Source of the DNA: a virus
Reading direction: 5' to 3' (one strand)
DNA length: 64,000 bases
IMG/VR virus record: IMGVR_UViG_3300043584_000003
Coordinates: 35,163 to 99,162 of that record
Positions within the stretch are counted from its first letter, which is position 1; the number at the start of each line of letters is the position of its first letter. The position numbers and the translations under genes are program-made. Below are positions 1 to 64,000 of the stretch, piece after piece. The notes under the pieces were generated by a model. That model was not told the DNA's origin. It did not search any database and saw nothing but the letters and a program-made list of their open reading frames with translations.

Positions 1-2
1 AG

Positions 3-203
3 TTCGTGAACACGGTCGTCGGCATCGCGTTGGTCACCGACGCGGTCAACGGCGTCGTCACGTATTCTTGGTCGGGCGCTGAGTTTATCGAACCGGGTCC
101 GCACGTCGGTATGTTCTTCGTCAACAACGGTACGACGCAGTACGCGTCGATCCTGATCATATGGCAGGTCTGCCTCGCGGTCGGTCTTCCGCCAGCCGTT
201 TAG
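3..203 (+). CDS. C-terminal part of a virion structural protein (5' end outside window)
   Basis: Frame is open from the window edge, beta-rich, and lies directly upstream of the neck genes. Confidence 0.5.
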   Translation, partial: FVNTVVGIALVTDAVNGVVTYSWSGAEFIEPGPHVGMFFVNNGTTQYASILIIWQVCLAVGLPPAV

Positions 204-230
204 CCGTTACGCTAGATCCGGAGGTAGACC

Positions 231-1031
231 GTGACGACGTATGGACCGTGCGAAGCGTGGAGTCCCGCGTGGATCTGTGACGTTAGCTGCGAATCGCCGG
301 TCGTCACCGCTGAGGCGGCCGCCGTCGCCACCGAGATCGTCTGGGCGCTGTCCGGTCGGCAGTTCGGCCTCTGCCAGGTGACGTTGCGGCCGTGCCGACA
401 GGACTGCGCATCGTTCCCGTGGCCGGCGGATAGCGCGTTGTCGTGGCTGCCGTGGCCGGGCACGCAGTGGATCAGTCCTGCGCTTGTCGCCGGACAGTGG
501 TTTAACGTGATCTGCGGGCGCTGCGTCGGCGGCTGTTCGTGTACCGCGTTATCCGAGATTCTGCTACCCGCGCCCGTTCACCGGATCGTTCAGGTTAAGG
601 TCGACGGCTCGCCGCTGGTTACCGGCGCATATCGATTGGACGACGCGCGGCGATTGGTGCGCACGGACGGCGGCGAGTGGCCGCGATGTAACGACCTGAA
701 CCTTGCGGATACGCAGCCGAATACGTGGTCGGTCACGCTGGAATACGGCCGTGATGTGCCCGAGTCCGGCCGCTGGGCCGTCGGTGAACTAGCCTGCCAG
801 CTGATTCGCGCACGAACCGGTGAGGATTGTATGCTACCGCCGAACGTCACACAGCTGATCCGGCAGGGCGTCACGATCCAGTTCCCGAACGTCATCGATC
901 TGCTACGTGACAACATGACTAGCCTTTACCTCGTTAACCTCTTTATCGCGACGTACAACCCGAGTCGACTGCGACGACGCTCGGGTACGTACGCGGTCGA
1001 CGTAGAACCAGCGCGACGGGTTAGCACATGA
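231..1031 (+). CDS. Head-tail adaptor/connector protein
   Basis: GGAGG RBS before GTG; Cys-rich actinophage adaptor-like sequence (CQVTLRPC...AVGELACQL...VTQLIRQGVT); position before tail genes. Confidence 0.7.
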   Translation: MTTYGPCEAWSPAWICDVSCESPVVTAEAAAVATEIVWALSGRQFGLCQVTLRPCRQDCASFPWPADSALSWLPWPGTQWISPALVAGQWFNVICGRCVGGCSCTALSEILLPAPVHRIVQVKVDGSPLVTGAYRLDDARRLVRTDGGEWPRCNDLNLADTQPNTWSVTLEYGRDVPESGRWAVGELACQLIRARTGEDCMLPPNVTQLIRQGVTIQFPNVIDLLRDNMTSLYLVNLFIATYNPSRLRRRSGTYAVDVEPARRVST

Positions 1032-1546
1032 TTACCGGTCAGGGCGCATTCTCTGTCATCTCGGCGCTGCTGGTTACGGCCGTGAGCGACGCGCTGGTCG
1101 CGTCGCCGGCCGGGCGACCGGAACGCGCCTGCGTCGTACCCGGCGAGATCGCGTGGGACGGGTGCGATTGCGGCATGCTCGCGGTATCACCGCGCAGCTG
1201 GTTCATCTCAGACGCGTTCCCAGATGCGTCCGACGCACGCGGTTCGTTGCGGACGTCGCCGTGCGAATTACCGTGGTTGGTTGCTAACATCGAGGTGCAG
1301 ATCGTTCGCTGTGCGCCGTCACCGAACGGCAGTGTGCTCGACGTACCTTGTGATCAGCTGAGCGACGCCGCCAATGTGTTGATCGCCGATGCATTCATTA
1401 CGTTACGGGCGATCAGCATCGAGCTTTGTACGCTTAAGGACGATGACCAGATCGTCGACTGGGTACTCGGCGAACAGGCTACCGTCGGTCCGTTAGGCGG
1501 CTGCGTCGGTACGTCGGTGATCGTCCAGGTAGCCGTGGATAGGTGA
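1028..1546 (+). CDS. Neck/tail terminator-like structural protein
   Basis: ATGA overlap with upstream gene; ACVVPGEIAWDGCDCGMLAV and terminal GPLGGCVG pattern typical of actinophage neck proteins; synteny. Confidence 0.55.
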   Translation: MITGQGAFSVISALLVTAVSDALVASPAGRPERACVVPGEIAWDGCDCGMLAVSPRSWFISDAFPDASDARGSLRTSPCELPWLVANIEVQIVRCAPSPNGSVLDVPCDQLSDAANVLIADAFITLRAISIELCTLKDDDQIVDWVLGEQATVGPLGGCVGTSVIVQVAVDR

Positions 1547-1549
1547 CGC

Positions 1550-1933
1550 ATGCCGATTAGCGTTCGTATCGAGCTTAAACAAAGGCAGATCGATCACATT
1601 TTACGTAGTCCGAACGGCATCACCGGACGTAACATGATGCGTCGCGCGAACAAGGTGCAACGGCACGCGCAGCGGAACGTGCATTCGCGCACCGGTCGAC
1701 TGGCGCGATCGATCAACGTTCGTCGCGCGTACTTCCTGGGCGCGCCGGGTGCTGAGATCTATACCGGTCTGTCTTACGCGCACTTTGTGCATGACGGCAC
1801 ACGCGGTCCGATCCGAGCGCGTGCCGGCGGATACCTCAAGTTTGAGATCAGCGGTCAGACCATTTACGCTAAGCAGGTTCGCGGACAAAGCGCTAACCCG
1901 TTCCTCGCGAAGGCGTTGCGATCCGCGTTGTGA
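1550..1933 (+). CDS. HK97 gp10-like tail completion/neck protein
   Basis: RTGRLARSI...YAHFVHDGT...VRGQSANPFLAKAL pattern. Confidence 0.7.
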   Translation: MPISVRIELKQRQIDHILRSPNGITGRNMMRRANKVQRHAQRNVHSRTGRLARSINVRRAYFLGAPGAEIYTGLSYAHFVHDGTRGPIRARAGGYLKFEISGQTIYAKQVRGQSANPFLAKALRSAL

Positions 1934-1957
1934 CACTAACGCGTTGGCGCGCTCGGC

Positions 1958-2395
1958 GTGAACTACGCTGCGCGCATGACGCTTTCCATGCCTGTTGACG
2001 ATCACGTCATGGACTTCTCGTCGCCTCGAAAGTCTCTTCGATTCAAGGTGGATGACGACATCTTTGAGGCGGCGCCTGACATCGCGGCCGAGCTAGCGCT
2101 CGAGTTCGCGGATTTCGCCGAGCGCGCGCAGGAGTCCAACGACGTTCAGGACAACATCGCGGTTATTCGCGCGATGTTTAACATGGTTCTTTTTCCAGAT
2201 TCCGCCGAGCGATTCATCGCGCGACTGCGTGATACTAAGCATCCGATCGGAACCGCGCGCATGACGAATATCATTAAGTGGTTGTATGAGGAGTACGGGC
2301 TCCGCCCTACCGAATCGGACTCAGCCTCTGCGCGTGGGCCCGAGAACCCGGACGCTGGCACGAGCTTGACGGTGAGTTCCTCAGCCGTGGCGTAG
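1958..2395 (+). CDS. Tail assembly chaperone (G)
   Basis: Immediately upstream of the tape measure gene; YGLRPT motif near the C-terminus. Confidence 0.75.
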   Translation: MNYAARMTLSMPVDDHVMDFSSPRKSLRFKVDDDIFEAAPDIAAELALEFADFAERAQESNDVQDNIAVIRAMFNMVLFPDSAERFIARLRDTKHPIGTARMTNIIKWLYEEYGLRPTESDSASARGPENPDAGTSLTVSSSAVA

Positions 2396-2670
2396 ACCTG
2401 CGACGACTACCGTATGATCGGTTTCTCAACGTCATTTACTACGCCATGCTCGAGCGGCTCGAGCGCGACGAGAAGCAACCCGGGAGGCCGCGTACGGTAC
2501 TTGATCAACAGCTGCAAACACGCGAGTGGCGGGCGCCGGGCAAACGTGTGCAACGGAAACGAGTCGATACGCCGAACGATGCACCCGCGTGGTGGAAGGG
2601 CGACGAGGACGCGTCGCAGACGTTCCTCCATAACATGGGAATCGTCATGACCGACGGGAGCAAGACGTGA
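2290..2670 (+). CDS. Tail assembly chaperone -1 frame extension (GT), probably via programmed frameshift near 2303-2311
   Basis: -1 frame is open from after TGA (2287-2289) to 2670 and reads ...RWHELDGEFLSRGVDLRRLPYDRFLNVIYYAMLERLE..., typical of GT extensions. Confidence 0.7.
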   Translation, partial: GVRAPPYRIGLSLCAWAREPGRWHELDGEFLSRGVDLRRLPYDRFLNVIYYAMLERLERDEKQPGRPRTVLDQQLQTREWRAPGKRVQRKRVDTPNDAPAWWKGDEDASQTFLHNMGIVMTDGSKT

Positions 2671-5600
2671 CCGCAGCGGGCGGCGCCGTTATCGGCGAGG
2701 CGATCATCGCGATCATTCCAGATGTGCGACGATTTGCCTCCGAGCTACGTAACCAGCTGCACTCGGCGAGTCGTGACCTGAAGAGGTTGCAGCGCGACAT
2801 TAAGCCGGCTGATCGGTTGTTTCGTTCGTTAGCACGAAACGCTACCGGCATCGCGCCGGGTATCGCGTTGGCGACCGCCGCGCTTGCTACGCTCGGCGCG
2901 CAGGCGATCTCCGGCGGTGTGCTAGCGGTCGCCGGTGGACTTTATGAACTAGCTGGATCGGCGCTGGTGATACCCGCGGCTGCCGTTGCCGCCGGGGCCG
3001 CGATGGGCACGTTAAAGGTTGGGCTTCAGGGTGTAAGTAAGGCGTTTAAACAGTTTCTTAAGGATCCTGAAAAGTTTCGTGAGATGGCGTCGAAGCTGTC
3101 GGCTAACGCCAAGGAAACACTGCTGACGCTCGATAAGCTTCGTCCGCGAATCCTGGCTTTTCGTAACGCCGTGCAGGACGCGTTGTTCGCCGGCCTAGGT
3201 AAGGTCCTTCTCAATCTGGCTCGTTCGGTCCTACCAATCGTGCAGCAGAACTTTGTTAGCCTAGCTCATGTCTTTAATGCTGGGGCGAAGGACCTGGCGG
3301 GATTCGTGCAACAGGCGAGTACGTTGAAGGATCTTAAGGGTATCTCGTCTAACATTGTTGCCGGCTTTAAGGCGTTGCGGCCAGCGATCAAGCCAGCCGC
3401 GCAGGCCATCCTTGACCTGGTTGCGGCGGGCAGTCAATTTCTGCCACAGATCGGCGCCGAGATCACAAAGCTCACGCAAAAGTTTGCGAATTTTATACGT
3501 CAAGCGCGTACGACCGGTCAACTGCAACAGTGGATCGCCGCAGGTCTTGGCGTACTTGCGCAGCTCGGTCGCATTATCGGTAACATCATCGTCGGGTTAC
3601 ACGCGTTGCTGTCGGCAGCCAAGTCCGCCGGTCTTGGTTTGTTCGATACTTTCGAGAACGCGTCGAAGGCGTTTCGTAATTTTCTCACGAGTGTTCACGG
3701 ACAAAACTCGGTGGCGGCGTTTCTTGACCAGGCGCGTCAAGCAGCGGCGTTGCTGGCACCGATGATCGTGCTGCTAGGTTCCGCGTTCTTTGGTCATCTG
3801 GTGCCCGCGCTGGTCGCGATCGGTCAAACTCTTGGTCCGGGAATCACGGCGATATTTGGTAAGTTAGGTGCGACGATCGACGCGTTGCGTCCGGGCGTCA
3901 TTGCGTTTGCGGACGGTTTCAATACGTTTCTTAAGGCCCTGGCTCCAGCACTGCCTGCGCTGGGGCAGTTGGTCGGCGCGATTGCACGATTGGTCGGTGC
4001 GTTGTCAGCAGGCTTAGGCCCTGCGCTAGCGAACGTTATCATGGCGTTAACAGGCATACTTATTCCGGTACTAAATGCTCTTACCATTGTTATCCAGCAT
4101 CTTCCTGAGGGCTTCTTTCGATTCATCATTGCTATCGGACTCGTCGGTACGGCGGTCGTCACCATCATCGGAATATTGCGTGCCTTCATCGCGTTTGCGA
4201 CGTTGTTCGCGGGAGGACTTAAGATCGCGACCATTGCCGTCGCTGGCCTTACGCGGGCGTCCGCCGCGTTCTCGGCATTTATTAAGGGTCCTTGGGGCAT
4301 CGCGATTCTCGCTGGAATAGCGTTGCTTACCGCGTTTGCGCTTGGTCACCAAGACGCATCGGATGCCGAGAATGATCTCAATAGGACGGCCGCTGACCTT
4401 AATCAGGCCATTCGTGATCAGAACGGTTTGATCGACGAAAACATTAAAAAGAAGGCGGCGCAGCAGCTCGAGGATAAGGGCGCGTTCGCGCTTGCTACCG
4501 ATCTCGGTATCTCGACCGCAGATCTTACTAATGCGTACGTCGATCAAGGTTCTTCACTTGAGGATGTTAAGTCAAAACTAGAAGGTATGGTTGCCGGTCA
4601 AAACATCGCTAACGCAACGCTTAACGCGGGCAGCGATGCGCACGCGCGTCAGGTCGTCGAGGCAGCGAAGCTGCTGGGTATCATAAACCAGCTGACCTCA
4701 GGACGTGCTGCGGATACGGCCGCGCAAAACCGGGTCACCGGTGCAAGTAACGCCGCGACGGACGCGATCGAACGTCAACGTAACGCGTACTATGACTTGA
4801 TCAACGCGCAGCAGCAAAAGCAGAATCAAGACCTAGCGGATATTAACTCTAACATCGCGTACCAGCGGCAGCTCAGCGCGACAAGGCAGGAGCTAGCTAC
4901 CGGCACTAAGACGCTAAACATTAACACCAAGGAGGGGCAGAACAACTTATCGTCTGTCACCGCGTTGATCGATGTAGGCAACCGGCGGATCGCACAGCTG
5001 AAGGCCGAGCACGCGCCGATCAATGATATCAACACGGCGATTCGACAGCAGCAGAGCGCTCTCATCGGGCTGTTGACGCCATACTTCAAGTCAGCTGCCG
5101 CAGCGCGTGCGTTCGCGGTCCAGCTCGGTTTGATCCCAAAGAAGACGGTCGCACAGATCATTCTTGAGGACAAGGCGGCGCGTGCAGCGGCCGAGTCATA
5201 TCGACGGGTACTGGATAACCTAACCCGCGATCGGGTCATTAACATTCGATTCAACCCGATCGGGAACGCCGCTGCGGCGGCCGGTGCTCCGGTCGGCGGT
5301 CACCCATTTGCCGCCACCGGTGGTAAGTTTGATGTCGGTGACTTTGCGGTCGTCGGCGAGAAGGGACCGGAGCTGGTCGCGTTCGGTCGCGCCGCGCGTG
5401 TCTTCTCGCATGAGGACTCGGTCGCTATGACCACGAGCGACAAACAGCTAACGCAGCTTAATCGGTTAACAGGTGCGTCCGGGTATGAACCCACCGCGCC
5501 AACGACCGTGTCACCTAGCACGACGGTGCACGTTAAGACCGCGCCCGAGGTGCACGTATACATCGGGAACCGAGCCGTCGACGAGCACGTTGAAAAGGTC

Positions 5601-5675
5601 ACGGTTGCACGCGAACGACAGACCAAGCGGATCATTCGAACGAAGGCACCGAACGTTCGAGGATCGTTGAGGTAA
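2667..5675 (+). CDS. Tape measure protein
   Basis: 1002 aa, Ala/Gly/Leu-rich helical repeats; C-terminal ATGG...VVGEKGPELV motif; follows the chaperone genes. Confidence 0.92.
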   Translation: MTAAGGAVIGEAIIAIIPDVRRFASELRNQLHSASRDLKRLQRDIKPADRLFRSLARNATGIAPGIALATAALATLGAQAISGGVLAVAGGLYELAGSALVIPAAAVAAGAAMGTLKVGLQGVSKAFKQFLKDPEKFREMASKLSANAKETLLTLDKLRPRILAFRNAVQDALFAGLGKVLLNLARSVLPIVQQNFVSLAHVFNAGAKDLAGFVQQASTLKDLKGISSNIVAGFKALRPAIKPAAQAILDLVAAGSQFLPQIGAEITKLTQKFANFIRQARTTGQLQQWIAAGLGVLAQLGRIIGNIIVGLHALLSAAKSAGLGLFDTFENASKAFRNFLTSVHGQNSVAAFLDQARQAAALLAPMIVLLGSAFFGHLVPALVAIGQTLGPGITAIFGKLGATIDALRPGVIAFADGFNTFLKALAPALPALGQLVGAIARLVGALSAGLGPALANVIMALTGILIPVLNALTIVIQHLPEGFFRFIIAIGLVGTAVVTIIGILRAFIAFATLFAGGLKIATIAVAGLTRASAAFSAFIKGPWGIAILAGIALLTAFALGHQDASDAENDLNRTAADLNQAIRDQNGLIDENIKKKAAQQLEDKGAFALATDLGISTADLTNAYVDQGSSLEDVKSKLEGMVAGQNIANATLNAGSDAHARQVVEAAKLLGIINQLTSGRAADTAAQNRVTGASNAATDAIERQRNAYYDLINAQQQKQNQDLADINSNIAYQRQLSATRQELATGTKTLNINTKEGQNNLSSVTALIDVGNRRIAQLKAEHAPINDINTAIRQQQSALIGLLTPYFKSAAAARAFAVQLGLIPKKTVAQIILEDKAARAAAESYRRVLDNLTRDRVINIRFNPIGNAAAAAGAPVGGHPFAATGGKFDVGDFAVVGEKGPELVAFGRAARVFSHEDSVAMTTSDKQLTQLNRLTGASGYEPTAPTTVSPSTTVHVKTAPEVHVYIGNRAVDEHVEKVTVARERQTKRIIRTKAPNVRGSLR

Positions 5676-5678
5676 GTC

Positions 5679-6344
5679 ATGTCTGAACTACGTGATCTAC
5701 TTGGCGACGTTGCGCACGACGCGACCAACGAGGATGATCTTAATTATCGCCAGGGCTACGTGTTACAGTGGGATTCGGAAGCGCGAACCAATAGGATCCG
5801 TGTACGTGGCAGTATCATCGAAAACGTACCGGTACTCACATCATCTGGCATCGTTTCGGTCGCGCCCGGCGCGACCGTTGCGATGTTAAAGACGCGAACG
5901 TCGTACTTTGTCTTAGGACGTGTCGTTGCGCAGGACACTGGATTTGTTAATCCGCAGTTCCCTCTGGTGTTGTACCCACAGTTCGTGCCGCCCGGTACGC
6001 CGGGAAACGCCGAGTTTTTTCGTGGCAACGCCACCGTGACGACCAACTGGGCCGGTATGGCGATCGTCGCGCATCCGAAGATCGTCGTAAACGGTCTGTT
6101 CGGCGCATGGACCGGAACAAACACAACCACGTACAGTCTTCGCGTCGACGGCAACACCGTCGGCTCGTGGACCGTATCGACGGCCATCGGGCCGCTAACA
6201 TTAGGACCATTCGACGTTTCGAATCACATTGGTACGATCGGGGTGTATGGCGACCGGAACGCCATAGAGGTTACAACCAGCACGACGACCGGTACCGGCA
6301 CGTACCTGTTCCAACTCTACGGCTGCTTTTTCACGGGGTACTAA
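5679..6344 (+). CDS. Minor tail protein
   Basis: Directly after the TMP; beta-rich; coupled to the next gene by a TAATG overlap. Confidence 0.6.
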   Translation: MSELRDLLGDVAHDATNEDDLNYRQGYVLQWDSEARTNRIRVRGSIIENVPVLTSSGIVSVAPGATVAMLKTRTSYFVLGRVVAQDTGFVNPQFPLVLYPQFVPPGTPGNAEFFRGNATVTTNWAGMAIVAHPKIVVNGLFGAWTGTNTTTYSLRVDGNTVGSWTVSTAIGPLTLGPFDVSNHIGTIGVYGDRNAIEVTTSTTTGTGTYLFQLYGCFFTGY

Positions 6345-7159
6345 TGGTGTGCAGCTTAACGTATGACGTGACCGTCAGTCGCGTAGAGGTTACCGCGACG
6401 TCGTTGGGCAGTACCGTGACGACCGCGACGGTCGAACGCAGTGATGACGGTGGCTCGACGTTTTCGTTTGTACGCGGTGGACTCGCCGTTCCGGTCAGCG
6501 GCGGTGCTACACAGCTGACGGTCAACGACTACGAGTTCATCATTGGTAACTTAACGTATCGTGTTCGCGGGTACAACAGCTCCAACGTACTTGTTACGAC
6601 GTTCACGTGTGCTATCACAGTGAACCAATCAGCGACCTGGCTAAAGTCGGTCGAACGACCGTTTCTCAATCGCCCACTAGATTGCACGCTTAATCCATCA
6701 CCGTTGGATCGCACGGCGCGAATCGGTCTCTTTGACGTCATCGGTCGTAGCTTCCCAGTCGCAACTACCGATGTGCGACTTGCGTACGAATTTAGGCTAG
6801 AAGCGGTGACGTTGACGTATGACGAGCAGCTGCTGCTTGATTATCTACTTGCATCCGGTGACGTGCTTTATCTACAACCTAACGCGACGTTTCCGGTCGA
6901 GGCGACGTTCGCGATCGCTGATACGACCAACGAGGCGCGGCCGGTGCGTAACCGGGACTGTGGTCAGGACATACGACGATTTACGATCGACCTGATCGAG
7001 ATCGAGGTTCCCGAAGACGACGTCGTCGGTATTCTTGCGTCGTGGTACACCGTCGTTGTGACGTATGCGACGTGGTCCGACGTCATCGCTGCACACGCGA
7101 CCTGGGCAGCGTTGTTGACAAACCTCATTGGTGATCCGAGTGAGGTGATAATACCGTGA
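6344..7159 (+). CDS. Minor tail protein, distal-tail-like paralog A
   Basis: Likely start is ATG at 6344 overlapping the upstream TAA (the track's 6107 start overlaps the previous gene); strongly similar to the next ORF. Confidence 0.65.
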   Translation: MVCSLTYDVTVSRVEVTATSLGSTVTTATVERSDDGGSTFSFVRGGLAVPVSGGATQLTVNDYEFIIGNLTYRVRGYNSSNVLVTTFTCAITVNQSATWLKSVERPFLNRPLDCTLNPSPLDRTARIGLFDVIGRSFPVATTDVRLAYEFRLEAVTLTYDEQLLLDYLLASGDVLYLQPNATFPVEATFAIADTTNEARPVRNRDCGQDIRRFTIDLIEIEVPEDDVVGILASWYTVVVTYATWSDVIAAHATWAALLTNLIGDPSEVIIP

Positions 7160-8559
7160 CGGTTACGCTTACGTATGATAACACGTTGTCGCGCGTTCGT
7201 ATCACCGCGACGTCGCTGGGTAGCGCGGTCGCAGCGCACGTCGAACGTTCGATCGATCAAGTCACGTGGACCACCGTGCGCGGCGGTGACGCCGCGTTAG
7301 TTAGCGGTGGTACGCTCACGACGCTCGACGACTATGAGTTTATCGACGCCGTGCCTAACTACTACCGCGTCACGTACGCGGACACGATGACGTTCGTCGC
7401 AAGCGGCGCTGCCGCGCACGCCGCGAACGCTAGCGTCACACCGACGATCCCAACCGGGTCAACGACCGGTGACCTGATGCTTATCCTTGCCGCTACGTGG
7501 TCGTCGGGCTTTGGAACGCCGAATACGCCGACCGGCTACCAGCGGCTCATCGATGCCGCAAACCTGCGGTTATTCGGCAAGATTCATACCGGTAGTGAAT
7601 CTAACCCGACGGTATCGTTCACCGGTACCGGCGACGCGACCATGGCAATGTCCGCGCAGATGGCAACGCTTCGGCACGCACAGTTAGCGGTCGTGGACGC
7701 AGCCGGCGTGCTTAATGCATTAGCGCAGAACATCATCGTACCCGACATGCTCGTCTCGATCACTAACGCGCTGGTCCTAGCGTTCGGTTGGAAGCAGGAT
7801 GACTGGACGTCGACGACGTCACCCGCTGGATTCATCAAGATCGGTGAACCGTCTACCACGTTAGGCAGCGATCAAGGCATCACGTGGGCGCGTCAGATTC
7901 AAACCAATGCGTTAACGGTCTCCGGTGCGATATTCACGATCACCGGCGGCGCGACCGCCGTATCGCGTGGCGTAGTAACGTCGATTCCCGCGACCACGAC
8001 GTCACAACAATCATCGATCACACCGGTGCTCGACGGGATCTGGTTGAAGTCACTGGGTCGACCGTTCTTGAACCGCCAACTAGCGTGCGATCCGGATCCC
8101 GGAACGATCACGCGAGATGGACATGGCATAACGTCATCGGTGATCGGACGATCGCTGCCGATCGGCACGAGCGCCGTTCGTGGTGCACGACAACTGACGA
8201 TCAACGTCAGCGTTCCGACGATCGATGATCGCATCGCGATGAACGTTATCATCGGCACCGGTGATCCGCTATTCATACACGCACCAGCGCGCAGTCCGTT
8301 ACCAACTATGTACGTCGTCGTCGACGACACCAACGAGGAACGACCACTGCTAACTCGAGGCTGTCAACAAGACTGGCGACGTTTCATCTTACCGTTTCGT
8401 GAATCCGCCGCACCGGGGTCAGGTGTCATTGGTAGCTCATCGACGTGGCAGACCGTGATCGATACATACGTAGACTGGAGTACCGTTCTCGCGAATAAAG
8501 CGACGTGGCTTGCGCTGATCGACCTAGTTGGTAACGTGAGTGAGGTGATCGTTCCATGA
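7156..8559 (+). CDS. Minor tail protein, distal-tail-like paralog B with inserted beta domain
   Basis: Shares N-terminus (LTYD...SRV..TATSLGS), WLKS..RPFLNR motif and C-terminus (SEVI.P) with the upstream ORF, plus a ~200 aa insert. Confidence 0.65.
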   Translation: MTVTLTYDNTLSRVRITATSLGSAVAAHVERSIDQVTWTTVRGGDAALVSGGTLTTLDDYEFIDAVPNYYRVTYADTMTFVASGAAAHAANASVTPTIPTGSTTGDLMLILAATWSSGFGTPNTPTGYQRLIDAANLRLFGKIHTGSESNPTVSFTGTGDATMAMSAQMATLRHAQLAVVDAAGVLNALAQNIIVPDMLVSITNALVLAFGWKQDDWTSTTSPAGFIKIGEPSTTLGSDQGITWARQIQTNALTVSGAIFTITGGATAVSRGVVTSIPATTTSQQSSITPVLDGIWLKSLGRPFLNRQLACDPDPGTITRDGHGITSSVIGRSLPIGTSAVRGARQLTINVSVPTIDDRIAMNVIIGTGDPLFIHAPARSPLPTMYVVVDDTNEERPLLTRGCQQDWRRFILPFRESAAPGSGVIGSSSTWQTVIDTYVDWSTVLANKATWLALIDLVGNVSEVIVP

Positions 8560-9683
8560 GAGGAGTTACCGAGGCGTTCCTCGAGGTCATTCGTGGAAGT
8601 CATAAGATCTTTTCACGTGTGAAGGTGCTTACCGCGTACCAAGAGGGACTTGCCCCAACGGGCACCGACGTACGGATCATCTCAGGAGACGTTCGCGCTG
8701 ATGCGTCGACGGACATTCGGCAAACCGTGGAAATCATAACACCTGGTAACCGACGGTGGCCGACTAAACCGAACGATCTACTTACGCCATACGGCAATGA
8801 ACTGTTTGTCGAACGCGGAATTGATTATGGCAACGGCACGATTGAGGTGCTCGCGCTCGGTTACTTTCGGATCGATTCGGTCGAACAGGACGTCGGCCCT
8901 GACGGTGAAATTCATATCACGGGTAGCGATCGCATGATCCAGATCATTGATGGCCGACTGCCATATCCGGTGCAGTTCAACGCGGGCACGTCGATCTTGA
9001 CGGTTTTTAACCAGCTTGTTCACGAGATATATCCGAACGCAACGATCATCTTTGACTTTGATGCAAGTAGTTCATTTTTTACCGTAATGCACATCGCGGA
9101 TGAAGATCGTTTTCGATTTCTTGCGGACATAGCAGCATCATACGGCAAGATTATGTTTTGGGATTACAAGGGACAACTGCGCATCCAAGATCCTCCCGAT
9201 CCGGACAACCCCGTCTATGAGGTCAACTCTGGTGTGAATGGTGTCTTGGTGACGCTGCAACGCGAACTGACGCGTGACGGTGTGTATAACGGTGTGGTCG
9301 CACATGGCGAAACGACCGACGACACCATACCACCGGTTACCGCGTTGGTGTATGACAACGATCCCAATAGCCCGACGTATTGGTTCGGTAGGTTCGGTAA
9401 GGTACCTCGATTCTTCGGGTCATCGTTCTTGGTTAGCAACAGCGGTGCGTTATCCGCCGCGCGTAAGATCTTGCAGCAAGCGGTAGGTCTGCCGTACAAC
9501 ATCAACTTCACTACCGTGCCGAATCCGGCGCTTGAGGTCTACGACCCGATCACGATTACGTCACGCGACGGATCGGTCATTCACGTCATCGACACACTTC
9601 AGATTCCGTTAACGGCCGAACAACCGCAGACCGGTACCACGCGAACACGCGTCATCCTAGACTCAGGTGAGGAGAGCTTCTAG
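8556..9683 (+). CDS. Minor tail protein (baseplate hub/Tal-like)
   Basis: GNELFVERGIDYG...LGYFRID...LTRDGVYNGVV...GKVPRF pattern of actinophage hub proteins; ATGA coupling. Confidence 0.7.
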   Translation: MRGVTEAFLEVIRGSHKIFSRVKVLTAYQEGLAPTGTDVRIISGDVRADASTDIRQTVEIITPGNRRWPTKPNDLLTPYGNELFVERGIDYGNGTIEVLALGYFRIDSVEQDVGPDGEIHITGSDRMIQIIDGRLPYPVQFNAGTSILTVFNQLVHEIYPNATIIFDFDASSSFFTVMHIADEDRFRFLADIAASYGKIMFWDYKGQLRIQDPPDPDNPVYEVNSGVNGVLVTLQRELTRDGVYNGVVAHGETTDDTIPPVTALVYDNDPNSPTYWFGRFGKVPRFFGSSFLVSNSGALSAARKILQQAVGLPYNINFTTVPNPALEVYDPITITSRDGSVIHVIDTLQIPLTAEQPQTGTTRTRVILDSGEESF

Positions 9684-10267
9684 TGCCTACGACACCGATC
9701 TTTGCGTTTCCGTATCCCGCGTTGACCGACGCGCCTAACGGTGCCGCGCAGATCCAAGCGCTTGCGCAAGCGGTTGAAACCAGCTTAAACACAACCAACT
9801 CAAACGTCACCGCTAATCAGGTAGTGGTGAATAAGTTTTCAACCGGCGTAACCGTCACCAACCAGCAGAACACGTCGGGTACGACAGCTAGCGCGGCGTA
9901 CACGGCGACGTTGACCGGCGGTACCACGTGTAGTCTTACTTTTGTCGCGCCGCCATCCGCAAGCGTACTCGTTATTAACTCAACTAACCTCGAAAACACC
10001 TCGTCCGCTAACACGGCTCTTATGGCGTTTGAGATTCGACAAGGCGCTAGCATCGGCGCTGGCACGGTTGTGTTTGCCGCGTCTGATACCGAAGCTAACA
10101 CCATGGGAGGTTCGGCAGGCGTTGGTGTGCACGCCACTGTTGCGACGCCGATCTTAACGGGTCTCGTGGCCGGTAACACATTTAACTGCCGACAGATGTT
10201 TCGTACCTCGGCGGGTACCGGAACATTTGCAAATAAGCGATTGACCATCGTTCCGATATTCTTCTAA
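9683..10267 (+). CDS. Tail fiber/receptor-binding-like minor tail protein
   Basis: N-terminal TP.F.FPYP..TDAPNG...IQALA anchor followed by a Thr/Ala-rich beta domain. Confidence 0.6.
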   Translation: MPTTPIFAFPYPALTDAPNGAAQIQALAQAVETSLNTTNSNVTANQVVVNKFSTGVTVTNQQNTSGTTASAAYTATLTGGTTCSLTFVAPPSASVLVINSTNLENTSSANTALMAFEIRQGASIGAGTVVFAASDTEANTMGGSAGVGVHATVATPILTGLVAGNTFNCRQMFRTSAGTGTFANKRLTIVPIFF

Positions 10268-10295
10268 CCTATGATGACGTTGGCTACGATCAATC

Positions 10296-10979
10296 ATGAT
10301 CTCCGTACTAGTGCCTACACGCAACCGACCGGACAACGTGCGACGTTTGCTCGAGTCGGCGCGCGCTACGGCGACCAGTGACGTTGAGTTTATGTTTTAT
10401 GTCGACGTTGACGACCCAAATCAACTTGACACGCTTAACGCGATCCACGCATACGACGGACACGTCGTCACCGGCGAGCGAATCGTCCTGTCTGAGATGT
10501 GGAATGTGTGTGCTAAGGCCGCGCTTAACGACGTCATGATGCATTGTGGCGACGACATTATCTTTCGTAGTAACGGTTGGGACCAGCGCGTGCTGGATAC
10601 GTTTGATGACTGCGATGATAAGATCTTGTTTGTGCACGGTAATGATCTCTCGCAGCAGGGTCAGCTCGGTACGCACGGCTTTTTGCACCGCCGTTGGACC
10701 GACGCGGTAGGATACTTTGTGCCACCGTACTTTAGTAGTGACATGAATGATCTATGGCTTACTGAGGTCGCTGATACGCTAGGTCGTCGCTGTTATCTTA
10801 GTGACGTTATCACCGAGCACATGCATCCGCTCTTCGGTAAGGGTGAGTGGGACCAGACTCATCAGGAACGACTCACGCGTCATTCACGTGATGATGTCGC
10901 TGCGCTTTATCAACGGCTCGCGCCGGAACGTGCGAACGACGTCGTCAAGCTTCAGGCGGTGATTAACGGCGATGGTTGA
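10296..10979 (+). CDS. Glycosyltransferase family 2 (GT-A)
   Basis: ISVLVPTRNRP start; VDVDD; CGDD (DxD-like). Confidence 0.85.
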   Translation: MISVLVPTRNRPDNVRRLLESARATATSDVEFMFYVDVDDPNQLDTLNAIHAYDGHVVTGERIVLSEMWNVCAKAALNDVMMHCGDDIIFRSNGWDQRVLDTFDDCDDKILFVHGNDLSQQGQLGTHGFLHRRWTDAVGYFVPPYFSSDMNDLWLTEVADTLGRRCYLSDVITEHMHPLFGKGEWDQTHQERLTRHSRDDVAALYQRLAPERANDVVKLQAVINGDG

Positions 10980-11625
10980 TGATCTACCGACGTGGACCGT
11001 TCTCGTAGCGACGCTCGGTCAACGAACCGAACGACTTAAGCGTCTGTTGGATGGCCTATTGCCGCAGACCGAGCGATACGACGGCGCCGTGCGCGTCTGC
11101 GCGTTGTACAACAACGGCGAGCGACCGTTGTCCGAGGTACGCCAGGACCTGATCGATGAGGCCACGACGGACTACGTCTCGTTCGTCGATGACGACGACG
11201 TCGTGCCCGACTACTTCGTCGATGAGGTATGCGCGCGGCTCGGTGACGTGGATTACGTCGGCTGGCAGATGCAATGTTATTCAGACGGCGTTTCGTTGAA
11301 ACCGACGTACCATAGCTTACGATATTCGTGCTGGTACGACGATGACGCGGGCTACTATCGTGATGTTAGTCATCTTAACCCGATTCGACTCCAGCTTGCA
11401 CGATGTGTTAGCTATCGAGGACTCGTGCCGCCGGAGGACGTCAGCTGGGCGACACAAATGCGACCGCATGTTAAGACTGAGGCATACGTTGATCGCGTCA
11501 TGTATCACTATCACGCATCGTCAGGCGACTCTACGTGGCGGCCGGGCACGGTATCGGTAAGAGACAGTGCACGTTATAACGTGTTACATGCTAACTTCTC
11601 CTATAATTTACGGAGTAGTACTTGA
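10972..11625 (+). CDS. Glycosyltransferase family 2 (GT-A)
   Basis: WTVLVATL; DYVSFVDDDD; PEDVSW. Confidence 0.8.
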   Translation: MVDDLPTWTVLVATLGQRTERLKRLLDGLLPQTERYDGAVRVCALYNNGERPLSEVRQDLIDEATTDYVSFVDDDDVVPDYFVDEVCARLGDVDYVGWQMQCYSDGVSLKPTYHSLRYSCWYDDDAGYYRDVSHLNPIRLQLARCVSYRGLVPPEDVSWATQMRPHVKTEAYVDRVMYHYHASSGDSTWRPGTVSVRDSARYNVLHANFSYNLRSST

Positions 11626-12560
11626 CTAGAACCGTGCTTGTCACCGGCGGCGCCGGATTCGTCGGCAGTCACCTCATCCAACGATTGCTTGATGATACCG
11701 ACTGGAACGTGATCAGCGTCGATTCGTTTCGCGGCGGTGGCGAGTTTATCAACCTACTCGACGCGTGCGGCTGGTCACGTGAGCGCGTCGTCTCGATAAC
11801 ACACGATCTCACGATCCCGTTTACCACCGCGCAGCTACGTTTTCTTGACGAGCGCGAGGTCGACGCGATCGTCAACGTCGCATCGCGTTGTCACGTTCAG
11901 GAGTCGATCGTCGGTCCGGTCGACTTTACGCTGAACAACACGCAGCTGATGATCAACATGCTACACGCGGCGTACGGCCTAGCCGTCGATCGATTCATTC
12001 AGATGTCGACCGACGAGGTCTACGGTCCGCATCAGCCGACGACCGACCAAGATTATCAGCCGTCGAGCCCGTACGCCGCGTCGAAGGCGGCGCAGGAGAT
12101 ATTCGCTCACGCATGGCGGCGTACGTATGAACTGCCGGTGACCATCGTGAACAGTGCCAACATGATCGGCGAGCGTCAGCGCGCGGACGCGTTCCTGCCG
12201 ATCGTTGTGCAGCTGGTCCGCGACGGCTTTACCGTTCCGGTGCACGCCAAGGAGGACGTCGTCGGTAGTCGAAACTACTCGTACGTCGGCAACGTCGTCG
12301 ATGAGCTGGTCGCCGAGCTGCGACGTGAACATCCAAGCGAACGGATCAAGCTTGACGGACAAGCCACGCTGTCCAACATAGAGCTCGTTGAGGAGATCGG
12401 TAAGATCGTTGGTCGCGAACCTCGCTGGACTAAGGTCGATGGTGATCAGGTTCGACCCGGCTATGATCAACTGTACCCGAAGCTCGGCGGTGAGTGGCAA
12501 CCAGCCGTGCCGTTCAGTGACGCACTGCGGCGTACCGTGCGGTGGTACCTCGATCAATGA
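11622..12560 (+). CDS. NAD-dependent epimerase/dehydratase (dTDP-glucose 4,6-dehydratase-like extended SDR)
   Basis: VLVTGGAGFVGSHL, STDEVYG and YAASK motifs. Confidence 0.9.
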   Translation: MTRTVLVTGGAGFVGSHLIQRLLDDTDWNVISVDSFRGGGEFINLLDACGWSRERVVSITHDLTIPFTTAQLRFLDEREVDAIVNVASRCHVQESIVGPVDFTLNNTQLMINMLHAAYGLAVDRFIQMSTDEVYGPHQPTTDQDYQPSSPYAASKAAQEIFAHAWRRTYELPVTIVNSANMIGERQRADAFLPIVVQLVRDGFTVPVHAKEDVVGSRNYSYVGNVVDELVAELRREHPSERIKLDGQATLSNIELVEEIGKIVGREPRWTKVDGDQVRPGYDQLYPKLGGEWQPAVPFSDALRRTVRWYLDQ

Positions 12561-13129
12561 ATGCCATGAGTGATCGAGTGACGCGAAGGTTAACACCATA
12601 CGAGCGGCATGCTGAGACGTACGACTGGGCCGGTTTGCAGGTACGTGAATACGTGACCATGCGGTATCCGATCGATATACAGGTACTTGACGTCGGCGCC
12701 GGTCGCGGTAAGTATCGTGACCTGTTGCCTGAGTATCCGAACATCGATGCCGTTGAGATATACCAGCCGACCGTCGACGAGGAAAACCTACGCGAACGCT
12801 ATCGCACCGTGTTCGCCATGGACGTCGCGATGTTCGCCGATAGTGCGCATGAGAAATACGACGTCATCATCATGGGTGACGTACTGGAGCACATGGAGAC
12901 TAACGACGCGCACGACGTTCTCGATCTGTTTATGGATGACGGCAGTGATGTCGTCGTGATCGTGCCATACCTCTTCCCGCAGGACGAGGAAGATGGTAAC
13001 GTACATCAACGTCATGTGCAGGACGACCTAACGCCTAACATCATGATGGTGCGATACCCCGAGCTGCAGCTCGTCGCGTTGGAGACGCGTGCCTGGCGTC
13101 CGTATAAGGGTATGTACATAAGGGAGTGA
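12557..13129 (+). CDS. Class I SAM-dependent methyltransferase
   Basis: VLDVGAGRGKY motif I; DVIIMGDVLEHM; start placed at the ATGA overlap. Confidence 0.85.
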   Translation: MNAMSDRVTRRLTPYERHAETYDWAGLQVREYVTMRYPIDIQVLDVGAGRGKYRDLLPEYPNIDAVEIYQPTVDEENLRERYRTVFAMDVAMFADSAHEKYDVIIMGDVLEHMETNDAHDVLDLFMDDGSDVVVIVPYLFPQDEEDGNVHQRHVQDDLTPNIMMVRYPELQLVALETRAWRPYKGMYIRE

Positions 13130-13132
13130 CGC

Positions 13133-14347
13133 GTGATGAGTATAGGCTGGGTTGGGCTCGGTAAGCTCGGTGCGCCGTGCGCCGCTGCGTTGTCGTTTAG
13201 CGGCAATCATGCGGTCTGGGGATACGACGTGCGGGGCGTCGACCCGGATAGCTACGACTGGGGCGACCTACCGCCGATCGAGCTGTGTGACTCGGTCGGG
13301 AAGGTCGTCGGTGAGACCGATGACGTCGTGTTCGTTGCGGTTCAGACGCCTCACTCGCCGGCGTACGGCGGTGAGATGGTCGCGCCGGACGAACCACGTG
13401 AGTTTGAATACGCATATCTGATTAACGCCGTACGTCAGGTCTGTCGGCAGGCGATGACGCAGCAAAAGAATATCACGCTGGTCGTGGTCTCGACCGTCCT
13501 GCCAGGTACGTTCGATCGCTACCTGCGACCGCTGCTGAACGAGTACGTCACACCGGTCTATCATCCGTTCTTCATCGCGATGGGCACGGTCGTTCAAGAC
13601 TTTATCGAGCCCGAGCTGACGTTGTTCGGCGTGGATCATGAGTCGCACGCCAAATCGGTTCACGAGCTATATCGTCCGATTCATAACGCACCCGCACCGA
13701 TGATGTCGATCGCGTCGGCCGAGCTGACCAAGGTCGCGTACAACACATACATCTCGATGAAGATCGTGTTTGCCAACACGATGGGCGAGATGTGCGAGGC
13801 GACCGGCGCGGACGTCGACGACGTCTCGTACGCGCTGTCGTTCGCGACGCAGCGGATCATGTCTAACGCGTACCTACGTGCCGGCATGGGAGACGGCGGC
13901 GCGTGTCATCCGCGTGACAACGTCGCGCTGTCCGCGCTGGCGCAGCGACACGGGCTGTCCGTTGACCTGATGGGTTTCCTGACGCGCGCCCGCGAGGCGC
14001 AGACGCGACGACTGGCTGAGCTCGTCGCGCACTGGGAACTGGTGGCGCAAAAGCACGTCGTCGTGCTGGGTACCGCGTACAAGCCGAACGTGCAGCTGGT
14101 CGACGGTTCACCAGCGCTGTTGCTCGCCGAGTATCTTCGTGAGCTGAACGTTAAGTTCACGCACGTGGATAACATCGAGCAGATCGTACCGTCGTTGTCG
14201 CGATCAGCACGCGTGTTTGTCATCGCTACGGCGCATGATGAATTTGCTGAGTTTAACTATCCAGCGGGGAGCATTGTGATCGATCCGTTTGGAATCATGA
14301 GCGCTTCGTCGGATATCATGCTTGTGACACCGGGACGAAAGCGATGA
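13133..14347 (+). CDS. UDP-glucose/GDP-mannose dehydrogenase family protein
   Basis: VGLGKLG Rossmann motif; ELTKVAYNTYISMKIVFAN; catalytic GGACHPRD; LGTAYKPN. Confidence 0.92.
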   Translation: MMSIGWVGLGKLGAPCAAALSFSGNHAVWGYDVRGVDPDSYDWGDLPPIELCDSVGKVVGETDDVVFVAVQTPHSPAYGGEMVAPDEPREFEYAYLINAVRQVCRQAMTQQKNITLVVVSTVLPGTFDRYLRPLLNEYVTPVYHPFFIAMGTVVQDFIEPELTLFGVDHESHAKSVHELYRPIHNAPAPMMSIASAELTKVAYNTYISMKIVFANTMGEMCEATGADVDDVSYALSFATQRIMSNAYLRAGMGDGGACHPRDNVALSALAQRHGLSVDLMGFLTRAREAQTRRLAELVAHWELVAQKHVVVLGTAYKPNVQLVDGSPALLLAEYLRELNVKFTHVDNIEQIVPSLSRSARVFVIATAHDEFAEFNYPAGSIVIDPFGIMSASSDIMLVTPGRKR

Positions 14348-14991
14348 CGACCGTCGCGGTATGCATTCCGACGATTCCCGGACGCGAGGCCATGCTTCAG
14401 CGCGCAACGCGCTCCGTTGCCGAGCAGACGCGGCCGGTCGACGCCGTGGACGTAGCGCTCGACTCGGTCGGTGAGGGTGCTGCGTCAACGCGCAACCGCG
14501 CATGGCAGATGACGTCGGCCGACTGGGTCGTGTTCCTTGATGATGATGATACGTTTAAACCCGAGCACGTCGAGCATCTACTAGGCGCTGCTGAGGACGC
14601 TAACGCTGACCTGGTGTATCCGTGGTTTGACATCGTGAACGACGTCGGCATAGTAATGAACGATCGCGATCCACTACGCATCGTTGTCAACGGTGAGCTC
14701 GTGACGCCGTTCGGATTGCCGTTTGCGCAGACGCACGTTGAGGAGCTGTACCAGCGCAACAACTTCATTCCGATCACCGTGCTGGTTCGTCGCCAGTTGC
14801 TTGAGGAGGTCGGTGGCTTTCCGGCGTTGAACAGTCCCGAATGGCCCGAGAACTGCTGCGAGGATTGGGCATTGTGGCGACGATTGCTTGACGTGGATGC
14901 GACGTTCACACACCTGCCGGAACGCACATGGAACTGGATGTGGCATGGTCGTAACACATCAGGACGTTCGTGGCGTCAAACCGGAGTGTGA
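14344..14991 (+). CDS. Glycosyltransferase family 2 (GT-A)
   Basis: VAVCIPTIPGRE; WVVFLDDDD; EDWALW. Confidence 0.88.
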   Translation: MTTVAVCIPTIPGREAMLQRATRSVAEQTRPVDAVDVALDSVGEGAASTRNRAWQMTSADWVVFLDDDDTFKPEHVEHLLGAAEDANADLVYPWFDIVNDVGIVMNDRDPLRIVVNGELVTPFGLPFAQTHVEELYQRNNFIPITVLVRRQLLEEVGGFPALNSPEWPENCCEDWALWRRLLDVDATFTHLPERTWNWMWHGRNTSGRSWRQTGV

Positions 14992-16100
14992 CTGTGAACG
15001 ACGAACCGCGTGTCATCGTTTATCCAGCGGATCGGTATGGGTGCGGAGCGCATCGGCTCATTTGGCCAGGTGAGACGCTCGCAAGTCAAGGACATGACGT
15101 TCGAGTCGTTACGCAACAGGAACGACACGTTGAGATGATCCTCGACGATCGCACCGATACGGTTGCCGACGTCACGATCCCGGACGGCTACGACGTCGTC
15201 GTGCTGCAGCGTGTTACTCATAAATATCTGACGCAGGCGATCGATATCATTCGTGCTAAGGGCGTCGCCGTTGTCATTGATATCGATGATGACCTGTCGG
15301 TGATTCATCCGGACAATCCAGCATGGACGATGCTTCATCCACGGCATGATGAACAGTATGTAGGAAAGTCATGGAAGCACTCGTGGCGTAACCTCGGTGA
15401 GGCGTGTCGCAAGGCAACGCTCGTTGTTTGTACCACGCCAGCGTTGGCTAAGCGATACGGCGCGAGCGGTAACGCGGTCGTCATTCCGAATTATCTCGCA
15501 TCGCACTATTACGGTATCGCGCACGATGATTCGGAGCTGCTTGGTTGGCCGGCATCGCTTCAGTCACATCCCAACGATCCGGGCGTCGTCGGAAACGCGG
15601 TCGCGCGACTGATCAATGCTGGGCATCGGTTTCACGTACTAGCAACCGCCAGCGGTGTCGCATCGGCGTTTGGTACGACGGATGATCGTGTGACGCATGC
15701 GGCGGATCTGATCTCACTAGAGGATTGGCCGATGCGAGTGAGCCAGCTTGGTGTCGGTATCGCGCCGCTCGCGGACACTAAGTTTAATGCTGCTAAGTCC
15801 TATCTTAAACCGCTTGAAATGAGCGCTGTCGGCGTTCCCTGGGTCGGTTCGCCGCGCGCTGAGTATCGACGACTACATCAGCTGGGTTGCGGACTACTAG
15901 CCGACCGACCAAAGGATTGGTACCGCGTGCTACGTAGCCTGCTGACGGACGCGTCGCGCCGCGCCGAGCTATCCGACGCTGGCCGCGACGTCGCGGCGCA
16001 GCTGCGACTAGAGGACCACGCATGGCGGTGGTGGGAAGCCTGGTCGGACGCGCTGAATCGTCAGCACGGTCGTGCTCATGCCGTGACCGTCATTACGTAG
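14988..16100 (+). CDS. Glycosyltransferase family 4 (GT-B)
   Basis: DVVVLQR...DIDDDL; GVGIAPL...FNAAKSYLKPLEMSAVGVPWVGS; start placed at the GTGA overlap. Confidence 0.85.
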   Translation: MTVNDEPRVIVYPADRYGCGAHRLIWPGETLASQGHDVRVVTQQERHVEMILDDRTDTVADVTIPDGYDVVVLQRVTHKYLTQAIDIIRAKGVAVVIDIDDDLSVIHPDNPAWTMLHPRHDEQYVGKSWKHSWRNLGEACRKATLVVCTTPALAKRYGASGNAVVIPNYLASHYYGIAHDDSELLGWPASLQSHPNDPGVVGNAVARLINAGHRFHVLATASGVASAFGTTDDRVTHAADLISLEDWPMRVSQLGVGIAPLADTKFNAAKSYLKPLEMSAVGVPWVGSPRAEYRRLHQLGCGLLADRPKDWYRVLRSLLTDASRRAELSDAGRDVAAQLRLEDHAWRWWEAWSDALNRQHGRAHAVTVIT

Positions 16101-16206
16101 GATTGATGCCGACGAGCCAGCCGTAGCCGCAGGCCACGAACGTCGCGATAGCTAAAATGGACACGATGATGCGAATAATTATGACATATGTGCTCACGCG
16201 GATCAT
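16093..16206 (-). CDS. Small hydrophobic peptide, 37 aa (not in ORF track)
   Basis: MIRVSTYVIIIRIIVSILAIATFVACGYGWLVGINPT with AGGT just upstream; one predicted TM segment. Confidence 0.35.
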   Translation of the reverse strand: MIRVSTYVIIIRIIVSILAIATFVACGYGWLVGINPT

Positions 16207-16245
16207 ACCTAATTGCTAGTAGTGCGTGATGTGAGACGACGCGAC

Positions 16246-16278
16246 TCACCGCGTCGCTACATCGTATCGACGCGGTGA
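16246..16278. terminator. Hairpin between convergent transcription units
   Basis: TCACCGCGTCG-11 nt-CGACGCGGTGA perfect 11-bp inverted repeat where the + and - arms meet. Confidence 0.55.
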
Positions 16279-16296
16279 CGCGGTGTCGCGCGTCGG

Positions 16297-16908
16297 TTAC
16301 GTGGTAATCCGCTGACTCACGTAACGTCGTCGTGCTTCGAGCAGATCAATGACGGATGCCTCGTTGATAAGATCGGTGCGTGATCGTGTGACCGTGCCAA
16401 GCAGTTCACGCATCAATCCATCGATGAAGTCACGCTTGTACCGGTATGCCAGCAGCAGATCGGCTTGTCCCTGCATGTGATGGTGATTCCAGTACCAGCT
16501 CAACGCGCTCGTCGCCTGTTGCACAATCGACGCACCGAACAGATGAAGTAGATCGACGTCGTCCTCGTATCCGACCAGCGTCACCGTGTCATATTCGTGT
16601 CCGACGACATGTCGAGCATCGACGAGCTGGAACGCGGCAAGCACGCGCTGCGTACCGCGTCCGATCGATCGACGGTAGTGCCCATCAACCAAGAGGGTCT
16701 CATCGAAGATCTCACCGGCGGTCAGATCGCCCTGCAGCTCGGCGTGCCGCGCGTGACGAAGCGAGTTCGTGATGATCATGGATGCGGCTTGATACAACAT
16801 GACATCCGCGTGTTGGTTCCGATAGTTCTGGTATCGAGTACGAAGCTGCCGCGCCTCACGAAGTATGTTCCTGACCGTCTTGGTCGTGTCGTCGGTTACG
16901 TTCGTCAT
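16297..16908 (-). CDS. Hypothetical protein, DUF2786-associated family-like
   Basis: KTVRNILREA...LVGYEDDVD...QATSAL...RDFIDG pattern recalled for this family. Confidence 0.4.
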   Translation of the reverse strand: MTNVTDDTTKTVRNILREARQLRTRYQNYRNQHADVMLYQAASMIITNSLRHARHAELQGDLTAGEIFDETLLVDGHYRRSIGRGTQRVLAAFQLVDARHVVGHEYDTVTLVGYEDDVDLLHLFGASIVQQATSALSWYWNHHHMQGQADLLLAYRYKRDFIDGLMRELLGTVTRSRTDLINEASVIDLLEARRRYVSQRITT

Positions 16909-16949
16909 GATTATTCTCTCTCGTTCCTAGTGTCTTTTGTGATTCGTTC

Positions 16950-17360
16950 CTACGTGTCGTTGTCGTCGTTGTCGTCCGGCGGGACCGAAACGTCCCATGA
17001 TATACCGCACGCGATGCAGACCTGGTCACGGCCGAGCGTTATGACCTCGTCTGAGCCGCAGCCTGGGCATCGTTGACGGCTACGACGCTTGAGCAGCAAA
17101 CCACGTTGGTAGCCCGTCATGCCGCCGTAGACACCGAACTCGATCCGGTTGGCCAACGCGTAGCCGAGGCACTCGGAACGTACCGGACACATGCTACAGA
17201 TCACCTCGACGTCAGGCGACACGTACGGTGGTTCGTCCTCGGTGTCGGGCATCGTTTCGGGAAAGAATAGCGAATCTTCACGATTACGACAACCGCTCCG
17301 GTGACGCCAGTCATCCTCTGATGCGCCTGTAACCATGAGATGCTCTATGATCGCCGTCAT
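16950..17360 (-). CDS. whiB: WhiB family transcription factor
   Basis: C...LFFP...C.MCPVRSECLGYAL...GVYGGMT (4 Cys plus G[V/I]WGG-like motif); extra C-terminal CPGC...CIAC zinc ribbon. Confidence 0.9.
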   Translation of the reverse strand: MTAIIEHLMVTGASEDDWRHRSGCRNREDSLFFPETMPDTEDEPPYVSPDVEVICSMCPVRSECLGYALANRIEFGVYGGMTGYQRGLLLKRRSRQRCPGCGSDEVITLGRDQVCIACGISWDVSVPPDDNDDNDT

Positions 17361-17381
17361 CGTTGATCTCCGTTCGTTCCG

Positions 17382-17879
17382 TCACGGCGCGCTGGCACCT
17401 CGCTTTGTCGGTACCAGCCAGTACATGCTACCTTCCTCGTCGGCGACCAGCACGTGCCCCTCGTTGTTCGTTCCGAGCTCCTCGAACACTCGAGGAGATG
17501 AGGCGTTTGTTCGCGTTAGTTGCGGTTGCCCCGCTGGCGTTGGCGTCGCCGCTGGCGCCGCTGGCGCCGCTGGCGCCGCTGGCGCTACCGGTGCCGCTGG
17601 CGCGGTCAACTGGTCGACCGGAACCGTTGCGCCGTTCGCTGGTTGCGGCGCGTCAGTCAGCACGGTAGACGTCCCGGCGTATCGCCACGCGTTGCCGTGA
17701 ACTACAACCTCTATTTGATCGTTGAGCAGTGGCGTCGTCCTTCGCATGTTGTAGACGCAGTTGATGATCGACTTACGCCCTACGTTGAGCTCTCTTGCGA
17801 GATCGTCCGCGTACATGATCTTACCCGGGTGATCGGTGAACAAACGAAGCAGTTGGTGACGAAACTGAACAGCCATCAC
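17382..17879 (-). CDS. Winged-helix DNA-binding protein with Pro/Ala-rich linker
   Basis: MYADDLARELNVGRKSIINCVYNMRR HTH-like segment; (APA)n low-complexity linker. Confidence 0.5.
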   Translation of the reverse strand: MMAVQFRHQLLRLFTDHPGKIMYADDLARELNVGRKSIINCVYNMRRTTPLLNDQIEVVVHGNAWRYAGTSTVLTDAPQPANGATVPVDQLTAPAAPVAPAAPAAPAAPAATPTPAGQPQLTRTNASSPRVFEELGTNNEGHVLVADEEGSMYWLVPTKRGASAP

Positions 17880-17886
17880 GTCCTCC

Positions 17887-18801
17887 TCAACGCATCTTGG
17901 GGAACGTCTCCGAGTTCAGCGTCGACGGCACGCGCAGCAGTCGCAGCGGTTCGTCGGCTCGCCACTTGTTCCACGAGTGAACAACCAGGTACAACTGACC
18001 GAGCTGACGGAACCGCGTACCGTGCGTTCCGGCGCCTCGGCTGCCGAATCTGTTGCGCAGCGTCAGGATCGGATGATGCTGCGGCAGCTCGTCACCGAAC
18101 GTCAGTTTTTCGAAGAAGAAGTCCCGCGCGTTGACGTCCAGCGCGCCGGCCTCGACGTACGCCGCGACGAGCGCGGACATCGGCGCACGCGCGATCTGCG
18201 TACGAATCTTCATGACGCGCTGGCAGGCTTCGATCAGCTCCGGCGTGGATTCGACGAGCATGACGATCTCGGGAATCGTCGGCTGATACTGACTGTTCAT
18301 GATGCTGCCGGAGCGCCACTTGAGCAGCAGCTTGGCGCCGGCCGCCGCGTTCGTTGTGTTCGACGAACCGCGAATGGTCAGCTGGTCACGTGCGGTACGC
18401 GAACGACCGATGTCGGTGACCAACTGGACGTCGCGTGCGGCTTCACGTAGCACGGCAAGGTGCTGTGCGATGCCAGACTTGATGATCGCCAGCAGGCGGT
18501 GTTGACCATCGATCACGAAGTCGTCGTCGTCGATCTTGACCGGATCACCGGTGAAGTACCAGTGGCCATCCGTCATGTCGCGTGCCAGCTTCAGCACGTG
18601 CGGCATCGATACCTTGCGATTGCGCGCGGCGTTAGCCGTCACGAGCAGCCGCGCCAGCGATTCCACGGTGACGTTCGCCGGTCGGAACGTTTCCGCCTCC
18701 TCCGACGACAGCAGCCCGTGCACCAGCATGGTGGTCGCGGTCCGTGGATCGATTCGCTCGACGGTCAACCGATCGCTGAGCTTTTGCGTAGCCCTAGTCA
18801 T
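17887..18801 (-). CDS. ParB-like/DGQHR-motif domain protein
   Basis: NRKVS...LARDMTDGHW...GDPV...VIDGQHRLLAII; start moved to ATG 18801 behind a GAGGAAG RBS. Confidence 0.7.
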   Translation of the reverse strand: MTRATQKLSDRLTVERIDPRTATTMLVHGLLSSEEAETFRPANVTVESLARLLVTANAARNRKVSMPHVLKLARDMTDGHWYFTGDPVKIDDDDFVIDGQHRLLAIIKSGIAQHLAVLREAARDVQLVTDIGRSRTARDQLTIRGSSNTTNAAAGAKLLLKWRSGSIMNSQYQPTIPEIVMLVESTPELIEACQRVMKIRTQIARAPMSALVAAYVEAGALDVNARDFFFEKLTFGDELPQHHPILTLRNRFGSRGAGTHGTRFRQLGQLYLVVHSWNKWRADEPLRLLRVPSTLNSETFPKMR

Positions 18802-18853
18802 ATCTTCCTCACTTCCTTTGATCATCTTACCTAGCGATGACGACACAACATTT

Positions 18854-19798
18854 TTAACTAGCAAGTAGCGCCGTTGCGACCTTGTTGGTGTAGCGGGCAC
18901 CGTCGCCGTCCAGGCTGTCCGTGAACAACGACTGAGCGGTCCGCGTGGCGGTCGACCGACCCCACTGGAAATACTCACTCACGGTATTGACCGCACCCCA
19001 GCCGGTACCCGCGAAGCCCACGGTCGGCCGACCGGCGACGGACAGGATCTGATCGATCATTTCGTCACGACGTGCCAGCGTCGGACGTAGGACGTGCTTG
19101 AGCACGATCCGCAGTCGCTGAGGCGTGACCCGAACGTTGACGAGCTGCTCGATGCGATTACCGATCACCTCAGCGTATCGCGCTGAACCCGTGAGAACGC
19201 GCTGCGCCTCCTGCAGCTTTTGCATCGGATCACCGATGTGACGCACGTTCCAACGTTGCGGTGCGTCCTGGGTCAACGACGGCAGCGTGAGCTGGTTCAT
19301 GCACTTGTCGCGTAGCGTGATCACCGCGACCTCGATCGCCTTTGAGAGATCGTGCGACGTTCGCACCATGACGTACAGCTGATGCGGATCAGGTTCGCCA
19401 GCGGGTGCGATGTCGATCGTCTCCCGGCCCGGCAGCTGGATGATCAAGAAGCCTTGCTTGCCGTCGCGTAGCGTGCCCGCTGAGACGTAGCGCGGATTGA
19501 TCTCGTCGAGAAAGCCGAACGCGTCGCCGTACTGCACGACGCGGTAGTCGTCGCTGACGATGGACATCCACTGCGGATGCGCGGAATCGGTCTGGTTGAC
19601 CAGCGCGTGCCGGGTTGGGATCTCGTGGTACTCGTCCTGATCGTCGCGGTAGAACGTAGGAAATCGACTGACGTCGAAATCAAGCCCACCCAGCTTGGCT
19701 GCCTCGGCGGCGGTCACGTGCGGATCGTCGATCGTACGTCCGATCTTCATCCACGGTAGGTGGCGAGCAGAGAACGTCGTACTGCCGTCATTGGTCAT
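18854..19798 (-). CDS. DUF932/DUF945 phage/plasmid-like protein (TIGR03299-like)
   Basis: LPWMKIG...AAKLGGLDFDV...YRVVQY..AFGFLD...SHDLS...CMNQL...GTGWGAVNTVSEY. Confidence 0.8.
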   Translation of the reverse strand: MTNDGSTTFSARHLPWMKIGRTIDDPHVTAAEAAKLGGLDFDVSRFPTFYRDDQDEYHEIPTRHALVNQTDSAHPQWMSIVSDDYRVVQYGDAFGFLDEINPRYVSAGTLRDGKQGFLIIQLPGRETIDIAPAGEPDPHQLYVMVRTSHDLSKAIEVAVITLRDKCMNQLTLPSLTQDAPQRWNVRHIGDPMQKLQEAQRVLTGSARYAEVIGNRIEQLVNVRVTPQRLRIVLKHVLRPTLARRDEMIDQILSVAGRPTVGFAGTGWGAVNTVSEYFQWGRSTATRTAQSLFTDSLDGDGARYTNKVATALLAS

Positions 19799-19988
19799 CG
19801 TTCATCCTTTGATCGCGTAGTTCCTAGTACGGACGCTACCGTACGCCTGCGATCTTTGGAACGATCTAGCCCGGCGAGTGCCTGGCTCAGAATAAGCGTT
19901 ACGTCGCCCGTTCGTTCGTTCCGTCCGATCCAGACCAGTCTAGCACAATTATCAAGATCATACGATTACAATCTGGTAACGGGCGATC

Positions 19989-20013
19989 GACCTCGTCGGT
20001 GATCGACGAGGTC
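19989..20013 (-). terminator. Hairpin downstream of 20032-20322
   Basis: GACCTCGTCG-GTGAT-CGACGAGGTC perfect 10-bp stem. Confidence 0.5.
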
Positions 20014-20031
20014 AACCACGTCCCATTACCG

Positions 20032-20322
20032 CTACGCGGTGACGCGCCATAGGTGACGAACATCACCATCGGTGACCTTCTCGACCTTGGCGTCGCGGCG
20101 AAGACGCCACAACGACAGGTACACGTGCGTGTCCTTGAGACCCAGATCTTGCGCCAGCTGCTCCTTGGTGCGCGGACCGTTGCCCAACGCCTTCAGGATG
20201 ACCTCGTCGCGCTGGATCGTCTCCTCCGATCGCGGTCGTCCCCGACGCGTCGTCGGTTGCCCGACCGTGTCCGTTGCCGTGGGTTCGGTCGAATCAGAGA
20301 ACTCCATGATCGGTTCCGACAA
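20032..20322 (-). CDS. Small HTH DNA-binding protein with AT-hook-like motif
   Basis: RRGRPRS followed by TKEQLAQDLGLKDTHVYLSLWRL. Confidence 0.65.
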   Translation of the reverse strand: MSEPIMEFSDSTEPTATDTVGQPTTRRGRPRSEETIQRDEVILKALGNGPRTKEQLAQDLGLKDTHVYLSLWRLRRDAKVEKVTDGDVRHLWRVTA

Positions 20323-20347
20323 GACGATGCCTCCTAGCTCATATTTC

Positions 20348-21595
20348 TTAATTGCTTGTCGATACTAGCAGCCTGTCATCGGAAGGCCGAAGGGCCTTGT
20401 GTCGTTCGACGAGCCACTCACGATCACCGATCTCAACGCCGCGATATACCGCTGGTTGTCCGTCTAACGCGCGGATCGCTTGCTCGCCGATCCACTTACC
20501 GCATTGACAAGAAATGCCCTTTCCCCAGGTATGACGTAGTCCGGCGTTATGGCGCAACGGCTTGATCTTCCAATCATCGGGGAACCCCATGACGCGCGCG
20601 GCCTCACGATGCGTGATCATGCGAGGCTCCCACGGATGCATGACCATGTCGAGCGCGGAGCCCATGATGACCCGGCCGTACCTGTCCGGATCCCAACGCG
20701 TGATCGACGCGAAGCCCATGTGGAAACGCGGACGACCGGGCTTCGTCATAAGCAGCTTAGGTAGCATGTGCGTCCACGAATCGGGCAGCTTACCGAGCGT
20801 GTCGTAACAGTGCTCCGCGACGCGACCGACCGACCAACCAGCGGGCCAGCCGCCGTTGTCCTGGACGAGGCGGTAGAGATCGAGCGCGCGCTCGATTGGA
20901 ACGCCGTTGTGGTTCTGGTGCCCGTCAAACGTCGTGCAGTCGCCGCGTGCCTTGCGCGCCCACCAGGAGGGTTGCTTCCGGTACGGTTGTGCCTCCCAGG
21001 TCAGCGGATGATCACGAAGATCTGACCAGATGTCACGCAGCAACGGCACGCGGCCGATCAGCGGATACTCGACGCCGAACGGCACCTGCGATAGCACCAT
21101 GAAGTAGCGCGGCCGACGCGCGGCGCCGCCGAGCTCGAGCGCGTCCTGCATGACGTGGTACTGGTCGTAACGGAGACCGGTACGCTGTTCGAGTAGATAA
21201 CGTAGGTGTTGCATCAGTCGACGTCCGATGGTGAACGCCTGTCGAACCGATTCCATCGCGATGATCTGCGGTCGAACGCGCGTACCGTACGCGATGAATT
21301 GATACATACAGGAATTAATCTTTGAGTCAACACCGCGATGTTTGTTATCCGTCATAGGACTAAATCCGCTGCACGGCGGATTTCCAAAGAGTAGCTCAGC
21401 AGCTACCGGTGTCCAATCCTGCGGTGGACCGATCTCGGTTTGCCAATCATTTCCTAACAGGTGACGATTAGCTTCGCAATTTGGTACACCAAAACCACCG
21501 GGAAGCTCGCGCTTGCCAACGAGTTGAAATCCCGATTGCACGATTCCTAGTGTCATACCTCCTGCGAAGCCAAGTGCGTCAACGGCGCGATACAT
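20348..21595 (-). CDS. C5-cytosine DNA methyltransferase
   Basis: Motifs I (LGFAGG), IV (GNPPCSGFS), VI (ESV), VIII (RRPRYF), IX (REAARVMGFPD) and X (GKGI) in order. Confidence 0.88.
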   Translation of the reverse strand: MYRAVDALGFAGGMTLGIVQSGFQLVGKRELPGGFGVPNCEANRHLLGNDWQTEIGPPQDWTPVAAELLFGNPPCSGFSPMTDNKHRGVDSKINSCMYQFIAYGTRVRPQIIAMESVRQAFTIGRRLMQHLRYLLEQRTGLRYDQYHVMQDALELGGAARRPRYFMVLSQVPFGVEYPLIGRVPLLRDIWSDLRDHPLTWEAQPYRKQPSWWARKARGDCTTFDGHQNHNGVPIERALDLYRLVQDNGGWPAGWSVGRVAEHCYDTLGKLPDSWTHMLPKLLMTKPGRPRFHMGFASITRWDPDRYGRVIMGSALDMVMHPWEPRMITHREAARVMGFPDDWKIKPLRHNAGLRHTWGKGISCQCGKWIGEQAIRALDGQPAVYRGVEIGDREWLVERHKALRPSDDRLLVSTSN

Positions 21596-21603
21596 TATGA
21601 CTC

Positions 21604-21810
21604 CTAGAACCAGCCGGTGACGCGCTCGATCTGGTTGTTCGACAACGTTTCTGTTCGCCCGCCGGGAAACTCGACGACCGCGCGTTCCTCAAACAACCCG
21701 TGTTCGATTCGCGTCACGCGGCCTTCGACGCCGCGCTGGACGGCGTCACCGAACCAGCCGCCGACCGGTCGCGTGGTACGAACACGATCTCCTTCATGAA
21801 ACGTACTCAT
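21604..21810 (-). CDS. Small SH3-like hypothetical protein
   Basis: FHEGDRVR...GRVTRI...VVEFPGG; coupled spacing. Confidence 0.5.
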   Translation of the reverse strand: MSTFHEGDRVRTTRPVGGWFGDAVQRGVEGRVTRIEHGLFEERAVVEFPGGRTETLSNNQIERVTGWF

Positions 21811-21818
21811 TCATACTC

Positions 21819-22259
21819 CTAACCGCATAGCACGCAGATTCGTGATACCGGATCAAACTCAACCTCGTCGAGCGCGCGCTTACAACGCAAACACTTGTTC
21901 GAAACGCCATCGTAGCCTGTGCGTTGTCGTTGCTTATTCATTTCCTGCTTGTTGCGGTATCGTTGTTCCCACTCATCGTCGGTAACACCTAATGCGCACA
22001 GTAGATTAGCGACAAAGTGAGCCACATCGACCAGCTCGCCGACCGCCGCATCGCGATTAACCCAGCCTCGATTCTCGGTCCAATTTTTCCATCCGACCTC
22101 GTCCATGAACTCGGATAGCTCGGTTACGGCCGACGTATGATTCATAACAACAAAGTCGGCTAGCTCGATCGGATTCTTGATCGGCAGCGTACGACCAAAG
22201 ACGTCGCGTTGAAGCGCGTACGTCGATCCTAACCAGTTCCAGTTAGACACTAGTGACAC
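21819..22259 (-). CDS. Dimeric (all-alpha) dUTPase/dCTPase-like pyrophosphatase
   Basis: ELSEFMDEVGWKNW and ELVDVAHF motifs; NKQRQ; C-terminal CxxC...CxxC. Confidence 0.75.
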   Translation of the reverse strand: MSLVSNWNWLGSTYALQRDVFGRTLPIKNPIELADFVVMNHTSAVTELSEFMDEVGWKNWTENRGWVNRDAAVGELVDVAHFVANLLCALGVTDDEWEQRYRNKQEMNKQRQRTGYDGVSNKCLRCKRALDEVEFDPVSRICVLCG

Positions 22260-23688
22260 CTAGCCTTTGCTCGATCGTTCGTTCCAGTAGGTGATCGTTC
22301 CAACGACGACTCAGCAGGTCGAGCTGCTGGTTCGTGAGCCAGTCATACCAACGCTGGTCATCAATGATGAGCTGCGCACGCTGTGCAAACTCGGTGGGCG
22401 TTTCGACGCGAAGCCAGTACGCCAACGTAAGATCGGCATCGGTCCAATCGTTGCGTGGCGAGTAGAACGGCACGTTCTTGATCGTTCCGATTAGCTTGCT
22501 CGCGTCAGACGGCCGACGACTCGGCAGCGTCCAGCCTTGCGCGTCGACCTGTTCGATCATGAAGCACACGGACCGTGCGGCCCAACATTGATATGACTTG
22601 GCGACCGACCAATCGGATTCGATGATCGGCAGCGACAACGTCACGCGCCATCGGTTAAGCAGCTGATAAAACTCATCGGGTGTTGTACCCCGTACCGTAT
22701 CATCGGGAACGTCTGCGATGCTGGTTGCGTCCCACTTCCCGTAGACCTCGGCATCAGGGAACGCAGCAAGTAGGTAATCGTTGACGAGCTGTGAACGACG
22801 TCGATTCTCGCCGAGCACGGATGCCTTGGTGCTGGTCGTTGCAACGCCCGCTGGGCAGCGATCGACGAATCGCTTCCACGGCAGCTCTGCCCAGTTATCC
22901 GGAAGAATCATCAACTCGAGATCGCAGTGGCGGTAACGGTGCGTCGCCTTCCAGAGCTCACCGCCGCGTTCGAGCTTCACGTCGTGCGTCTCGAGCTCGT
23001 AAGGCGTTCGTGCGTCGCCGTATCGCTCGTGTCGCTGGTAGCGTGTGAATTGGTGTTGCGCCAGCATATCGTCGGTACCAGACGGCCACTTAACATCGCG
23101 CGCCTTGAGATAGTTACGTGGATCGGGTACGAGCCACGTCACCGGTGCGCGACCAAGCGTCTTATCGCCGAGCGCGTTGATCCCCCGTACGATGTAGCGG
23201 CAATACGATTGCATCGAGTCGTAGACCTTGTTCGCGTCTAGATTCGGGTTCACGAACGTCTCGACCCAAGTGTTGCCGGTCTGCGGGATTCGTAGCTGCG
23301 TAGGCGCGTGTTGACCGACGTGAATAATGATACCGTCCAGATCGCTGATCAGCTCAACAAGATCGTCCTCAAATCCGCTGACCTCACTGCACCACCAGGA
23401 CGGCTTGTTGGTCCAGTACGGATCGAACGCCGTGCGGTAATAGCCCGGCTGGTCCGTTGGACGTGGTGGTGCTGCAGCAGCGCGCTCACGCGCGTTGAGC
23501 CACGCGTTCTCGATGTTGGCCTGTGTGAAGTCACCGGCGTCGTTATGCCCGACGACGACCCACTTGACGTCGGGATTACGCCTTGCAAGTCGATAAAGAA
23601 GATTAGGTTTTTCTGCGTCGCCAGCAAAACCCCATCTATCTTTTTGAAATTTCATGGTACGGCCAAGACAGCAATAGCCCACACGCAT
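22243..23688 (-). CDS. GT-B glycosyltransferase resembling T4 DNA beta-glucosyltransferase
   Basis: By-eye matches to recalled T4 BGT segments: LVPDPRNY~LFTDIRLP, RRSQLVNDYL..EVYG~RESKMVEFL..EFFG, KSYQCWAARSVCFMIEQVD~RVWETMASDAVMLIDEEFD, VETPTEFAQRA..QQLDLL~VNNRAELIDRV..IQHDIL; TAATG coupling. Confidence 0.6.
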   Translation of the reverse strand: MRVGYCCLGRTMKFQKDRWGFAGDAEKPNLLYRLARRNPDVKWVVVGHNDAGDFTQANIENAWLNARERAAAAPPRPTDQPGYYRTAFDPYWTNKPSWWCSEVSGFEDDLVELISDLDGIIIHVGQHAPTQLRIPQTGNTWVETFVNPNLDANKVYDSMQSYCRYIVRGINALGDKTLGRAPVTWLVPDPRNYLKARDVKWPSGTDDMLAQHQFTRYQRHERYGDARTPYELETHDVKLERGGELWKATHRYRHCDLELMILPDNWAELPWKRFVDRCPAGVATTSTKASVLGENRRRSQLVNDYLLAAFPDAEVYGKWDATSIADVPDDTVRGTTPDEFYQLLNRWRVTLSLPIIESDWSVAKSYQCWAARSVCFMIEQVDAQGWTLPSRRPSDASKLIGTIKNVPFYSPRNDWTDADLTLAYWLRVETPTEFAQRAQLIIDDQRWYDWLTNQQLDLLSRRWNDHLLERTIEQRLGVTSV

Positions 23689-25217
23689 TATGTCACCCGC
23701 TCTAACCATCGTGCGCCGCGTGCCACCAGGATCTCGTCCATCGGCGGCGCGTGGAGGCTAGCGCTGTTGAGCAGCGTCAACCCGGCAAGAAGCTCGATAT
23801 CACGAACGCGCAGCTCGTGTTCGATCGTGAACTTAATGATCTGCGCTCGTTCGGTTTCACGTTGTCGCCAGTATCTAAAGTCACCGTGCTCGGCGTTCTC
23901 CCAGTGAAACTCGGTCGCGCCGAGTAGCTTAGCGAGATCATACCGTAGGTCCGAGCACTCGAGCTCGCCGGCGAAATCCTCACGCCAATCGATCGTCATG
24001 AACTCGCCAAGCCGATCATCGCTTGGAATAATGACGTTGGCGTATGTTAGGTCACCGTGAAACGCACCGGGCACGACGCCCTCGATCAGCCCGTACCAGT
24101 CGACGCGCGTTATCGCGTCGAGCGCGATGACTTGGAGCTCACGCGGTAACGCCATGACCCGCGAGAACGTCTTATCACGGTAGAACCTCATCACCGTGCC
24201 ATACCAGTTACCGGGAACCTTCACGAAGCGACGTTCGTCCCAGAACATGTGCTTCCACCAGTTAAGCAACCGGTGAGTGACGTCAGCAAGCGGGTCCGCT
24301 TCGATCGCCGCATATGCTGTGATTCCGTCGACATACTGGTACGCCATCATGTCGATACCGGACGGCAAGATGGACAGCGGTACGACGTCGCCGAGCGCCG
24401 TAGCTCGTTCGACACGCCAGCGGATCTTATTGGTATCGGTGTTGAACTTCACGACGCGTGGAGGTATGACGTACGTTGCTTGGCCGCGCTTCACGTTGTC
24501 GTACGCACCGAACGTCGCCTGCGCGGTCCGGTACGCCTGCTCATCGCCGACGTCAAGCCAGTTCACGAAACGTAATCCGAGCGGCTGGCCTGACTTGACG
24601 ATCGCGTCGAGTCCGCTCGAAAATTGCACCTCACCGGCGCGCGTCTCAGCGTCCTCAAGCCCACGCCAAAACGTAGGTAGGTCGCCGGCGACGACGTATC
24701 CGAGCGCGGTTGACACGACCGAACCAGGCGCGACGTCCGGTGTCTTATCGTCGATCCGCTGGGCAAAGTAACCGTCAACGGTCGGTACGACGCGACACCA
24801 GCGTGCCGCAGGCGTACCGGTCGGCAACGGTGCGACGCCTAGCCAGGACTCGTTTGATTCCCAGAGATCCTCGTCGCGGTCCCATAGCGTATCGCAGGCT
24901 ACCCAGATCAGATCGTCTTCAAACGGTACGAACGGTGCCGCGCATAACAACGACGCGCCTGGTCCGGGAACATCGGCCCAACGACCGTCATGTACGAACG
25001 TCACGTCGAGGTTAGGGTGCGCGAGCCGAACATAGTCTTGGATCTGCTCGGCGCGGTAACCGGTCACGATGACGATCCTTGCGTCTACCGGTGCTAATTC
25101 AAACTGACGCGTTAAGATCGCCTTGTTGCTCAAGGGCACAAGTGCCTTGTGAAGTTCGTCACCGACCCGACCGAGGCGTGAGCCTCGGCCGGCGGCGACG
25201 ACGACAAACGTAGGCAA
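23688..25217 (-). CDS. Nucleotidyltransferase fused to APH/choline-kinase-like domain
   Basis: N-terminal AAGRGSRL...KALVPL; C-terminal HGDLTYANVII, IDWRED, DLRYDLAKL. Confidence 0.8.
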   Translation of the reverse strand: MPTFVVVAAGRGSRLGRVGDELHKALVPLSNKAILTRQFELAPVDARIVIVTGYRAEQIQDYVRLAHPNLDVTFVHDGRWADVPGPGASLLCAAPFVPFEDDLIWVACDTLWDRDEDLWESNESWLGVAPLPTGTPAARWCRVVPTVDGYFAQRIDDKTPDVAPGSVVSTALGYVVAGDLPTFWRGLEDAETRAGEVQFSSGLDAIVKSGQPLGLRFVNWLDVGDEQAYRTAQATFGAYDNVKRGQATYVIPPRVVKFNTDTNKIRWRVERATALGDVVPLSILPSGIDMMAYQYVDGITAYAAIEADPLADVTHRLLNWWKHMFWDERRFVKVPGNWYGTVMRFYRDKTFSRVMALPRELQVIALDAITRVDWYGLIEGVVPGAFHGDLTYANVIIPSDDRLGEFMTIDWREDFAGELECSDLRYDLAKLLGATEFHWENAEHGDFRYWRQRETERAQIIKFTIEHELRVRDIELLAGLTLLNSASLHAPPMDEILVARGARWLERVT

Positions 25218-25224
25218 CGTCGGC

Positions 25225-26058
25225 TCAGAACGGCAGCTGAGGCATGTCCGGCGCGGCCGGCGGCTGCGGCTGCGGCTGCTGTTGCTGTGGCTGCGTCAGT
25301 TGCTCAAAGGTAGCATCGTTCGGCGCTGACGGTGCGGACGTGCCGTCGACCGACGTGCTGCCCGTAGGGGCGGCAGTAGGGACCACGGCGGCTACTACCG
25401 GCGCCGCTGTTGGCTCAATAGGAGGCTGCGGTGTCGTCATGACCGGCGCGGGCGCTGGTTGCTGTGGCGCTACCGATGCCGCTGGTGGAGGAGTCAGCGG
25501 CGTAGCAGCTACCGGCGCAGTGGGCGGCTGCGGCGGCACGGGCTGCGGCGCTGGAGCGACCGGAGGCGGTGCCATCAGTCCACCGGTAGCCGGACCGCTT
25601 GAACCAGCGGGACCCACGGGACCCGCCGGACTAGCGGCGGGGGCACCGGTGTACGGCTTAACGGCCTTGACCTCGTTGCGCGTCTCGCCCTGCCAGTCAC
25701 GATGACCGAGCGTAAGGCGTGCCCGACGACCGAGCAACGCGGTTGCCACCGGCTCGAGCGAACCGGACCGGCCGAGCTGCATGAACCAGTCCTCGGTCAA
25801 CCCGAACGCCTTCATATGACGGAAGAAGATGCTCAACGCGACCGGGTTTTCCTGCGACATGACGAACTGGTTCAGCACCGAGCGTCGCTCGTACGGGCCA
25901 CCGATCACCTTCATGTTGACCTTGATCATCGGCTTACCATTGGACGACGTCGTGGCCTCCGACTTAGCCACCTCGACGTCATAGTCGCCGACGGGCAACG
26001 CTTCCATGCTCGCGCCTCGAGCTTCCTGCAACGCTCGGGCGAAATCGATCGTGGTCAT
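25225..26058 (-). CDS. DUF669-like single-stranded DNA-binding protein with Pro-rich tail
   Basis: LPVGDYDVEV...SNGKPMI...GRRARLTL..WQGETRNEV; acidic/aromatic end (QLPF); next to Sak4. Confidence 0.7.
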   Translation of the reverse strand: MTTIDFARALQEARGASMEALPVGDYDVEVAKSEATTSSNGKPMIKVNMKVIGGPYERRSVLNQFVMSQENPVALSIFFRHMKAFGLTEDWFMQLGRSGSLEPVATALLGRRARLTLGHRDWQGETRNEVKAVKPYTGAPAASPAGPVGPAGSSGPATGGLMAPPPVAPAPQPVPPQPPTAPVAATPLTPPPAASVAPQQPAPAPVMTTPQPPIEPTAAPVVAAVVPTAAPTGSTSVDGTSAPSAPNDATFEQLTQPQQQQPQPQPPAAPDMPQLPF

Positions 26059-26061
26059 ATT

Positions 26062-26913
26062 TTAGATTCCTTCTACGCTGGTAGTTGTGAGTTGCGGCTC
26101 GTGTGGTTCTGAACCGTTGTGAGAGTCCACCGTATCAACGGTCGACGTGATGCCGAAAACGGTACACATCCACCGCGTAATGTCGTCACCGGACGTGCCG
26201 ACGGGCGGCTTTTCGATCGTCAGGTACTGACCGAGGCGTCCTTGAACACGTTCACCGGCTTCGTATTCTGGGTGAGGCGAGATCCAAACGCGACGAACCT
26301 CACGGGTCGGCTGTGCGTTAGCATCACGCTCCCAGTCTGGATACATATACCCACACACATCCATCCAATAAGGAAGGGCGGTCGTGATCTGACCCTGCAT
26401 ATACGGGATCCACTTGTTGTCTGAGTTGCGCTGACGCGTCTCTGCGATAAACACAACGCACCGCACGTTGATCTGGGGCATAAGCGTTAGGTCACGGAAC
26501 CCACGGATCTTGTCGTCCATCTTCGACAGTAGGACACCCCAGTCGGCGATCTTCATCGCGTCGGTACCGACTAGGTTGCGCTTCAATCGACGTTGCATCT
26601 CGGTGATCGAGTCGATGACGACCGATACGAACGGCGTTTGATATTGTGTGATCCACTGATAAACCTGGTCGATGGTCTCCCAACGTTGCACCTTAACGAC
26701 GCACGCGTCCCAGTTGCCGTCGTACTCGGGCGGTCCAGACGCCTGCGGATCCCACTCTACCTGACGCACTGGAATGAACCGCCAGCTGCCCTCGGCGTCG
26801 AGAACAAGGATCGGCTTCGGTGCGGTACCGGACAGCGTTGACTTACCGAGCTTTGAGCCCGCGTGGATAAGAATCGAGAGCCGTTGGTTCGTGTCGAACG
26901 TAGGTTGGATCAC
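26062..26913 (-). CDS. AAA_24/Sak4-like ATPase recombinase
   Basis: HAGSKLGKST Walker A; LDAEGS; VVIDSITE Walker B. Confidence 0.8.
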   Translation of the reverse strand: MIQPTFDTNQRLSILIHAGSKLGKSTLSGTAPKPILVLDAEGSWRFIPVRQVEWDPQASGPPEYDGNWDACVVKVQRWETIDQVYQWITQYQTPFVSVVIDSITEMQRRLKRNLVGTDAMKIADWGVLLSKMDDKIRGFRDLTLMPQINVRCVVFIAETRQRNSDNKWIPYMQGQITTALPYWMDVCGYMYPDWERDANAQPTREVRRVWISPHPEYEAGERVQGRLGQYLTIEKPPVGTSGDDITRWMCTVFGITSTVDTVDSHNGSEPHEPQLTTTSVEGI

Positions 26914-27362
26914 TCGGTCTCCCGATCGTCGATGTGGAACTTGTACCGCTGGTCGCGGCCGGCTAAACCATCGTACGTGACCACGACGTGCTGTCCGTTA
27001 TCGCCCGCCTGTTGGATGAACAGGATCATCTGACGCTGGGTACCGTTCTTCCACAGATGTACCGGCGCGTTGGTCTCGGGCTCGTCGAGGCGCTTAACGA
27101 TCTTGAACCAGAGCAGCTGAACGCAGTCATAGTGTCCATAGTTCGTCGAGTACGCGCCGTATGTCGGCCTCACGGGATCGCCGTCGACCAGCTCACGTAC
27201 GCACGCGCACCGACCCATAAAACCATCGAGGCCGTTCTGGCAACCGGGGCAGCGGCCGGCCTTGAGTGGACCTTGGCCCGAATGTTCCGGCTCAAACAGT
27301 TGGAGTACGTTGCCGTCCTTTAGCTTGTATTCGGAGTGAATGTACTCATTATCGTCGGTCAC
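26910..27362 (-). CDS. Hypothetical protein (CxxC...CxC)
   Basis: GTGA coupling on both sides. Confidence 0.55.
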   Translation of the reverse strand: MTDDNEYIHSEYKLKDGNVLQLFEPEHSGQGPLKAGRCPGCQNGLDGFMGRCACVRELVDGDPVRPTYGAYSTNYGHYDCVQLLWFKIVKRLDEPETNAPVHLWKNGTQRQMILFIQQAGDNGQHVVVTYDGLAGRDQRYKFHIDDRETE

Positions 27363-28855
27363 GTTTCACGTCCTCTTTCCTCGTTGTAGCGGGCACGCGG
27401 ATCTACCTGGTGGTAAAGCATATTGACCATATCTTCTACACCTGGTGATCCATCGTCAAAGAGATTGCACACAGCAAAAAATGAGCAATCCCAACGGCAA
27501 TCACTCTTAGGCGACGGGTACGCTGCCACGAAGTGATGCTGGCCGGCGTTGAGTCGGTCCACGGCGCGCATGATCTCACCGGTCGCGGCGAGCGCGCGGC
27601 GCTGGTACGACTCGAGCTCGTATCGGTTATGATGAACCTCGACGCGATCATAGAACGGCGGCTGCGCGCGTGCCGTGCGCTTGGTGCGGCGCAACATGTT
27701 GTAAAGCGCACCGTCGCAGCGCGTTTCGCCCTCTGGTGTGTTAAGAAACTCCAAGAGCATATACTGAAGGACTTGTTCATTTTGAGGTAATGTGACGGCG
27801 GGCCCCTTGAGGTCGCCGACCGTCTTATGATCAAGAAACAGCCGGACGTCATCGGTAGTTCGCCGTGCGCGAACGTCAAGCTTGCCGATCAGCTTTGCGG
27901 CACGTTCCTCGCCATCGACGGTTACCGTAACCGGCGCTTCCAGCGCGGTCTCGGACGCGACGATCCGCAGATCAGCGTCCGAACCGGTCTCTTCGAGCCA
28001 CTGGACGTAGCCCTCGATCATAGCACGCTCGAGGTTAGTCGACTGCGCGAATTCGGCGGCAAGAACGGTCAGCTGATCCTCATCGATGTTGCGCTCGCGA
28101 CCGGTCGTCGCGATACGTGTCCAATCCTCAACGATGACTCGCTCAAGCGCGTCACGTGGATCGACGCGCGGTGTACCATCTGGCACATACCACTGCGCTA
28201 GCGCACGATGAACCCGGTCACCGATCGCGCGGGCGCCGACGAACACCTCGGTCTGAAGTGCAAGTCGGCGATAATACGCCAGCCACCACTTGCGGCGACA
28301 ACGCTTCCAGGTCTGCAGCTCGCTGTTACTGACGGCGTAAAGATCATCAGCGACGAGCTGCGGTACGTACTCCTCACGCGTAGCGTAGGTCGTTGTGTCG
28401 TTAGCGGTAACCTCGGTCAACGGAAATTCACGAACTTCTTCCGCGAGTACGTCAACGAACTCCGGATCATCATCCTCGATGACCTCGATGATCGGCAGCT
28501 CGACCCGCTCCGGTGACGCGGCAACGACGTCGACTAGGTCATCATCTGGATCATCGTCGGCGAACGCAAGATAGATCGTCGGGCCGTCGCCGTTCACGCT
28601 GACCGGCGCGATGACCGGCGTCGTGACGGCCGACGCGTGGTAACGCGGATCAAAGTTCGGCTCGAGCTGGTTCAGCAACGCGGCGACCTTTTCGCGATCG
28701 CCGGGCTTCCAGGAGTCCTTCTTCTCAATGTTGCTCAGCCGCGCGGCGGACCTGCCGGGCAGGCCGGCCAGCGCCATAAACTTATCACGCGACATCTTGT
28801 GCCGATCACGTATCTCGCGAACGACCGCGCCGTACAGCGCCTCAGGTGTAAACAA
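27359..28855 (-). CDS. Cas4/RecB-like PD-(D/E)XK exonuclease with N-terminal XRE-like HTH
   Basis: SNSELQTWKRCRRKWW, GKLDV, FLDHKT, QVLQY, CRWDCSFFAVC; AGGAG RBS before TTG. Confidence 0.8.
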   Translation of the reverse strand: MFTPEALYGAVVREIRDRHKMSRDKFMALAGLPGRSAARLSNIEKKDSWKPGDREKVAALLNQLEPNFDPRYHASAVTTPVIAPVSVNGDGPTIYLAFADDDPDDDLVDVVAASPERVELPIIEVIEDDDPEFVDVLAEEVREFPLTEVTANDTTTYATREEYVPQLVADDLYAVSNSELQTWKRCRRKWWLAYYRRLALQTEVFVGARAIGDRVHRALAQWYVPDGTPRVDPRDALERVIVEDWTRIATTGRERNIDEDQLTVLAAEFAQSTNLERAMIEGYVQWLEETGSDADLRIVASETALEAPVTVTVDGEERAAKLIGKLDVRARRTTDDVRLFLDHKTVGDLKGPAVTLPQNEQVLQYMLLEFLNTPEGETRCDGALYNMLRRTKRTARAQPPFYDRVEVHHNRYELESYQRRALAATGEIMRAVDRLNAGQHHFVAAYPSPKSDCRWDCSFFAVCNLFDDGSPGVEDMVNMLYHQVDPRARYNEERGRET

Positions 28856-28863
28856 AACAACTC

Positions 28864-30834
28864 CTAGTCGGTGACGTTCAACGTTTGATCGAGGTCGAGC
28901 GCCGAGTTCAACGTAATGTTTTCAGTTAGGTCTAACGCCGACGTGTCAGCATGTGGATCGATACCAATGAGGGCGGCGCGATCCCGCGTGATCTCCTCAA
29001 GACGTTCGAGCTTTTGAATCAATCGCTGAACCTGGTCCTCCTCGACGGTACCTCTTGTGACGAGATCGATGATCCGGATCGAATCGTGCTTTTCGGCTCC
29101 GGGACGATGCGGTCGATCCTCCTTCTGTCTTTCGTCGACGAGCGACCAGCTGCGCTGCACGTTAATGAGAGTGTCAGCGGCGGACATATTCAACCCGACG
29201 CCACCTGATTGGCCGGTGAAGACGAGCGCGCGGTTTCGACCCGCGTTCATGTCCTCAAGCGCGCGCTGGCGATCGATCGGTGCGACCTCGCCGCTGATAA
29301 TGCCGTGTGGAACATTTAGCTTATCGAGTCGAGCGGATACCATAGCCAGCACGTCCAGATGAACGACCGAGATTAGGACCGGTGCGATCCGATGGTTCAC
29401 GGTCAATACACCGAGCTCGTCGAGCACCTCCTCGAGTACGTCGAGCTTAGGCGACGGTTCGCGCATGGTCACCTTCCACGACGAGATGTCGTCCTCATCG
29501 GGTTTCTCGACGGTCACGGATGCTGATGCAAACTGCATTAACCGTGTTTTAACGACCAACTGGTTCGCGGCGAGCAACAGCGTGCCATCGGCTAGTCGCG
29601 TCCGTAGGCTGGTCTCAAACTCGCGGTACGCGCGCGCCTGCGTCGTCGACATCTCGACGACGCGCGTCTCGCGTATCTTAGGCGGGAGTTGCGGTAGCAC
29701 GACGGCCTTCAGCATTCGTCGAAAACGCGGGTCGAGGATCTTGAACAGCTCATCGCGCGTATCAGGTCGAACACCGACGACGTCCATGCCACCGAACGCG
29801 TTCCATGACAACAAACAGAAGCGATCTTGAAAGGCAGACTTAGTTGGGAAGTCGTCTGGTGCGACGAAGTGCATGATCGACCACAGATCGCCCGGATGGT
29901 TCGCGACCGGTGTACCGGTCAACGCCCAGCGGTATCGCACGGATGACGAGTGTCCGAGGTACCAAGCGGCTCGCGTTTGTTTTACCTGTGGGGATTTGAC
30001 ACGGTGGGCCTCATCGAGTATGACTATCTTAAACTCAAACTCATTCAACTCCTTGCGATGAACCTCACATCGTGATGGCGTTAGATTCTCGTCACCAGTA
30101 TGTGGATCACATTCACGGCATCGTATGAGGCGAACCGAACCGAACGGCGCAAGCCGTGAGAACAGTCGTGCTGACTCGATGTTGATGATCACCAACGCGG
30201 TCGGGTCGCCGCGCGCCTCCTTCAGCGTCTTACGCTTCTGTGCGGCGGTGCCGTCGACGACGTACGGCGTCGCGTTGGGCAACCAGACGGCGCTCTCCTT
30301 GGCCCAGTGCTGCTTGACGCTGTTAGGACAGATCACCAGCGCAGGTAGACCGCCGTGGTTAAGCTGCTCATGCGCACGAATCATAGAGAGTGTCTGTGGA
30401 GTCTTTCCGGCTTAAGGTACCTAAGCCCCCATCTCATCTCCGAGAAGTCCGTTGTTGGCACGTAGCATAAATGCTACGCCGGTCTCCTGGAAAGGGAAGA
30501 GGGTAGGTTGGGCATCACCTCTCTTCCACGAATTAAACAGCTCATGCTCGGGCGCGTCGGCCGGTAGCTCGAGCGCGGAGCGCAGTTCGATGGACGGTCC
30601 GATGCGCGCGTCGTGTAGCTTCCAAGCCCATTTAGCAAGCTTTTCACCGACGATCATATCGGCACCAAACAACCCGCGCATAATCACGAGTGATGACCAC
30701 GCGGCTGGAACGCGCCAGATCTTTTCTTGTGCGTCCCAACGCGCACCAGGAATCTGCTTAACCAGCGACTTCATCTGCCACTGCGTAGTAAGAGTGATGC
30801 TCTCGGTCATTGCATCATACTCGGCGGTCGCCAA
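28864..30834 (-). CDS. SNF2-family helicase interrupted in motif I by a 15-nt in-frame insert with two stops
   Basis: 30421-30834 ends LLGDEMGA*; the same frame continues VP*AGKTPQTL into 28864-30384 (ILDEAHRVK, LTGTPVAN, QKEDRPHRPG). Confidence 0.85.
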
Positions 30835-30893
30835 CGGCGTTCCTCACTAGGTCGTTCAAACAACGAAACGATGGCTACCGTACCGCGTGACGG

Positions 30894-31382
30894 TCACATA
30901 GTCGTGTAGAGGAGCATACTATCGAACAACGACGCGCGATGGTGCGCTAGCACTAGGAGGGCGTGACGTGTTGCGTCGTTGGCGTCATCAGCATCGGCGC
31001 GTTCGACGTCACGTGCTGAGACGAATAACTTAAGCTTGCGCAGCATGCCGTTAGAGATGAGACGCTTAGCGTTGGCGGGCTGCTGAAGATATAGCGGCCA
31101 GTCGTTGAGACGACATAGCTGCTTCACGACGCCGATCGTTTCAAGCGCGGTCGGCTGCGCGGTGTGCTTAACGGTGTCGGCGGTAATAGTGAATCGTTCG
31201 CAGCCGACCAGAACGTCGTGGCCGGGATGCGTCAGGAACGAGAAGCGAAGCGCGAACTCGTCAAGAATCGACGGCGGTCCCTGCTCGGCGTGAAGTCGAA
31301 ATCCGTCGCCACGAATGATCGCGAGCCCGGTGCTATTCCCGGGGTCGATACCAACGGCAAAGGTCGTTCGCGCATTACGCAC
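30894..31382 (-). CDS. RuvC-like Holliday junction resolvase
   Basis: VGIDPGNSTGLA, VGCERF, DDANDATRHAL. Confidence 0.75.
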   Translation of the reverse strand: MRNARTTFAVGIDPGNSTGLAIIRGDGFRLHAEQGPPSILDEFALRFSFLTHPGHDVLVGCERFTITADTVKHTAQPTALETIGVVKQLCRLNDWPLYLQQPANAKRLISNGMLRKLKLFVSARDVERADADDANDATRHALLVLAHHRASLFDSMLLYTTM

Positions 31383-31725
31383 TAAACAAACGATAGTCGT
31401 CCGCGAATCGGATCTCGAGTCCGCACGCTGCCGCGACCTGGATCTCGAGCCTTGCGCCGACCGACGCCTGCCAACCGGGAAGGACGTAGACGCCGTCGCA
31501 CTGCATCAACATCTCGATGATGTCGATGCGAAGAAAGCAAGCCACGCCGTGATCGCCGGTAGTTTGCGCGGTATGTGAGATCGGGCACGGGCCCTCGTGG
31601 ATCGGCTTGATGTCGTGAGGTACCAACGTTAGGTGACCGCGCGTCTCAAGGTATGTTGCTGCCTGGCGGAACAGCGGCTCGTTGCCCTGCGCGTAGCCGG
31701 AGATCGGGCCGCAGACGTAGATCAT
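31375..31725 (-). CDS. DUF4406 family (nucleoside 2-deoxyribosyltransferase-like fold)
   Basis: IYVCGPISG...CDGVYVLPGWQASVGARLE; start near 31725-31731 behind AAGGAG. Confidence 0.8.
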   Translation of the reverse strand: MIYVCGPISGYAQGNEPLFRQAATYLETRGHLTLVPHDIKPIHEGPCPISHTAQTTGDHGVACFLRIDIIEMLMQCDGVYVLPGWQASVGARLEIQVAAACGLEIRFADDYRLFSA

Positions 31726-31788
31726 CGACAATCTTAGCTCCTTCGATCGATTGTTGTTTGGTGTTCGGTTGATACCGAACATCGAACG

Positions 31789-33588
31789 CTACGAGCAGTC
31801 GCCCCAGTTCGGACCTACCTCGGCGGACCAGGTCAGCGGAACCGAGAGCAGCCGGTCGTCGTTGACAACGTCCTTGAGCGTAACGAGTACATCATTGAGA
31901 TCGTTGTGCGGTACCTCAAGATCGATCTCATCGTGGACGGGCCAGATCATGTATGGTCCGAGGCCGGCGTTATCCGCACCAATGATTTTCATCTTAAGGA
32001 TCTCGGCGGCGGTCCCCTGGATCACATAGTTAATTAGCGGGTAGAGCTTACGTTCGCTCGCGGTGTGCTTACGTCCGGTTAATGGTGAGCGAATGTACGC
32101 CTCGCCCTCGAGCGCTAGTCGCTCACGCGCGTCGCGGTCGACCTTACGAATCCAACGTGGAACATTCGGATACAACGCGTCGAAGTCGCGCATAAAATCG
32201 GCGGCCGCCTGCTCGGTAACACCTGCCGTCGCGGCGAACTTTTCAATGCCGGCGCCGAAGATCTTAGCATAGCCGCCGTTCTTGATCAGTTGACGCCGTG
32301 GATCGGACTTTTGAAAGTTAGGTTCCTTAAAAAGATTACGTCCGATGTTCACGAAGAAATCGCCGTCCGATCGGAACGCGTCGATCATACCCTGATCGCC
32401 GGACATATCCGCCATGACGCGCATTTCGATCTGATCCGCGTCGCACTTAACCCAGACCGAATCATCGGGAGCGATAAAGCTACGGCGAATCTTCTTACTC
32501 ATCGCTCCACGTACGGGGACGTTCTGGATGTTCGGGTTCGACGACGACATCCGACCGGTCCGAACACCGCTCGCACCGCCGGGTTCAAACGGATTCTGAC
32601 CCATGCCACCGACGGTGTTGATCGACGGATGAACCCGACCGTCGCGCTGTGACGCCTCAAGGTACGTCGACAGATACGTCGATACCATTTTTTGCGCGCG
32701 GCGTCGGTTAAGGACCACCTCGGCCAGTGGATGATTCATCTCCCGTAGAACGAACTTATCGAGCGCGAAGTCGCCATTCTTTGTATACTTCGTGAACTGA
32801 TAGTTCTGCGACTGAAAATACCGAATCACGTCGCGGTTAGAACCGGGATACAACCCGTAGTTTTTCGAACACCAGAGCTCGGCCTCGTCGACGTACCGCT
32901 GCAGCTCGGCGGCGAACGCCTCGACGTACGCACGATCAACCAGCGCGCCCTTACGCTCCATGCGTTCGCAGACCCAGGCGACGGCTAGCTCGAGCTCATA
33001 CGACGCGGGAGCCTCCCGCTGGACGATGGGATCGATGTATTCGTCGTACTGATATGTCAGGATCGTATCAACGCCAGAATAAGACCAAAAGGGTTCGTAC
33101 GTAATAGGAACCGTTGCCCAGGTCCAGCCGCCGCCCGTGCCAAGTGCGTCGCCAAGTTGGTCTTGAAACATCTTGGCACGTGGGTCGACGTGTTTCACCG
33201 CAAGGTTCTTCAGCGCGAGCGATCCGGTGCTGGATACGACGTGCGTCTTTAACCGCGTGTCGTCGCAACGATCTTCTGGCAGCCGGATGCCGAGCGCGTT
33301 ATAGATCATCGCGTTATCGAAGGTCATGTTATGTAAGACATAACGACCCTCATATTGCTGAAGTAGTTCAAGCGCAAGCCCAGCCCAGCCCGGATATTCG
33401 ACCGGAATGACGTACGATTCGCGATCGTCGCCGAGCTGGATCAACCGCGCATGATCCGTGTCCTTATTTAATCCTGTGGACTCGGAGTCGAGTGCGATCT
33501 TATCGTGCGTCGACAGCCAGCGCTTACATTCGTACGCGGTTTCAACATTGTCCACCAGGTGGACGGCGATGCCGTCAAGCCCCACCAT
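31789..33588 (-). CDS. polA: DNA polymerase A family with 3'-5' exonuclease domain
   Basis: ALDSESTGL (Exo I), HNMTFD (Exo II), YSGVD (Exo III), DADQIEMR (A), KNGGYAKIFG (B), VHDEI (C). Confidence 0.95.
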   Translation of the reverse strand: MVGLDGIAVHLVDNVETAYECKRWLSTHDKIALDSESTGLNKDTDHARLIQLGDDRESYVIPVEYPGWAGLALELLQQYEGRYVLHNMTFDNAMIYNALGIRLPEDRCDDTRLKTHVVSSTGSLALKNLAVKHVDPRAKMFQDQLGDALGTGGGWTWATVPITYEPFWSYSGVDTILTYQYDEYIDPIVQREAPASYELELAVAWVCERMERKGALVDRAYVEAFAAELQRYVDEAELWCSKNYGLYPGSNRDVIRYFQSQNYQFTKYTKNGDFALDKFVLREMNHPLAEVVLNRRRAQKMVSTYLSTYLEASQRDGRVHPSINTVGGMGQNPFEPGGASGVRTGRMSSSNPNIQNVPVRGAMSKKIRRSFIAPDDSVWVKCDADQIEMRVMADMSGDQGMIDAFRSDGDFFVNIGRNLFKEPNFQKSDPRRQLIKNGGYAKIFGAGIEKFAATAGVTEQAAADFMRDFDALYPNVPRWIRKVDRDARERLALEGEAYIRSPLTGRKHTASERKLYPLINYVIQGTAAEILKMKIIGADNAGLGPYMIWPVHDEIDLEVPHNDLNDVLVTLKDVVNDDRLLSVPLTWSAEVGPNWGDCS

Positions 33589-34096
33589 CGTCCTCCACGA
33601 GCTCGTCCTCCGACAGCGCGACGACCGGCGGCCTAAACGTCTCGCCCGGCTGGTCCGATAACACGTCTACCGTGAGACCAGCGGACAACAGCAACTCAAC
33701 GCCGGTCGTGTCGCGATAGACCTTCGCGCAGACCACGCGCTCGATGCCAACGTTCACGATCAGCTGCGCGCACGGAACGCACGGCGACAACGTCGTGTAC
33801 AATACGGAACCGTCGAGGCTAACGCCGTACCTGGCAGCGAAGGCTACGGCGTTGGCCTCGGCGTGAACACCGGTTGGGCACGTTGGTTCGCTAGGACCGA
33901 AGTCGTCGGTCGTTCGATCATCGTGAACGCAGTGTGGCATACCGCGCGGGGCGCCGTTGTACGCGCTGGACAAGATCCGGCCGTCCAACGCGACGACGCA
34001 ACCGACCCGCGCGCGTGAGCACGTACCGCGTTCGGACATGACGAACGCGGTGGCCAGCAGCGTCATGTCCATGGTCGGACGCTCGGTCGTCGTCAT
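33575..34096 (-). CDS. dCMP deaminase family
   Basis: CSRARVGC, HAEANA, PCVPC zinc motifs. Confidence 0.9.
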   Translation of the reverse strand: MTTTERPTMDMTLLATAFVMSERGTCSRARVGCVVALDGRILSSAYNGAPRGMPHCVHDDRTTDDFGPSEPTCPTGVHAEANAVAFAARYGVSLDGSVLYTTLSPCVPCAQLIVNVGIERVVCAKVYRDTTGVELLLSAGLTVDVLSDQPGETFRPPVVALSEDELVEDDGGA

Positions 34097-34941
34097 GACG
34101 TCTTCCGGAGCGTCAGCGCGTATAAGTCATCCATTTGTCGGCAGTACCACGGATTGAGCTCGCGATCACGCGCGGTCGGCGTGTGCGCGAGCAGACGACG
34201 CGCGACGACGGTCGCCGACGTACCACGCGGCGTGATGATTCCGATCGGCAGCTCAGGGCGCGGTTTGGTAGTCGTCGACATCTTATTTAATGCCGCATCA
34301 ACATCGGTCTCATACAGGTGAAGACTACCAACGTGATGAACGTAGCAGCCGACGTCGACGCCGAGGCGACGCGCGATCGTGTGTTGGACCTGCGCAAACA
34401 TGAACGCATCAAAGCATAATCCCAGCCAAACGTCCTGCGATCGCATCGTGACGTGTAGCTCGAGTAGGTCGTTGCGCAAAAGAAATTGAAGCGATAACGT
34501 GCACGGTCGATCACCGTTGTGCATGAGATCGCGCGGTTCCCAAATGGTCGCGACCGCGCGGCGCGTCGTTGGATCCTTCTTAAGCAACGTGTACGCACCG
34601 GACAATCGTTGCGCGAGTCTTGGACCATACGCACCGAAGTCAGGATTAGACGGATCTACTAGGACGTCACCGAACTTCGGGGCGGCTAACTTAATGAGAT
34701 CGGATCGTGCCTCCCCAGCGAGCAGCTGGAGCGCCTCAACGGCGGCAAGCTTTGTGCTCACGCCGCGTCCGGTACCGAGCGGCAGCATCGTTCGTGCGTG
34801 CGCTTGGAACACCAACGTGACGCCGGTCTGTTCGCGCGTCGCGAGACCGCGGGACGTAATCCTTTGTCCGGTCCGCGCGAGCCAGTTCACCAGATACACG
34901 TAGTCGTTACGCAGGTCCTCCATGTAACGCATCTCAGGCAT
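34093..34941 (-). CDS. Thymidylate synthase-family enzyme with dCMP-type Asp (probable dCMP hydroxymethylase/modifier)
   Basis: TRRA, PCTLSLQF, RSQDVWLGLCFD, SLHLY; Asp where dUMP-specific ThyA has Asn. Confidence 0.8.
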   Translation of the reverse strand: MPEMRYMEDLRNDYVYLVNWLARTGQRITSRGLATREQTGVTLVFQAHARTMLPLGTGRGVSTKLAAVEALQLLAGEARSDLIKLAAPKFGDVLVDPSNPDFGAYGPRLAQRLSGAYTLLKKDPTTRRAVATIWEPRDLMHNGDRPCTLSLQFLLRNDLLELHVTMRSQDVWLGLCFDAFMFAQVQHTIARRLGVDVGCYVHHVGSLHLYETDVDAALNKMSTTTKPRPELPIGIITPRGTSATVVARRLLAHTPTARDRELNPWYCRQMDDLYALTLRKTS

Positions 34942-35926
34942 CGGCCGCCTCCGCTACCGACGCGATGGTCTGGATGCCGAGCACGCGACGCAGATAAGCA
35001 TCCGGTTCGTGATGACGGAAGCGAGCCCAGTACTGCGGATGCGGTGCGTAATGACTGATGTCGACGCCGACGCGGCGCAGCGTCTTACGCGCCTCGACGC
35101 CGAGCGCGACGACCCGAGGCTTGCCGAGCTTATTCCAGCAGGCGTGCACGTCGTCGACGTCGTTCGCGCTGACGACACCGATCTGCGACAGCAGCGTGCC
35201 GTGCGTCGCGACGCGCAGCGGTTCGCGCGTCAACGCAGAGAATAGGTAGTGTCCGGACGTACCGGGGAACGGCGCGAACGCGGGCCAGCTGCCGTATCTG
35301 ATCGGCTCGCCGGAGACACCGCGTCGATCACCGACCAGCAGTACGCTCGGCCAGCGTGGACCGATGTACGTGACGTAGTCGTTAAGCGCAGAGACGCGTT
35401 CGTGTTGTACGTGAGCGGTCTCGATGATGTCGTCAACATCGTCATTGGTTGGATCATTGTCGTCGAGCACGATAAGCGGCAGCAACGTTGACGCCATCGC
35501 GTGTTCAAACGCGCGTGTAACGTCGGGGATTCGATCGATCTCATCATACAGATCGTCTCGATGACGACCGCATGCGTCGAGATATTCGTTCGTTCGCCGG
35601 ACATGTACGAGCAACGCGCCGCGCGATAGCAAAAACAGTTCGAGCCACGCGTTAATGGCGGCATCGAGCTGCGTCGCTCGTCCGAGAACAAATGGATAAA
35701 CGGCCTCACCTACGTGCCAGCGATCACAGATGACGTTATGATCGTTGCCGGCTCGATAGTTGAGCAGCGGTTCCGCATATTCATCGAGTGGATGCGCGGT
35801 TGGCGGACCCCTGTGATAAACATCTAACGATGACAACGAGGCTCGCTGTCGGTTCAGCGCGAGCGCAAGTCGTTGTGCGAGCTGCGTTTTTCCAGTGCAG
35901 TCGCTACCGTCGAGCAAAATTAGCAA
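34934..35926 (-). CDS. dNMP kinase fused to a uracil-DNA glycosylase-superfamily domain
   Basis: LLDGSDCTGKT P-loop, CDRWHVGE; C-terminal VLLVGD, GTSGHYL, VVALG, HPQY; TTG start behind GGAG. Confidence 0.7.
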   Translation of the reverse strand: MLILLDGSDCTGKTQLAQRLALALNRQRASLSSLDVYHRGPPTAHPLDEYAEPLLNYRAGNDHNVICDRWHVGEAVYPFVLGRATQLDAAINAWLELFLLSRGALLVHVRRTNEYLDACGRHRDDLYDEIDRIPDVTRAFEHAMASTLLPLIVLDDNDPTNDDVDDIIETAHVQHERVSALNDYVTYIGPRWPSVLLVGDRRGVSGEPIRYGSWPAFAPFPGTSGHYLFSALTREPLRVATHGTLLSQIGVVSANDVDDVHACWNKLGKPRVVALGVEARKTLRRVGVDISHYAPHPQYWARFRHHEPDAYLRRVLGIQTIASVAEAADA

Positions 35927-36033
35927 GATGTGCTCCGTGATCGATCGATCAAGCCGTAGGTCGATCGTACACGGAACGGTCACAACGCCTATGACGCGGT
36001 GGTGCGTTGTGAAATAATAATTCATACAAATGG

Positions 36034-36065
36034 GGAGGACCCCCACTACCCTGCGGGGGCCCTCC
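36034..36065 (-). terminator. GC-rich hairpin with A/U-rich tail after the tRNA-like cluster
   Basis: GAGGACCCCC-ACTACCCTGC-GGGGGCCCTC; the - strand continues ATTTGTATGAATTATTATTT. Confidence 0.45.
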
Positions 36066-36074
36066 ATCAGATGT

Positions 36075-36145
36075 TTGAACAACCGGGAATCGAACCCGGA
36101 ACATTCAGCTCAAGGCTGACGCTCTACCGTTTGAGCTATCGTCCG
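36075..36145 (-). tRNA. Degenerate tRNA-like element with 5-nt anticodon loop (pseudo-tRNA)
   Basis: - strand: GGACGA TA GCTC AAACGGTA GAGC G TCAGC CTTGA GCTGA ATGTT CCGGG TTCGATT CCCGG TTGTTC. Confidence 0.6.
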
Positions 36146-36159
36146 AGGCTAGTAGAATA

Positions 36160-36300
36160 CTCACGTCGACGACGGTTGATCACGGCCTGCCTGTTCACGC
36201 ACGCTCTACCACTGAGCTACCGAGCCATGATCTGGAGGCCCGGGAGGGGATCGAACCCACGACTTGCGCTTCTGGTCCGCGACGCGTGGAAACGACGCTG
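36160..36300 (-). ncRNA. Circularly permuted tRNA-like RNA (YrlA/Y-RNA-like)
   Basis: - strand order T arm (GTGGG TTCGATC CCCTC), acceptor stem closed by loop (CCGGGCC TCCAGATCAT GGCTCGG), D arm (TA GCTC AGTGGTA GAGC); outer limits approximate. Confidence 0.65.
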
Positions 36301-36695
36301 CCTACGTTTCCTGTGCCTGTAGCGAATGCCTGCTCGGAAAACCGAGGACCAGATCCGCCCGTCTAGGTCTGTCAGGAGGATCCGTGTCGGGAGAAGGAGT
36401 CGAACCTCCACCGTCCCGCGATCGTACGTTGTGACTTTGTCTGTGCTTTTGTCTGGTTGCTACGTCAATAGTCTATCAGCGGTGATCATCGTAATCGTGC
36501 CGTACCGTAACAAGATCCAAACGACGAACGGCCGACCCGTCCAACGTCGACCGTTCGTCCTGTTAGCGGTGACTACGGCCGCTCTACGGCCGGTGACCGC
36601 CGCTGTTGCGCGACCGCATCCGATACATCAATATCGATGTCAACACGATCACGAGTAGCGCGATCACGAGTAGTGCCCACGCGCCGGCTTCCACG

Positions 36696-37496
36696 TCAGC
36701 GCTCGCTGATGATGTAGCTGAACAACGCGTCGGCGATCTCGTGATCTGGCGCGAGAACGCGATTGGCCTCCTCGCGAGCGACCTCGACCGCAGCGATGAG
36801 CTCGTCAACGCGTTGCAGCAGCTGGCCGTATCGACGTGGGGACAGCGCGCCGGACCGCTCGATCTTCGTCCACACGCCGGCGCGGACGTCGTCGTCCCAG
36901 ACGAGCACCTGCTCCTTGTGCTCCTTGGTCGCCGCCGCGATCGACGTGTGTCGCTTGGTTCGCTTGTTTCGCACGGTCTCGACCGGTGCGGTCATCCACA
37001 CGTATGTATCGATGTTGTCCCGCGTCCACGTGTAACTGGGATTCAACACGGGCAGCGTCTTGATGAACGTACGGACGTCCTCGAGGCGCTTGCCGAGCAC
37101 CATCAGCGTGGTCACCGGTACATGCTCGACGAGCACGGTTTCGCTGCCACCTCGATCCGAAACGCGAATGTCAGCGAACGCGTTCGTGTCGGCCACGTCC
37201 ATCGTCAGCTGCAGGTCCCAGAATCGAGACATCGCGCCGGCCATGTCGTCGATGAGCTGTTCGGCCTTGAGCTCGACGATCTTCGTTTCGCCGGGCAACG
37301 TCTCTGGCGGGCCGTCGTCGGTGATCGCGTCGGGTGTGTACTCGCGCACCAGGCCGTGGAAGCGATCGGTCATCTTGGACTGGTGGTGTAGCACCGTCAC
37401 AGCCTCATGCGACATGGATTGCGCGCTCTTGCGCAGCCCAAGGATCGTACCCAGCGTCTGCGCTGGACGGCGTGGACCGGGTTCGTTGGTGGTCAC
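36696..37496 (-). CDS. Conserved hypothetical protein (DUF7873-like)
   Basis: HGLVREYTP...LPGETKIVELKAE...WDLQLTMDVADT...VPVTTLMVLGKRL...SGALSP...LIAAVEVAREEAN pattern recalled from phage/actinomycete homologs. Confidence 0.5.
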   Translation of the reverse strand: MTTNEPGPRRPAQTLGTILGLRKSAQSMSHEAVTVLHHQSKMTDRFHGLVREYTPDAITDDGPPETLPGETKIVELKAEQLIDDMAGAMSRFWDLQLTMDVADTNAFADIRVSDRGGSETVLVEHVPVTTLMVLGKRLEDVRTFIKTLPVLNPSYTWTRDNIDTYVWMTAPVETVRNKRTKRHTSIAAATKEHKEQVLVWDDDVRAGVWTKIERSGALSPRRYGQLLQRVDELIAAVEVAREEANRVLAPDHEIADALFSYIISER

Positions 37497-37711
37497 TCGT
37501 TCCTCCTGGATGTTGATGCTGCCTGGTTCAGTTCGGTGATGCGCTCGGCCAACGTGCTCACGCTCTCAATGATGATCACGATCTGACGTGTTACCGTGTC
37601 GACGCCTTGGTCCTGCCCGAGCGCGCTGGCCGCCGCGTAAAACCGATGACCGGCGAGCTTGAGCTCCTGACGAAGTGCCTCGACGGCCTCGGCGCGCGTC
37701 GGTTCGGTCAT
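37493..37711 (-). CDS. Small coiled-coil hypothetical protein
   Basis: Likely start ATG 37711 (MTEPTRAEAV); coupled at both ends. Confidence 0.5.
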   Translation of the reverse strand: MTEPTRAEAVEALRQELKLAGHRFYAAASALGQDQGVDTVTRQIVIIIESVSTLAERITELNQAASTSRRNE

Positions 37712-38079
37712 ACCGATACCGTCTCCTTCTCCTTCTTTGACGTCGGTAGTGCGGCGCGTGTTCGCGTGACGTATTCGCGCCACTCGGCGGTCAGCTCGGA
37801 ATAGTACTCGATGTATATGAGGGCGAATCCGAATCGCGCCCCCCAGCGGATCGTCTCGTCCTTCTCGGCGGTTGGACCGCCGAGCGCGTGCATGCCGTGC
37901 TCGAATGGATTGCGCACAGATGACCCGCCGTACCACCACGCGTCGCTGAACGTCTGTCCGAGCACGCATTCGTGCATATTCGACAGATCGAGCGTACCGG
38001 TGTTGATCCGATCACGCCAGTCGGCCGGGCCGTGCTCGTCGAGCAGCCGCGCGCCGCGTTCGATCTCCTGCTGAAACAT
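37708..38079 (-). CDS. Hypothetical protein
   Basis: GGAG RBS; ERGARLLDEHGP.DWRDRI...CVLGQ. Confidence 0.6.
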   Translation of the reverse strand: MFQQEIERGARLLDEHGPADWRDRINTGTLDLSNMHECVLGQTFSDAWWYGGSSVRNPFEHGMHALGGPTAEKDETIRWGARFGFALIYIEYYSELTAEWREYVTRTRAALPTSKKEKETVSV

Positions 38080-38101
38080 CGCGTCTCCGTTCCGTTTGTT
38101 C

Positions 38102-38437
38102 CTACTTCTGCTGACAGTCGGGCCAAAAATCGCTCACCTGGCACCTGCCGGTGACGTCTTCGTACTCGTTGATCTGCGCGTTCATGTCTTGGACGACGAC
38201 CGTATTCGGGTCACCTGGGTGAACCTCAATTACCAGCGTGCCGCCCACCGGCGGAGCGACCGTTGCCGTCGTCGTGGTAGTCGTACCAACGAAGACGTCG
38301 CCCGTACCGCCGTTGCCGTCATTGCAGGCAGCGGTCAGCATGCCGACCGCTGCGGCCGTCGCCACGAGAATCAGTTGAAGGCCGAACGGCCGACGCGTGC
38401 CGCGCGTCGACCGCTCGTTCCTGCCATCGAGTGTCAC
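38102..38437 (-). CDS. Putative lipoprotein
   Basis: Hydrophobic signal plus LTAAC lipobox. Confidence 0.55.
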   Translation of the reverse strand: MTLDGRNERSTRGTRRPFGLQLILVATAAAVGMLTAACNDGNGGTGDVFVGTTTTTTATVAPPVGGTLVIEVHPGDPNTVVVQDMNAQINEYEDVTGRCQVSDFWPDCQQK

Positions 38438-38439
38438 GG

Positions 38440-39048
38440 CTACTTGCCCTTGCCCTCGGAGAAGTCGTACGACGCGCGCCCGGTGATCCGCACCTCGTTC
38501 TTCGCGTCGTCCCAGACGGCGGGCGCGAAGTACGCGTCGACGTTGCCTTCCCAGTACTTGCCGAACACGTGACCATCACCGCCGACACACAGCACGTAGG
38601 TCGCCGTCGTGTCGCTCGGGTAGACGCCGTTCGGTTCCATCTGCTTGACCGTGACGTTGCCGCCGTTGTATTCACCACGATATTGAATGACCTGATCCGG
38701 GTTGGTCAGGCTGGTGGTCGCCGGGATCGGCATGCCGATCGACGGGCACGTGAAGATCGGATGCTCGATGCCCTGGTTGAAGAAGAACGACGTCGTCCGA
38801 ACGCCCTTGATCTGCGCGGTCTCGATGTCGATGAGGTTCTGGCGCAGCTGCGAGTAGCTCTCCTTCGGGGCCGGTTGATTCTTGACGTACTGCTTCGAGA
38901 TGCTCTCCTGCTGCTTGGATTCCTCCTTCTGCGAGTCGGACGTCTGCGGCTCGCATGCGCTGGCGGTCAGCACCAGAGTAGCGCACCCGACCAGGATCGT
39001 CATCCCAACGATCCGACCCCACGAGTTCTTGTCGTCGTTGTTTTTCAC
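38440..39048 (-). CDS. Putative lipoprotein
   Basis: Signal peptide plus ASAC lipobox; CPSIGMPIP. Confidence 0.65.
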   Translation of the reverse strand: MKNNDDKNSWGRIVGMTILVGCATLVLTASACEPQTSDSQKEESKQQESISKQYVKNQPAPKESYSQLRQNLIDIETAQIKGVRTTSFFFNQGIEHPIFTCPSIGMPIPATTSLTNPDQVIQYRGEYNGGNVTVKQMEPNGVYPSDTTATYVLCVGGDGHVFGKYWEGNVDAYFAPAVWDDAKNEVRITGRASYDFSEGKGK

Positions 39049-39076
39049 GTGTTCGTTCCTTTCGTCCTTTGTTCCG

Positions 39077-39505
39077 TCACTTGATGTTGTACTCGGACTG
39101 TGGGTTGATGGTGCCGGCCATGCAGTTCTTGTGCACCCACGACGTCACATCGTCCGGCATCGGGTTGGTGTCGTTGAGCTTGGACGCGTCGCGGCAGATC
39201 GTGATGACGATCGACTTGCGTTGCGCCGTGAACTGCCCGACCTGCGCGGGCGTCGAGCTAGGATCGGCGACGTCGGCGGAGATGTCGTTGACCGTGCCGA
39301 TGTTGCTCACGATCTGGTCCTTGAGCGCCTCCTGTCGCCCGTATGACTTGTCGTACAACTTGTCCTCGCGCGTCGTGTTCTGTTCCTTGAACCACCAGCC
39401 GGCGACCCAGCCGACGATCCCGATCACGACGATGAGTCCGACGACGATCGCACCGGCGATCAACGCGATGGCGGTGCCCTCCGCGTCCTCACGATCTACC
39501 TTCAT
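39077..39505 (-). CDS. Membrane-anchored protein
   Basis: Single N-terminal TM segment. Confidence 0.6.
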   Translation of the reverse strand: MKVDREDAEGTAIALIAGAIVVGLIVVIGIVGWVAGWWFKEQNTTREDKLYDKSYGRQEALKDQIVSNIGTVNDISADVADPSSTPAQVGQFTAQRKSIVITICRDASKLNDTNPMPDDVTSWVHKNCMAGTINPQSEYNIK

Positions 39506-39768
39506 GACTTGTTTCTCTCCAGCTGATCGGCCTCGTGCTTCTGGATGACCTCGAGCGCGCGGTCACGCATCGACATGCCGACGATATCGAGCGTCACATC
39601 GTTCTCGCTTCCGAGGATCTGTCGAACATCGCGCAACGCGAGCTGCGCGGCCCGCGCGTCTTGCTTGGCGCGCGGCAGCTCATCGGCACGTGAGGAGTAA
39701 CGCAACAGCGTGACGACCATGCCGATTAAGACGACACCGATGATAACTACCGTGATAACGATCTCCAT
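39502..39768 (-). CDS. Membrane-anchored coiled-coil protein
   Basis: N-terminal TM; GGAGG-like RBS. Confidence 0.6.
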   Translation of the reverse strand: MEIVITVVIIGVVLIGMVVTLLRYSSRADELPRAKQDARAAQLALRDVRQILGSENDVTLDIVGMSMRDRALEVIQKHEADQLERNKS

Positions 39769-39873
39769 CTGACCTGCCTCCTAATCTTCGATCGGTCGTT
39801 CCGTCTCTGCAATCGTAGCGACCGACGTCACCATTATAGTGACGCCGGCCGCCTGTTTCCCGATACAGAAACG

Positions 39874-39958
39874 CAGAGATGACAGGATTTGAACCTGCGG
39901 AGGTGTTACCCTCTTTCGTTTTCGAAACGAACGCCTTAGGCCGCTCGGCCACATCTCT
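39874..39958 (-). tRNA. tRNA-Ser(CGA)
   Basis: AGAGATG TG GCC..GGC G TTCGT TT CGA AA ACGAA, long variable arm, GCAGG TTCAAAT CCTGT CATCTCT G; no encoded CCA. Confidence 0.92.
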
Positions 39959-39963
39959 TAACA

Positions 39964-40006
39964 GGAACGAGTACGCCGAGGGTGTCTGAACCAGCGTACT
40001 CGTTCC
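39964..40006. terminator. 13-bp hairpin between two tRNAs
   Basis: GGAACGAGTACGC...GCGTACTCGTTCC. Confidence 0.45.
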
Positions 40007-40023
40007 CGGTCCCGCCCGGGACG

Positions 40024-40097
40024 CGCGCTTCCATGGATTCGAACCACGAACCTTCCGCTCCGTAGGCGGACGCTCTATCCGATTGAGCTAGAAGCGC
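40024..40097 (-). tRNA. tRNA-Arg(ACG)
   Basis: GCGCTTC TA GCTC AATCGGATA GAGC G TCCGC CT ACG GA GCGGA AGGTT CGTGG TTCGAAT CCATG GAAGCGC G. Confidence 0.93.
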
Positions 40098-40101
40098 AGG
40101 T

Positions 40102-40138
40102 GGGACGGCCGGACAAGGGCGTCGAGGCCGGCCGTCCC
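40102..40138. terminator. 11-bp hairpin right after the TROVE stop codon
   Basis: GGGACGGCCGG...CCGGCCGTCCC. Confidence 0.45.
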
Positions 40139-40142
40139 GGTC

Positions 40143-41819
40143 TTAGATCTCTCCTCGCGAGAAGCTGCTGATAAGCTGCGGCACCGAGGCGTCGAACCCA
40201 GTGACGTCCAACATACCGCTATCCGTCGGATCAGCGATCGTGAAGTCGGTCGCCGTCATGCCGACCACAACCAGACGCGCCGGGATGCCCATCTTTTCGC
40301 GGTAACGGCGCAACGCCTGGTGCGGATGCACGTTACCGGCCCAGGTCTCGTTGTCCGTGTAGATCACGAACGTATCGATCTTGATGTTGTTTTTGAGCGC
40401 GTACAACATCGGCTGTGCGCAGTCCGTGCCGCCCATCGGCAGCTCGTGACACGCGCGAACGGCGTCGTCGAGCCGCTGCCGTGGACTGATCGCGAGCGGA
40501 CGGCACGCGCTGTTCGAATGCCAATCCTCGCTGCCCCAACGCATATTGATACGGTTACCGTCCTTGGTCGTGAACCCGACGATCTCGTAATCCTTCTCGA
40601 CGCTGGCGGTCGTCAAGGCGAGCGCGGCGGCCGCCTCGCGACAGGACAGATTCGAATCGGCGATCGTCACGTTCATCGAACCCGAGATGTCTAGCGCCAG
40701 CATCACGCGCTTGCCGGTCGGCTCGATCGCCTCGAACGCCGCGTAGAACGCCGTGTCGAGCGCGTCGACGATCCGACGCGTCGGCTGCCACGTCGAGTTA
40801 CCTCGGAACGAGTACCCGGACGCGTACGTCTTCAACGCGAACAACACCGAGATCGGGTGAATTCGACCGCGCTTGAGTAGCTCAGGATTGGTCAGCTGAT
40901 GCACGACCTCGTTGGTCCAGCCGCCGGTGTTCGGCAGCAGTCCGATGCGCGTCAAGCGCGGCAGCTGACGAAGCAACGCGGTCTGCGGCACGCCGTTCTC
41001 GAGCATCGCCTCCCAGACGGCGGGTACGTTCATAGCCGCGTCCGGCAGCGCCTCCCAGGGCAGTCGGTAGTCGGCGATCAGCTTGGCGTACTCGTTCTTC
41101 GACGCGCGCTGGATGCGCTCGAAGCCCTCGATGATCCGCAGCGGATCCTCGGGCAGCAAAACCGTAAGACCGAGTACGTCGGCAGCACGCTTGCGACCGC
41201 AGATCCAATCAAACAACTCACGACGCACCAGGTCGTTCTTTTCTGGCTTCGGATGCGCCATGCGCAACACGTCACGATCCGACCAGCCGACGCGCGTGCG
41301 GTACTTGACGGCCTGATACGCGAGCTTCTCGATCGGCTGGTTCAGGTACCAATCGGACACGCCACGGCGGAGCACCGGACCCCAGCCGCGAAACTGCTCG
41401 ACGTACTGAACGAACGTCTTGAGCGTCGAACCGGTGCGCGCGACCAGCGGCACGGCCTCGGCCGCCGCGCGACGACCCTCGAGGTTACCGAAGCTGATGA
41501 CCGCCGCGAGCACGAACAGTCCCGGCTGCTGGCGCGGCGCGAGTCCCGCCTGGGAGACCTCGACGACGCGACGGCAGACCTGCAGGCCGTCCAGCGCGAT
41601 CAGGTCGCGCAGCGCCGCCAGGTTGTCCAGCGCCAGGTCGCGCGGCTTGACGTAGTACGACCCGCCGTCGACGCCGAGCAGCAGAAACCGGTCAAGCCGC
41701 GTCCACGGCGTCACGCGGAACGTAAAACCGCCCGCGTTGTTCGGAACCTGCCGAGGACTAGCCGCACGTGATTGCGGCGTCGTACGCGTGGACAGCTCGG
41801 TCAGCGGATCGCGTGCCAT
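40143..41819 (-). CDS. rsr: TROVE domain Ro60/Rsr ribonucleoprotein
   Basis: NNAGGFTF...LDRFLLLG..GSYY, KYRTRVGWSDRDVLRMAHPKP, GRIHP, LALDISGSM (vWA MIDAS), GGTDC, YTDNET, GFD. Confidence 0.95.
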   Translation of the reverse strand: MARDPLTELSTRTTPQSRAASPRQVPNNAGGFTFRVTPWTRLDRFLLLGVDGGSYYVKPRDLALDNLAALRDLIALDGLQVCRRVVEVSQAGLAPRQQPGLFVLAAVISFGNLEGRRAAAEAVPLVARTGSTLKTFVQYVEQFRGWGPVLRRGVSDWYLNQPIEKLAYQAVKYRTRVGWSDRDVLRMAHPKPEKNDLVRRELFDWICGRKRAADVLGLTVLLPEDPLRIIEGFERIQRASKNEYAKLIADYRLPWEALPDAAMNVPAVWEAMLENGVPQTALLRQLPRLTRIGLLPNTGGWTNEVVHQLTNPELLKRGRIHPISVLFALKTYASGYSFRGNSTWQPTRRIVDALDTAFYAAFEAIEPTGKRVMLALDISGSMNVTIADSNLSCREAAAALALTTASVEKDYEIVGFTTKDGNRINMRWGSEDWHSNSACRPLAISPRQRLDDAVRACHELPMGGTDCAQPMLYALKNNIKIDTFVIYTDNETWAGNVHPHQALRRYREKMGIPARLVVVGMTATDFTIADPTDSGMLDVTGFDASVPQLISSFSRGEI

Positions 41820-41862
41820 GATAACCTCGTTCCTCGGTCGATCGGTCGATCGGTTGTATTAC

Positions 41863-41970
41863 CTACGGACGATACGCATCACCGCATCGTGTTCCAACCG
41901 CGATAATGACGAAAAACGTCACAAGCAGCCAGAGCCGTGGATCATACAGCATAGTCTTGATCGTCGTCAT
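41863..41970 (-). CDS. Small membrane peptide, 35 aa (not in ORF track)
   Basis: MTTIKTMLYDPRLWLLVTFFVIIAVGTRCGDAYRP. Confidence 0.3.
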   Translation of the reverse strand: MTTIKTMLYDPRLWLLVTFFVIIAVGTRCGDAYRP

Positions 41971-41979
41971 GGTTCGTAC

Positions 41980-42028
41980 CGTACGCGGCGGACGTATAGC
42001 GAACTAGACCATACGTCCGCCTCGTACG
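41980..42028. other. Long hairpin
   Basis: GGCGGACGTAT/ATACGTCCGCC stem with outer CGTACG pairs. Confidence 0.5.
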
Positions 42029-42044
42029 CGATGAGCGTATGTTT

Positions 42045-42087
42045 ATCGACCGGATAACTTTGCTGGGTAACCGATCGACCTCGGCCC
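42045..42087 (-). ncRNA. Short Y-RNA-like hairpin 1
   Basis: GGCCGA..GTCGATCGGTTACC...GTTATCCGGTCGAT; shares its helix with three neighbouring elements. Confidence 0.45.
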
Positions 42088-42153
42088 ATCTTACCTCCGT
42101 TAGAAATCCCACACCCAACGCCGATTGTTAGCGAGTTCCGGTAGGAGGCCTCG

Positions 42154-42226
42154 TTGCGGGAACCGGACTCGAACCGGTGACCTCAGGGTTATGAGCCCTG
42201 CACGCTACCAACTGCGCTACCCCGCG
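42154..42226 (-). tRNA. Initiator tRNA-fMet(CAT)
   Basis: CGCGGGG 5' end with C1:A72 mismatch, GGG:CCC anticodon stem, CT CAT AA loop, TTCGAGT T loop. Confidence 0.93.
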
Positions 42227-42240
42227 ATGCGCGATAGAAG

Positions 42241-42381
42241 AAGGACCACGGCGTGGTGTTCACATCCGATATGTTCCGGTCGTAACCGGAACGTTCAACC
42301 TCGACGATGTTCACTATGCCGAAGTCGACGGGAATCGCACCCGCTATCACTGGTAACCGAACGTGTTCGGCCGTGGTCCTT
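42241..42381 (-). ncRNA. Y-RNA-like structured RNA 2
   Basis: Closed by 11-bp AAGGACCACGG/CCGTGGTCCTT; shared CACGTTCGGTTA/ATATCGGATGTG helix; T-arm-like CGGG TGCGATT CCCG; GTTCCGGT-TACG-ACCGGAAC hairpin. Confidence 0.55.
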
Positions 42382-42411
42382 CGATCGTCTGGGCCGCGAG
42401 CGTATTAAGTG

Positions 42412-42461
42412 CTCACCGGTGTTAGTCACTAAGAAGGTGGTTAACCGACGAACGGTCGGCC
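42412..42461 (-). ncRNA. Short Y-RNA-like hairpin 3
   Basis: GGCCGA..TTCGTCGGTTAACC...ACACCGGTGAG. Confidence 0.4.
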
Positions 42462-42570
42462 CGCGACGGACGACCACGAGAGGGGGCGGGTTCGATAACC
42501 AGGGTGGCCCGTCAAGCGTCCCAAGCGGATTCAACACCCGTTGCCTCCAAAGAAACGTAAGCGTATGAGC

Positions 42571-42679
42571 GTCACCGGGTTTACGCGCTCTGCCGATTGA
42601 GCTACCGCCCAGCGTTGAGCGGGAGGGACTCGAACCCCCAACCTCGCCATCCGAATTGGTTAACCGACGACATCCGGCC
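42571..42679 (-). ncRNA. YrlA-like permuted tRNA RNA 4
   Basis: - strand: GTCGTCGGTTAACC, T arm GGGGG TTCGAGT CCCTC, acceptor CCGCTCA-ACGC-TGGGCGG, TA, D arm GCTC AATCGGCA GAGC, then GTAAACCCGGTGAC closing the helix. Confidence 0.75.
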
Positions 42680-43222
42680 TACGTTACTCGTTCCTACCGC
42701 TGTGTACTTGTCAAACTGCATCCGTGCTGAAACTGAACTGAAACTGAACGCCGTCAGTCTAACGACCGGTGACACCGTTACCGTGTTCGTTATTCTGGCC
42801 CGTTAGCATTAGCCCGCGTGACAGCGAAGCACGTGGTAGCAGCCACAAAGAGACACCGCAAGGGACAGGCAAACATGCAGCATTCGAATTATCTCCGATC
42901 TTTGCGGCGCGTGTTGCGCCGATCCGCGTGCTGATACAGCAAGCGTAGCAACGCGCCGGTTAGCGCGTCACCGATCTTAAAGCCGCTGAACGCGACGAGC
43001 ACGGCCGTACCGGTACCCGCTGCGATCCGTCTTGCTGTTCGCACGGGCATAGTCTAGACCCGGACGAATCGACGCTTACCGGACGGCAGCAGCACGAGCG
43101 TGACGTCCGGCTGCGTCGCTTGCATCTGCCGACGTTCCTCGGTAGTTGCCTTCCGACGGTGACGCTTGCCTGACTGATTGGCTGTTGATCGATACTTACC
43201 GGTCGTCTTGGGATCACGATGC

Positions 43223-43951
43223 TTACGCTTGGATGGTATCTGGAACATCGCGCAGTAGATTCCTTACGTGAGTTGGATCAACGGGAATACCTGGACCCAT
43301 GGTGGTCGTGAACGTCACCTTACGAAGATAGCGGCCCTTTGCGGCGGACGGCTTGGCTCGGATCACCTCGTCGAGTACGGCGGCGTAGTTCTCGACCAGC
43401 GCGGTGACGTCGAACGACGTTCGACCGATCACGACGTGCAGATTGGCCTGTCGGTCGGTTCGAAACGTAATCTTACCGTGCTTGACGGCGGCAACCGCCG
43501 AGCCGACGTCCGGCGTGATCGTGCCCATGCGCGGGCTCGGCATGAGCCCACGCGGACCAAGCACGCGCGCTAGCGGCGTGACCTTGTTCATCTGATCGGG
43601 AGTTGTGATCACGACGTCAAAGTCGAGCCAACCCGACCGAATACGTGCGACTAGGTCATCGGTGCCGACCTCGTTCGCACCGGCGGCGATCGCGTGATCC
43701 GCTTGATCACCGACGGCAAACACGATCACGCGAACGACTCGGCCGGTGCCGTGGGGCAGATCGACCGTGCCGCGTACGACCTGGTCGTGCTTGGTTGGAT
43801 CAACGCCGAGCCGAAAAGCCACCTCGACCGACGCGTCGAAACGCGTGTGACTGGTCTGCTGCGCGAGCCGTGCGGCCTCGTACGGCGTGTACAGCCGCGT
43901 GCGATCGACCAACGCGGCGACCCGCTGGTAGTTCCTGCCGTGCTTCGTCAT
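43223..43951 (-). CDS. rplA: 50S ribosomal protein uL1 (full length, actinobacterial type)
   Basis: [73 protein letters not shown]. Confidence 0.95.
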
Positions 43952-43997
43952 CGTTAATTCCTCTTATAGCAACGTTTCTGCGCCTTATTAATCATTA

Positions 43998-44600
43998 TTA
44001 GGAAACTGCGCGATCGAGATACGCCTCTTTGAGCTCGTCGTCGAACCGCGCACCGGACGCCAACGCGAGCGCCGACGGTTTCGTGATGAACGCGACCGGC
44101 CTCTGACCGGTGTGCTTTCGCGTCGTCAACGCCTCGACGACCTCGAACGGCGACGCGATCAGATTGTGTCGAATGTACGGAACCTCACCGGGAATCGACG
44201 ACATGCCGGCCTTATAGACGACGTATCGGCCGAGCTTATCGTCCCGTAACGCACGATCGTACATGGCCGCGAGATCGGTCTCTGGCGGTACGTCCGCCGG
44301 ATCGACGTCCAGCTCGCGCATGATCCGAATCTCGAACCAGCGGCAGGCATTGCATCGCTTACCCTGCTCGACGTACGGCCCCGTGTGATCCCAGTGATTG
44401 TCGGTCCAGCTGGACCCGTAGCCGATGAACCGCGCGATGGTGCGGTAGTACTCCAGCTCGAGCTCGTCGGTCGATTCATCGTAGGCGGTCGCGTCGCCTC
44501 GTTGCGTCGGCACGGATACGTCGGTTCGGATCGGCAGCGGAAGAAACCAGCGGCGCACCTGACCGATGTCGCGGTAGTTCGGTAGCTGAAGAGAGATCAT
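43998..44600 (-). CDS. Hypothetical protein (RCNACRWFE)
   Basis: AGGA RBS; 200 aa with phage-like codon use. Confidence 0.6.
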   Translation of the reverse strand: MISLQLPNYRDIGQVRRWFLPLPIRTDVSVPTQRGDATAYDESTDELELEYYRTIARFIGYGSSWTDNHWDHTGPYVEQGKRCNACRWFEIRIMRELDVDPADVPPETDLAAMYDRALRDDKLGRYVVYKAGMSSIPGEVPYIRHNLIASPFEVVEALTTRKHTGQRPVAFITKPSALALASGARFDDELKEAYLDRAVS

Positions 44601-44839
44601 CTCATATTTCCTAACGTCAGTCGGTCAGCGCGCGTCCAGCGTAGACGATGCGCGACCGATCGAGACGTACGCGACGTGACCCGCTGCGTATGCGGACGTC
44701 GCTCGGTCCTCCCCCAGACCGAAAATGTTCATATGGCATCCATTATCGCGTATCCTCGTTCCGTCGTCGGTCCAGTCGACCAGTCTACCGACCGGTGACA
44801 CGATGCTAATGATCTTACACATCATCGGTCGCGGCTCGA

Positions 44840-45193
44840 TCACGTCGACCGTTGCGCGAGGTCGTCGCTGGTTGAAGGCGGTGTTGACGGCGGCGGCTGC
44901 CAGCGCTCGATCAGCTCATGGGCGGGTAGCTGTCCGGTGAATCGCTGACAGTCACAACGAACGTACTCGTAGCCGTTGCGAGATCCATTAATGTCATAGT
45001 GCACACGCTTAACGTACGCGGCGCAGTAGCCATCGTCTTTCTTGTGTAGCGCGTAATCGTGCTCGCAACCGCAGATGGTCGGCGGAACCAGCGGCACGGG
45101 GCGACCGCGTCGGCCGAGCTGAAACGTCAACACGTGCGACGCGACGTAGGCGGCAACGCCAACGCCGATCATCATCGACTCGTACCAGTTCAC
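44840..45193 (-). CDS. Membrane-anchored protein with small Cys/His cluster
   Basis: N-terminal TM; CGCEH...C...CDC. Confidence 0.55.
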   Translation of the reverse strand: MNWYESMMIGVGVAAYVASHVLTFQLGRRGRPVPLVPPTICGCEHDYALHKKDDGYCAAYVKRVHYDINGSRNGYEYVRCDCQRFTGQLPAHELIERWQPPPSTPPSTSDDLAQRST

Positions 45194-45223
45194 GGTAGCC
45201 TGACTTCCATCAGTTACTTCCCA

Positions 45224-45658
45224 CTAATCGTTACTCGGTTGCGTTCGATCCAAGTATGCGGCGTAATCCTCGTTCTCAGGCGCGTTAACGTCGACGGCGT
45301 CGATGACCTCGGTGATCGGTTCATCGTTCGTGCCCGGCAGCGCTCGTGGTTCGATCCATTGTGCGTTGTTGACGTCGAACACGCCGCCGTTGATGTGCTC
45401 ACCGGTTATAGAATCGTGCGTGTCGTGATAGAGCGCGATGGCGCTCAACGCTCGATTACGTACCTCAACGATCGACTGCGCGATGACCTGCAGCTCACCG
45501 ACCAGCTCGGCGACGCGATCCTGCAACGACTCGACCTGGACGGACATGCGATCAACGCGGCGGCTCTGTAACCTCATATGTCGATAGACGAGCGCGGCGA
45601 ACCTCGTCAACGCGCGGTTGCGGCGACGCTCGCTCTTGGTCTGCGGTTCGGTATCCAT
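45224..45658 (-). CDS. Coiled-coil hypothetical protein
   Basis: Heptad-like central segment. Confidence 0.5.
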   Translation of the reverse strand: MDTEPQTKSERRRNRALTRFAALVYRHMRLQSRRVDRMSVQVESLQDRVAELVGELQVIAQSIVEVRNRALSAIALYHDTHDSITGEHINGGVFDVNNAQWIEPRALPGTNDEPITEVIDAVDVNAPENEDYAAYLDRTQPSND

Positions 45659-45669
45659 GACTTGATCTC

Positions 45670-46086
45670 TTATGCGGTATCGGCGTCCTGCCGGATCATC
45701 ACCCAGAACTCGTCAAAGCTCTCCCATCGCTTTCGCATCTGAAGCCAGTCACGCAGCATCTCCTGCTTGAGGATACGGCTCGCGATGTCGTTGCGTACGA
45801 CCTCCTCGCTGGGCTCGTACACGTAGCCGCTCGGTCCGCGAATGGCCTGAAACGCGCGAACGTTATCGATGTTGCCATCACGCTTGATGTAGCTGATCTT
45901 CACCGAGCGAATGAGCTGGTGAGCCTGCTCACGGCGGTACCGTTCGGCTGCCTCGGCGTCGTCCCACGTGAACCGCTGGTGTAACGGATGATCGGTCCCA
46001 CGCGCCTCGTCGAGAACGATCTGAGGTGTTAACTCACCACCGTGTCGTTGCCGGATCTCCATAAGAACGTCTCGTAGCTCTGCCAT
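45670..46086 (-). CDS. Helical accessory protein downstream of the GGY-NN array
   Basis: Likely start ATG 46086 behind GAGGAAAG; ELTPQIVLDEAR...HPLHQRFTWDDAEAAERYRREQAHQLIRSV. Confidence 0.7.
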   Translation of the reverse strand: MAELRDVLMEIRQRHGGELTPQIVLDEARGTDHPLHQRFTWDDAEAAERYRREQAHQLIRSVKISYIKRDGNIDNVRAFQAIRGPSGYVYEPSEEVVRNDIASRILKQEMLRDWLQMRKRWESFDEFWVMIRQDADTA

Positions 46087-46106
46087 CGTTATCTCTCTTT
46101 CCTCGT

Positions 46107-47186
<1,080 letters not shown>

Positions 47187-47222
47187 CGGACCCGGCTCCG
47201 TACCTGCCTCGCCTACCTTGAG

Positions 47223-47915
47223 CTACCGGGCGGCGGCACCGGTGTCGTTGACGACCTGCACGTCGCGAGTCATGTCGATGGCATAGGTACCGCACTCGCC
47301 GCGCTTCTCGGGCCGCCAGTCACCCACGCCGATACCGAGCCCGCCCGCGTCGATCAACGAGAGAACCGAGCTGCGCGAGATACACGAACGAACGAAGGTC
47401 ACCTCGAGTGTCGTGGTCCACTCGGGAAACTCGGGCCGGTAGCGCGTCTCCGAGGAGCTTCCGTACCCGCCGAGCCGTACCACGTCCTCGCGCATACGCG
47501 GCTCGCCGATGATCGGAACGAGCGCCTGCGGGTCTTCCTTGCTGATCTCGCCCTTCATGAAGATGAACTGCCGCAGCTCGGTCATCTTCACGTCCTTGCC
47601 GTAGAACCTGGCGGCGCTCACGGTAGCCGCCTTGAACGCGGTGATCGGAAACCCATAGCCGTCACGCAGCCGGTAGAAGGCGGCCTGGTACTCGGCCTCC
47701 GGGTCACGCGGCGTCTTCGGTGTGCTGATCGACTGCTGCCGGTGGAGCATCTGCAGCTTGGCCTTCTCGCTGAACCTGTGCACGATGAGCGGCGCGGTGC
47801 CGACGATCGGCACGAGCAGCGTCTCCGTGTCGATGCGGCTGATCTCCACCTTGGCCGTCGACTCGTCTCGCGCTGCGGCCGGCTCGGCCTTCGCCTTGGT
47901 CGGATTGGTCGTCAT
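47223..47915 (-). CDS. RAMP/Cas7-like RNA-binding protein
   Basis: beta1 LLVPIVGTAPLIVH, GFPITAFKAA (cf. IPGSSxKG), thumb-like REDVVR...TRYRPEF.EW, C-terminal G-rich loop GGLGIGVGDWRPEKRGECG. Confidence 0.7.
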   Translation of the reverse strand: MTTNPTKAKAEPAAARDESTAKVEISRIDTETLLVPIVGTAPLIVHRFSEKAKLQMLHRQQSISTPKTPRDPEAEYQAAFYRLRDGYGFPITAFKAATVSAARFYGKDVKMTELRQFIFMKGEISKEDPQALVPIIGEPRMREDVVRLGGYGSSSETRYRPEFPEWTTTLEVTFVRSCISRSSVLSLIDAGGLGIGVGDWRPEKRGECGTYAIDMTRDVQVVNDTGAAAR

Positions 47916-47941
47916 ATCGCTAGCTCCTTATACTTGTTTAT

Positions 47942-48484
47942 TCATCGGTCTCGCTGGTCGCGGGCGCTTACCTCGTTGAACCAGGTAGCGACGCGTACGA
48001 CGTCGTCGAACGTCAGCCCGACGCGTGGGTCAACGTAGTGCAGCGTGGTCGGCAGACCGCGCCGTAAACGCTCGTTGAGAAACCGGTCCCGCGCATCCGG
48101 GTGCTCGTCGAAGGCGTCGTCAAACCACGCCACGGTTCGCGTCGCGGCGTAATCCAGCACGGCGGCAAACTTCCAATCAGGATCCGTTTGGTCCCAGTGG
48201 ATCACCGGCAACGGATCAAGGCCGATCAGCGGCGCGATCAGCTCGTTGGCCTGGTCCTCCCAGGTGGTGCACCAGACCAGCTCGGCATGTGTTCGGTCGG
48301 TCAACGCACCGAGCAGATCGCCGTGTCCCGGATGAAGCCAAACACGCAGCGGTCGCTTGGCAATCCAGCCTTCCGGTCGTAGCCGGTACGTCTCGTAGCC
48401 GGACGGTCGACGCGTCGCCTTGGCCCGCCAGGGATTGAACGGTCCGTCGACGTCAAGAAGCAACAGCGGTCGACGATTCGTCAT
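47942..48484 (-). CDS. HAD-family phosphatase (HAD_SAK_2-like, RNA end-healing type)
   Basis: LLLLDVDGPFNP, LVWCTTWE, WFDD. Confidence 0.75.
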   Translation of the reverse strand: MTNRRPLLLLDVDGPFNPWRAKATRRPSGYETYRLRPEGWIAKRPLRVWLHPGHGDLLGALTDRTHAELVWCTTWEDQANELIAPLIGLDPLPVIHWDQTDPDWKFAAVLDYAATRTVAWFDDAFDEHPDARDRFLNERLRRGLPTTLHYVDPRVGLTFDDVVRVATWFNEVSARDQRDR

Positions 48485-48675
48485 GATTCGCTCGTTCCGT
48501 CAAGTAGCTCGTGCAATCGCTCGGCAGCGCGACCGATCGCAGCGTACCGCTGAACGTCACAGTCACTGCACAGCCCGGACGATTCCTGCGACCAACGCGG
48601 GCAGTCACCATACGTATCGTCGTGATCGTGACGCATCTCGGTAAAACCACGACAACGACATTGCCTTGCTGTCAT
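48481..48675 (-). CDS. Small Cys-rich hypothetical protein
   Basis: Likely start 48675; CxC...C...CxxC; ATGA coupling. Confidence 0.45.
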   Translation of the reverse strand: MTARQCRCRGFTEMRHDHDDTYGDCPRWSQESSGLCSDCDVQRYAAIGRAAERLHELLDGTSES

Positions 48676-48940
48676 GATCGACTTACCTCCTGGATCGGAC
48701 AGCTCACGGACGTATCCGCGTACCAGACGTCGTCCCAGACGGCGGCAACGAGGCACGTGGTCACGGCCGGCATGAACAAGCGAGCGCTCGCTATCGCCAC
48801 GTGCGGTGCGACGTGTCCGATATTACGAACGCACGTGTAGTCGTTGGCGTACGCCGGACAATCGGCGCGCTGCTCGGTCACAAACGGATCACTCGGAAAG
48901 ACCTGACCGGCGCGGAACGGCCAGTACGTCGGCGGTCCGG

Positions 48941-48944
<4 letters not shown>
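48672..48944 (-). CDS. Hypothetical protein
   Basis: Coupled on both sides; C...CVRNIGH..PHVA. Confidence 0.5.
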
Positions 48945-49245
<301 letters not shown>

Positions 49246-49249
<4 letters not shown>

Positions 49250-49989
49250 CGATTCACCGCCGTTCGTCCGGGCCCGTCGACGGTCGACGTCGCCGGATCA
49301 TCTAGTAACGCGCCGAACTCGCGCTCGCGTGTCTCGATCAATCGCACGACGTCAGCGCCCGCGACCGGCGCAAAGTCCCACTGATCGACGCCGACGTTCA
49401 GGTTACGCCCGCTGGTCAGCCACGCGTTATGAACGTGCCCGCAGACCACCCAGCGCTTGGTCACCGGCCGCCGATCAACACCGCCCAGCGGACGCGGCCG
49501 GTAGTCAGCAAACCGATCCTCACGATCCGGCTGGGACTCACCGATCGTTGGGAAGTGGCAGAGCTCGACGTGGTTGGACGCGGTATCCGGGACGCCGCGC
49601 ATCAGTCGCACCAGCGTGCCGTATCCGTTGCGGCGGATGTGCGCGCCTGTCGAGATCAGCTCGAACCCGGCGCGGCGGTAGTCAGCTACCCAACCGTCGA
49701 GCTGAACCTTGTTCACGGGATTGTCGCCGTAGCCCTCGAAGCAGCGGTCGTGGTTACCGGCGACCAGGTACTTGTGCCCCTTGAGCCGGCCGATCGTAGC
49801 GAGCGACTCGCGGATCGGACCCATGCAGACGTCGCCGACGAACCAGACCGTGTCCCGCTCACCTACCACGTCCTGGTAGCGCTCGATCAGCGTCCGGTTC
49901 ATCTCGTCGACCGACGCGAACGGTCGCTCGACGAGCTCGATGATCCGCTGGTGTGAAAGATGCCAATCGGCGGTAAGCCATACGGTCAT
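49246..49989 (-). CDS. Calcineurin-like metallophosphoesterase
   Basis: TADWHLSH, VGDV, AGNHD, CHFP, CGHVH. Confidence 0.9.
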
Positions 49990-49991
49990 CG

Positions 49992-50225
49992 TTACCGGCC
50001 TCTCCTACCGATCGTCCGCATGACGGCCGTCGTCAACCCGGCGAGTACGCCGATCGACCACATGATGCACCAGGCGAGGTCGCTCGCAAAGTGCGGCACG
50101 AACACGCCTTGTGACAGGACGTTGCCGAGAAGCATGCCGGCCGGAAACGCGCAGAACACCGCGCTCAACCACGCGCCGGATGGATCGGGTATAAATCGTT
50201 GAGGCGTAGGTGAATCGTTCGTCAC
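49992..50225 (-). CDS. Small two-TM membrane protein
   Basis: Two hydrophobic segments; likely GTG start at 50225. Confidence 0.5.
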   Translation of the reverse strand: MTNDSPTPQRFIPDPSGAWLSAVFCAFPAGMLLGNVLSQGVFVPHFASDLAWCIMWSIGVLAGLTTAVMRTIGRRGR

Positions 50226-50229
50226 GTCG

Positions 50230-50520
50230 CTACTCCTCGTTCTCGTCATCGTCGTCATTGTTAATCGCATCATTCGCGTCATCTTCCTCGGTGGCGAGCC
50301 AGCCCAGCAGCCGGATCGCGGTCGTCACGGTGATACCGCCAAGCTGGTGTTCCAGCTTGTGGATAACCTGCGCGGACGTTCCGATCTTGCGCGCGACCTC
50401 CATCATGGACCAGCCGCGCCGCTGCCGGGCGCTAACCAGCAGCAGCGGCAGCTGGTCAAGCAGCACGATCAGCCGGCGAACGTCGGCCGGTCGAGCGCGC
50501 ATATCGTCGGTTGCGGCCAC
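50230..50520 (-). CDS. XRE-family HTH protein
   Basis: RQRRGWSMMEVARKIGTSAQVIHKLE. Confidence 0.8.
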   Translation of the reverse strand: MAATDDMRARPADVRRLIVLLDQLPLLLVSARQRRGWSMMEVARKIGTSAQVIHKLEHQLGGITVTTAIRLLGWLATEEDDANDAINNDDDDENEE

Positions 50521-50526
50521 TATGCG

Positions 50527-51357
50527 TCACCCGCAGGGTTCGTCGTACGCGGCCGGTGCCGCACCGGTCGCGCGTTGGAGCCGCTCGTGCGTGAGCCGTG
50601 CTTGCTCGTGGTCATACCGGTCGACGTCGGCGACCCAGTCGTCGATCGTCGTCAACAGCGCGTCCTCGAGCTCGTCGCGCCAGTTGAGCGGCTTAACGTC
50701 CCAGTCCTTGATCATTCGGTGAATGATACGAGGCCAGTCGACGGGTAACAGCGCGTAGAGCGGACCGTCGTGACTGTCGTCGTCCGTATCGTGTCCGATC
50801 GTCACGTCAGCGGTACCGGCCGCCGCGCCGCTGGCGTCGATCCGCTGCTCGGCCGCGCGGTGGAACCGTAGCCCGCGGCGGAACGCCTCGTACAGCGCGG
50901 GATCCGGATCCTCGTCATCGGTCGCAACGTCGTAGCCGCGCTCGGCCTCGGCGGCCAGCTGGGCGATCCGCTCCTCGGTCAGCTCGACGCCGCCTGACGT
51001 CATGACCGGCGCGGGGCGACGCCACCGCGACAGCAGCAACTCCATGCGCGCACGAACCGCGTCGGACGGTCGCGTATCGGGCGACTGCGTCGCGGCGTAC
51101 CACAGCAGATCCACCGCGTCGGGCGGCAGCGCGTCGTGCTGGCGATCGAGGCTCTCGAGCCACCGCAGCTTTTCGATGCGCTCGGCCTGTTCCTTGATCA
51201 GCTGCCGGGCCTGCTCGAGCTCGGTTGACGTCGACGACTCAGATCTGGACCCGGGCTCGTGTTCGAACGCGCGCCGCGCGCCGTCGAACAACTCACCGAC
51301 GCCGGTGATCGCACGGTCCATGGCCTGCCGAACGGCGGCCCAGTCGGGGGGCGTCAT
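50527..51357 (-). CDS. Hypothetical protein
   Basis: 276 aa; ATGA coupling. Confidence 0.55.
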   Translation of the reverse strand: MTPPDWAAVRQAMDRAITGVGELFDGARRAFEHEPGSRSESSTSTELEQARQLIKEQAERIEKLRWLESLDRQHDALPPDAVDLLWYAATQSPDTRPSDAVRARMELLLSRWRRPAPVMTSGGVELTEERIAQLAAEAERGYDVATDDEDPDPALYEAFRRGLRFHRAAEQRIDASGAAAGTADVTIGHDTDDDSHDGPLYALLPVDWPRIIHRMIKDWDVKPLNWRDELEDALLTTIDDWVADVDRYDHEQARLTHERLQRATGAAPAAYDEPCG

Positions 51358-51845
51358 TCCGTCACGTCCCGGTGCATCGTCGACTCCTGGTCACCGTCCC
51401 AGTCGTCGGCCTGCGCCTCGAGCACGTCGGCGATCAGCGCGAACGGCACGCGTGAGTCGTTCATCCGCGACAGCGTAGTCACGTTGTGACCGAACACCGT
51501 CTTGTCTTTCGTGCGTACGTCGACGAATCGCGGATCCCCGATGTAGACCCACGGGTCGTTGGTCGTGACGCCGAGCCAGTCCCGCGCCTCACGCGATAGA
51601 TACGAGACCGAGTTGATGCCGGTCCGGCGGTTGATGACATGGTAATCGCCGCGTGCAACGCGAGGCTCCCAGTGGCAGCCGCGCAGATCCTCGACCACGC
51701 CTAGACAGCAGTACGTGCTCGCGCTTGGCCGCAGCCCCTGGTGGCCCTGCTGGTAGCGGCCGGAGCGTAACGCCTCGATCAACGCGCGGCGGTGCTTGCG
51801 AACCTCGTCCTGGGTGTAGACCGGCAGCGGTGTCATGGTCATCAT
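51354..51845 (-). CDS. Hypothetical protein (paralog of 52339-52827)
   Basis: IEALRSGRYQQG..LR....YCCLGV...LSRMND....F..IADVLE. Confidence 0.65.
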   Translation of the reverse strand: MMTMTPLPVYTQDEVRKHRRALIEALRSGRYQQGHQGLRPSASTYCCLGVVEDLRGCHWEPRVARGDYHVINRRTGINSVSYLSREARDWLGVTTNDPWVYIGDPRFVDVRTKDKTVFGHNVTTLSRMNDSRVPFALIADVLEAQADDWDGDQESTMHRDVTE

Positions 51846-52342
51846 CGTTCCTTCTCCTTCTTCTTCTTCTCATCGAGCATCGCCATGATGCGTAGCTCGA
51901 ACGCCTCGAGCCCAGCGCGTAGCCGAGCGTTGTCCTCACGCAGCACGGTCTCGTGCGTGATCACCTGCGCGACCAGCGATTCGAGTCGCGCGACCTGCTG
52001 GTCGCGGCGCGCGGAGTACGACCGCCAGGTGGTCTCGGGCAGCAGCGGCGCGAGTAGGTCCAGCGCGGCGTCGGCCATCAGGAGATAGCTAGCACGTACG
52101 TCGGCGTCATCCTCGTCCTCGACGCCCGGTAGGTCGAGGTCCGGCGTCTCGGCACTGTACAGCGTCTGCGCGACGCGCTCGCGTAGCGGTTTTTCTGGCA
52201 CGTACCACCTCATGGTCTTTTCGATGACCCAGGCGTGGCTGGGTAGCTGTTCGGGCGGTGTTCGGCGCGGAAACGGTGCCGGTATCTGGTTGCCGGGCGC
52301 GTCGCGGTCCAGCAGGCGTCGGTCGTCCGGTGCCACGGTCAT
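51842..52342 (-). CDS. Hypothetical protein
   Basis: Coupled at both ends; coiled-coil C-terminus. Confidence 0.5.
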   Translation of the reverse strand: MTVAPDDRRLLDRDAPGNQIPAPFPRRTPPEQLPSHAWVIEKTMRWYVPEKPLRERVAQTLYSAETPDLDLPGVEDEDDADVRASYLLMADAALDLLAPLLPETTWRSYSARRDQQVARLESLVAQVITHETVLREDNARLRAGLEAFELRIMAMLDEKKKKEKER

Positions 52343-52827
52343 GGTCGGCTTGATCGGCGTCGATCATGCTCGGCGATCGCCCAGTCGTGCGAACCGTCCC
52401 AGTCGTCGCCCTGGTCCTCGATGACGTCCGCGATCTCGGTGAGCGATAGGCGCTCGTCGTCGTTTAACCCGGTCAACGTGCGCACCAGCACCAGCGGCGT
52501 GGAATCACGTTCGCACGACCAGACCACGTAGGGATCGGTCGCGCGAACAAGGATTCCATACCAGGCGCACGCCGCACGAGACAGCAGCGAGTAGTTTTCT
52601 GGCTCATCCTCGGTGGCCCACTCGTTCATTGTTGTTATCGCCGTCGTCGTTTTCCAGCGCGCGCCACGCGCCTTTTCGGCCACACCGAGGCAGCAGAAGC
52701 CGTCGCGTTGCCCCGAGCGATCTCGAAGCCGGCCGTACGCCTGCGGTAGCTTAGAGCGTAGCGCGGTGATCCATTGACGGCGGTGTCTGGCGATCTCCTC
52801 GGGTGTGTACGCGGTCGGTTCAGTCAT
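52339..52827 (-). CDS. Hypothetical protein (paralog of 51354-51845)
   Basis: Likely start 52827; WITALRS.LPQ.YG.LR....FCCLGV...LND...L.EIADVIE. Confidence 0.65.
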   Translation of the reverse strand: MTEPTAYTPEEIARHRRQWITALRSKLPQAYGRLRDRSGQRDGFCCLGVAEKARGARWKTTTAITTMNEWATEDEPENYSLLSRAACAWYGILVRATDPYVVWSCERDSTPLVLVRTLTGLNDDERLSLTEIADVIEDQGDDWDGSHDWAIAEHDRRRSSRP

Positions 52828-52858
52828 GATCGTTCCTTCCTTCGTCTGGTGGTCACGC

Positions 52859-53083
52859 TCATCGCCGTGCATCGCGACGCGGACCGCAGGCGCGCTCCAA
52901 CGCCGTGCCCGTACAGCGGCCACCGACGTACCGGATGAGTTGATCCGCCGCGCAGCTAGGATTCACGCAGCGCCAGCGGTGCAACGCGTTCGGCGTCAGG
53001 CCGTCGTACGCCAGCGAATGCCCGCGCATCTTGGCCTCGAGCCGAACGTCGTCCTGAAGCTGGGGCTCACGGGTCGTCGCCAC
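52859..53083 (-). CDS. Small Cys/His-containing hypothetical protein
   Basis: RGH...HRWRCVNPSC...C...C. Confidence 0.45.
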   Translation of the reverse strand: MATTREPQLQDDVRLEAKMRGHSLAYDGLTPNALHRWRCVNPSCAADQLIRYVGGRCTGTALERACGPRRDARR

Positions 53084-53594
53084 GACTCGCCTCCTCGAAC
53101 CGGTCTTGATCTCGACGCAGCACGCGCAGGTCCTGCTCGGCGTCGGATAGTTGGATCATCAGCTCGGCGATCCGACTCTCGCACGACGCCATCTTGCGCT
53201 CGTACAGCCGAACGAAGTCCTCGCGCGTCGCCTTGACGTCAGCGATCTTGCCGTAGTTGGCGGCGTCGGCACGCACGGCGAACCGGTAGACGAAACCGAC
53301 GATCGTCATTACCAGACCGAACACGGTGAGAAACCCAGACGTAACCGTAAACGTATCGAGCGGGACGACGGCGCCGTCCGCCATGCTCAGTCCGTCGGCG
53401 GTGCCTAGTAGGAGGACACCGAGCGTCGCGAGCACGGCGTACGACCGACGTTGACCGGCGTACCTTGCCGCAGCGGCGCGGTACACCAACAGCTTCGATT
53501 CATGCTGGAACAGCACGTCGCGTTCGGCATGCAGCTCGACGCGTAGCTCGTCAACGACGACGACGGCGCGTTCCAACTTCTTACTCGACGTCAT
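53067..53594 (-). CDS. Two-TM membrane protein with coiled coils
   Basis: Likely start 53594; similar to 53581-54045 (L.G.DG.V.P.D...). Confidence 0.55.
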   Translation of the reverse strand: MTSSKKLERAVVVVDELRVELHAERDVLFQHESKLLVYRAAAARYAGQRRSYAVLATLGVLLLGTADGLSMADGAVVPLDTFTVTSGFLTVFGLVMTIVGFVYRFAVRADAANYGKIADVKATREDFVRLYERKMASCESRIAELMIQLSDAEQDLRVLRRDQDRFEEASRGDDP

Positions 53595-54045
53595 CGAGCA
53601 CCCCCACGCGGGACGCGGCGGTCCAGGCCACCGTGACGGCGTCCAACGCGCAACGTACCTCAAGTTTGGCGTCGTCGTAGACGTCGTAACGCGTCTGATA
53701 CACCGTGCCGTACGCGGCACGTTGATACTCGGCATCCGTGAAGAACAACACGCAAAAGAAGACGAAGCCGGTGATGGTAAACGCGGGACCAAGCACCCAG
53801 CAGGCGATGCTAAGGCCCATCATGCTGTCCGGCGGAAACACGGTGCCGTCGAGGCCGGTCAGCGTTCCCGCGCACAGCATGAGGCCGATACCGGCGGCGA
53901 CGCACAGCGTGCTCGCGCGTCGTTGCCGTCGATGACGAAGCCAGACGTTGAGTGCTCGGTCGCGGACGCGCTCGGCGTCGCGTAGCGCGACGCGCGCCGC
54001 GTGGAGTCGCCGTCGCAGCTCGGTCGCCTGCTGGTCGGTCGTCAC
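53581..54045 (-). CDS. Two-TM membrane protein
   Basis: GGAGG RBS; two hydrophobic segments. Confidence 0.6.
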   Translation of the reverse strand: MTTDQQATELRRRLHAARVALRDAERVRDRALNVWLRHRRQRRASTLCVAAGIGLMLCAGTLTGLDGTVFPPDSMMGLSIACWVLGPAFTITGFVFFCVLFFTDAEYQRAAYGTVYQTRYDVYDDAKLEVRCALDAVTVAWTAASRVGVLDDVE

Positions 54046-54126
54046 GATTGGACCTCCGATCGTGTGATCGTTCGTTCCGTCGCGCGTATCGTATCGACCG
54101 ATAGCACGGTCATAGTGTTGATTAAC

Positions 54127-54483
54127 CTAGCCCGCTGTCGACCGCCGTGATCGATGCGCACGCCAGCGTCGCTGCCAGGCCGCGAGGCGTTCGTAGCCCA
54201 ACGTGGTCAGCTTGACGGGTGAACCAGACGCCGAGATCGCGCTGGTCGGGCCCACCTGTGCGGATATCAGGCCGCCGCGCCACAGGTCCATGACGGTGCG
54301 AGCCTCGCTGGACGCGGCGGCGCTCGGCGACAGCGCGTGATGCTCCGAGTCGCGGAGCGTACGCAGCACGCGGTAGCGCGTTAGGACCCCGCGCGCTCGC
54401 TCGCGTGTGATACGGAACGCGCCGGTCGATGCTAGGAGCAACGTCTCATACCTCGTCGATGTGTATGTCACATCGGTTGGCAT
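54127..54483 (-). CDS. Hypothetical protein (winged-helix-like)
   Basis: GAGGAGG RBS; ends ...LTTLGYERLAAW. Confidence 0.55.
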   Translation of the reverse strand: MPTDVTYTSTRYETLLLASTGAFRITRERARGVLTRYRVLRTLRDSEHHALSPSAAASSEARTVMDLWRGGLISAQVGPTSAISASGSPVKLTTLGYERLAAWQRRWRAHRSRRSTAG

Positions 54484-54511
54484 CCTAGGTCCTACCTCCT
54501 CGTAGTACCCC

Positions 54512-54847
54512 CTACCCCTGCTTACCCTACCGCGCCTTGCCTTGCCGTACCTCGCCCCGCCTCGACTGCCTTACCACGCCAAGCCTAGCCATGCCTAGCC
54601 ATGCCATGCCTGCCCAGCCTTGACCCGCCCCACCAGACCAGACCACGCCCAGCCGGACCTGCCTTACCCCGCCAAACCGCGCCCTGCCGGACCACACCTA
54701 GACACGCCGCGCCGCGCCGCACCAAGCCTGCCTCGCCGAACCCTGCCATGCCGTCCACGCCCTACCAAACCACGGCTGAACCAAGCCTGCCGGCCCTGCC
54801 GTGCCTAGCCATGCCACGCCGCAACTTACCACGACTAAGCCGGTGCC
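54512..54847 (-). repeat. GGY-NN pentamer array 2 (orphan)
   Basis: Same (NN-RCC)n grammar with TGCC block breaks; about 6 blocks. Confidence 0.85.
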
Positions 54848-54850
54848 ACG

Positions 54851-55054
54851 TCACACACCCGGTCGCCCAGCACGATCCCAGCGCAACGCCGCCGCGATCC
54901 GCTCAACGTCCTCCGACGCCACGCCAAGACGCGCTAGCTCGGCAAACGCCTCGATAACTATCTCGCGCATGTACTCGGTAGGAAGCACGTTCAACGTCCG
55001 CGCGACGGCGCGTAACACGTCCTCGCCGATACGCAGGTCGATCGGCTCGCTCAT
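54851..55054 (-). CDS. Small DNA-binding-like protein (possible ribbon-helix-helix)
   Basis: IDLRIGEDVLRAVARTLNVLPTEYMREIV. Confidence 0.5.
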   Translation of the reverse strand: MSEPIDLRIGEDVLRAVARTLNVLPTEYMREIVIEAFAELARLGVASEDVERIAAALRWDRAGRPGV

Positions 55055-55063
55055 ACGTCACCA

Positions 55064-55318
55064 TCACCGTTCTTGGTTCCAGGAGGCGGCCAGCGTGGTC
55101 AGAAACGCCGGCACGACGTCGTCGCGGTTAAACGGGTCGAGGTCGGTACAGGCGGCGACGTCGCCGGGCGCGTGCTTGATGAACCGATCATCGTGCCACA
55201 GCGTGTGAAAGAACGCCTGACCTGGGCGAAGCTCGGGGTGCGTCACCATCATGACAGCGGCGGCACGCAGATAGCGGGTAAACCGCGTAGGTGGCTGATT
55301 CACGACTAGTCCTTCCAT
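55064..55318 (-). CDS. Hypothetical protein
   Basis: HPELRPGQAFFHTL...DPF. Confidence 0.55.
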   Translation of the reverse strand: MEGLVVNQPPTRFTRYLRAAAVMMVTHPELRPGQAFFHTLWHDDRFIKHAPGDVAACTDLDPFNRDDVVPAFLTTLAASWNQER

Positions 55319-55587
55319 CGCCCGTTAGAGAGCTGTCGGTTCCCGACGAGCCAGTTCTCGAGTCGGCTGGCGACCAGCTCGAACAACACGCCGTTCCAGT
55401 CATCCTCGAGCCCGTCGACGGCGGCGAGCGCGTGCGTTAACACGAGGACGGCGACCTGTTCGAGCGTCCAGTCGCTCCCGTCGGCAAACGCGACGTCCGT
55501 GCGTTCGTCGGCGTCCAGCCGATTCAACAAATCGTCACGTAGTGCGTCAGCGAGCCGCGTCACACCGTCTGACGAGGTCAGGTTCAC
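55306..55587 (-). CDS. Hypothetical protein
   Basis: AGGA RBS; operon position. Confidence 0.45.
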   Translation of the reverse strand: MNLTSSDGVTRLADALRDDLLNRLDADERTDVAFADGSDWTLEQVAVLVLTHALAAVDGLEDDWNGVLFELVASRLENWLVGNRQLSNGRWKD

Positions 55588-55614
55588 ATTCGTTCCTACC
55601 TATCTACTTCTTAG

Positions 55615-56094
55615 CTAGCTCGGTGGAGCCTCACCGGTGGGAAACTTTTCGGGGCACAGCGTCACGCGGGCGACCACGATGGTATCCAGCGCCAGCACGC
55701 CGGGCATACGCTCCTGCGTGGTGAGCGTCTGCGGCGTCGTCAGCGGATCGCAGGCGACGACCAACGCGTGATACGCGCGCTTGTCCGGCCAGGCGGACGC
55801 CGGGTAGTCCGGCGCCATAGCACGCAGCTGCGCCAGCGCCTCACGCTCGAGGTAGTTGTGCCGATCCGAGGATGCTGACGAGGCCGTAGCGGACGGCGCA
55901 GCGGACGGTACGGCTACGCGGCGCGCGGTGCCGGTCGAGGACGCTGAGGCCGGCGACGCGCCGGTTTGACCGCTATCGCGAACGACGACGCGCACGACCG
56001 CGAACGTCAACGCGACGAGTACGGCCACGCCTAGCCAGATCGCGGCGAACGTTGCCCAGCGGCCGAGCCGGAACTCGGCACCAAAGATACGCAT
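55615..56094 (-). CDS. Membrane-anchored protein with Ser/Ala-rich linker
   Basis: Likely start 56094 behind GGAGG; one TM. Confidence 0.55.
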   Translation of the reverse strand: MRIFGAEFRLGRWATFAAIWLGVAVLVALTFAVVRVVVRDSGQTGASPASASSTGTARRVAVPSAAPSATASSASSDRHNYLEREALAQLRAMAPDYPASAWPDKRAYHALVVACDPLTTPQTLTTQERMPGVLALDTIVVARVTLCPEKFPTGEAPPS

Positions 56095-56098
56095 ATCG

Positions 56099-56416
56099 CT
56101 ACCTCCCCTCGGTACAGCGCGGATACTCGTCACCGACGACGCACAGCCCGCGCGTCAGCTCCCGCCGTGCGGTATGACCATCCGGGTAGCGGATCGTCAG
56201 CTGCACGATCGTCCTGCCGGGCGTCGGCGTTAGCGACGTCACGCGGCCTTGGACGACCGGATCGGAACGCGGACACGCGGCTAGTAAAACCAGCAGAACG
56301 ACGACCAACGCGCCCCAGGTAACAAGGCGATACGTTCGCTCGGTAAGCGACGGAGAACTCGCGCGCCGCAGCTCGGCACGCACGGCGTCGCGCAGCACGC
56401 GGTCACGGGCGGACAT
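56099..56416 (-). CDS. Putative lipoprotein
   Basis: Likely start 56416 behind GAGGAGG; LLAAC lipobox. Confidence 0.5.
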   Translation of the reverse strand: MSARDRVLRDAVRAELRRASSPSLTERTYRLVTWGALVVVLLVLLAACPRSDPVVQGRVTSLTPTPGRTIVQLTIRYPDGHTARRELTRGLCVVGDEYPRCTEGR

Positions 56417-56659
56417 GATGCCTCCTCGGTCGGAACAAGTAGAACGGAACGCGAGCCGGCGGCGGGAGATCGCGCTCGTTCGCGTGAAACCGCCGATCCA
56501 CGTCCCGGTCTTGGCGGAACGCCGGATCATCGCGCTACGAAACCAAAGAAGGTAATGATCCAGCGTCCCGGTTTAGCGGAAACGTCGATGCCCGGAGGAG
56601 CCCCGCAGACCCGATCTTGCGGTAGATCCCAGCGGGAGCTCGCACCGACGTTCCCGGTC

Positions 56660-56929
56660 CTAGATGCGGTAGGACCCGTTGCGCGTCGCCCGCGTGGCGT
56701 ACTCGGCCAGCGCGCGCCGGAGCGCGTCACCGGAGCCGGTGAGCTTCACGCGGCGCGCCTTGTTGGTCTCGGGCTTGGCCTCGCGCAGCTCGTAGGCGAC
56801 GCCCATCTGGTGGGCGCCCTCCTGCAGGTCGGCCTCGGCGCCCTCGTAGGGCACGATGGCCGACCAGCCGGCGCCGTCGTAGCGCAGGCGGGCCTCGAAG
56901 ACGAAGCGGGTGGCGGTGGGAGTAGTCAC
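56660..56929 (-). CDS. Hypothetical protein
   Basis: AGGAG RBS. Confidence 0.55.
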   Translation of the reverse strand: MTTPTATRFVFEARLRYDGAGWSAIVPYEGAEADLQEGAHQMGVAYELREAKPETNKARRVKLTGSGDALRRALAEYATRATRNGSYRI

Positions 56930-57055
56930 TGATGTGTCTCCTGGTTCTCTTGATTCGTTCGATCGTTGTGTCGATAGCTCCGGATCTTGCTACGAACCGG
57001 ACCCGGCGGTTTTCGTTGCGCGTTCAGACTAGCGACCGGTAGCACGGTTATCGTG

Positions 57056-57240
57056 TTAGCTTTGCTTCCCTTCGTCGGCCGTCCCGACGGCGTTTACCAC
57101 GGTGCATGCAGCGAACCAGTAGCCACCGCCTTCGTCGTCGAAGATGCCGCCGTCACGACGAATTTGCGCGACGGTGCTTCGTGCCACCTCGGCGTCATCG
57201 AACGCGAGCACGACGATCTGCGGCGAATGTTGAAATGGGA
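57056..57240 (-). pseudogene. Start-less duplicate of the N-terminal module of 58339-58920
   Basis: Reads IVVLAFDDAEVARSTVAQIRRDGGIFDDEGGGYWFAACTVV vs YVVLSFVDADAAAHTVEHVRRDGGIFDDDGGGVWCVSCTVV; no start codon seen before the upstream in-frame TGA. Confidence 0.55.
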
Positions 57241-57330
57241 CGCGGCCGCCGACTCTCGGACGAGCTAACGGGCCGCGCCGGCGCCCACTAGGCTGGCTTG
57301 TTCATCACGCTTCAGCTCAAGATTCGCCGC

Positions 57331-58263
57331 TTAGCCAAATGCGCTGAGCAGCCGGCTTCCATCCGCGCGGAATTGAACCACTGGATCGCGTAGGGCGAGG
57401 TCGGTGGACATCTCCGGGAGTTGGGCGAGCAGTCGGTCGCCGCAGTCGGCGACGGTGTCCAGCACCAGAGTCCGGAACGCCGGCCTCGTCGCGGGTGCCA
57501 CGTCCAGCTGGACGACCACGACCGCTGGGCTGACCAGCGGCTCGCCGTTGCGGGACGTCACCGCGATGCGGACCGGCACCTTCGAATCCTTGGCGATCTC
57601 GGCGAGCGCGGTGCGGCATATCTCCGTGTACACCTTCGCCGGATGGTGGAACGGGTTCTTGCCGGCCACCGCCTCCGCGATTCCGCGCCGTTCGGACGAG
57701 CTGACCCCGAGTGGGCCGTTTCCACGACCCACCGCACCTTGATCGCCTTTGTCGAGCGAGCTGCCGAAGGCCGTGAGATAGGCAGTCCCCGTGTCGTCCT
57801 TCGTGTTGACGTGGCAGTCGACGTCGAAATGCTCCGCGTAGCTGTCCGCGATGTCACCCACGACCGAGCGGACCTTGTCCTTTGCCGCGAAGTAGGCGGC
57901 CTTGGTTGGCACCTCGCGCGCCTTGACCGGCACGCACAGCGTCACGTCGGCTTCCCTGTTGCGGCGAACCGCGAGGACTTTGACATCGGTGCCAAAATCG
58001 GGGTTCTGCTCCCGGAACGGCCCGGTCAGCATCCGCTCGACCTCGATCACCAGTCGCTCGAGCGGCGTGAGGGGTCCTTCGACGCCCAGGCAGGTGGTGT
58101 CGGCCGACTCCCACCGGCCGGGGTCGGCCGGCCGGATCAGGTCGGCGGACGGCGGCCGGTACATCTCTCGCCCATGGTCGTCGGTGAGGCGGTCGTTGTT
58201 GATCACCTCAGGCGTCAGGTGTTCGACCAGTCCCGCAAGGTCGGCCTGCTCCAGCACGGACAC
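57331..58263 (-). pseudogene. N-terminally truncated archaeal-type S-adenosylmethionine synthetase
   Basis: DTTCLGVEGPLTPLE, GTDVKVLAVR, YLTAFGSSLDKGDQGAVGRGN, AVAGKNP.HH.AKVY; lacks the N-terminal ERKGxGHPD region (~100 aa). Confidence 0.7.
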
Positions 58264-58338
58264 GACACTCGCGCAGCGGCCCGGGCGCGCCCACGGTGCT
58301 CGCCAGCAGCAACAGCAGCACGAACAGGATCCGCTCGA

Positions 58339-58920
58339 TCATCGGGTCGCATCGGTTAGATACCAGCACCAGTGCCACGCACCGACGAAGGCGCGCTCGC
58401 CGGGCTTGAGCCGGTAGATGGCCCACACGGAGTGCTCGCGCGTTGTGTTCCAGCGCACGCACCACGGCTCGTCCTCGTCCACGACGGACAGCGCGTAGTC
58501 GTCGTGCACCAGGTGGGCGATCGTGCGCTCGTCCGGGGAGACGACCAGCTGATCCTGCTGGAAGTCGTCGTGCTCACGCTCGCACCGGGCGACGTAGGCG
58601 GTCTGACGGCGGGCCAGCGCGCGGGCCACCTCGGGGCGGAAACCGGGAGACACGAAACCGTTCCACCGGTCGTCGGGATCCACCAGCGCGGGCCACACGT
58701 CGTCCTCACCGAGGCCGCAGGAGACGTAGACCTCGCCGGGATCGAGCGGCAGCTGGTGGACGACGTCGCCGACCACCGTGCAGGATACGCACCAGACGCC
58801 GCCTCCGTCGTCGTCGAAGATGCCGCCGTCGCGGCGGACGTGCTCAACCGTGTGTGCTGCCGCATCGGCGTCAACGAACGAGAGCACGACGTAGTTCTGA
58901 TCTTGATCTTGACCGCTCAT
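58339..58920 (-). CDS. Hypothetical protein
   Basis: Likely start 58920; DPDDRWNGFVSP.F. Confidence 0.55.
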   Translation of the reverse strand: MSGQDQDQNYVVLSFVDADAAAHTVEHVRRDGGIFDDDGGGVWCVSCTVVGDVVHQLPLDPGEVYVSCGLGEDDVWPALVDPDDRWNGFVSPGFRPEVARALARRQTAYVARCEREHDDFQQDQLVVSPDERTIAHLVHDDYALSVVDEDEPWCVRWNTTREHSVWAIYRLKPGERAFVGAWHWCWYLTDATR

Positions 58921-59089
58921 TAGGCAAGCTCCAATCCGTAGTCGACGCCGCACTGTCCGTGCGCCATGACGTAGCGAGGCGGTACGTCGGCCGCCGTCGA
59001 CGGTCCGTAGTGATGCGCCAGCGGATCGTCGGGAGACTCGTCCTCGCCGCAGACCTCGCAGGGGTCGCCCTCGGTCCAGGTTGACGGCG

Positions 59090-59512
59090 TCACGGCGTCA
59101 CCTCCGAGCCGGGCGCGGGCACGGACAGCTGCGCGTCCAGGAACGCGGTCGCGTCGGTGATGAACGCGGCCGGGCCGGGCACGCCGGCCTCGGTGAAGAT
59201 CGCGACGCCGTCCGGATCCTCGCGGGGGTCGGTGACCGCCTGGTGCCGGAAGAAGCCGCCGGTCGTCGCACAGCGCACCAGCACGGCGGCGCGAGCTAGC
59301 GCCACGGCGGGGTCGTCGTAGACCTCGGTCCAGACGTTGATCACCTGGTCGCCCCACGACAGCCGCCAGCGGCCGTCGGGAAGAAGAGCAAGCCAGACGT
59401 CGACGCCCGCGACGTCGCCGGGCGGCGTCCAGCTGAGTGCGAGCACGTCGTCGGGCTCGGGTAGCGCTGGAACACGTTCGTCATATGTTGTCACGGTGGT
59501 TCTTTCCTTCAT
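59090..59512 (-). CDS. Hypothetical protein
   Basis: Likely start 59512 behind AAGGA. Confidence 0.5.
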   Translation of the reverse strand: MKERTTVTTYDERVPALPEPDDVLALSWTPPGDVAGVDVWLALLPDGRWRLSWGDQVINVWTEVYDDPAVALARAAVLVRCATTGGFFRHQAVTDPREDPDGVAIFTEAGVPGPAAFITDATAFLDAQLSVPAPGSEVTP

Positions 59513-59642
59513 CGTTCGTTCCTTTGTCTCTTCGGGAGCACGGTTCTTTCCAGACGTCGTGTGGGTTGTCCCAGCAGCAACGGCGCCCAGATACAGATCA
59601 GGCACAGTACGACCAGGACCGGTATCACCCAGGTTAGATCCA

Positions 59643-60116
59643 TCAGGTGATTTCCTCGAGCTGGTCGAGCGGCACCTCACGAACGCCGTCGTCGATGTCG
59701 TCGTCGTCGTACTCGTGGAGCTGCACGAGGATCGTCGAGCCGGTGCGGACGTCGGTGACGTCCAACACGACGGCGTGCTGGCGCGGCGAGGAGAGGGTCG
59801 GGTCGTCGGGGTCGGTCCAGGCGACGAGCGTCACCTGCTGACCAACGGTAGGAACCTCGACGGCTGTGCGAACCAGCTGGGAGACCAGCTGCGCACGCAC
59901 CGGCTCGAGCAGCGCGTCGACGGTTCGCTGGACGTCGGGAAGGCCGTGTTCGTCGTCCTGCAGGTCGAATCCGAGCAGCAGGCGCGGCGGGTTCGAGCGC
60001 GCGTCGTACGCCATGACGCTGAAGCCGTCGTGCACCGTGATAAGGATCGAGCGGTCGACCTCGCGGTCGTCGACCAGTTGATCAGGCGTGTGAGTCGTGT
60101 GAATCGTGTGAATCAC
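59643..60116 (-). CDS. Hypothetical protein
   Basis: GGGAG RBS. Confidence 0.55.
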   Translation of the reverse strand: MIHTIHTTHTPDQLVDDREVDRSILITVHDGFSVMAYDARSNPPRLLLGFDLQDDEHGLPDVQRTVDALLEPVRAQLVSQLVRTAVEVPTVGQQVTLVAWTDPDDPTLSSPRQHAVVLDVTDVRTGSTILVQLHEYDDDDIDDGVREVPLDQLEEIT

Positions 60117-60155
60117 TTGTTCTCCCTTGATCGTTCGTTCCGTCCGTACCAGCTG

Positions 60156-60164
60156 ATTATATCA
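60156..60164 (-). promoter_or_regulatory. Possible extended -10 promoter element for leftward transcription
   Basis: TGATATAAT on the - strand upstream of 60116; no canonical -35 seen. Confidence 0.3.
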
Positions 60165-60306
60165 CATTAGCGGCGCCCGCGATTTGCCTGAGCAAACGAG
60201 CGCGGCCGGTCACGGGCGCGGCGGCGAGGCCGGGAACGACTCACGCGCGCGCGTGCCGAAAGCGCGCGCGCCGAGAGCGTGCCGAGAAGCTACGTACGGC
60301 CCGGAG

Positions 60307-60564
60307 CTACGCGCGGCGCGCGTAGTCCAGCAGCGCGCGGCGAGCGGTGCCGGGGAGGACCAGGGCGCCGGCGGCGGGGCGCTTGGAGTCGCGGACGCCG
60401 AGCACGTCGTCGTTGCCGCCGCCGGATCGGGAAGACCTGCGCCAGGTAGCCAGCTCGAGGCACACGCCGACGTTAGGGGAGGAAAACGTGGACTTACGCC
60501 AGGTGGCGAGCTCCGTACACGCGCCCGCGGCGCCAGCAAACGTAGACCTACGCCGTGTCGTCAT
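60307..60564 (-). CDS. DUF397 family protein with duplicated W-R-K-S motif
   Basis: WRKSTFS...CLELATWRRSSRSGGGND..GVRDSK. Confidence 0.7.
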   Translation of the reverse strand: MTTRRRSTFAGAAGACTELATWRKSTFSSPNVGVCLELATWRRSSRSGGGNDDVLGVRDSKRPAAGALVLPGTARRALLDYARRA

Positions 60565-60586
60565 GGGACCAGCGTAGCGCCGGACG

Positions 60587-60808
60587 TCACGCGGCCGGTG
60601 CCGTCGGTACGCGGCGCAAGAGAGCGAGGCGCGCCGCGTCCGGCAGGACCAGGTAGCCACCGCCGGGATTCTTGGAGTCACGGACGCCGGTAGCGGCCGG
60701 GGTGACGGCAAGTTCCACGCAGTCGTTGCCACCGCCGGAGAACGAGGACTTACGCCAGGACGCGGTGTTGAGCGCAAGGGTGCGTGCGCGTGATGCGTTG
60801 GTGGTCAT
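60587..60808 (-). CDS. DUF397 family protein
   Basis: WRKSSFSGGGNDCVELA...GVRDSKNP.GG.L. Confidence 0.9.
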   Translation of the reverse strand: MTTNASRARTLALNTASWRKSSFSGGGNDCVELAVTPAATGVRDSKNPGGGYLVLPDAARLALLRRVPTAPAA

Positions 60809-60988
60809 CCGACCAGCGTACCGGCGGTGTGTGCGAGGACAGCGCGGGACGAACGACGGGCCGTACGCTGGCCGTTCGGCCGTTTTCAGCCGAGTGCCGC
60901 GTCCCGAGGAGGACGCGGCACCCGGATCGCGCCGAGCTCCGTGCTAGCGGAGATCCCGTTGGTGTAACAACTAGATAGGCGGACTATC

Positions 60989-61201
60989 TTGACTCATTCT
61001 ACCACCGGTAGTAGTGGACACCGAATCGTTCGATTCAACGAGACGCTCGCTGAGGTACAACGGCAGTTTCCCGACCTCGGTCGTGAACTTCGTTCACCAC
61101 TGGAATACGACGCGCAAAAGTGGCTCGTCGCGCACAACGTGTCGTGGCAATATGAACCGGAACGACGACGTCGGCAGCGACGCCTCACGCAAGGTCGGTG
61201 A
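60989..61201 (+). CDS. Small hypothetical protein
   Basis: First gene of the rightward unit, 3 nt before the primase. Confidence 0.45.
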   Translation: MTHSTTGSSGHRIVRFNETLAEVQRQFPDLGRELRSPLEYDAQKWLVAHNVSWQYEPERRRRQRRLTQGR

Positions 61202-61204
61202 TCG

Positions 61205-63580
61205 GTGATGACCGACACCTACCTGGGACGCACGTTGGAACGTCCCGCGCCGGGTCGAATCGCAACGGCGTGTGCATCGTTGGGCTGGCGGGTGTTGCCG
61301 CTCGACCGGCGGAGTAAGAAGCCGGTGCTGCGCGCGTGGCCCGAACGCGCGACGACGGATCGTGAGATCATCGAGGAATGGTGGACGGGAGCGGGCGGGG
61401 CGTTCGCGGGCTGCACGGTCGGCGTCGCGACGGGGCGCGGGTCGGGGATCTGGATCCTCGACGTCGACCAGCACGGTGGTAGCAGCAACGAAGCGGGGCC
61501 TAACGGATTCGACACGTTGCGCGAGCTCGAGGCGCGGTACGAGCCGTTACCAGAGACCTTCACCGTGCGGACGCCGTCCGGAGGCGAGCACCGCTGGTTC
61601 CAGTACCCCGCCGAGGGTGAGGTCGTCACCAAGCCCAACACGCTCGGGCCGGGACTGGACACGAGAGGACACGGCGGGCAGGCGGTCGCACCGGGCTCGT
61701 GGACGCCCGCCGGGGAGTACCGCGTTACCAGCGCCGGCGAGGTCGAGCTAGCCGAGACGCCGCGCTGGCTCGCGAAGCTCGTCGAGCGGCGGGTTGGGAT
61801 CGGTTGGGCGGGAGGCTGGTCCGACGAGGAACAGGTGGGGGGTGGTCGGGAGGACTGGCTCGCCGAGGCGGCTGGGTTGGGTGACGGTGACCAGGAGTGG
61901 TTCCTATTTCGGTTCATGTCGTCGCTGCGTGCGCGGGCGGTGTCACCGGAGGAGATGCAGCGGCTGGGTTGGGAGGCCGCGCGGCGGTTCCAGGTGTATG
62001 ACTCGGCGGAACCGTGGACCGAGGCGCACGTTCGGGAGAAGGTCACCAGCGCCTGCCGATACCCAGCGGGAACGAGCGACGCGAGACCGGTGATCGTCCT
62101 CGTTACCGACGAACCAACACAAGAACGTCAGGAGCCTACGATGACGGTACCAGCACCGGCGTCCGAACCTGATCTTCACACCGTGGTGAGAGACGTCGAG
62201 CTGCCCACGACCGGGGGGTCACCCGAGAACCCGTGGCGCAACACGGACCGGGCGAACGGCATCGAGGTGGCGCGGTTCCTAGACGGTAAGGCGTTCTGGA
62301 CGCCTGAGAACGGGTGGTTCGTCTTTGATGGGAAGCGTTGGGCCCCGGACGCCGAGCTGGTGAGGCTGCTGCTGGTCGGTGAGTACACGGACCAGCTGCG
62401 GCAGCAGGTGACGTCGGGACAGCACGCAGGTCGTGATGAGGGGGAGGTGTTGATGGCACGAGCTAACCGCATCGAGTCGTCTAGCGGATTGAACGGCGCG
62501 TTGGACTTTGCGAAGGCGTACGTCGCGGTGGGAGTGACGCGCCTGGATGGGAATCCGTGGCTGCTTAACTGTCCAAACGGCACGTTGAACCTGAGGACGG
62601 GAGAGCTGCTCGGTCACGATCCTCGGCACCTCATCACGCGGTGCACACCAACGCCGTACGACCCAGACGCGGCGGACGCGACCTGGGACCGGGTGCGGTA
62701 CGAGGCGCTGGAAGGTGACGAGCACCGGCTGCGGCTGTTAGCGCGGTTCGCGGGCTACACGTTGACCGGCCGCACCACGGAAAAGTGCATGTTGGTCATC
62801 TCAGGCCCAACCAACACCGCGAAGAGCACGATCACGGAGCCGTTGTACCGAGCGTTGGGGGCGGTCCACGACGGCGGTTACGCGACGACCTGGGACGCGG
62901 ACGTCGTGCAGTTGGACGCCAAGGTTAATAGGGCGGAAAAGTTGAACAAGGTTAGAGGCGCGCGCATGGTGCTGGTGGGCGAGCTGGCGAAGGGAAGTCG
63001 CATGGCAGACAACTTCGTTAAGCAGTTCACCGGCGGGGACACCATGGACGCCCGGGGGCTGTATAAGGATAGTTACTCATATCGACCGCAGGCGAAGTTG
63101 TGGATGGCCACCAACTACGTGCCTGGGTCGGCGGATAAGGCGTTGCACGAGCGGTTGTTGATCCTGCCGTTCCAGCACACACCGGTGAAACGTGATCCAG
63201 CGATCAAGGCGCACCTGGAGGACTCGGAGGAGGCCCAACGAGCCATGCTTGCGTGGGCAGTAAGGGGGTGTCTTTGGTGGCAACAGGAGTCGTCGTTGGG
63301 TGACACGCCGTGGCTTGATGAGGCTAAGGCAGAGTACGCGTTGGAGTCGGATCCTGTGTTGAGCTTTGTCCACGACCGGCTAGACGTAGTGGAAGGTTAC
63401 GCTGATTCGTCCTACACGGACGACGTGTGGTCGTCGTACCAGTTGTGGGGTGTAGAGCACGTACGGAATCCACTACGACGGCGTGCGTTTGAGGCCGCAA
63501 TGAAGGAACACGGGTTTAAAAAGGCACGTGGTTCATACAATAAGGGTGGTTTTAAGTGGCTGGGTTTTAAGATTCAGTGA
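61205..63580 (+). CDS. Bifunctional primase-polymerase fused to D5-like SF3 helicase
   Basis: GWRVLPL...KKP, GVATG..SGIWILDVD, VRTPSGGEH, GLDTRG.GG..VAPGS; D5_N W..FDGKRW, LNCPNGTL; Walker A variant GPTNTAKST; LWMATNYVP. Confidence 0.92.
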   Translation: MMTDTYLGRTLERPAPGRIATACASLGWRVLPLDRRSKKPVLRAWPERATTDREIIEEWWTGAGGAFAGCTVGVATGRGSGIWILDVDQHGGSSNEAGPNGFDTLRELEARYEPLPETFTVRTPSGGEHRWFQYPAEGEVVTKPNTLGPGLDTRGHGGQAVAPGSWTPAGEYRVTSAGEVELAETPRWLAKLVERRVGIGWAGGWSDEEQVGGGREDWLAEAAGLGDGDQEWFLFRFMSSLRARAVSPEEMQRLGWEAARRFQVYDSAEPWTEAHVREKVTSACRYPAGTSDARPVIVLVTDEPTQERQEPTMTVPAPASEPDLHTVVRDVELPTTGGSPENPWRNTDRANGIEVARFLDGKAFWTPENGWFVFDGKRWAPDAELVRLLLVGEYTDQLRQQVTSGQHAGRDEGEVLMARANRIESSSGLNGALDFAKAYVAVGVTRLDGNPWLLNCPNGTLNLRTGELLGHDPRHLITRCTPTPYDPDAADATWDRVRYEALEGDEHRLRLLARFAGYTLTGRTTEKCMLVISGPTNTAKSTITEPLYRALGAVHDGGYATTWDADVVQLDAKVNRAEKLNKVRGARMVLVGELAKGSRMADNFVKQFTGGDTMDARGLYKDSYSYRPQAKLWMATNYVPGSADKALHERLLILPFQHTPVKRDPAIKAHLEDSEEAQRAMLAWAVRGCLWWQQESSLGDTPWLDEAKAEYALESDPVLSFVHDRLDVVEGYADSSYTDDVWSSYQLWGVEHVRNPLRRRAFEAAMKEHGFKKARGSYNKGGFKWLGFKIQ

Positions 63581-63588
63581 ACGGACGT

Positions 63589-63763
63589 GTGATTGTTACT
63601 GAGAGTAGCCAACGTGCAGTGATTGTTACTGAGAGTCAGAAATTGACACGTTTGGGCGGTTCCAAACGTGTCAACTGACTAAGTTGCCTATACGCGCGCG
63701 CGAGAGCGCGCGGGGAGAGGAGTTAGTCTGTTGACACGGTTTGAACGCCCGAAACGTGTCAAC
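63589..63763. promoter_or_regulatory. Direct plus inverted repeat cluster (operator/origin-like)
   Basis: GTGATTGTTACTGAGAGT x2 (63589, 63619); TTGACACGTTTGG/CCAAACGTGTCAA (63643-63674); GTTGACACG..AAACGTGTCAAC (63730-63763). Confidence 0.65.
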
Positions 63764-63785
63764 TCGAGACTTATGTGATCGGATC

Positions 63786-63998
63786 ATGACACGAAAACAT
63801 GGGCCATTTTGCGGTCGACCTGTGAGCGATGGGTCGGATCGACGATGTAAGAGGTATCCCGGAGAGGACACCGACCACTACGGCATGGGACCGTGTCGGA
63901 CACACGAAACGTCGGACGTTCGAGAAGCTTGGAGGAACGCGATGGACGTCGCACGTGAGTTGAACGTCTCGCCGTGGGACGCGCTGCTGTTGTCGACG
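63786..63998 (+). CDS. Probable terminase small subunit, N-terminus (runs off window)
   Basis: FCG...RCKRYPGEDTDHYGMGPCRTH resembles the C..C..G.GT.H.G.G.C..H motif of actinophage TerS. Confidence 0.55.
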   Translation, partial: MTRKHGPFCGRPVSDGSDRRCKRYPGEDTDHYGMGPCRTHETSDVREAWRNAMDVARELNVSPWDALLLST

Positions 63999-64000
63999 AG

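Follow-up and report, generated by a model that had tools for sequence, protein, structure and literature searches.

The phage genome considered here probably encodes the production of sugar-modified 5-hydroxymethylcytosine (hmC) by two sets of genes, a base arm that would provide the modified nucleotide and a sugar arm that would activate a sugar for transfer to it. The evidence comprises the genes themselves, the folds of their products, homology with the β-glucosyltransferase (BGT) of phage T4, residue signatures, synteny, the exchange of donor cassettes among relatives and the avoidance of one short DNA site. The chemistry of the base arm is deduced from signatures; in the sugar arm the folds were observed and the chemistry is predicted from them.

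Phage and gene layout

The window, i.e., the whole stretch of 64,000 nucleotides that was analysed, belongs to a 100,903-bp phage genome rated 100% complete. It is present whole in two runs, both soil metagenomes, which may be its source. The phage is uncultured, and an actinobacterial host is suggested by WhiB, by gene order and by the nearest cultured relatives, namely DSL-LC01, Gordonia phages and Micrococcus phages.

Three coupled open reading frames on the minus strand, of 509, 481 and 146 aa, were confirmed as described in an earlier note on this DNA. They correspond to a fused nucleotidyltransferase and kinase (NTK, 23688–25217), a glycosyltransferase (GT, 22243–23688) and a nucleotide pyrophosphatase (21819–22259). 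The ATG of the GT gene overlaps the stop codon of the NTK gene as TAATG, and the GT and pyrophosphatase frames share 17 nt. The replication strand carries, in order, genes of a dNMP kinase, a TS homolog, a dCMP deaminase, a family A DNA polymerase (Pol A; 31789–33588, minus strand; Pfam DNA_pol_A, E 1e-67), RuvC, a helicase and a nuclease, followed by an ATPase, SSB, the NTK, the GT, the pyrophosphatase and a C5-cytosine-methyltransferase (C5-MTase)-like protein. In comparisons with two relatives, dN/dS of the three coupled genes is about 0.14–0.38, being higher in the NTK (0.31–0.38) than in the GT (0.14–0.15), and purifying selection, as judged from sequence, acts on all three. A seven-gene glycan cluster is situated behind the tail genes, at 10296–16100, and recurs in relatives.

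The glycosyltransferase

As a single sequence, the GT gave no real match in Pfam, PHROGs, NCBIfam or PDB, a match with VMB-1 lactamase being due to chance, and a narrow GT profile also missed BGT. The relationship was found using the AlphaFold model (pLDDT 95.5) and a broader profile. In Foldseek, a check proposed in the earlier note, T4 BGT came first and occupied ranks 1–6 (E 2.2e-8), and VIA gave BGT as the best match (Z 22.7, rmsd 3.4 over 309 residues; next GT, 18.0). The enzyme has 136 near homologs, and its family includes 313 representatives at 50% identity. A profile of 97 family members had BGT (1bgt) as its only PDB match (E 2.1e-6), with the local match confined to the C-terminal domain, while phrog_7922 beta-glucosyltransferase was matched by 5 of these 97 members and not by the window protein alone.

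Identity between the GT and BGT is only about 10%, and the GT is 130 aa longer. The global profile alignment places VPDPR on FTDIR, as had been noticed by eye, and D189 on BGT D100, although this placement depends on a forced alignment outside the local match. The same alignment equates R191, R298, K364 and Q367 with R102, R195, R269 and E272 of BGT, respectively. Conservation within the family is high for D189 (95/97), R298 (96/97) and K364 (97/97). The position of the ribose-binding E272 is occupied by Gln in the window GT and in all 117 near homologs and by Glu in 79 of 97 members of the wider family; this Glu-to-Gln change, fixed in the near family, might conceivably point to another nucleotide carrier. 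Judging from fold, family profile and alignment, the protein is a putative DNA glycosyltransferase of GT-B fold, remotely homologous to T4 BGT and carrying insertions, with D189 as the predicted catalytic base. The GTs found in the same slot of the cultured phages DSL-LC01, Sixama, Phendrix and Kurnik have no detectable homology to it; in DSL-LC01, this slot contains other GTs and a UDP-galactopyranose mutase.

The donor enzyme and its cassettes

The NTK consists of a sugar-1-phosphate nucleotidyltransferase domain (approximately residues 1–240; Pfam NTP_transf_3, E 2e-12) and an APH/choline-kinase-type sugar kinase domain (approximately 240–509). Its model (pLDDT 95.6) resembles RmlA (Z 25.4), choline kinase LicA (Z 16.5) and APH (Z 16.2), APH matches were found in its homologs, and G388, D389, N394 and D410 are invariant in 111 homologs. 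The fusion proposed earlier is thus borne out, and by model and sequence it has the architecture of AfhE. Cupin, NTK and GatZ genes also form a module in the glycan island of a marine phage, where this GT is missing, so the NTK is not DNA-specific by itself.

In dozens of loci, members of the GT family are accompanied by a nucleotide pyrophosphatase and by swappable donor genes, which form at least four interchangeable cassettes. The full cassette (about 14 loci) combines a HAD phosphatase, a GatZ-like TIM barrel (profile E 4e-7 to GatZ), a mannose-6-phosphate-isomerase-like cupin and the NTK; the minimal one, with the NTK alone, was found in 12 loci including the window. The split cassette (about 9 loci) has separate APH kinase, HAD and nucleotidyltransferase genes, accompanied in one locus by a transaldolase gene, and the fourth (5 loci) has an RGP/STELLO-like protein with an NAD-dependent epimerase. 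The HAD phosphatase, GatZ-like epimerase and cupin are absent anywhere in the window genome and in a second complete genome, and a search of the 100.9-kb genome, rated 100% complete, for a SIS isomerase or arabinose-5-phosphate isomerase gave no SIS match.

Ten minimal loci form a clade with support 100 among full-cassette lineages, and an eleventh stands beside it at an open node, in quick FastTree trees with a midpoint root and weak inner branches (the long branches L015 and L007GT2 were excluded from the second tree). The simplest reading of this sequence-based picture is a secondary loss of the donor trio. The kinase loop reads HGDxTxAN in 12 of 12 minimal NTKs and HGDxNxGN in 12 of 13 full-cassette ones, which represents one or two evolutionary events and not independent repeats. 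Since the clade is devoid of the trio and its kinase loop has changed, it probably either uses enzymes of the host or activates a sugar for which dephosphorylation is not required. A literature search gave no paper on the product of the GatZ-like cassette and none on the chemistry of the DNA in phage 9183 or Gordonia DS/DK phages.

It is rather unlikely that the product is simply that of T4, with the GT using NDP-glucose and the NTK topping up the pool to give ordinary glucosyl-hmC. Such a product would agree with BGT as the closest solved relative, with the glucose-1-phosphate nucleotidyltransferases that head the NTK fold list, with the fact that a free hexose requires only a kinase and a nucleotidyltransferase and with the lack of rare-sugar genes in the minimal clade. 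However, the top fold rows are nearly tied, within Z 1–2, and name no substrate, hosts already produce NDP-glucose, donor cassettes are swapped among relatives, and large insertions like those of the GT are described in BGT-like enzymes that act with bulkier sugars. In our opinion, a sugar other than glucose is somewhat favoured, and a heptose or heptulose, still a tentative choice, is the single likeliest class. In contig 53, heptosyl-5hmC was the product of HAD-APH acting together with a cytidylyltransferase and a BGT-like GT (bioRxiv 10.1101/2023.12.21.572611). The split cassette mirrors this set and may come with a transaldolase, so, by analogy, a seven-carbon sugar is favoured for part of the GT family, which is not a proof for the window.

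The base arm

The TS homolog (34093–34941, minus strand) is the sole one in the genome, and its best PDB match is the CMP hydroxymethylase MilA (E 1e-23). Its D144, C147, D170 and D178 correspond to L143, C146, D169 and N177 of the E. coli enzyme. According to published rules, N177D leads to dCMP preference, L143D/E to hydroxymethylation and D169N to hydroxylation (PMC13326640). The window protein has the signature of a 5hmdCMP synthase (N177D, L143D/E, D169 kept) and, because its residues fit these rules, is predicted to make 5hmdCMP. The mark of a 5hodCMP synthase, D169N as in RB69 gp48, is absent: this position is still Asp in the window protein and in every linked homolog that was examined. 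The acceptor is, thus, most likely 5hmC and not 5hoC, so that from the "hmC/hC" of the earlier note the first term stands and the second is dropped, the hydroxylase route being ruled out by this signature. A TS homolog with the hydroxymethylase signature was found in 5 of 5 relatives' genomes searched, and this signature is shared by the linked homologs of five relatives and of five cultured phages. One close relative has a separate ThyX between the NTK and the GT, which fits a TS homolog that does not make dTMP. Formation of 5hmC by a C5-MTase and a TET enzyme was also ruled out, as the genome gave no match to the TET/JBP dioxygenase family PF12851.

The gene of the dCMP deaminase (33575–34096, minus strand; Pfam dCMP_cyt_deam_1, E 5e-21) is coupled to the TS gene. 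The dNMP kinase (34934–35926, minus strand) matches the YorR profile (E 7e-18) and possibly has a UDG-like C-terminal domain, a lead only (Atlas score 0.88), with no match in Pfam or PDB profile searches. The 146-aa protein belongs to Pfam dUTPase_2 (E 3.8e-9), a family also present in 65 Microbacterium phage records, and shares 43% identity over 42 aa with T4 gp56; by family membership it is a dimeric, all-alpha dUTPase/dCTPase-like enzyme, in agreement with the earlier assignment.

The C5-MTase-like gene and CCGCGG avoidance

In almost every locus, the cassette is followed by the C5-MTase-like gene (20348–21595, minus strand; Pfam DNA_methylase, E 3e-15), and the cultured phages that have a homolog of this gene also carry a related TS. 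The motif alignment revealed the Pro-Cys, Glu and Arg-x-Arg catalytic motifs, while the SAM-binding motifs I and X depart across the family from the canonical form. The protein may act as a methylase of the remaining cytosines or have another role. Its presence counts against full substitution, because complete replacement of cytosine would leave it without a substrate.

The window genome contains 11 CCGCGG sites, compared with 77 expected. The observed to expected ratio is 0.08 in its kin within the ten-member minimal clade versus 1.07 in full-cassette phages, and the eleventh minimal locus has kept CCGCGG and is devoid of GGCGCC. Loss by deamination of 5mC was ruled out, since sites one C-to-T change away showed no greater enrichment than those one transversion away, and a search for a phage-encoded gene of an Eco29kI-type cutter found none. 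The loss could be due to host restriction where the phage DNA is not completely modified, to a nuclease that tolerates or requires the modification, or just to a difference in host range. As the clade purges this site, unlike its full-cassette relatives, coverage of cytosines may be partial. T4 DNA resists 94% and T4gt DNA 82% of Type II enzymes (PMC7653180), and with such resistance to most of these enzymes the purging is hard to square with full substitution. The strong, clade-specific avoidance is the main evidence against a full protection of the DNA from restriction.

Unmodified cytosine would account for both the avoidance and the C5-MTase-like gene if the deaminase converted 5hmdCMP to 5hmdUMP and thymine were partly replaced by glycosylated hydroxymethyluracil, similarly to base J. 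The coupling of the deaminase and TS genes and the possible UDG-like domain would also fit. This acceptor is, nevertheless, improbable. T4 has a dCMP deaminase alongside hmC, known hydroxymethyluracil phages have a dUMP-specific enzyme with Asn177 where the window TS has Asp, and CCGCGG is not avoided by relatives that have these genes and a full cassette.

Comparison with known systems

The glucosyl-5hmC pathway of T4 (gp42, gp1, gp56, Cd and β-glucosyltransferase) shares with the window the dCMP-specific TS homolog with the hydroxymethylase signature, the dNMP kinase, the all-alpha pyrophosphatase, the deaminase and a GT-B with equivalents of D100, R102, R195 and R269. The low identity of the GTs, the greater length of the window enzyme and its Gln at the E272 position are points of difference, and the window phage, unlike T4, encodes donor synthesis, is a Pol A actinophage and has the linked C5-MTase-like gene.

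The arabinosyl-5hoC systems (AfhE, RB69 gp52:53, DLP3 gp82) have the same fusion of an N-terminal nucleotidyltransferase with a C-terminal APH-like kinase, which provides an NDP-sugar for DNA, AfhE making UDP-arabinose (PMC13326640). In contrast to them, the window TS keeps D169 and has no hydroxylase signature, the window genome gave no SIS or HAD match and so has neither the arabinose-5-phosphate isomerase nor the AfhF phosphatase, and their GTs are reported to resemble BshA/MshA-type enzymes and not BGT (PMC13326640). Contig 53 of Pyle et al. shares an APH-like kinase, a nucleotidyltransferase and a BGT-like GT-B acting on 5hmC, the likeness being drawn from the description of that pathway. 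Its hmC arises after replication from a C5-MTase and TET, while the window genome has no Tet_JBP; its HAD is fused to the kinase, whereas the window genome has a kinase-transferase fusion and no HAD.

The Enterococcus phages Planchet, 9183 and TJE4 (Andrewesvirinae) have homologs of both the NTK (E 1.5e-31) and the GT (profile probability 99.9%), the latter immediately following the former, together with TS and dUTPase. They differ from the window genome in having a HAD phosphatase; in the cultured phage Planchet, the kinase, TS, dUTPase, HAD, NTK homolog and GT homolog form one run. No DNA chemistry of these three phages was found in the literature. The available data on glycosylated cytosine concern phages VPE25/VFW (PMC4999554), which are absent among homologs of the window GT, and these data cannot be transferred directly to the window phage.

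The occurrence of the GT-NTK pair beside TS in these unrelated phages bears on the idea that both enzymes serve glycosylation of virion proteins or of the host surface together with the late cluster at 10296–16100. The recurrence of this cluster in relatives and the presence of NTK modules in glycan islands are in its favour. But the nearest fold of the GT is a DNA enzyme, its gene is situated on the replication strand, after SSB and before the dUTPase, and donor enzymes are encoded within the late cluster itself; this assignment is improbable.

The proposed pathway

In the preferred reading, hmC glycosylation, the TS homolog would convert dCMP to 5hmdCMP, the dNMP kinase and a host NDP kinase would give the triphosphate, the pyrophosphatase would drain dCTP and dUTP, the deaminase would feed host dTMP synthesis, and Pol A would incorporate hmC. 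In the NTK, the kinase domain would place a phosphate on the anomeric carbon of a free or already phosphorylated sugar, and the N-terminal domain would make the NDP-sugar. The BGT-like enzyme would then flip hmC out and transfer the sugar with inversion, with D189 as the base, and the modified DNA might be defended against nucleases. In relatives, the HAD phosphatase, the GatZ-like ketose-phosphate epimerase and the cupin isomerase would yield a rare sugar. The system is like that of T4 with an AfhE-like donor arm, and is neither an arabinosyl-5hoC system nor a TET route.

The T4-like pathway of the earlier note is, thus, supported by the BGT-family GT, the predicted phage-made NDP-sugar, the dCTPase-like gene and the dCMP-specific TS homolog, but it can hardly be called full, as the phosphatase, epimerase and isomerase of relatives are missing. 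The absence of the phosphatase, SIS isomerase and epimerase, the purged CCGCGG and the GT-BGT identity of about 10% are among the points against the preferred reading. A degenerate pathway in the clade, with a broken donor route and mostly unglycosylated hmC, would fit the three missing donor genes, the CCGCGG avoidance and the higher dN/dS of the NTK relative to the GT, but is very improbable given that all catalytic motifs are retained, the clade is old and diverse (NTK identity 50–73%) and the kinase-loop change is fixed, not scattered.

A bolder version of hmC glycosylation, speculative though conceivable, is that some cytosines bear a previously undescribed sugar, such as a heptulose or a rare aldose formed by a GatZ-type epimerase route. 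The altered C5-MTase-like enzyme would then have a dedicated role in editing or completing the modification on DNA, perhaps independently of SAM, and the three-gene loss would have brought a change of sugar and made the clade vulnerable again to a nuclease specific for CCGCGG.

Significance

Glycosylation of hmC as a trick against nucleases is already known. The BGT-related family defined in this study (the 313 representatives mentioned above) has no Pfam model of its own. If the proposed pathway is correct, pre-replicative hmC glycosylation would extend to a large and mostly uncultured lineage of actinophages. One GT scaffold with several donor cassettes would constitute a natural library of enzymes that label hmC with new sugars, and the two-gene unit of donor enzyme and GT would be its simplest member, testable in E. 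coli. The combination of cassette reduction, kinase-loop change and site avoidance offers a testable case in which the choice of sugar may affect escape from nucleases.

Associated Genes and Donor Cassettes

A gene for a C5-methyltransferase-like protein with altered SAM-binding motifs (window 20348-21595) is co-inherited with the 5-hydroxymethylcytosine (hmC) and glycosyltransferase (GT) genes, and such proteins also occur in cultured Gordonia and Micrococcus phages, in cultured phage DSL-LC01 and in a T4-like contig, L014.

Several relatives carry additional genes in the donor cassette, which in its split form encodes the APH kinase, HAD phosphatase and nucleotidyltransferase separately. A transaldolase gene within such a split cassette (L031:932-1603) suggests a sedoheptulose-derived sugar, and a methyltransferase gene (Methyltransf_24) between the nucleotidyltransferase/kinase fusion and GT genes in L025 (8276-9211) suggests a methylated one. 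The same position is occupied by ThyX in a close relative (L083:8966-9673).

The CCGCGG site is strongly depleted in the whole genome of the phage (11 observed vs 77 expected, genome-wide count). This purging is common to the phage and the clade of its relatives with the minimal cassette, the fusion gene alone, and is absent from relatives with the full cassette, which adds HAD phosphatase, GatZ-like epimerase and cupin. In L085, a minimal-cassette relative, GGCGCC is missing instead (0 observed vs 11.5 expected).

Other Regions of the Window

The dNMP kinase (34934-35926) has a conserved C-terminal domain resembling uracil-DNA glycosylases, an Atlas match with a score of 0.88 taken as a lead only, which could serve in the repair of deaminated hmC. 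A DUF4406/nucleoside 2-deoxyribosyltransferase-like gene lies behind Pol A (31375-31782), and a stop near the Walker A motif breaks the SNF2 helicase frame (30384-30834). The late-strand glycan cluster (10296-16100), comprising three GT2 genes, an epimerase, a methyltransferase, a UDP-sugar dehydrogenase and one further probable GT, is kept in relatives and likely serves virion glycosylation. Positions 40143-47915 contain genes for a Ro60/TROVE-like protein and for ribosomal protein uL1, together with a RAMP-like region rich in repeats.

Cultured Actinophages

A thymidylate-synthase homolog with the hydroxymethylase signature was found in the cultured actinophages DSL-LC01, Sixama, Phendrix and Kurnik, where the GT slot is filled by unannotated GT-like genes. 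These phages are ready material for testing hmC glycosylation.

Follow-up and report, generated by a model that had tools for sequence, protein, structure and literature searches.

A 15-nt coding gap in the Walker A motif of a phage SNF2 helicase belongs to a family of HNH-linked inserts and is probably skipped by a short ribosome hop

The DNA analysed here is a 64,000-nt stretch of a virus (hereafter, the window), corresponding to positions 35,163 to 99,162 of IMG/VR record IMGVR_UViG_3300043584_000003. The source record is 100,903 bp long and is rated complete by CheckV. A single SNF2 gene is present in the 100.9-kb genome; it encodes a helicase, lies at positions 28864..30834 of the window and is part of a replication module in which its neighbours specify a family-A DNA polymerase and a PD-(D/E)XK exonuclease. 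Cultured phages yielded no close relative of the helicase, the nearest matches being actinophage 'DNA helicase' genes at <=43% identity (best 43%). Two ORFs are called at this locus, 30421-30834 and 28864-30384, both in one frame. Read on the - strand, the upstream SNF2 frame (30424..30834) encodes the N-terminal domain, the Q-motif and the first half of the Walker A motif; it ends with ...GLLGDEMGA, stopping at the proposed take-off codon. The downstream frame (28864..30408, - strand) opens with GGA AAG ACT (G-K-T) and continues through the SNF2 and Helicase_C domains to its stop. About 136-137 aa precede the gap and 513 aa follow it. As an earlier note on this DNA had proposed, the two in-frame halves make up one helicase of ~650 aa: when joined, they form a single SNF2-rel_dom + Helicase_C protein (PF00176, 6.7e-32; PF00271, 2.6e-8), and the whole gene, including one internal TAG and one internal TAA, matches PF00176 at 3.5e-40.

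The interruption is seen on the - strand between 30438 and 30400, where the sequence is GAT GAG ATG GGG GCT TAG GTA CCT TAA GCC GGA AAG ACT, precisely the 13-codon string that had been quoted, and translates to DEMG-A-*-V-P-*-A-GKT. The gene belongs to the SNF2 family (SF2), its motif I, DExGxGK[TS], being restored only on skipping 15 nt. These are TAG GTA CCT TAA GCC (30409..30423, - strand), with the TAG placed directly after the take-off codon. In five related viral contigs the Walker A is uninterrupted, the closest (L002) reading DEMGAGKS. In a DNA alignment with these five relatives the window is longer by exactly 15 nt, the very length whose removal was said to restore the motif.

To check the insert, contigs from four runs were placed on the helicase gene. 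Contigs of the source sample contain it unchanged, with zero differences and zero gaps. It is equally unchanged in a 332-nt contig from an independent 2018 study (X3), which spans it, and is also carried by a 151-nt contig from a third study (X4), where only about 13 nt remain on one side. The three insert-bearing sources are separate soil-metagenome studies, dated 2018-2025. Such constancy across three studies indicates that the insert is neither an artefact nor a fleeting mutation, upholding the earlier contention that a sequencing error is not its usual source; an assembly artefact is ruled out by the same identity. The insert contains GGTACC (KpnI) and CTTAAG (AflII) sites, and an engineered linker was considered for that reason. 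This was rejected given the origin of the sequence in soil metagenomes of three studies and the 49 KpnI sites in the genome. Taken as a whole, an explanation at the DNA level (a minority insert-less genome, an assembly error or a laboratory linker) could appeal to these two sites and to the fact that contigs hide rare variants. It appears highly improbable in view of the identical insert in the contigs of three studies from 2018 to 2025, the abundance of KpnI sites in the genome (49), the related natural alleles found in many runs and the viral contigs, among which no insert-less copy of this phage was found. Over about 860 nt, the window and the independent 2018 run show a sole difference, C>T at 30838, 4 nt upstream of the TTG start of the helicase.

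A protein search with the 137-aa N-fragment, which admits candidates of like length and thus selects truncated copies, returned relatives at 49-72% identity that end at the same place with DEMGxG; a profile search added more. At the DNA level, the junctions in this clade contain 11 different Walker A inserts, of 4, 4, 5, 6, 7, 8, 8, 10, 10, 13 and 15 nt, all situated between DEMGx(G) and (G)KTPQTLS. Their lengths are mostly not multiples of three, and the downstream frame always resumes exactly at (G)KT. The Walker A is canonical in five members of the same clade (L002, L105, L113, L123/132 and L134) and in 75 more distant homologs. A non-coding gap inside one ORF, with flanks that are contiguous in uninterrupted homologs, is the arrangement expected of translational bypassing.

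Alleles are given as the preceding codon, the insert and the following codon. The window reads GCT-TAGGTACCTTAAGCC-GGA (15 nt). The other alleles are L151, GGC-TGACTGAACAGGT-AAA (13 nt); L015, GGT-TGAGAGAGGT-AAG (10 nt); L018-20, GGT-TTAGATAGGT-AAA (10 nt); L013/14, GGC-TAGTACGC-AAG (8 nt); L016, GGT-GATACGAC-AAG (8 nt); L017, GGT-GATCCGC-AAG (7 nt); L021, GGT-TGAGGT-AAG (6 nt); L148/149, TCC-TTACC-GGC (5 nt); L147, GGT-TGAC-AAG (4 nt); and L150, GGC-TAGC-AAA (4 nt). No common sequence or structure is apparent across the 11 alleles. Among the distant uninterrupted homologs, L003, L004 and L005 have helicase C-parts of 994, 893 and >1161 aa, compared with 513 aa in the window; these extensions could be inteins or fusions.

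Ratios of dN to dS were calculated between insert-bearing alleles by the Nei-Gojobori method. Between the window and its sister L013, the ratio is 0.096 in the N half and 0.068 in the C half, at dS above 1, in agreement with the earlier statement that both halves are otherwise intact. Other insert-bearing pairs range between 0.13 and 0.32. Both halves are thus under purifying selection (0.07-0.32 between insert-bearing alleles), selection between lineages being strictly datable to after the insertion only in the small L148/L149 sample. In this pair, which shares an identical insert, all three differences within the KTPQTLS codons are synonymous. Apart from the Walker A gap, the halves are damaged only in L021 and L147-L150, by an HNH insertion or what remains of it. 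L016 and L017 have Leu (CTG) in place of the Met that follows KTPQTLS, so that no canonical start is available for a P-loop-bearing C-fragment. Altogether, the insert is real and persistent and is one member of a 4-15-nt family of Walker A inserts in genes whose two halves are still selected.

These data bear on the main rival to productive skipping, namely that the insert is the scar of a selfish element with no productive decoding, the helicase being inactive or fragmentary. The products would then be the 137-aa N-fragment and perhaps a P-loop-less C-fragment from the ATG at 30384. The calling of the gene as two ORFs fits this idea, homing elements can be mildly deleterious and recent, and the near-identity of the window and X3 means that the allele could be young. 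Against it stand the 11 alleles in diverged lineages, with halves intact and HNH insertion as the sole other lesion; the dN/dS values of 0.07-0.3 in both halves; the purely synonymous changes in the codons right after the gap (L148 versus L149); the lack of a usable internal start in L016 and L017; and the fact that this is the sole SNF2 helicase of the genome and lies within its replication module. We consider a scar of this kind unlikely.

The origin of the inserts is illuminated by a second group of N-fragments, whose termination, at ...SWRT*, comes sooner. In L021 this point is followed by a 441-nt ORF, counting its stop codon, for an HNH_3 protein of 146 aa. The ORF is coupled to the helicase parts at both ends: the N-domain stop overlaps its GTG start, and its TGA in turn overlaps an ATG, 60-70 nt ahead of the DEMG codons, at which the helicase core begins anew. 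An intron within the L021 insertion was considered and discarded, since Rfam gave no match and the insertion is the HNH ORF. Intact HNH homologs are found in L147 and L148, and remnants in L149 and L150. Every locus with an HNH gene or remnant (L021 and L147-L150) also has the Walker A insert (5/5), the HNH lying about 100 nt upstream. In the HNH-bearing relatives, the 3' end of the cassette is a ribosome-binding site, GGAGGTGAT, from which the helicase core is restarted. In every insert-bearing allele that has no HNH, the string survives as the in-frame codons GGA GGT GAT GCC CAA, the first being AGA in the window. There the footprint of the lost cassette, AGA GGT GAT GCC CAA (R-G-D-A-Q; 30508..30522, - strand), is homologous to GGAGGTGAT. 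The footprint is present in 12 of the 12 aligned insert-bearing loci (11 alleles), in none of the five uninterrupted alleles and in five further N-fragments. This distribution implies that the window gene descends from an allele that was invaded and then re-fused without the endonuclease.

In a tree of the C half, interrupted and uninterrupted genes are intermixed with strong support, and L148 and L015 have about 90% identity over the length of the gene. L148 and L149 share a tract of 110 identical nucleotides, running from the ribosome-binding site to 2-3 nt past the insert, in genes that are otherwise about 80% identical; beyond it, third-position differences resume. As the tract ends just past the insert, the gap can be identified as the right-hand end of a laterally moving element. 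This signature is confined to the L148/L149 pair: among all insert-bearing alleles, no excess identity was seen in the cassette-proximal segment (0.738 vs 0.740). The inserts are linked to the HNH cassette as a family and share its lateral movement. This right-hand end accounts for the origin of the insert better than does the earlier suggestion that it controls helicase output.

The following sequence of events can be envisaged. A mobile HNH homing-endonuclease cassette would once have inserted into the helicase gene about 100 nt upstream of the gap; the endonuclease gene would later have been deleted and the helicase re-fused, leaving the RGDAQ codons in place of the cassette's ribosome-binding site. 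At the DNA level the gap would serve to destroy the endonuclease target site, and by analogy with T4 MobA and gene 60 it probably represents target-site immunity. No HNH gene is left in the genome of the window phage; hence, any immunity would be directed at the endonucleases of co-infecting phages. The cassette HNH, too, is without a close relative in cultured phages (40% identity at most, in a different context). HNH-centred scans of viral and genome contigs gave no hits, probably owing to patterns that presuppose an N-terminal Met in genes that start with GTG. In L013 and L014 the PD-(D/E)XK exonuclease gene downstream of the helicase encodes 835 aa, compared with 498 aa in the window, and gives a faint LAGLIDADG_3 match (L013:2878-4322 and L014:2871-4315). 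An intein or endonuclease insertion in this neighbouring replication gene is the probable reason for its greater length.

Several features of the inserts relate to translation. In the window, the proposed take-off codon is GCT (Ala; 30424..30426, - strand), the last sense codon before the gap, and the proposed landing codon is GCC (30409-30411, - strand), the last triplet of the 15 nt. Read from the sequence, GCC is the first Ala-cognate triplet downstream of GCT in any frame. Of the 11 alleles in the family, seven have an insert whose first codon, read in the upstream frame, is a stop, and in two this codon is UUA; TTA is rare, as these genes use it for 10 of their 800 Leu codons. At the other end of the insert, the last triplet is cognate to the sense codon before the gap in 5/11 alleles and matches that codon at two of three positions in the other six. 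The corresponding probabilities, about 7e-10 for stop or UUA as first codon (binomial, at 4/64) and about 2e-7 for the last triplet, are optimistic, because the alleles are phylogenetically related and a search by truncated N-fragments favours early stops. In the five cognate alleles, the last insert triplet is also the first cognate one met when scanning downstream. The window thus combines take-off and landing by the same tRNA with a slow A-site codon (GCT / TAG ... GCC). A dead gene would give no reason for the stop/UUA and landing-triplet patterns. The scar alternative can point to the six alleles with near-cognate landing triplets alone, which look inefficient and are poorly used by known bypass systems. 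The match between take-off and landing could partly be a by-product of the way in which the inserts arose (microhomology).

L016 and L017 are the two alleles with neither a stop nor UUA. At L017:485-500 and L016:3412-3425, the insert and the preceding Gly codon read GGTGATCC and GGTGAT. The 3' end of 16S rRNA, GGAUCACC, is complementary to both GGTGATCC and GGTGAT, and these inserts could therefore act as a Shine-Dalgarno-like stimulator. Two other signals pointed out in the earlier note fared less well. A GGAG is indeed present just upstream of the gap; however, it is not conserved in the relatives. The supposedly atypical flanking codons have a GC3 of 0.52 in the 99 nt before the gap, as against about 0.66 elsewhere, which is within local variation.

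We infer from these patterns that the gap is skipped at the level of translation. As UAG enters the A site, the peptidyl-tRNA-Ala would leave GCU, pass 12 nt and re-pair with GCC; translation would then resume at GGA, giving DEMGAGKT. The protein would remain unchanged despite the interruption of invariant Walker A codons in the DNA, because the ribosomes are proposed to skip the gap. Our favoured interpretation is that the 15 nt are the end of an HNH cassette, probably an immunity scar, and are decoded by a GCU to GCC hop; on the sequence evidence we regard this as probable, though by no means certain. The programmed hopping put forward in the earlier note thereby gains the support of the 11 insert alleles, the stop/UUA enrichment, the take-off-like last triplets and purifying selection, while keeping the status of an interpretation.

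Recoding of another type would leave extra residues in the P-loop, either through double readthrough (DEMGA-x-VP-x-AGKT) or, in the relatives, through +1/-1 frameshifting. The window's 15 nt are in frame, stops and rare codons stimulate frameshifting too, and a +1 shift could read the 4-nt alleles at the cost of one added residue. Readthrough would nevertheless be needed at two different stops, UAG and UAA. The phage has four tRNA genes, Gln(UUG), Ser(CGA), Arg(ACG) and Met(CAU) (G000:C1 71235-77388, that is, window 36073-42226), among which there is no Ala, Gly or suppressor tRNA. Moreover, with gaps of 5, 7, 8, 10 and 13 nt the protein would gain 1-4 residues immediately ahead of the invariant GK[ST], a change never tolerated in 80 homologs. 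Recoding with added residues is accordingly very unlikely here; the same argument against frameshifting and readthrough has been used for phiHau3 (PMC10732093).

Removal of the insert from the RNA, as a micro-intron or by excision of the hairpin with an endonuclease and a ligase, is no less improbable. The neat hairpin of the window insert would suit such a process, as would the putative Ro60, Y-RNA-like and permuted tRNA-like elements of the genome. Yet the other alleles have neither a hairpin nor a common sequence and are as short as 4 nt, the L021 region tested gave no Rfam match, no RtcB-type ligase was found in the genome, and enrichment of stops and UUA in the upstream frame is a translation-level feature. 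A group I, group II or other self-splicing intron is equally at odds with a length of only 15 nt, the lack of shared structure and the absence of an Rfam match (L021). The splicing of a tiny intron, which had been offered as an alternative to hopping, thus finds no support among inserts that share no structure or sequence, some of them of 4-5 nt, in a genome without RtcB.

Should ribosomes hop over the gap as we favour, the hairpin of the window allele might be a local aid. It extends from 30409 to 30427 on the - strand, with its 5' arm at 30427-30420, loop at 30419-30417 and 3' arm at 30416-30409, and consists of an 8-bp stem (GGCUUAGG/CUUAAGCC) with one G-U pair and a UAC loop. In this allele, the base of the stem holds both the take-off GCU and the landing GCC. 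The near-palindromic nature of the insert, emphasized in the earlier note, is borne out by this stem; as a shared signal it fails, the other alleles having no hairpin. Among random 15-mers placed in the same context, 2.8% reach an 8-bp stem, which makes the window hairpin just mildly unusual. No shared hairpin or significant local folding was detected, Z-scores lying close to 0 for every allele. The window hairpin is peculiar to its allele rather than a family signal and plausibly helps the longest hop. The 17-mer of the hairpin was also considered as a mobile mini-element and rejected, as its occurrences in four viral contigs are chance matches in unrelated, non-P-loop contexts; the only other match in the window with 3 mismatches, at 32317, is at chance level. 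A separate pairing is predicted between the E-M-G codons, GAGAUGGG, and the T-L-S codons, CCCUCUC (window 30430-30437 with 30381-30392). It recurs in the relatives and would loop out the Walker A site. This pairing may bring the take-off and landing sites together; being also present in uninterrupted genes, it is older than the inserts.

Ribosomes most likely hop over the 15-nt window gap, in a short-range counterpart of the T4 gene 60 bypass. In the account of Manning and Atkins, a conserved replication gene is interrupted by the HNH gene of the MobA/gene 60 element, whose 3'-terminal gap prevents self-nicking. The gap outlasts the endonuclease, which decays, and there are 'hit-and-run' fusions as well as parental alleles that are intermixed (bioRxiv 2022.08.31.505936). 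In the helicase system, likewise, the gene into which an HNH gene has inserted is a conserved replication gene, and shortly downstream, at the 3' end of the element, a non-coding gap falls within highly conserved codons. A stop directly follows the take-off codon and the landing codon is cognate. The endonuclease has decayed or been lost in some lineages with retention of the gap, and re-fusion of the 'hit-and-run' type has left element-derived codons, with parental alleles intermixed in the tree. As in T4 gene 60, the take-off codon of the window allele is within a stem-loop. In contrast, the gap here lies in the Walker A of an SNF2 helicase instead of the Toprim domain of a topoisomerase, the HNH protein has 146 aa compared with about 270 aa for MobA, and the gaps vary widely in length (4-15 nt) and in sequence where T4 has a conserved 50-nt cassette. 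The architecture is shared in the relatives, where the gap travels with the HNH at its 3' boundary; the window keeps the footprint only. Given the different gene, gap and HNH size as compared with the Topo2L cassette, the helicase system is an analogue of MobA/gene 60 and not a member.

The second precedent is the large terminase of phiHau3, in which a 10-nt bypass was documented by a junction peptide, given by the UAA variant in E. coli and found by mass spectrometry; in phiHau3 and two prophages the large-terminase inserts, of 10 and 7 nt, are UUA-led and have been proposed as a sensor of host growth phase (PMC10732093). In both systems the frame of an essential actinophage gene is disrupted by 7-10 nt inserted at a highly conserved junction, the flanks match uninterrupted homologs, and the first codon of the insert is slow to decode, UUA leading in L018 and L148/L149. 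The differences are that the gene is a helicase, that most helicase alleles start with a stop and not with UUA, and that the helicase inserts are tied to a homing-endonuclease cassette and not to a growth-phase sensor. The window itself departs further from the UUA-led type, its gap being in frame, 15 nt long and TAG-led, unlike L018 and L148/L149, which are of that type. The helicase insert system is homologous to neither MobA/gene 60 nor phiHau3. In the mitochondria of Magnusiomyces capitatus, short mobile inserts of 27-55 nt, known as byps, occur in many copies per genome, and ribosomes pass over them from a take-off codon to a landing codon that matches it, often with a stem-loop. The helicase gap differs by its single site per genome, its shorter length and its link to an endonuclease. 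Byp elements are cited in the phiHau3 study (PMC10732093, refs 58-60). No description of the helicase insert system was found in the literature.

Natural bypassing has so far rested on few systems, that is, T4 gene 60 and its homologs, the yeast mitochondrial byps and the lightly documented phiHau3 terminase. The helicase clade contributes about a dozen natural alleles of one site, with gaps of 4-15 nt, varied A-site codons and landing triplets and an independent HNH cassette, and offers in effect a ready-made mutational series for the needs of short ribosome hops. It also supports the general idea that homing endonucleases guard their own loci by means of translation-silent inserts in invariant codons. 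Because gene callers report each such gene as two 'hypothetical' ORFs, essential phage genes are mis-annotated as broken. A bolder and rather doubtful extension is that short hops are routine and efficient in these actinophages, following rules of their own (landing on a 2-of-3 match, gaps of 4-15 nt, a bridging hairpin for the longest gap, that of the window), and that homing endonucleases exploit hopping to place 'protein-silent' inserts in immutable motifs. A genome-wide scan for other same-frame split ORFs is noisy at the GC content of this genome (60%). A candidate phage gene for ribosomal protein uL1 was noted at window 43223-43951; its product might tune the ribosome for hopping.

Follow-up and report, generated by a model that had tools for sequence, protein, structure and literature searches.

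A full-length ribosomal protein uL1 gene standing alone in the genome of a soil actinophage

Results

The DNA analysed here (the window) is a stretch of 64,000 nucleotides, positions 35,163 to 99,162 of the IMG/VR virus record IMGVR_UViG_3300043584_000003; all coordinates below are window positions. The source record is 100.9 kb long, is rated complete by CheckV, and carries viral hallmark genes (tape measure, DNA polymerase, helicase, and primase). Among its phage replication genes, with phage genes on both sides, lies a minus-strand open reading frame of 242 codons (43223..43951) that runs from an ATG at 43951 to a TAA ending at 43223. Its product is a homologue of RplA, ribosomal protein uL1: the Pfam family Ribosomal_L1 (PF00687, cut-off 32.2 bits) matches with 193.3 bits (E 4.5e-57) over profile positions 3–198 of 198, the M. 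tuberculosis protein matches residues 1–232 (E 1e-97), actinobacterial uL1 proteins are 66–70% identical, and the AlphaFold model described below agrees with the assignment. Neither uL11 (rplK) nor bL12 or bS21 was found anywhere in the 100.9-kb genome. The preliminary description of this DNA, which had noted a complete 242-residue uL1 among phage genes with no rplK, rplJ, or rplL neighbours, is thus confirmed in its central observation.

The gene is preceded by a Shine-Dalgarno-like sequence read on the minus strand at 43958..43965, AAGAGGAA, whose GAGGA core stops 7 nt short of the ATG and makes a strong ribosome-binding site. It lies in a 46-nt AT-rich spacer (43952..43997, minus strand, ∼35% GC), the position taken in cellular rplA by the L1-binding leader, which the phage spacer lacks. 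Beyond the spacer, at 43998..44600 on the minus strand, a conserved phage gene of 200 aa forms the upstream border of the insertion; it has no Pfam or PHROG match, its protein-atlas matches are viral hypothetical proteins only, and its homologue in the related phage G001 (45% identical) directly adjoins that phage's Y-RNA array and Ro60 gene.

Downstream, also on the minus strand, come ∼510 nt (42713..43222) holding two small doubtful open reading frames (85 aa and 53 aa). This segment is missing from the G001 spacer and shows no similarity to G001, to cellular rplA-downstream DNA, or to rplJ or its leader; it appears to have been gained together with uL1. The remainder of the variable zone is an RNA-rich minus-strand tract. 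A YrlA-type Y-RNA-like element with a tRNA-like domain (42558..42667) scores 36 bits (E 2e-5) against Rfam RF02553, below the family's 69-bit cut-off, with T-arm and D-arm sequences readable in it; it lies 556 nt downstream of the uL1 gene on the same strand, much as the preliminary description had placed it. Further Y-RNA-like repeats sharing the helix motif TCGGTTAACC (42240..42557) resemble four tandem repeats of the G001 spacer, and both ARAGORN and Rfam (64 bits) call a tRNA-Met (CAT) at 42153..42226. On its downstream side the zone is bounded by a Ro60/Rsr homologue with TROVE and vWA domains at 40143..41819 (PF25045, 216 bits; PF05731, 123 bits; phrog_850), which is 56% identical to the Ro60 homologue of G001. 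A soil metatranscriptome contains a 232-nt contig identical to positions 42371–42602; this was the one metatranscriptome examined and it covers the Y-RNA zone only, while no RNA sequencing run matching the uL1 gene was listed.

Misassembly or contamination with host DNA was considered as a source of the gene. The majority of "phage" database matches to uL1 do look like cellular contamination, and IMG/VR contains host/phage junctions of just this kind, contig L005 being an example. Nevertheless, an independent assembler produced a single 7.8-kb Logan contig that covers 39700–46102, including both uL1 junctions, with zero differences and flat depth, and two other, unrelated soil studies yielded exact fragments of uL1 and both flanks at similarly low depth. 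The uL1 region has no GC break, its gene is complete where the L005 copy is truncated, and among billions of proteins searched no cellular uL1 exceeds 70% identity to it. Contig integrity, which the preliminary description had asked to see verified, is therefore established by the agreement of an independent assembly with independent samples; a chimera with host DNA is excluded, and we give the contamination explanation practically no credence. The gene is a genuine phage-borne one, with viral genes on both sides.

Consistent with the expectation that uL1 would not be common to related phages, the gene is missing from the complete relatives G001 and G003. G001 is a complete, terminal-repeat-bounded phage in which 54 of 122 open reading frames are collinear with the source phage; since these complete relatives do without it, uL1 must be dispensable for this phage type. 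Near-identical DNA was not found in the GenBank phage collection, and a peptide-pattern scan of viral contigs, with either uL1 or the 200-aa gene as query, returned no close relative; the same kind of scan of metagenomes with uL1 gave 80 matches, all cellular in type. An alignment-based scan of viral contigs yielded a PhiMa05-like jumbo contig and L005, and nothing else. We considered L005 as a second solo uL1 and rejected it: it carries a truncated uL1 fragment beside phage packaging genes with a GC break between, the mark of a junction or chimera. Two top-scoring hits of a large protein search, P0002 and P0003, were likewise discarded as relatives, being internally duplicated fragments of cellular rplA with L10/L12 neighbours. 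A phage-type relative of this uL1 was thus not found anywhere we searched, and by sequence the gene appears to be lineage-specific. Only one phage lineage besides the source phage is known to encode uL1, that of the jumbo cyanophage PhiMa05, the published precedent (ISME J 2026, PMC13157829).

An AlphaFold2 model built from a 46-sequence alignment reached pLDDT 83 and pTM 0.72 (a 16-sequence alignment gave pLDDT 49). Foldseek matched it to 7msc_8 (TM 0.82/0.85), 2hw8_A (0.81/0.85), and 4qg3_A (0.80/0.85), which are ribosome-bound, mRNA-bound, and 23S-bound L1, and the model thus predicts that the two-domain L1 fold, with domain II inserted in domain I, is kept. As the preliminary description had it, the TTMGPG RNA-contact motif is intact: T217, M218, and G219 are all retained, the three positions that are mutated in TthL1–23S RNA complexes deposited in the PDB. 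Also present are F38 and E43, which by analogy with TthL1 we take to be domain-I RNA-recognition residues. Domain I alone is enough for specific binding of rRNA and mRNA (PMC2175363).

In Actinobacteria the L1-binding site precedes rplA only (PMC3616713). We found a leader of the form GUGG-NAG-helix-ACCAC 9–58 nt before rplA in 77 of 80 actinobacterial loci, with compensatory pairs, which fits the published description (PMC3616713). Because no Rfam model detects this actinobacterial leader, we built our own covariance model (R1), which scored 23–47 bits on held-out cellular loci. Searched with R1, the whole phage contained no leader (best match 13.4 bits, E 0.78), and an Rfam search of the region upstream of uL1 returned nothing. 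To judge from its sequence, the phage uL1 gene has lost both the autoregulatory leader and the rplK partner.

The phage-like codon use attributed to the gene was borne out: GC3 is 0.733 for uL1 and averages 0.70 in the phage, whereas 80 actinobacterial rplA genes have a median of 0.933. The protein has moved in the same direction: K/(K+R) is 0.26, compared with a cellular median of 0.58 and 0.18 for the phage proteome, and net charge is unchanged despite this massive replacement of lysine by arginine. The terminal branch of phage uL1 measures 1.01 against a median of 0.077 for cellular branches (∼13 times longer). The gene is of actinobacterial origin; we attempted to assign a single donor order, and the tree left Micromonosporales, the Pseudonocardiales/Mycobacteriales clade, and Streptomyces all unrejected. 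Phage-like composition and a long branch together indicate that uL1 has long been resident in the phage.

Across 80 uL1 proteins of the source phylum there are 71 invariant columns, of which phage uL1 keeps 61; the ten that changed (K6R, R53T, K71R, D93N, G125T, N139S, K141R, T142M, V145I, and K177R) compare with a cellular maximum of three. Thirty of its residues are never found among the 80 cellular proteins. The divergence at usually conserved sites named in the preliminary description is among these changes, MPSPR standing for MPNPK through N139S and K141R, and PTKHDQ for PRKADQ through R53T and A55H; the first two lie, with T142M, in a conserved domain-II loop, and the last two in the 50–57 loop. 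The share of highly conserved columns changed was 24.6% for domain II versus 11.9%, which is not significant (Fisher p 0.098), so an excess of changes in domain II is suggestive only. Changes at invariant sites could also mean altered or lost affinity for rRNA rather than a tuned stalk.

One could envision such a gene as a functionless passenger, taken from a host and slowly decaying, since it is a singleton missing from complete relatives, its branch is very long, and no RNA run was listed for it. The manner of its divergence speaks against this. The proportion of changed columns rises smoothly from 14% of invariant ones to 78% of the most variable, a graded pattern that argues for purifying selection; the reading frame is intact, full length, and served by a strong Shine-Dalgarno sequence; the protein retains the TMG motif, a confidently predicted two-domain fold, and 61 of the 71 invariant residues; and charge was preserved throughout the lysine-to-arginine replacement. 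The composition, moreover, is fully converted to that of the phage, which implies long residence, and an unselected 729-nt reading frame would be expected to have broken by then. In two other soil samples the uL1 sequence recovered is identical. We therefore regard simple decay as rather improbable.

The setting of the gene raises a different possibility, namely that phage uL1 acts off the ribosome as an RNA-binding or chaperone partner of the Y-RNA array, the YrlA element, the tRNAs, and Ro60, folding or escorting these RNAs or docking on a tRNA-like elbow. It immediately precedes the array, tRNA-Met, and Ro60, all in one orientation, and no terminator is predicted in the interval; the Y-RNA zone is represented in a soil metatranscriptome, and many of the uL1 changes fall in domain II, away from the core RNA-recognition surface. 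[quoted passage not shown] The surrounding genes do form a module of the kind known from other phages (Chen et al. 2014, PMC4201824; a Thermus phage Ro60, PMC12135203), with Ro60, YrlA-like RNAs, and tRNAs, yet such modules are not known to include uL1 and do not recurrently carry it. In none of 80 viral Ro60 loci did we find uL1 within 8 kb of Ro60, and G001, in which the 200-aa gene, the Y-RNA array, and Ro60 all recur, has uL1 nowhere in its genome, so the module works without it. Model R1 detected no canonical L1-binding site in the Y-RNA zone (41820–43222) or the rest of the phage, and the adjacency may reflect no more than insertion into a variable intergenic zone. Within the stalk, furthermore, it is mainly bases of 23S rRNA, and not the uL1 protein, on which the tRNA elbow stacks. 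The suggestion that uL1 binds the nearby Y-like RNAs thus failed to find support, as did any link between uL1 and the Ro60/Y-RNA module, and we consider such an off-ribosome role unlikely. Still less likely, in our view, is that uL1, the array, the tRNA-like YrlA, and Ro60 constitute one phage-built RNP system aimed at the host ribosome, in which, for example, the altered uL1 might take its place in the L1 stalk and so draw a tRNA-like Y RNA, carrying Ro60 and a nuclease, into the E site, or decay that depends on Ro60 might be directed at marked host rRNA; if true, it would be the first functional link of a ribosomal protein to the Ro60/Y-RNA particle.

Discussion

We propose, with a probability of roughly one in two (∼0.5), that phage uL1 is an unregulated copy that replaces host uL1, represses host rplA, or does both. 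An ancestor of this soil actinophage would have captured uL1 from an actinobacterial host as a stand-alone, domesticated copy, which selection would have maintained until it reached the base and amino-acid composition of the phage. The gene would share expression with the non-structural genes of the replication side and use a strong ribosome-binding site of its own; because its mRNA carries no L1-binding leader, synthesis would escape the feedback that limits cellular uL1. With its domain-I surface kept, the protein would bind helices 76–78 of host 23S rRNA and displace host uL1 from the L1 stalk, and any excess may also bind the conserved leader of host rplA and turn host uL1 synthesis off. 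The result would be ribosomes with a phage protein in the L1 stalk, and the alterations of domain II and the 50–57 loop at cell-invariant positions may affect the handling of deacylated tRNA or of E-site factors.

Host-ribosome remodelling and repression of host rplA, both put forward in the preliminary description, are consistent with the sequence: domain-I residues and fold are intact, the phage leader is lost, and a leader stands before nearly every actinobacterial rplA. The repression target would be rplA rather than the rplK-rplA pair originally suggested, since the actinobacterial site precedes rplA only. A takeover of the L1 stalk is probable because the copy is complete, is constrained, and lacks both its partner gene and its self-regulating RNA switch. 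Expression of phage uL1, its incorporation into ribosomes, the repression of host rplA, and an effect on translation are things we only infer, and compatibility with host 23S rRNA is assumed.

Alternatively, uL1 may have been repurposed to an end unrelated to either the L1 stalk or Ro60, as a decoy or inhibitor of a host factor or of a defence that senses uL1 or the E site, or as a regulator of phage mRNA through a non-canonical site. A very long branch and 30 residues without cellular counterpart, in a protein that has nonetheless kept its fold, might be expected of such a gene, and the missing leader and rplK partner are compatible with a new role. There is, however, no positive evidence for any particular target, and constraint along the protein still follows, site by site, the pattern of ribosomal uL1, with the rRNA-contact TMG motif intact; these features count against a pure protein decoy, which would need neither. 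Of the alternatives to L1-stalk replacement and rplA repression we hold this one the least improbable, while still thinking it doubtful.

The Microcystis jumbo phage PhiMa05/MaAM05 and its Vampirovibrio prophage relatives likewise encode full-length uL1 of bacterial descent in a tailed phage (PMC13157829), and a 279-kb IMG/VR contig (G005/L166) has the same uL11-uL1 pair as PhiMa05. In MaAM05, uL1 sits inside a cell-like captured block, tRNA-Trp-secE-nusG-rplK-rplA, followed by metabolic genes; no secE-nusG-rplKA block of this type is present at our locus, where the neighbours are phage-specific. The PhiMa05 type has a 274-kb genome with five other ribosomal proteins, and the 279-kb contig retains a leader-like match to R1 before rplK (23.6 bits). 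The source phage, by contrast, is a 101-kb actinophage in which uL1 is the sole ribosomal protein found, with neither rplK nor a leader. Its uL1 is ∼45–50% identical to that of PhiMa05 and differs from it in having phage composition and in being far more diverged from its cellular source.

Surveys of virus-encoded ribosomal proteins (Mizuno et al. 2019, PMC6375957; Al-Shayeb et al. 2020, PMC7162821) report bS21, bL12, bL9, bS1, bL31, bL33, bS6, uS9, uS15, uS4, and HPF; neither mentions uL1 as found, and Ribosomal_L1 occurs only in Mizuno's list of searched profiles. The surveyed proteins are also host-derived and fixed in phage, and these authors propose, as we do for uL1, that they take the place of their host counterparts in the host's ribosomes; like the proteins stressed in the surveys, uL1 lies at the periphery and is exposed to solvent. 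In contrast to those, it is larger (242 aa), binds rRNA as a primary binder, and is itself a translational repressor. Compared with cellular actinobacterial rplA (Fu et al. 2013, PMC3616713), the phage gene shares family, length, two-domain fold, TMG motif, and 66–70% identity, and differs in lacking the leader, an upstream rplK, and a downstream rplJ-rplL, as well as in GC3 (0.73 vs 0.93), in K/(K+R) (0.26 vs 0.58), and in its ∼13-fold longer branch.

Phage ribosomal proteins have been thought of as small, loosely bound, and exchangeable, and uL1 does not fit that picture. It is a universal 25-kDa protein, a primary rRNA binder and translational repressor, and the mobile stalk it forms expels tRNA from the E site. 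Being part of a wholesale copy of a bacterial block, the published PhiMa05 uL1 is not easily distinguished from a gene captured recently. The uL1 described here was kept and reshaped by a mid-sized phage, in which it stands alone and recoded, with its switch apparently lost and cell-invariant positions changed. It therefore offers a clean test case for whether a virus can exchange a structural component of the machinery by which tRNA exits the ribosome, and for whether a phage can silence a host ribosomal gene through the host's own autoregulatory logic, and its altered residues amount to a natural mutagenesis of the L1 stalk.

Results

Consistent with the preliminary description, the uL1 gene (43223-43951, minus strand, ATG start) is a complete reading frame of 242 aa; its product covers the whole Pfam Ribosomal_L1 profile (193.3 bits; cut-off 32.2), and residues 1-232 match M. 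tuberculosis and M. smegmatis uL1 of solved ribosomes (E 1e-97). The residue details described earlier (MPSPR for MPNPK, PTKHDQ for PRKADQ, TTMGPG intact) are all correct on alignment. AlphaFold, run on a 46-sequence alignment, gave a confident two-domain model (pLDDT 83), whose closest structural fits are to L1 in its open, RNA-bound form (7msc_8, 2hw8_A and 4qg3_A; TM 0.80-0.85). From the stop of the upstream 200-aa gene (43998-44600) to uL1 runs an AT-rich spacer of 46 nt (43952-43997, minus), which contains the SD-like AAGAGGAA, its GAGGA core 7 nt from the ATG. TTAATA, 17 nt and TATAAG form a sigma-70-like pair in the same spacer; since it ends in G, the pair escaped the promoter scan, and if used it would start the transcript within or after the SD. 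In one 2.5x contig from an independent soil run, the gene has a +1 and a -1 indel separated by 4 nt (43678-43682), so that the reading frame is preserved; they reflect natural variation in two codons or else a read error.

The parent IMG/VR record (100,903 bp), of which the window covers bases 35163-99162, is rated complete by CheckV. A tape-measure gene lies upstream in the window, and DNA polymerase, SNF2-type helicase, exonuclease and primase genes flank uL1 on both sides; the polymerase shares no more than 35% identity with its actinophage homologues, and among cultured phages the genome has no near relative. It is collinear with G001, a complete 93-kb IMG/VR phage with terminal repeats at its ends, with which it has 54 of 122 ORFs in common at a mean amino-acid identity of 55%. 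That uL1 entered this record as an assembly artefact, for instance as a chimera with host DNA, is scarcely credible: in Logan, where the probable source run was assembled independently, one 7.8-kb contig of flat depth spans the gene and its flanks (39700-46102) with 0 differences, and soil metagenomes of two other studies hold exact 151-230-nt pieces, all at similar low depth, of Ro60, the Y-RNA zone, the uL1 interior (43644-43794), the 200-aa gene and beyond. What such a chimera looks like may be seen in another IMG/VR contig, L005 (IMGVR_UViG_3300039159_000466), which we rejected as a phage uL1. Its uL1 fragment (L005:3-644) is cut before TTMGPG, missing the C-terminal 40 residues, and continues into unrelated sequence, beyond which lie genes for the small terminase subunit and for a phosphoesterase; the adjoining phage genes have a GC of 44-51%, down from 58%. 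On sequence grounds we regard L005 as a host-phage junction or assembly chimera filed as virus. Neither such a truncation nor such a GC drop is present at the uL1 locus of the window.

Among 5.8 billion proteins, phage uL1 comes closest to the cellular uL1 of actinomycetes, Pseudonocardiaceae among them (66-70% identity), and the best 80 matches in the metagenome collection have the same identity ceiling. In these 80, GC3 is 0.88-0.99, and none shares more than one of the 30 residues specific to the phage; where the upstream flank is long enough, most have uL11, and the three showing none have a strong L1 leader. Two ENA metagenome proteins that had seemed closer, P0002 and P0003 (contigs L002 and L003; gene calls of 405 and 293 aa), are cellular rplA with internal partial duplications, which inflated their search scores and are likely assembly artefacts of public metagenomes. 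Phage uL1 is a singleton, without a phage-type relative in the protein and metagenome collections searched. A maximum-likelihood tree that included 80 actinobacterial sequences places it within the phylum, with a terminal branch 1.01 substitutions per site long against a median of 0.077; no sister group is singled out, three alternatives passing the AU test.

The codon use, earlier called phage-like, proved to be so: GC3 is 0.733, near the phage mean of 0.70 and not the cellular rplA median of 0.933. Lysine has been replaced wholesale by arginine (K/(K+R) 0.26; cellular range 0.42-0.71; phage proteome 0.18), with net charge unchanged at +7. Among invariant columns, 14% differ in the protein from the cellular consensus, and as the column classes become more variable the share climbs to 23%, 38%, 54% and finally 78%; 10 of 71 invariant positions are changed, against at most 3 in any cellular sequence, and 30 of its residues are absent from all 80 cellular proteins. 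Highly conserved columns are changed more often in domain II (24.6%) than in domain I (11.9%), a difference that is not significant (p 0.098). Taken together, GC3, the K/R ratio, branch length, the graded changes and the structural model point to long residence in phages and fast evolution under the site-by-site constraint of a working uL1. One could also envision a decaying passenger, but this constraint pattern speaks against it and makes it improbable.

The gene is found nowhere in the complete relatives G001 (93 kb) and G003 (71 kb), which speaks against its being common among related phages. In G001, only ~500 nt separate the 200-aa gene homologue from Ro60, and this spacer (L086:834-1331) consists of four tandem Y-RNA-like repeats of ~70-100 nt each, with the common pattern GGGCCGCTCG...TCGGTTAACC...CACTCGCTC. 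Because the helix motif TCGGTTAACC recurs in the Y-RNA-like elements of the uL1 phage (42240-42720), the array is taken to be conserved despite only 55% protein identity, with a different copy structure. The corresponding interval in the uL1 phage, up to Ro60 (40143-41819), is 2,179 nt and holds, 5' to 3' on the minus strand, uL1, ~510 nt that are unassignable, the Y-RNA-like array, which includes a YrlA-type element with a tRNA-like domain (minus), and tRNA-Met. The short, uL1-free spacer of G001 implies that uL1 was inserted with ~0.5 kb of extra DNA; by this comparison, it would be a lineage-specific gain, added on the upstream side of a Y-RNA/Ro60 module that was already in place. Downstream of uL1, an ORF of 53 aa (42889-43050, minus) could encode a small membrane protein, its product being hydrophobic in the middle and rich in arginine at the tail; it has no evident RBS and no homologue was found.

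The proximity of this module had led to the proposal that uL1 binds the nearby Y-like RNAs, and more broadly it might work with Ro60. We consider this distinctly unlikely, as uL1 occurs within 8 kb of Ro60 in none of 80 other viral Ro60 loci, and the neighbouring Y-like RNAs contain no canonical L1 site. A soil metatranscriptome of an unrelated study has one exact contig, of 232 nt, in the Y-RNA-like zone (42371-42602) and no other within 39700-46300, uL1 included; this suggests that the Y-RNA-like RNAs are abundant and stable, DNA carry-over being another possible source. The run search listed no RNA runs containing the uL1 gene.

Cellular uL1 binds an rRNA-like site in its own mRNA and thereby represses its own synthesis (PMC10931766), and in Actinobacteria this site lies directly before rplA (PMC3616713). 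Because Rfam 15 failed to detect the leader in the four actinobacterial rplA loci tested, we extracted it from rplA upstream regions: GUGG-NAG-helix-N(2-6)-ACCAC is present in 77 of 80 loci, 9-58 nt before the start codon; its outer pairs never vary, and its inner helix shows compensatory changes. A covariance model, R1, built on 74 of the leader-bearing loci, scored 23-47 bits at the correct location in loci outside the model, and could serve to annotate the actinobacterial leader. Over all 100.9 kb of the uL1 phage, its best match is 13.4 bits (E 0.78), far from uL1; this match (genome bases L172:2348-2378, minus) has GGGUGG for GGGAGG, lacks the bulged A and is probably due to chance. We therefore conclude that phage uL1 is without a canonical autoregulatory site. 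The reported absence of rplK extends to the whole genome, in which no uL11 gene was found.

Discussion

Virus-encoded ribosomal proteins are a known class, to which phage uL1 belongs. Those reported by Al-Shayeb et al. 2020 are S4, S1, S21 and L7/L12 (PMC7162821); in the portion of Mizuno et al. 2019 considered here, Ribosomal_L1 was searched and is absent from the 14 proteins found (PMC6375957), and PHROGs has no uL1 family. The suggested search of viral databases was carried out, and in the GenBank phage collection most tblastn matches look cellular; Salmonella whole-genome contigs account for two, and short unannotated records for most of the rest. The genuine exception is the Microcystis jumbo phage MaAM05/PhiMa05, for which a 2026 paper reported six ribosomal proteins, uL11 and uL1 included (PMC13157829). 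At the MaAM05 locus (L175, 36606-43238), uL1 belongs to a tRNA-Trp-secE-nusG-rplK-rplA block of bacterial style; the metabolic genes prxU, resA, kdgK and ilvD come next, making up a long cell-like stretch in a phage record. A second PhiMa05-like jumbo contig (IMGVR_UViG_3300001199_000001, 279 kb) has adjacent uL11 and uL1 (L166:942-2097) and a 23.6-bit R1 match just before uL11, so that this captured operon seems, from its sequence, to have kept its regulatory RNA. In contrast, uL1 of the window phage is a lone gene, recoded to match phage composition and deprived of its regulation. It represents a second, well-supported lineage of phage-encoded uL1.

Domain I of L1 alone is enough for specific binding to 23S rRNA and the mRNA site, and domain II adds rRNA affinity (PMC2175363). 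Because phage uL1 retains domain I and the TMG contact residues, has lost feedback, and would meet a near-universal rplA leader in the infected phylum, we propose, with a probability of about one half, that it is unregulated, occupies the host L1 stalk and represses host rplA when in excess. Under such circumstances, phage uL1 would be synthesized without restraint during infection and would enter the L1 stalk of host ribosomes, while the excess would repress host rplA, leaving ribosomes that bear a phage-type stalk. Changes in the 134-145 loop (domain II) and the 50-57 loop may tune the handling of tRNA or E-site factors. Some other moonlighting role, or one as a decoy, is unlikely. For experiments on the L1 stalk, phage uL1 offers a good point of entry.

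Follow-up and report, generated by a model that had tools for sequence, protein, structure and literature searches.

The 64,000-nucleotide stretch analysed here (the window) is part of a complete 100.9-kb phage record from IMG/VR with a G+C content of 61.6%. It was found to carry, besides a guide array lying beside a vipr gene (array 1), a second and distant array of GGYNN pentamers (array 2). On the evidence of its sequence, array 2 can be assigned with high confidence to the vrRNA arrays of the VIPR kind. It is probably a working distal cassette of vrRNA genes which would be loaded in trans by the single Vipr of this phage, a reading that draws on the sequence and on analogy with published systems. 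This reading follows from the intact central blocks of array 2, from block junctions identical in grammar to those of array 1, from evidence that the system of this phage is active and from the published precedent for use in trans. The features concerned are listed in Table 1.

Table 1. Features of the two GGYNN arrays and of their surroundings (positions are those of the window).
Feature	Position	Strand	Remarks
vap-like accessory gene, 138 aa	45670..46086	-	phrog_15946; behind array 1
Array 1	46110..47215	-	19 blocks of 8–14 units; 176 full units, 91.5% GGY-conforming
Array-1 guide with natural target	46284..46352	-	head scaffolding gene motif KTFTQA(D/E)L(D/E)RII
vipr, 230 aa	47223..47915	-	sole Vipr-clade ORF in the genome; predicted RAMP fold
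Downstream ORF, 118 aa	54127..54483	-	no family; no likeness to Vipr or vap
Junction with GAGGAGG ribosome-binding site for the downstream ORF	54484..54509	-	
Last block, g8	54510..54566	-	first units and subsequent ACGAGGA resemble last block of array 1
Guide g7	54567..54610	-	8 units and terminal GGCA; all GGY-conforming; NN AT-rich
Guide g6	54611..54659	-	9 units and terminal GGCA
Guide g5	54660..54728	-	13 units and terminal GGCA
Degenerate 5' third of array 2	54729..54850	-	10-unit block with 3 non-GGY units, then short register-slipped fragments
Array 2, distal staggered vrRNA array	54510..54850	-	~70 GGYNN units in all
Upstream ORF, 67 aa	54851..55054	-	stop abuts array 2

VIPR is a CRISPR-related, phage-borne and RNA-guided silencer of DNA which was first described in 2026 and of which seven types have been published (10.64898/2026.04.26.720920). 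Its protein, Vipr, is a stand-alone RAMP of ~20 kDa which polymerises on vrRNAs of alternating GGY and NN, each repeat taking up one protomer. Pairing occurs between the NN dinucleotides and DNA that is read as NNxNNx, the skipped base usually being a codon wobble position, and binding silences genes of rival phages and satellites (10.64898/2026.04.26.720920 and companions). The mechanism has been studied by cryo-EM, with PDB entry 36pp being the Vipr of SUSP1, in which residues H17, R138, D177, W178 and R179 hold the GGY (10.64898/2026.04.26.720927). The legend of fig. S18 in the first description refers to 'staggered arrays', in which vrRNAs have an overlap of 1 nt (10.64898/2026.04.26.720920). 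Solo or orphan vrRNAs, found in satellites and in VIPR-null phages of Enterobacteriaceae, use a Vipr encoded elsewhere; the roles described for them are to load, redirect or titrate the Vipr of a rival, or to silence rival VIPR loci (10.64898/2026.10.15.759431).

The two tracts were the only ones identified by period-5 autocorrelation in the whole 100.9-kb genome (46099–47159 and 54499–54859 of the window). In the window there are 30 occurrences of (GGYNN)x7GGY, all of them on the minus strand and within these two tracts, compared with 0 in 100 dinucleotide-preserving shuffles. The second GGY-NN array claimed in an earlier note on this DNA, which had been made from the sequence alone, is therefore real. 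In both tracts it is the minus strand that is composed of GGYNN pentamers, the strand that is also sense for the small genes around them. Among clean 5-mers, position 3 was C or T in 112 of 118 units of array 1 and in 32 of 34 units of array 2, with positions 4 and 5 being free in both arrays. The NN composition is best fitted by codon positions 1 and 2, by 0.3–0.6 bit per unit, which is mostly a G+C effect and weak evidence. No match was obtained in an Rfam search of positions 44000–57000 at E ≤ 1, and hence no ribozyme or Rfam family lies between the blocks at that threshold.

The stretch around array 2 was also recovered from other data. A Logan contig, an independent assembly of a run which is perhaps from the source sample, covers positions 51000–58000 with 0 differences, and fragments identical to parts of this stretch were present in three other soil studies. 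Among the DNA contigs compared, no variants of the array were found in other soils.

Array 2 has five blocks of at least six full units, in which 44 of 51 units (86%) conform to GGY; block boundaries were taken from a register (Viterbi) parse. The blocks g5, g6 and g7 each close with a 4-nt GGCA followed by GG, and 28 of their 30 units jointly conform. The NN dinucleotides of g5 read TT GC GC GC GT TA GT CC AG GC TT GG AA. Block g8 (54566–54510) is followed by ...ACGAGGAGG and then by the ATG at 54483. The earlier note had described about six blocks with TGCC breaks, the same grammar and sense strand as in array 1, a start just after a stop codon and an end before a ribosome-binding site, and this description was borne out on each point. 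The blocks were recovered by the register parse with their GGCA ends, while the unit grammar, the staggering of the blocks, the terminal GGCA and the minus strand are common to both arrays. The array starts 3 nt past the stop of the ORF at 54851–55054(-) and ends ~26 nt upstream of the ATG, which GAGGAGG precedes.

No sigma-70-like promoter or intrinsic terminator was found flanking array 2. It lies on the same strand as vipr at a distance of 6.6 kb (54510 to 47915), with many small ORFs in between, and a comparison by hhalign of three larger ORFs near the array with the Vipr profile revealed no likeness. The 118-aa downstream ORF had no relatives in the phage collection or in IMG/VR, and for this reason no syntenic array was found in which fixed GGY and varying NN could be compared.

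In array 1, GGCA ends 14 of the 19 blocks, with GGCT, GGCC or GGCG at the end of the other five. Block lengths are of 5k-1 nt, which means that the register moves by one base at each junction; in the arrays of relatives every block ends in GGCAG, the last G of which is the first G of the next block. The genome holds ~24 blocks of at least six units, 19 of them in array 1 and five in array 2. At 46344–46431 array 1 contains near-identical duplicated blocks of 39 nt (two copies with 94% identity according to TRF), and arrays apparently grow by duplication of blocks followed by divergence of NN. About ten units over both arrays have GTC in place of GGY (GTCTA, GTCAA, GTCGT and others), for example at 54690–54694, 54619–54623 and 46294–46298. 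These GTC units seem to be read, as the NN of a GTCGT unit in the guide with a known target still matches that target.

Between the TAG stop of vipr and array 1 there is a perfect hexamer repeat, (TTCTGG)x11.3, on the minus strand of positions 47119–47186. Read in frame through the TAG it would give ...GTEPGPG(SG)n, and it is absent from the closest vipr relative (locus L128). It may be a slippage product, a read-through linker or a 6-nt off-register spacer. Read-through of array 1 itself in the vipr frame was rejected, as seven further stops follow the TAG within the array.

The earlier note had also stated that the two arrays have similar 3' ends and that their blocks differ. An alignment of the ends upheld the first statement in part: the motif GGCAGTC[A/G]AGGC[A/G]GGG opens the last block of both arrays and ACGAGGA stands before the start codon in both, although much of the 80% column identity between the ends is only the common GG phase. 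The second statement held throughout, with no guide being shared between array 2 and array 1, NN matches not above a shuffled null and a DNA identity of 68–73%. The NN of array 2 were likewise shared with none of ~130 other loci with VIPR arrays.

The product of the gene at 47223–47915 matched PDB entry 36pp (SUSP1 Vipr) with E=9.8e-5 by phmmer, and a profile of its family of 108 homologues did so with E=7.8e-13 over nearly the full length (residues 22–199 against 4–188). The motifs YRP and GVGDWRP are identical in the two proteins. Residues H46, R160, D199, W200 and R201 align with the SUSP1 residues H17, R138, D177, W178 and R179; none of the 108 homologues departs from R160 or R201, and none of the 12 closest from H46 or W200, while D199 is D or E among homologues (GVG[D/E]WRP). 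An AF2 model built from the alignment had a pLDDT of 92.6. Nearly all of its top 50 Foldseek matches in PDB were CRISPR RAMP or Cas7-family subunits of effector complexes (E from 4e-6), including Csm3, Cmr4, Cmr6, Cmr1 and backbone subunits of type VII and type I-A. Judged by sequence and predicted fold, the gene thus encodes a true Vipr, and the RAMP gene on which the earlier note had relied is genuine. The family comprises 3295 clusters at 50% identity. A search of genome contigs with an alignment of 12 sequences found relatives in prophages of Actinomycetota, among them Microbacterium, Streptomyces, Nocardia and Nonomuraea.

The product of 45670–46086 has 47% identity (E=3e-38) to that of a prophage gene which immediately follows vipr on a contig of 834 kb. 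A vap-like homologue was found near vipr, within ~0.5 kb downstream, in this prophage and in 12 of 12 actinobacterial genome loci, and from the latter the gene is regarded as the accessory gene of the clade. Directly upstream of vipr, the gene at 47942–48484 has a HAD_SAK_2 domain (E=3.5e-6), the HAD domain found in RNA repair proteins of the 'Swiss Army Knife' kind; a Metallophos gene occupies this place in the closest vipr relative. HAD_SAK_2 was the only Pfam match near the arrays, with neither cas1/cas2 nor another cas gene among the matches.

The connection between such tracts and the RAMP gene was examined in a sample drawn from IMG/VR by DNA pattern alone (at least 120 loci, 39–71% G+C). 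Among the matches listed, a Vipr-clade ORF was present in 83 of 120 loci, and in all 83 the nearest array was on the vipr strand, at a distance of 38 nt in the median and of 863 nt at most. The tie between tracts and RAMP gene that had been proposed is thus supported. Ten other whole phage records with VIPR, among them those of Mycobacterium phage Donkeykong and Gordonia phages Pipp and ODay, have every array of at least 7–8 units in one locus beside vipr, and a distal array was found in 0 of the 10. The position of array 2 is atypical in this respect, since arrays lie within 0.9 kb of vipr in these whole records and in the 83 loci: a vrRNA locus on the same strand flanks vipr and vap in the case of array 1, which is not true of array 2, on the same strand and 6.6 kb away. 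With solo vrRNAs having been published, an array flanking vipr is by analogy best regarded as the typical architecture rather than an absolute requirement.

Of the orphan arrays which the earlier note had suggested should be looked for in related genomes, none distal to vipr was found in the 10 whole records with VIPR. Five other whole records had short tracts and no Vipr-clade ORF anywhere. More generally, 37 of 120 loci with GGYNN runs had no Vipr-clade ORF nearby among the matches listed (for example L014, L023, L027, L031 and L063). The vipr-less records with short tracts may hold solo vrRNAs or other Vipr types.

Cultured phages are among the carriers of the same VIPR clade. In Gordonia phage Pipp (MN234179) the array (locus L001, 3750–3965) is annotated as gp43, between vipr (gp42) and the vap-like gene (gp44), and in Mycobacterium phage Donkeykong (NC_051648) the array (locus L210, 4919–5264) is annotated as gp48, with vipr being gp49 and the vap-like gene gp50; GenBank labels both arrays 'hypothetical protein'. 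In Gordonia phage ODay the array (locus L002, 3809–3951) is unannotated and vipr is gp19. Phages UmaThurman and Ecliptus also carry a vipr homologue.

Targets were sought by converting guides into NNx patterns, with exact seeds only being used in large collections. For the array-1 guide at 46352–46284, the first ten units (20 specified bases) gave 20 exact matches in IMG/VR, where ~0.1 would be expected for 20 bases as scaled from the 28 matches of a 16-base pattern; four other guide patterns of 18–20 bases gave 0 matches. Twelve of the 20 matches extend over the next two units of the guide, and the best agree at 25 of 26 informative positions, compared with a maximum of 18 for shuffled guides. 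All 20 sites fall in one gene family, that of the head scaffolding proteins (DUF4355/Gp46, PHROG 'head scaffolding protein'), on the opposite strand and at the motif (K)TFTQA(D/E)L(D/E)RII. In these targets the NN pairs lie on codon positions 1 and 2 and the skipped base on the wobble position, and the wobble bases vary between phages of 43–72% G+C. The targets agreeing at 25 of 26 positions belong to the cultured mycobacteriophages Rando14, Omnicron, Larva and their kin (Cluster-K-like). As this guide matches the scaffolding gene under the published rule of skipping 1 nt, the system looks active, and the match suggests that VIPR is in use in this phage.

No DUF4355 scaffolding gene was found in the phage's own genome, and none of the 24 guides exceeded the shuffled-guide maximum there, so that no self-target was detected. 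When the 24 guides were compared with five whole genomes of targeted phages and with 1.25 Mb of VIPR loci, the guide at 46352–46284 was the only one above the null. The scaffolding target hints at a host of mycobacterial type, and at broad-spectrum guides directed against conserved motifs.

The gapped search for targets of single blocks, which had likewise been proposed, yielded no convincing target for array 2 with exact seeds of g5, g6 and g8. These were the array-2 guides covered in the large collections, g7 being left out because its 16 AT-rich bases give an excess of chance matches. For g5, exact searches of IMG/VR with units 5–13 and with units 1–10 gave 0 matches, as did its 12 units in the JGI metagenomes, and allowing up to 3 mismatches yielded 0 matches both in the genomes of five Cluster-K-like phages and in those of 401 Mycobacteriales. 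The nine units of g6 had 0 exact matches in IMG/VR and 26 in metagenomes, about the level of chance and without a recurrent gene or a wobble-divergent homologous set. An 8-unit seed of g8 had 28 matches in IMG/VR, also about the level of chance and without a recurrent gene. The array-1 guide at 46283–46225 had 0 exact matches.

We infer the transcription, processing, trans-loading and targets of array 2 as follows. The array would be transcribed within a long minus-strand operon of small genes and its transcript cut at the staggered junctions between GGCA and G, giving vrRNAs of ~40–70 nt. The single Vipr (47223–47915) would polymerise in trans on each vrRNA, with one protomer per GGYNN unit, burying GGY and presenting the NN dinucleotides. 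The resulting filament would bind double-stranded DNA read as NNxNNx..., with the skipped base usually at the codon wobble position, and its binding would silence the target; a gene from a competing phage is the likeliest candidate. Points against a working cassette are the lower GGY conformity of array 2 (86% against 91.5% in array 1), its degenerate 5' third, the absence of a convincing target in the scans and the atypical distal position.

It is also conceivable that array 2 is a decaying relic, a remnant of a VIPR locus, either former or foreign, which recombination left in the early operon and which is maybe transcribed, without useful guides. Such a history would be in keeping with the degenerate 5' third, with its register slips and non-GGY units, with the lack of a target for its guides in exact-seed scans, with flanking genes that are ORFans without relatives, as expected in a mosaic region, and with the usual placing of arrays within 0.9 kb of vipr. 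However, the three central blocks retain 28 of 30 conforming units and a terminal GGCA junction exactly as in array 1, and a 340-nt tract with period-5 GG and free NN would soon lose its phase without selection. The missing targets are themselves weak evidence, as only exact seeds were used and only one of the two array-1 guides tried by exact scan had a match. A relic is thus considered unlikely. The probability is lower again, and small, that array 2 serves as a counter-measure whose vrRNAs load, redirect or titrate the Vipr of a rival or silence rival VIPR loci. Solo vrRNAs with such roles have been published (10.64898/2026.10.15.759431), and array 2 is uncoupled from vipr in a different part of the operon, but in 1.25 Mb of VIPR loci, with ~100 vipr genes or arrays, no match of an array-2 guide exceeded those of shuffled guides, and the phage's own Vipr would load the array-2 RNAs anyway.

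Readings unconnected with guide RNA fare worse. The earlier note had favoured a functional RNA grammar over local slippage, and the agreement of the pentamer grammar with that of VIPR vrRNAs sustains this view. It is very improbable that array 2 arose by pentanucleotide slippage and has no function, or that it is a structural element (G-quadruplex, R-loop, Rho-loading site) unrelated to the RAMP gene. Local tandem duplications do occur inside the arrays, and an RNA in which GG recurs at intervals of 5 nt would be rich in G. Against these readings, NN varies freely beside the fixed GG and Y, block lengths are defined (5k-1 nt) and the terminal unit is constant. Among the matches listed, 83 of the 120 independent viral loci combine this grammar with vipr, and a guide of the sister array reads a natural target by the VIPR rule. 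A G-quadruplex or R-loop, a C-rich antisense RNA that loads Rho, a decoy for RNase E and an RNA bound by a protein in the manner of TRAP had each been entertained and were dropped after the VIPR match. A protein-coding function, as a repeat protein or a read-through extension, is scarcely credible. Spurious ORFs of 60–200 aa run through both arrays and GenBank calls such arrays CDSs in Pipp (gp43) and Donkeykong (gp48), whereas a 5-nt period is incompatible with a reading frame and no family matches were obtained.

A working distal cassette is accordingly preferred for array 2, and the system to which it would belong resembles published VIPR in several respects. Both are carried by phages and have an accessory gene and a small RAMP which stands alone and in which the residues that bind GGY are conserved. 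Both also have same-strand guide arrays of GGY/NN pentamers without self-targets, and in both a guide (here one of array 1) matches an essential gene of a rival phage with skipping of the wobble base. The type II exemplars (SUSP1 and P. fulva) have 1–4 vrRNAs, each with a structured 3' tail. In contrast, the arrays of this phage have no invariant structured 3' tail (pseudoknot), and their blocks are contiguous and separated by the 4-nt GGCA only; they are long and staggered, with ~24 blocks of at least six units, and the host clade is actinobacterial. Blocks of 5k-1 nt which end in GGCA, with a G then opening the next block, are like the published staggered arrays as far as the figure legend describes these, and it is from the wording of that legend that we infer identity with the published example.

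Array 2 is like the solo vrRNAs in being a vrRNA locus without an adjacent vipr. The published solos consist of 1–2 vrRNAs in vipr-less elements, whereas array 2 carries multiple guides with the phage's own vipr 6.6 kb away, and no anti-VIPR or decoy target was detected for it in 1.25 Mb of VIPR loci. There is a further likeness to class 1 CRISPR systems with Cas7 backbones, in the RAMP filament on a guide RNA with periodically flipped bases, in arrays of many guides and in targets that are rival mobile elements. Unlike in CRISPR, guide bases alternate with fixed ones inside 5-nt units, and the reading of targets leaves gaps. No repeat-spacer units (direct repeats of ~23–50 nt between unique spacers of similar length) were found, tandem-repeat and register analyses showing 5-nt units and their multiples only.

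VIPR has already been published, solo vrRNAs included, and the modest twist here is a multi-guide distal array in an actinophage that has VIPR of its own. With this finding VIPR is also documented in an actinophage of soil, 101 kb in size, whose set of guides is unusually large (~24 blocks in two arrays). The scaffolding motif, read over phages of 43–72% G+C, cleanly illustrates how the wobble-skipping code is used in nature beyond the enterobacteria. A distance of kilobases can separate vipr from an array of several guides, and pipelines which search only beside the RAMP gene miss such arrays. As cultured phages carry the same VIPR clade, trans-loading of distal arrays could be tested at the bench in M. 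smegmatis. It is tentatively suggested, as a possibility at most, that vrRNA arrays are modular cassettes which move and act independently of vipr even within genomes that have VIPR. On this view array 2 would have entered another part of the early operon, by acquisition or by relocation, and its guides, evolving separately, would be loaded in trans by the one Vipr of the phage. If this is true, staggered guide cassettes would be exchangeable 'ammunition' among actinophages.
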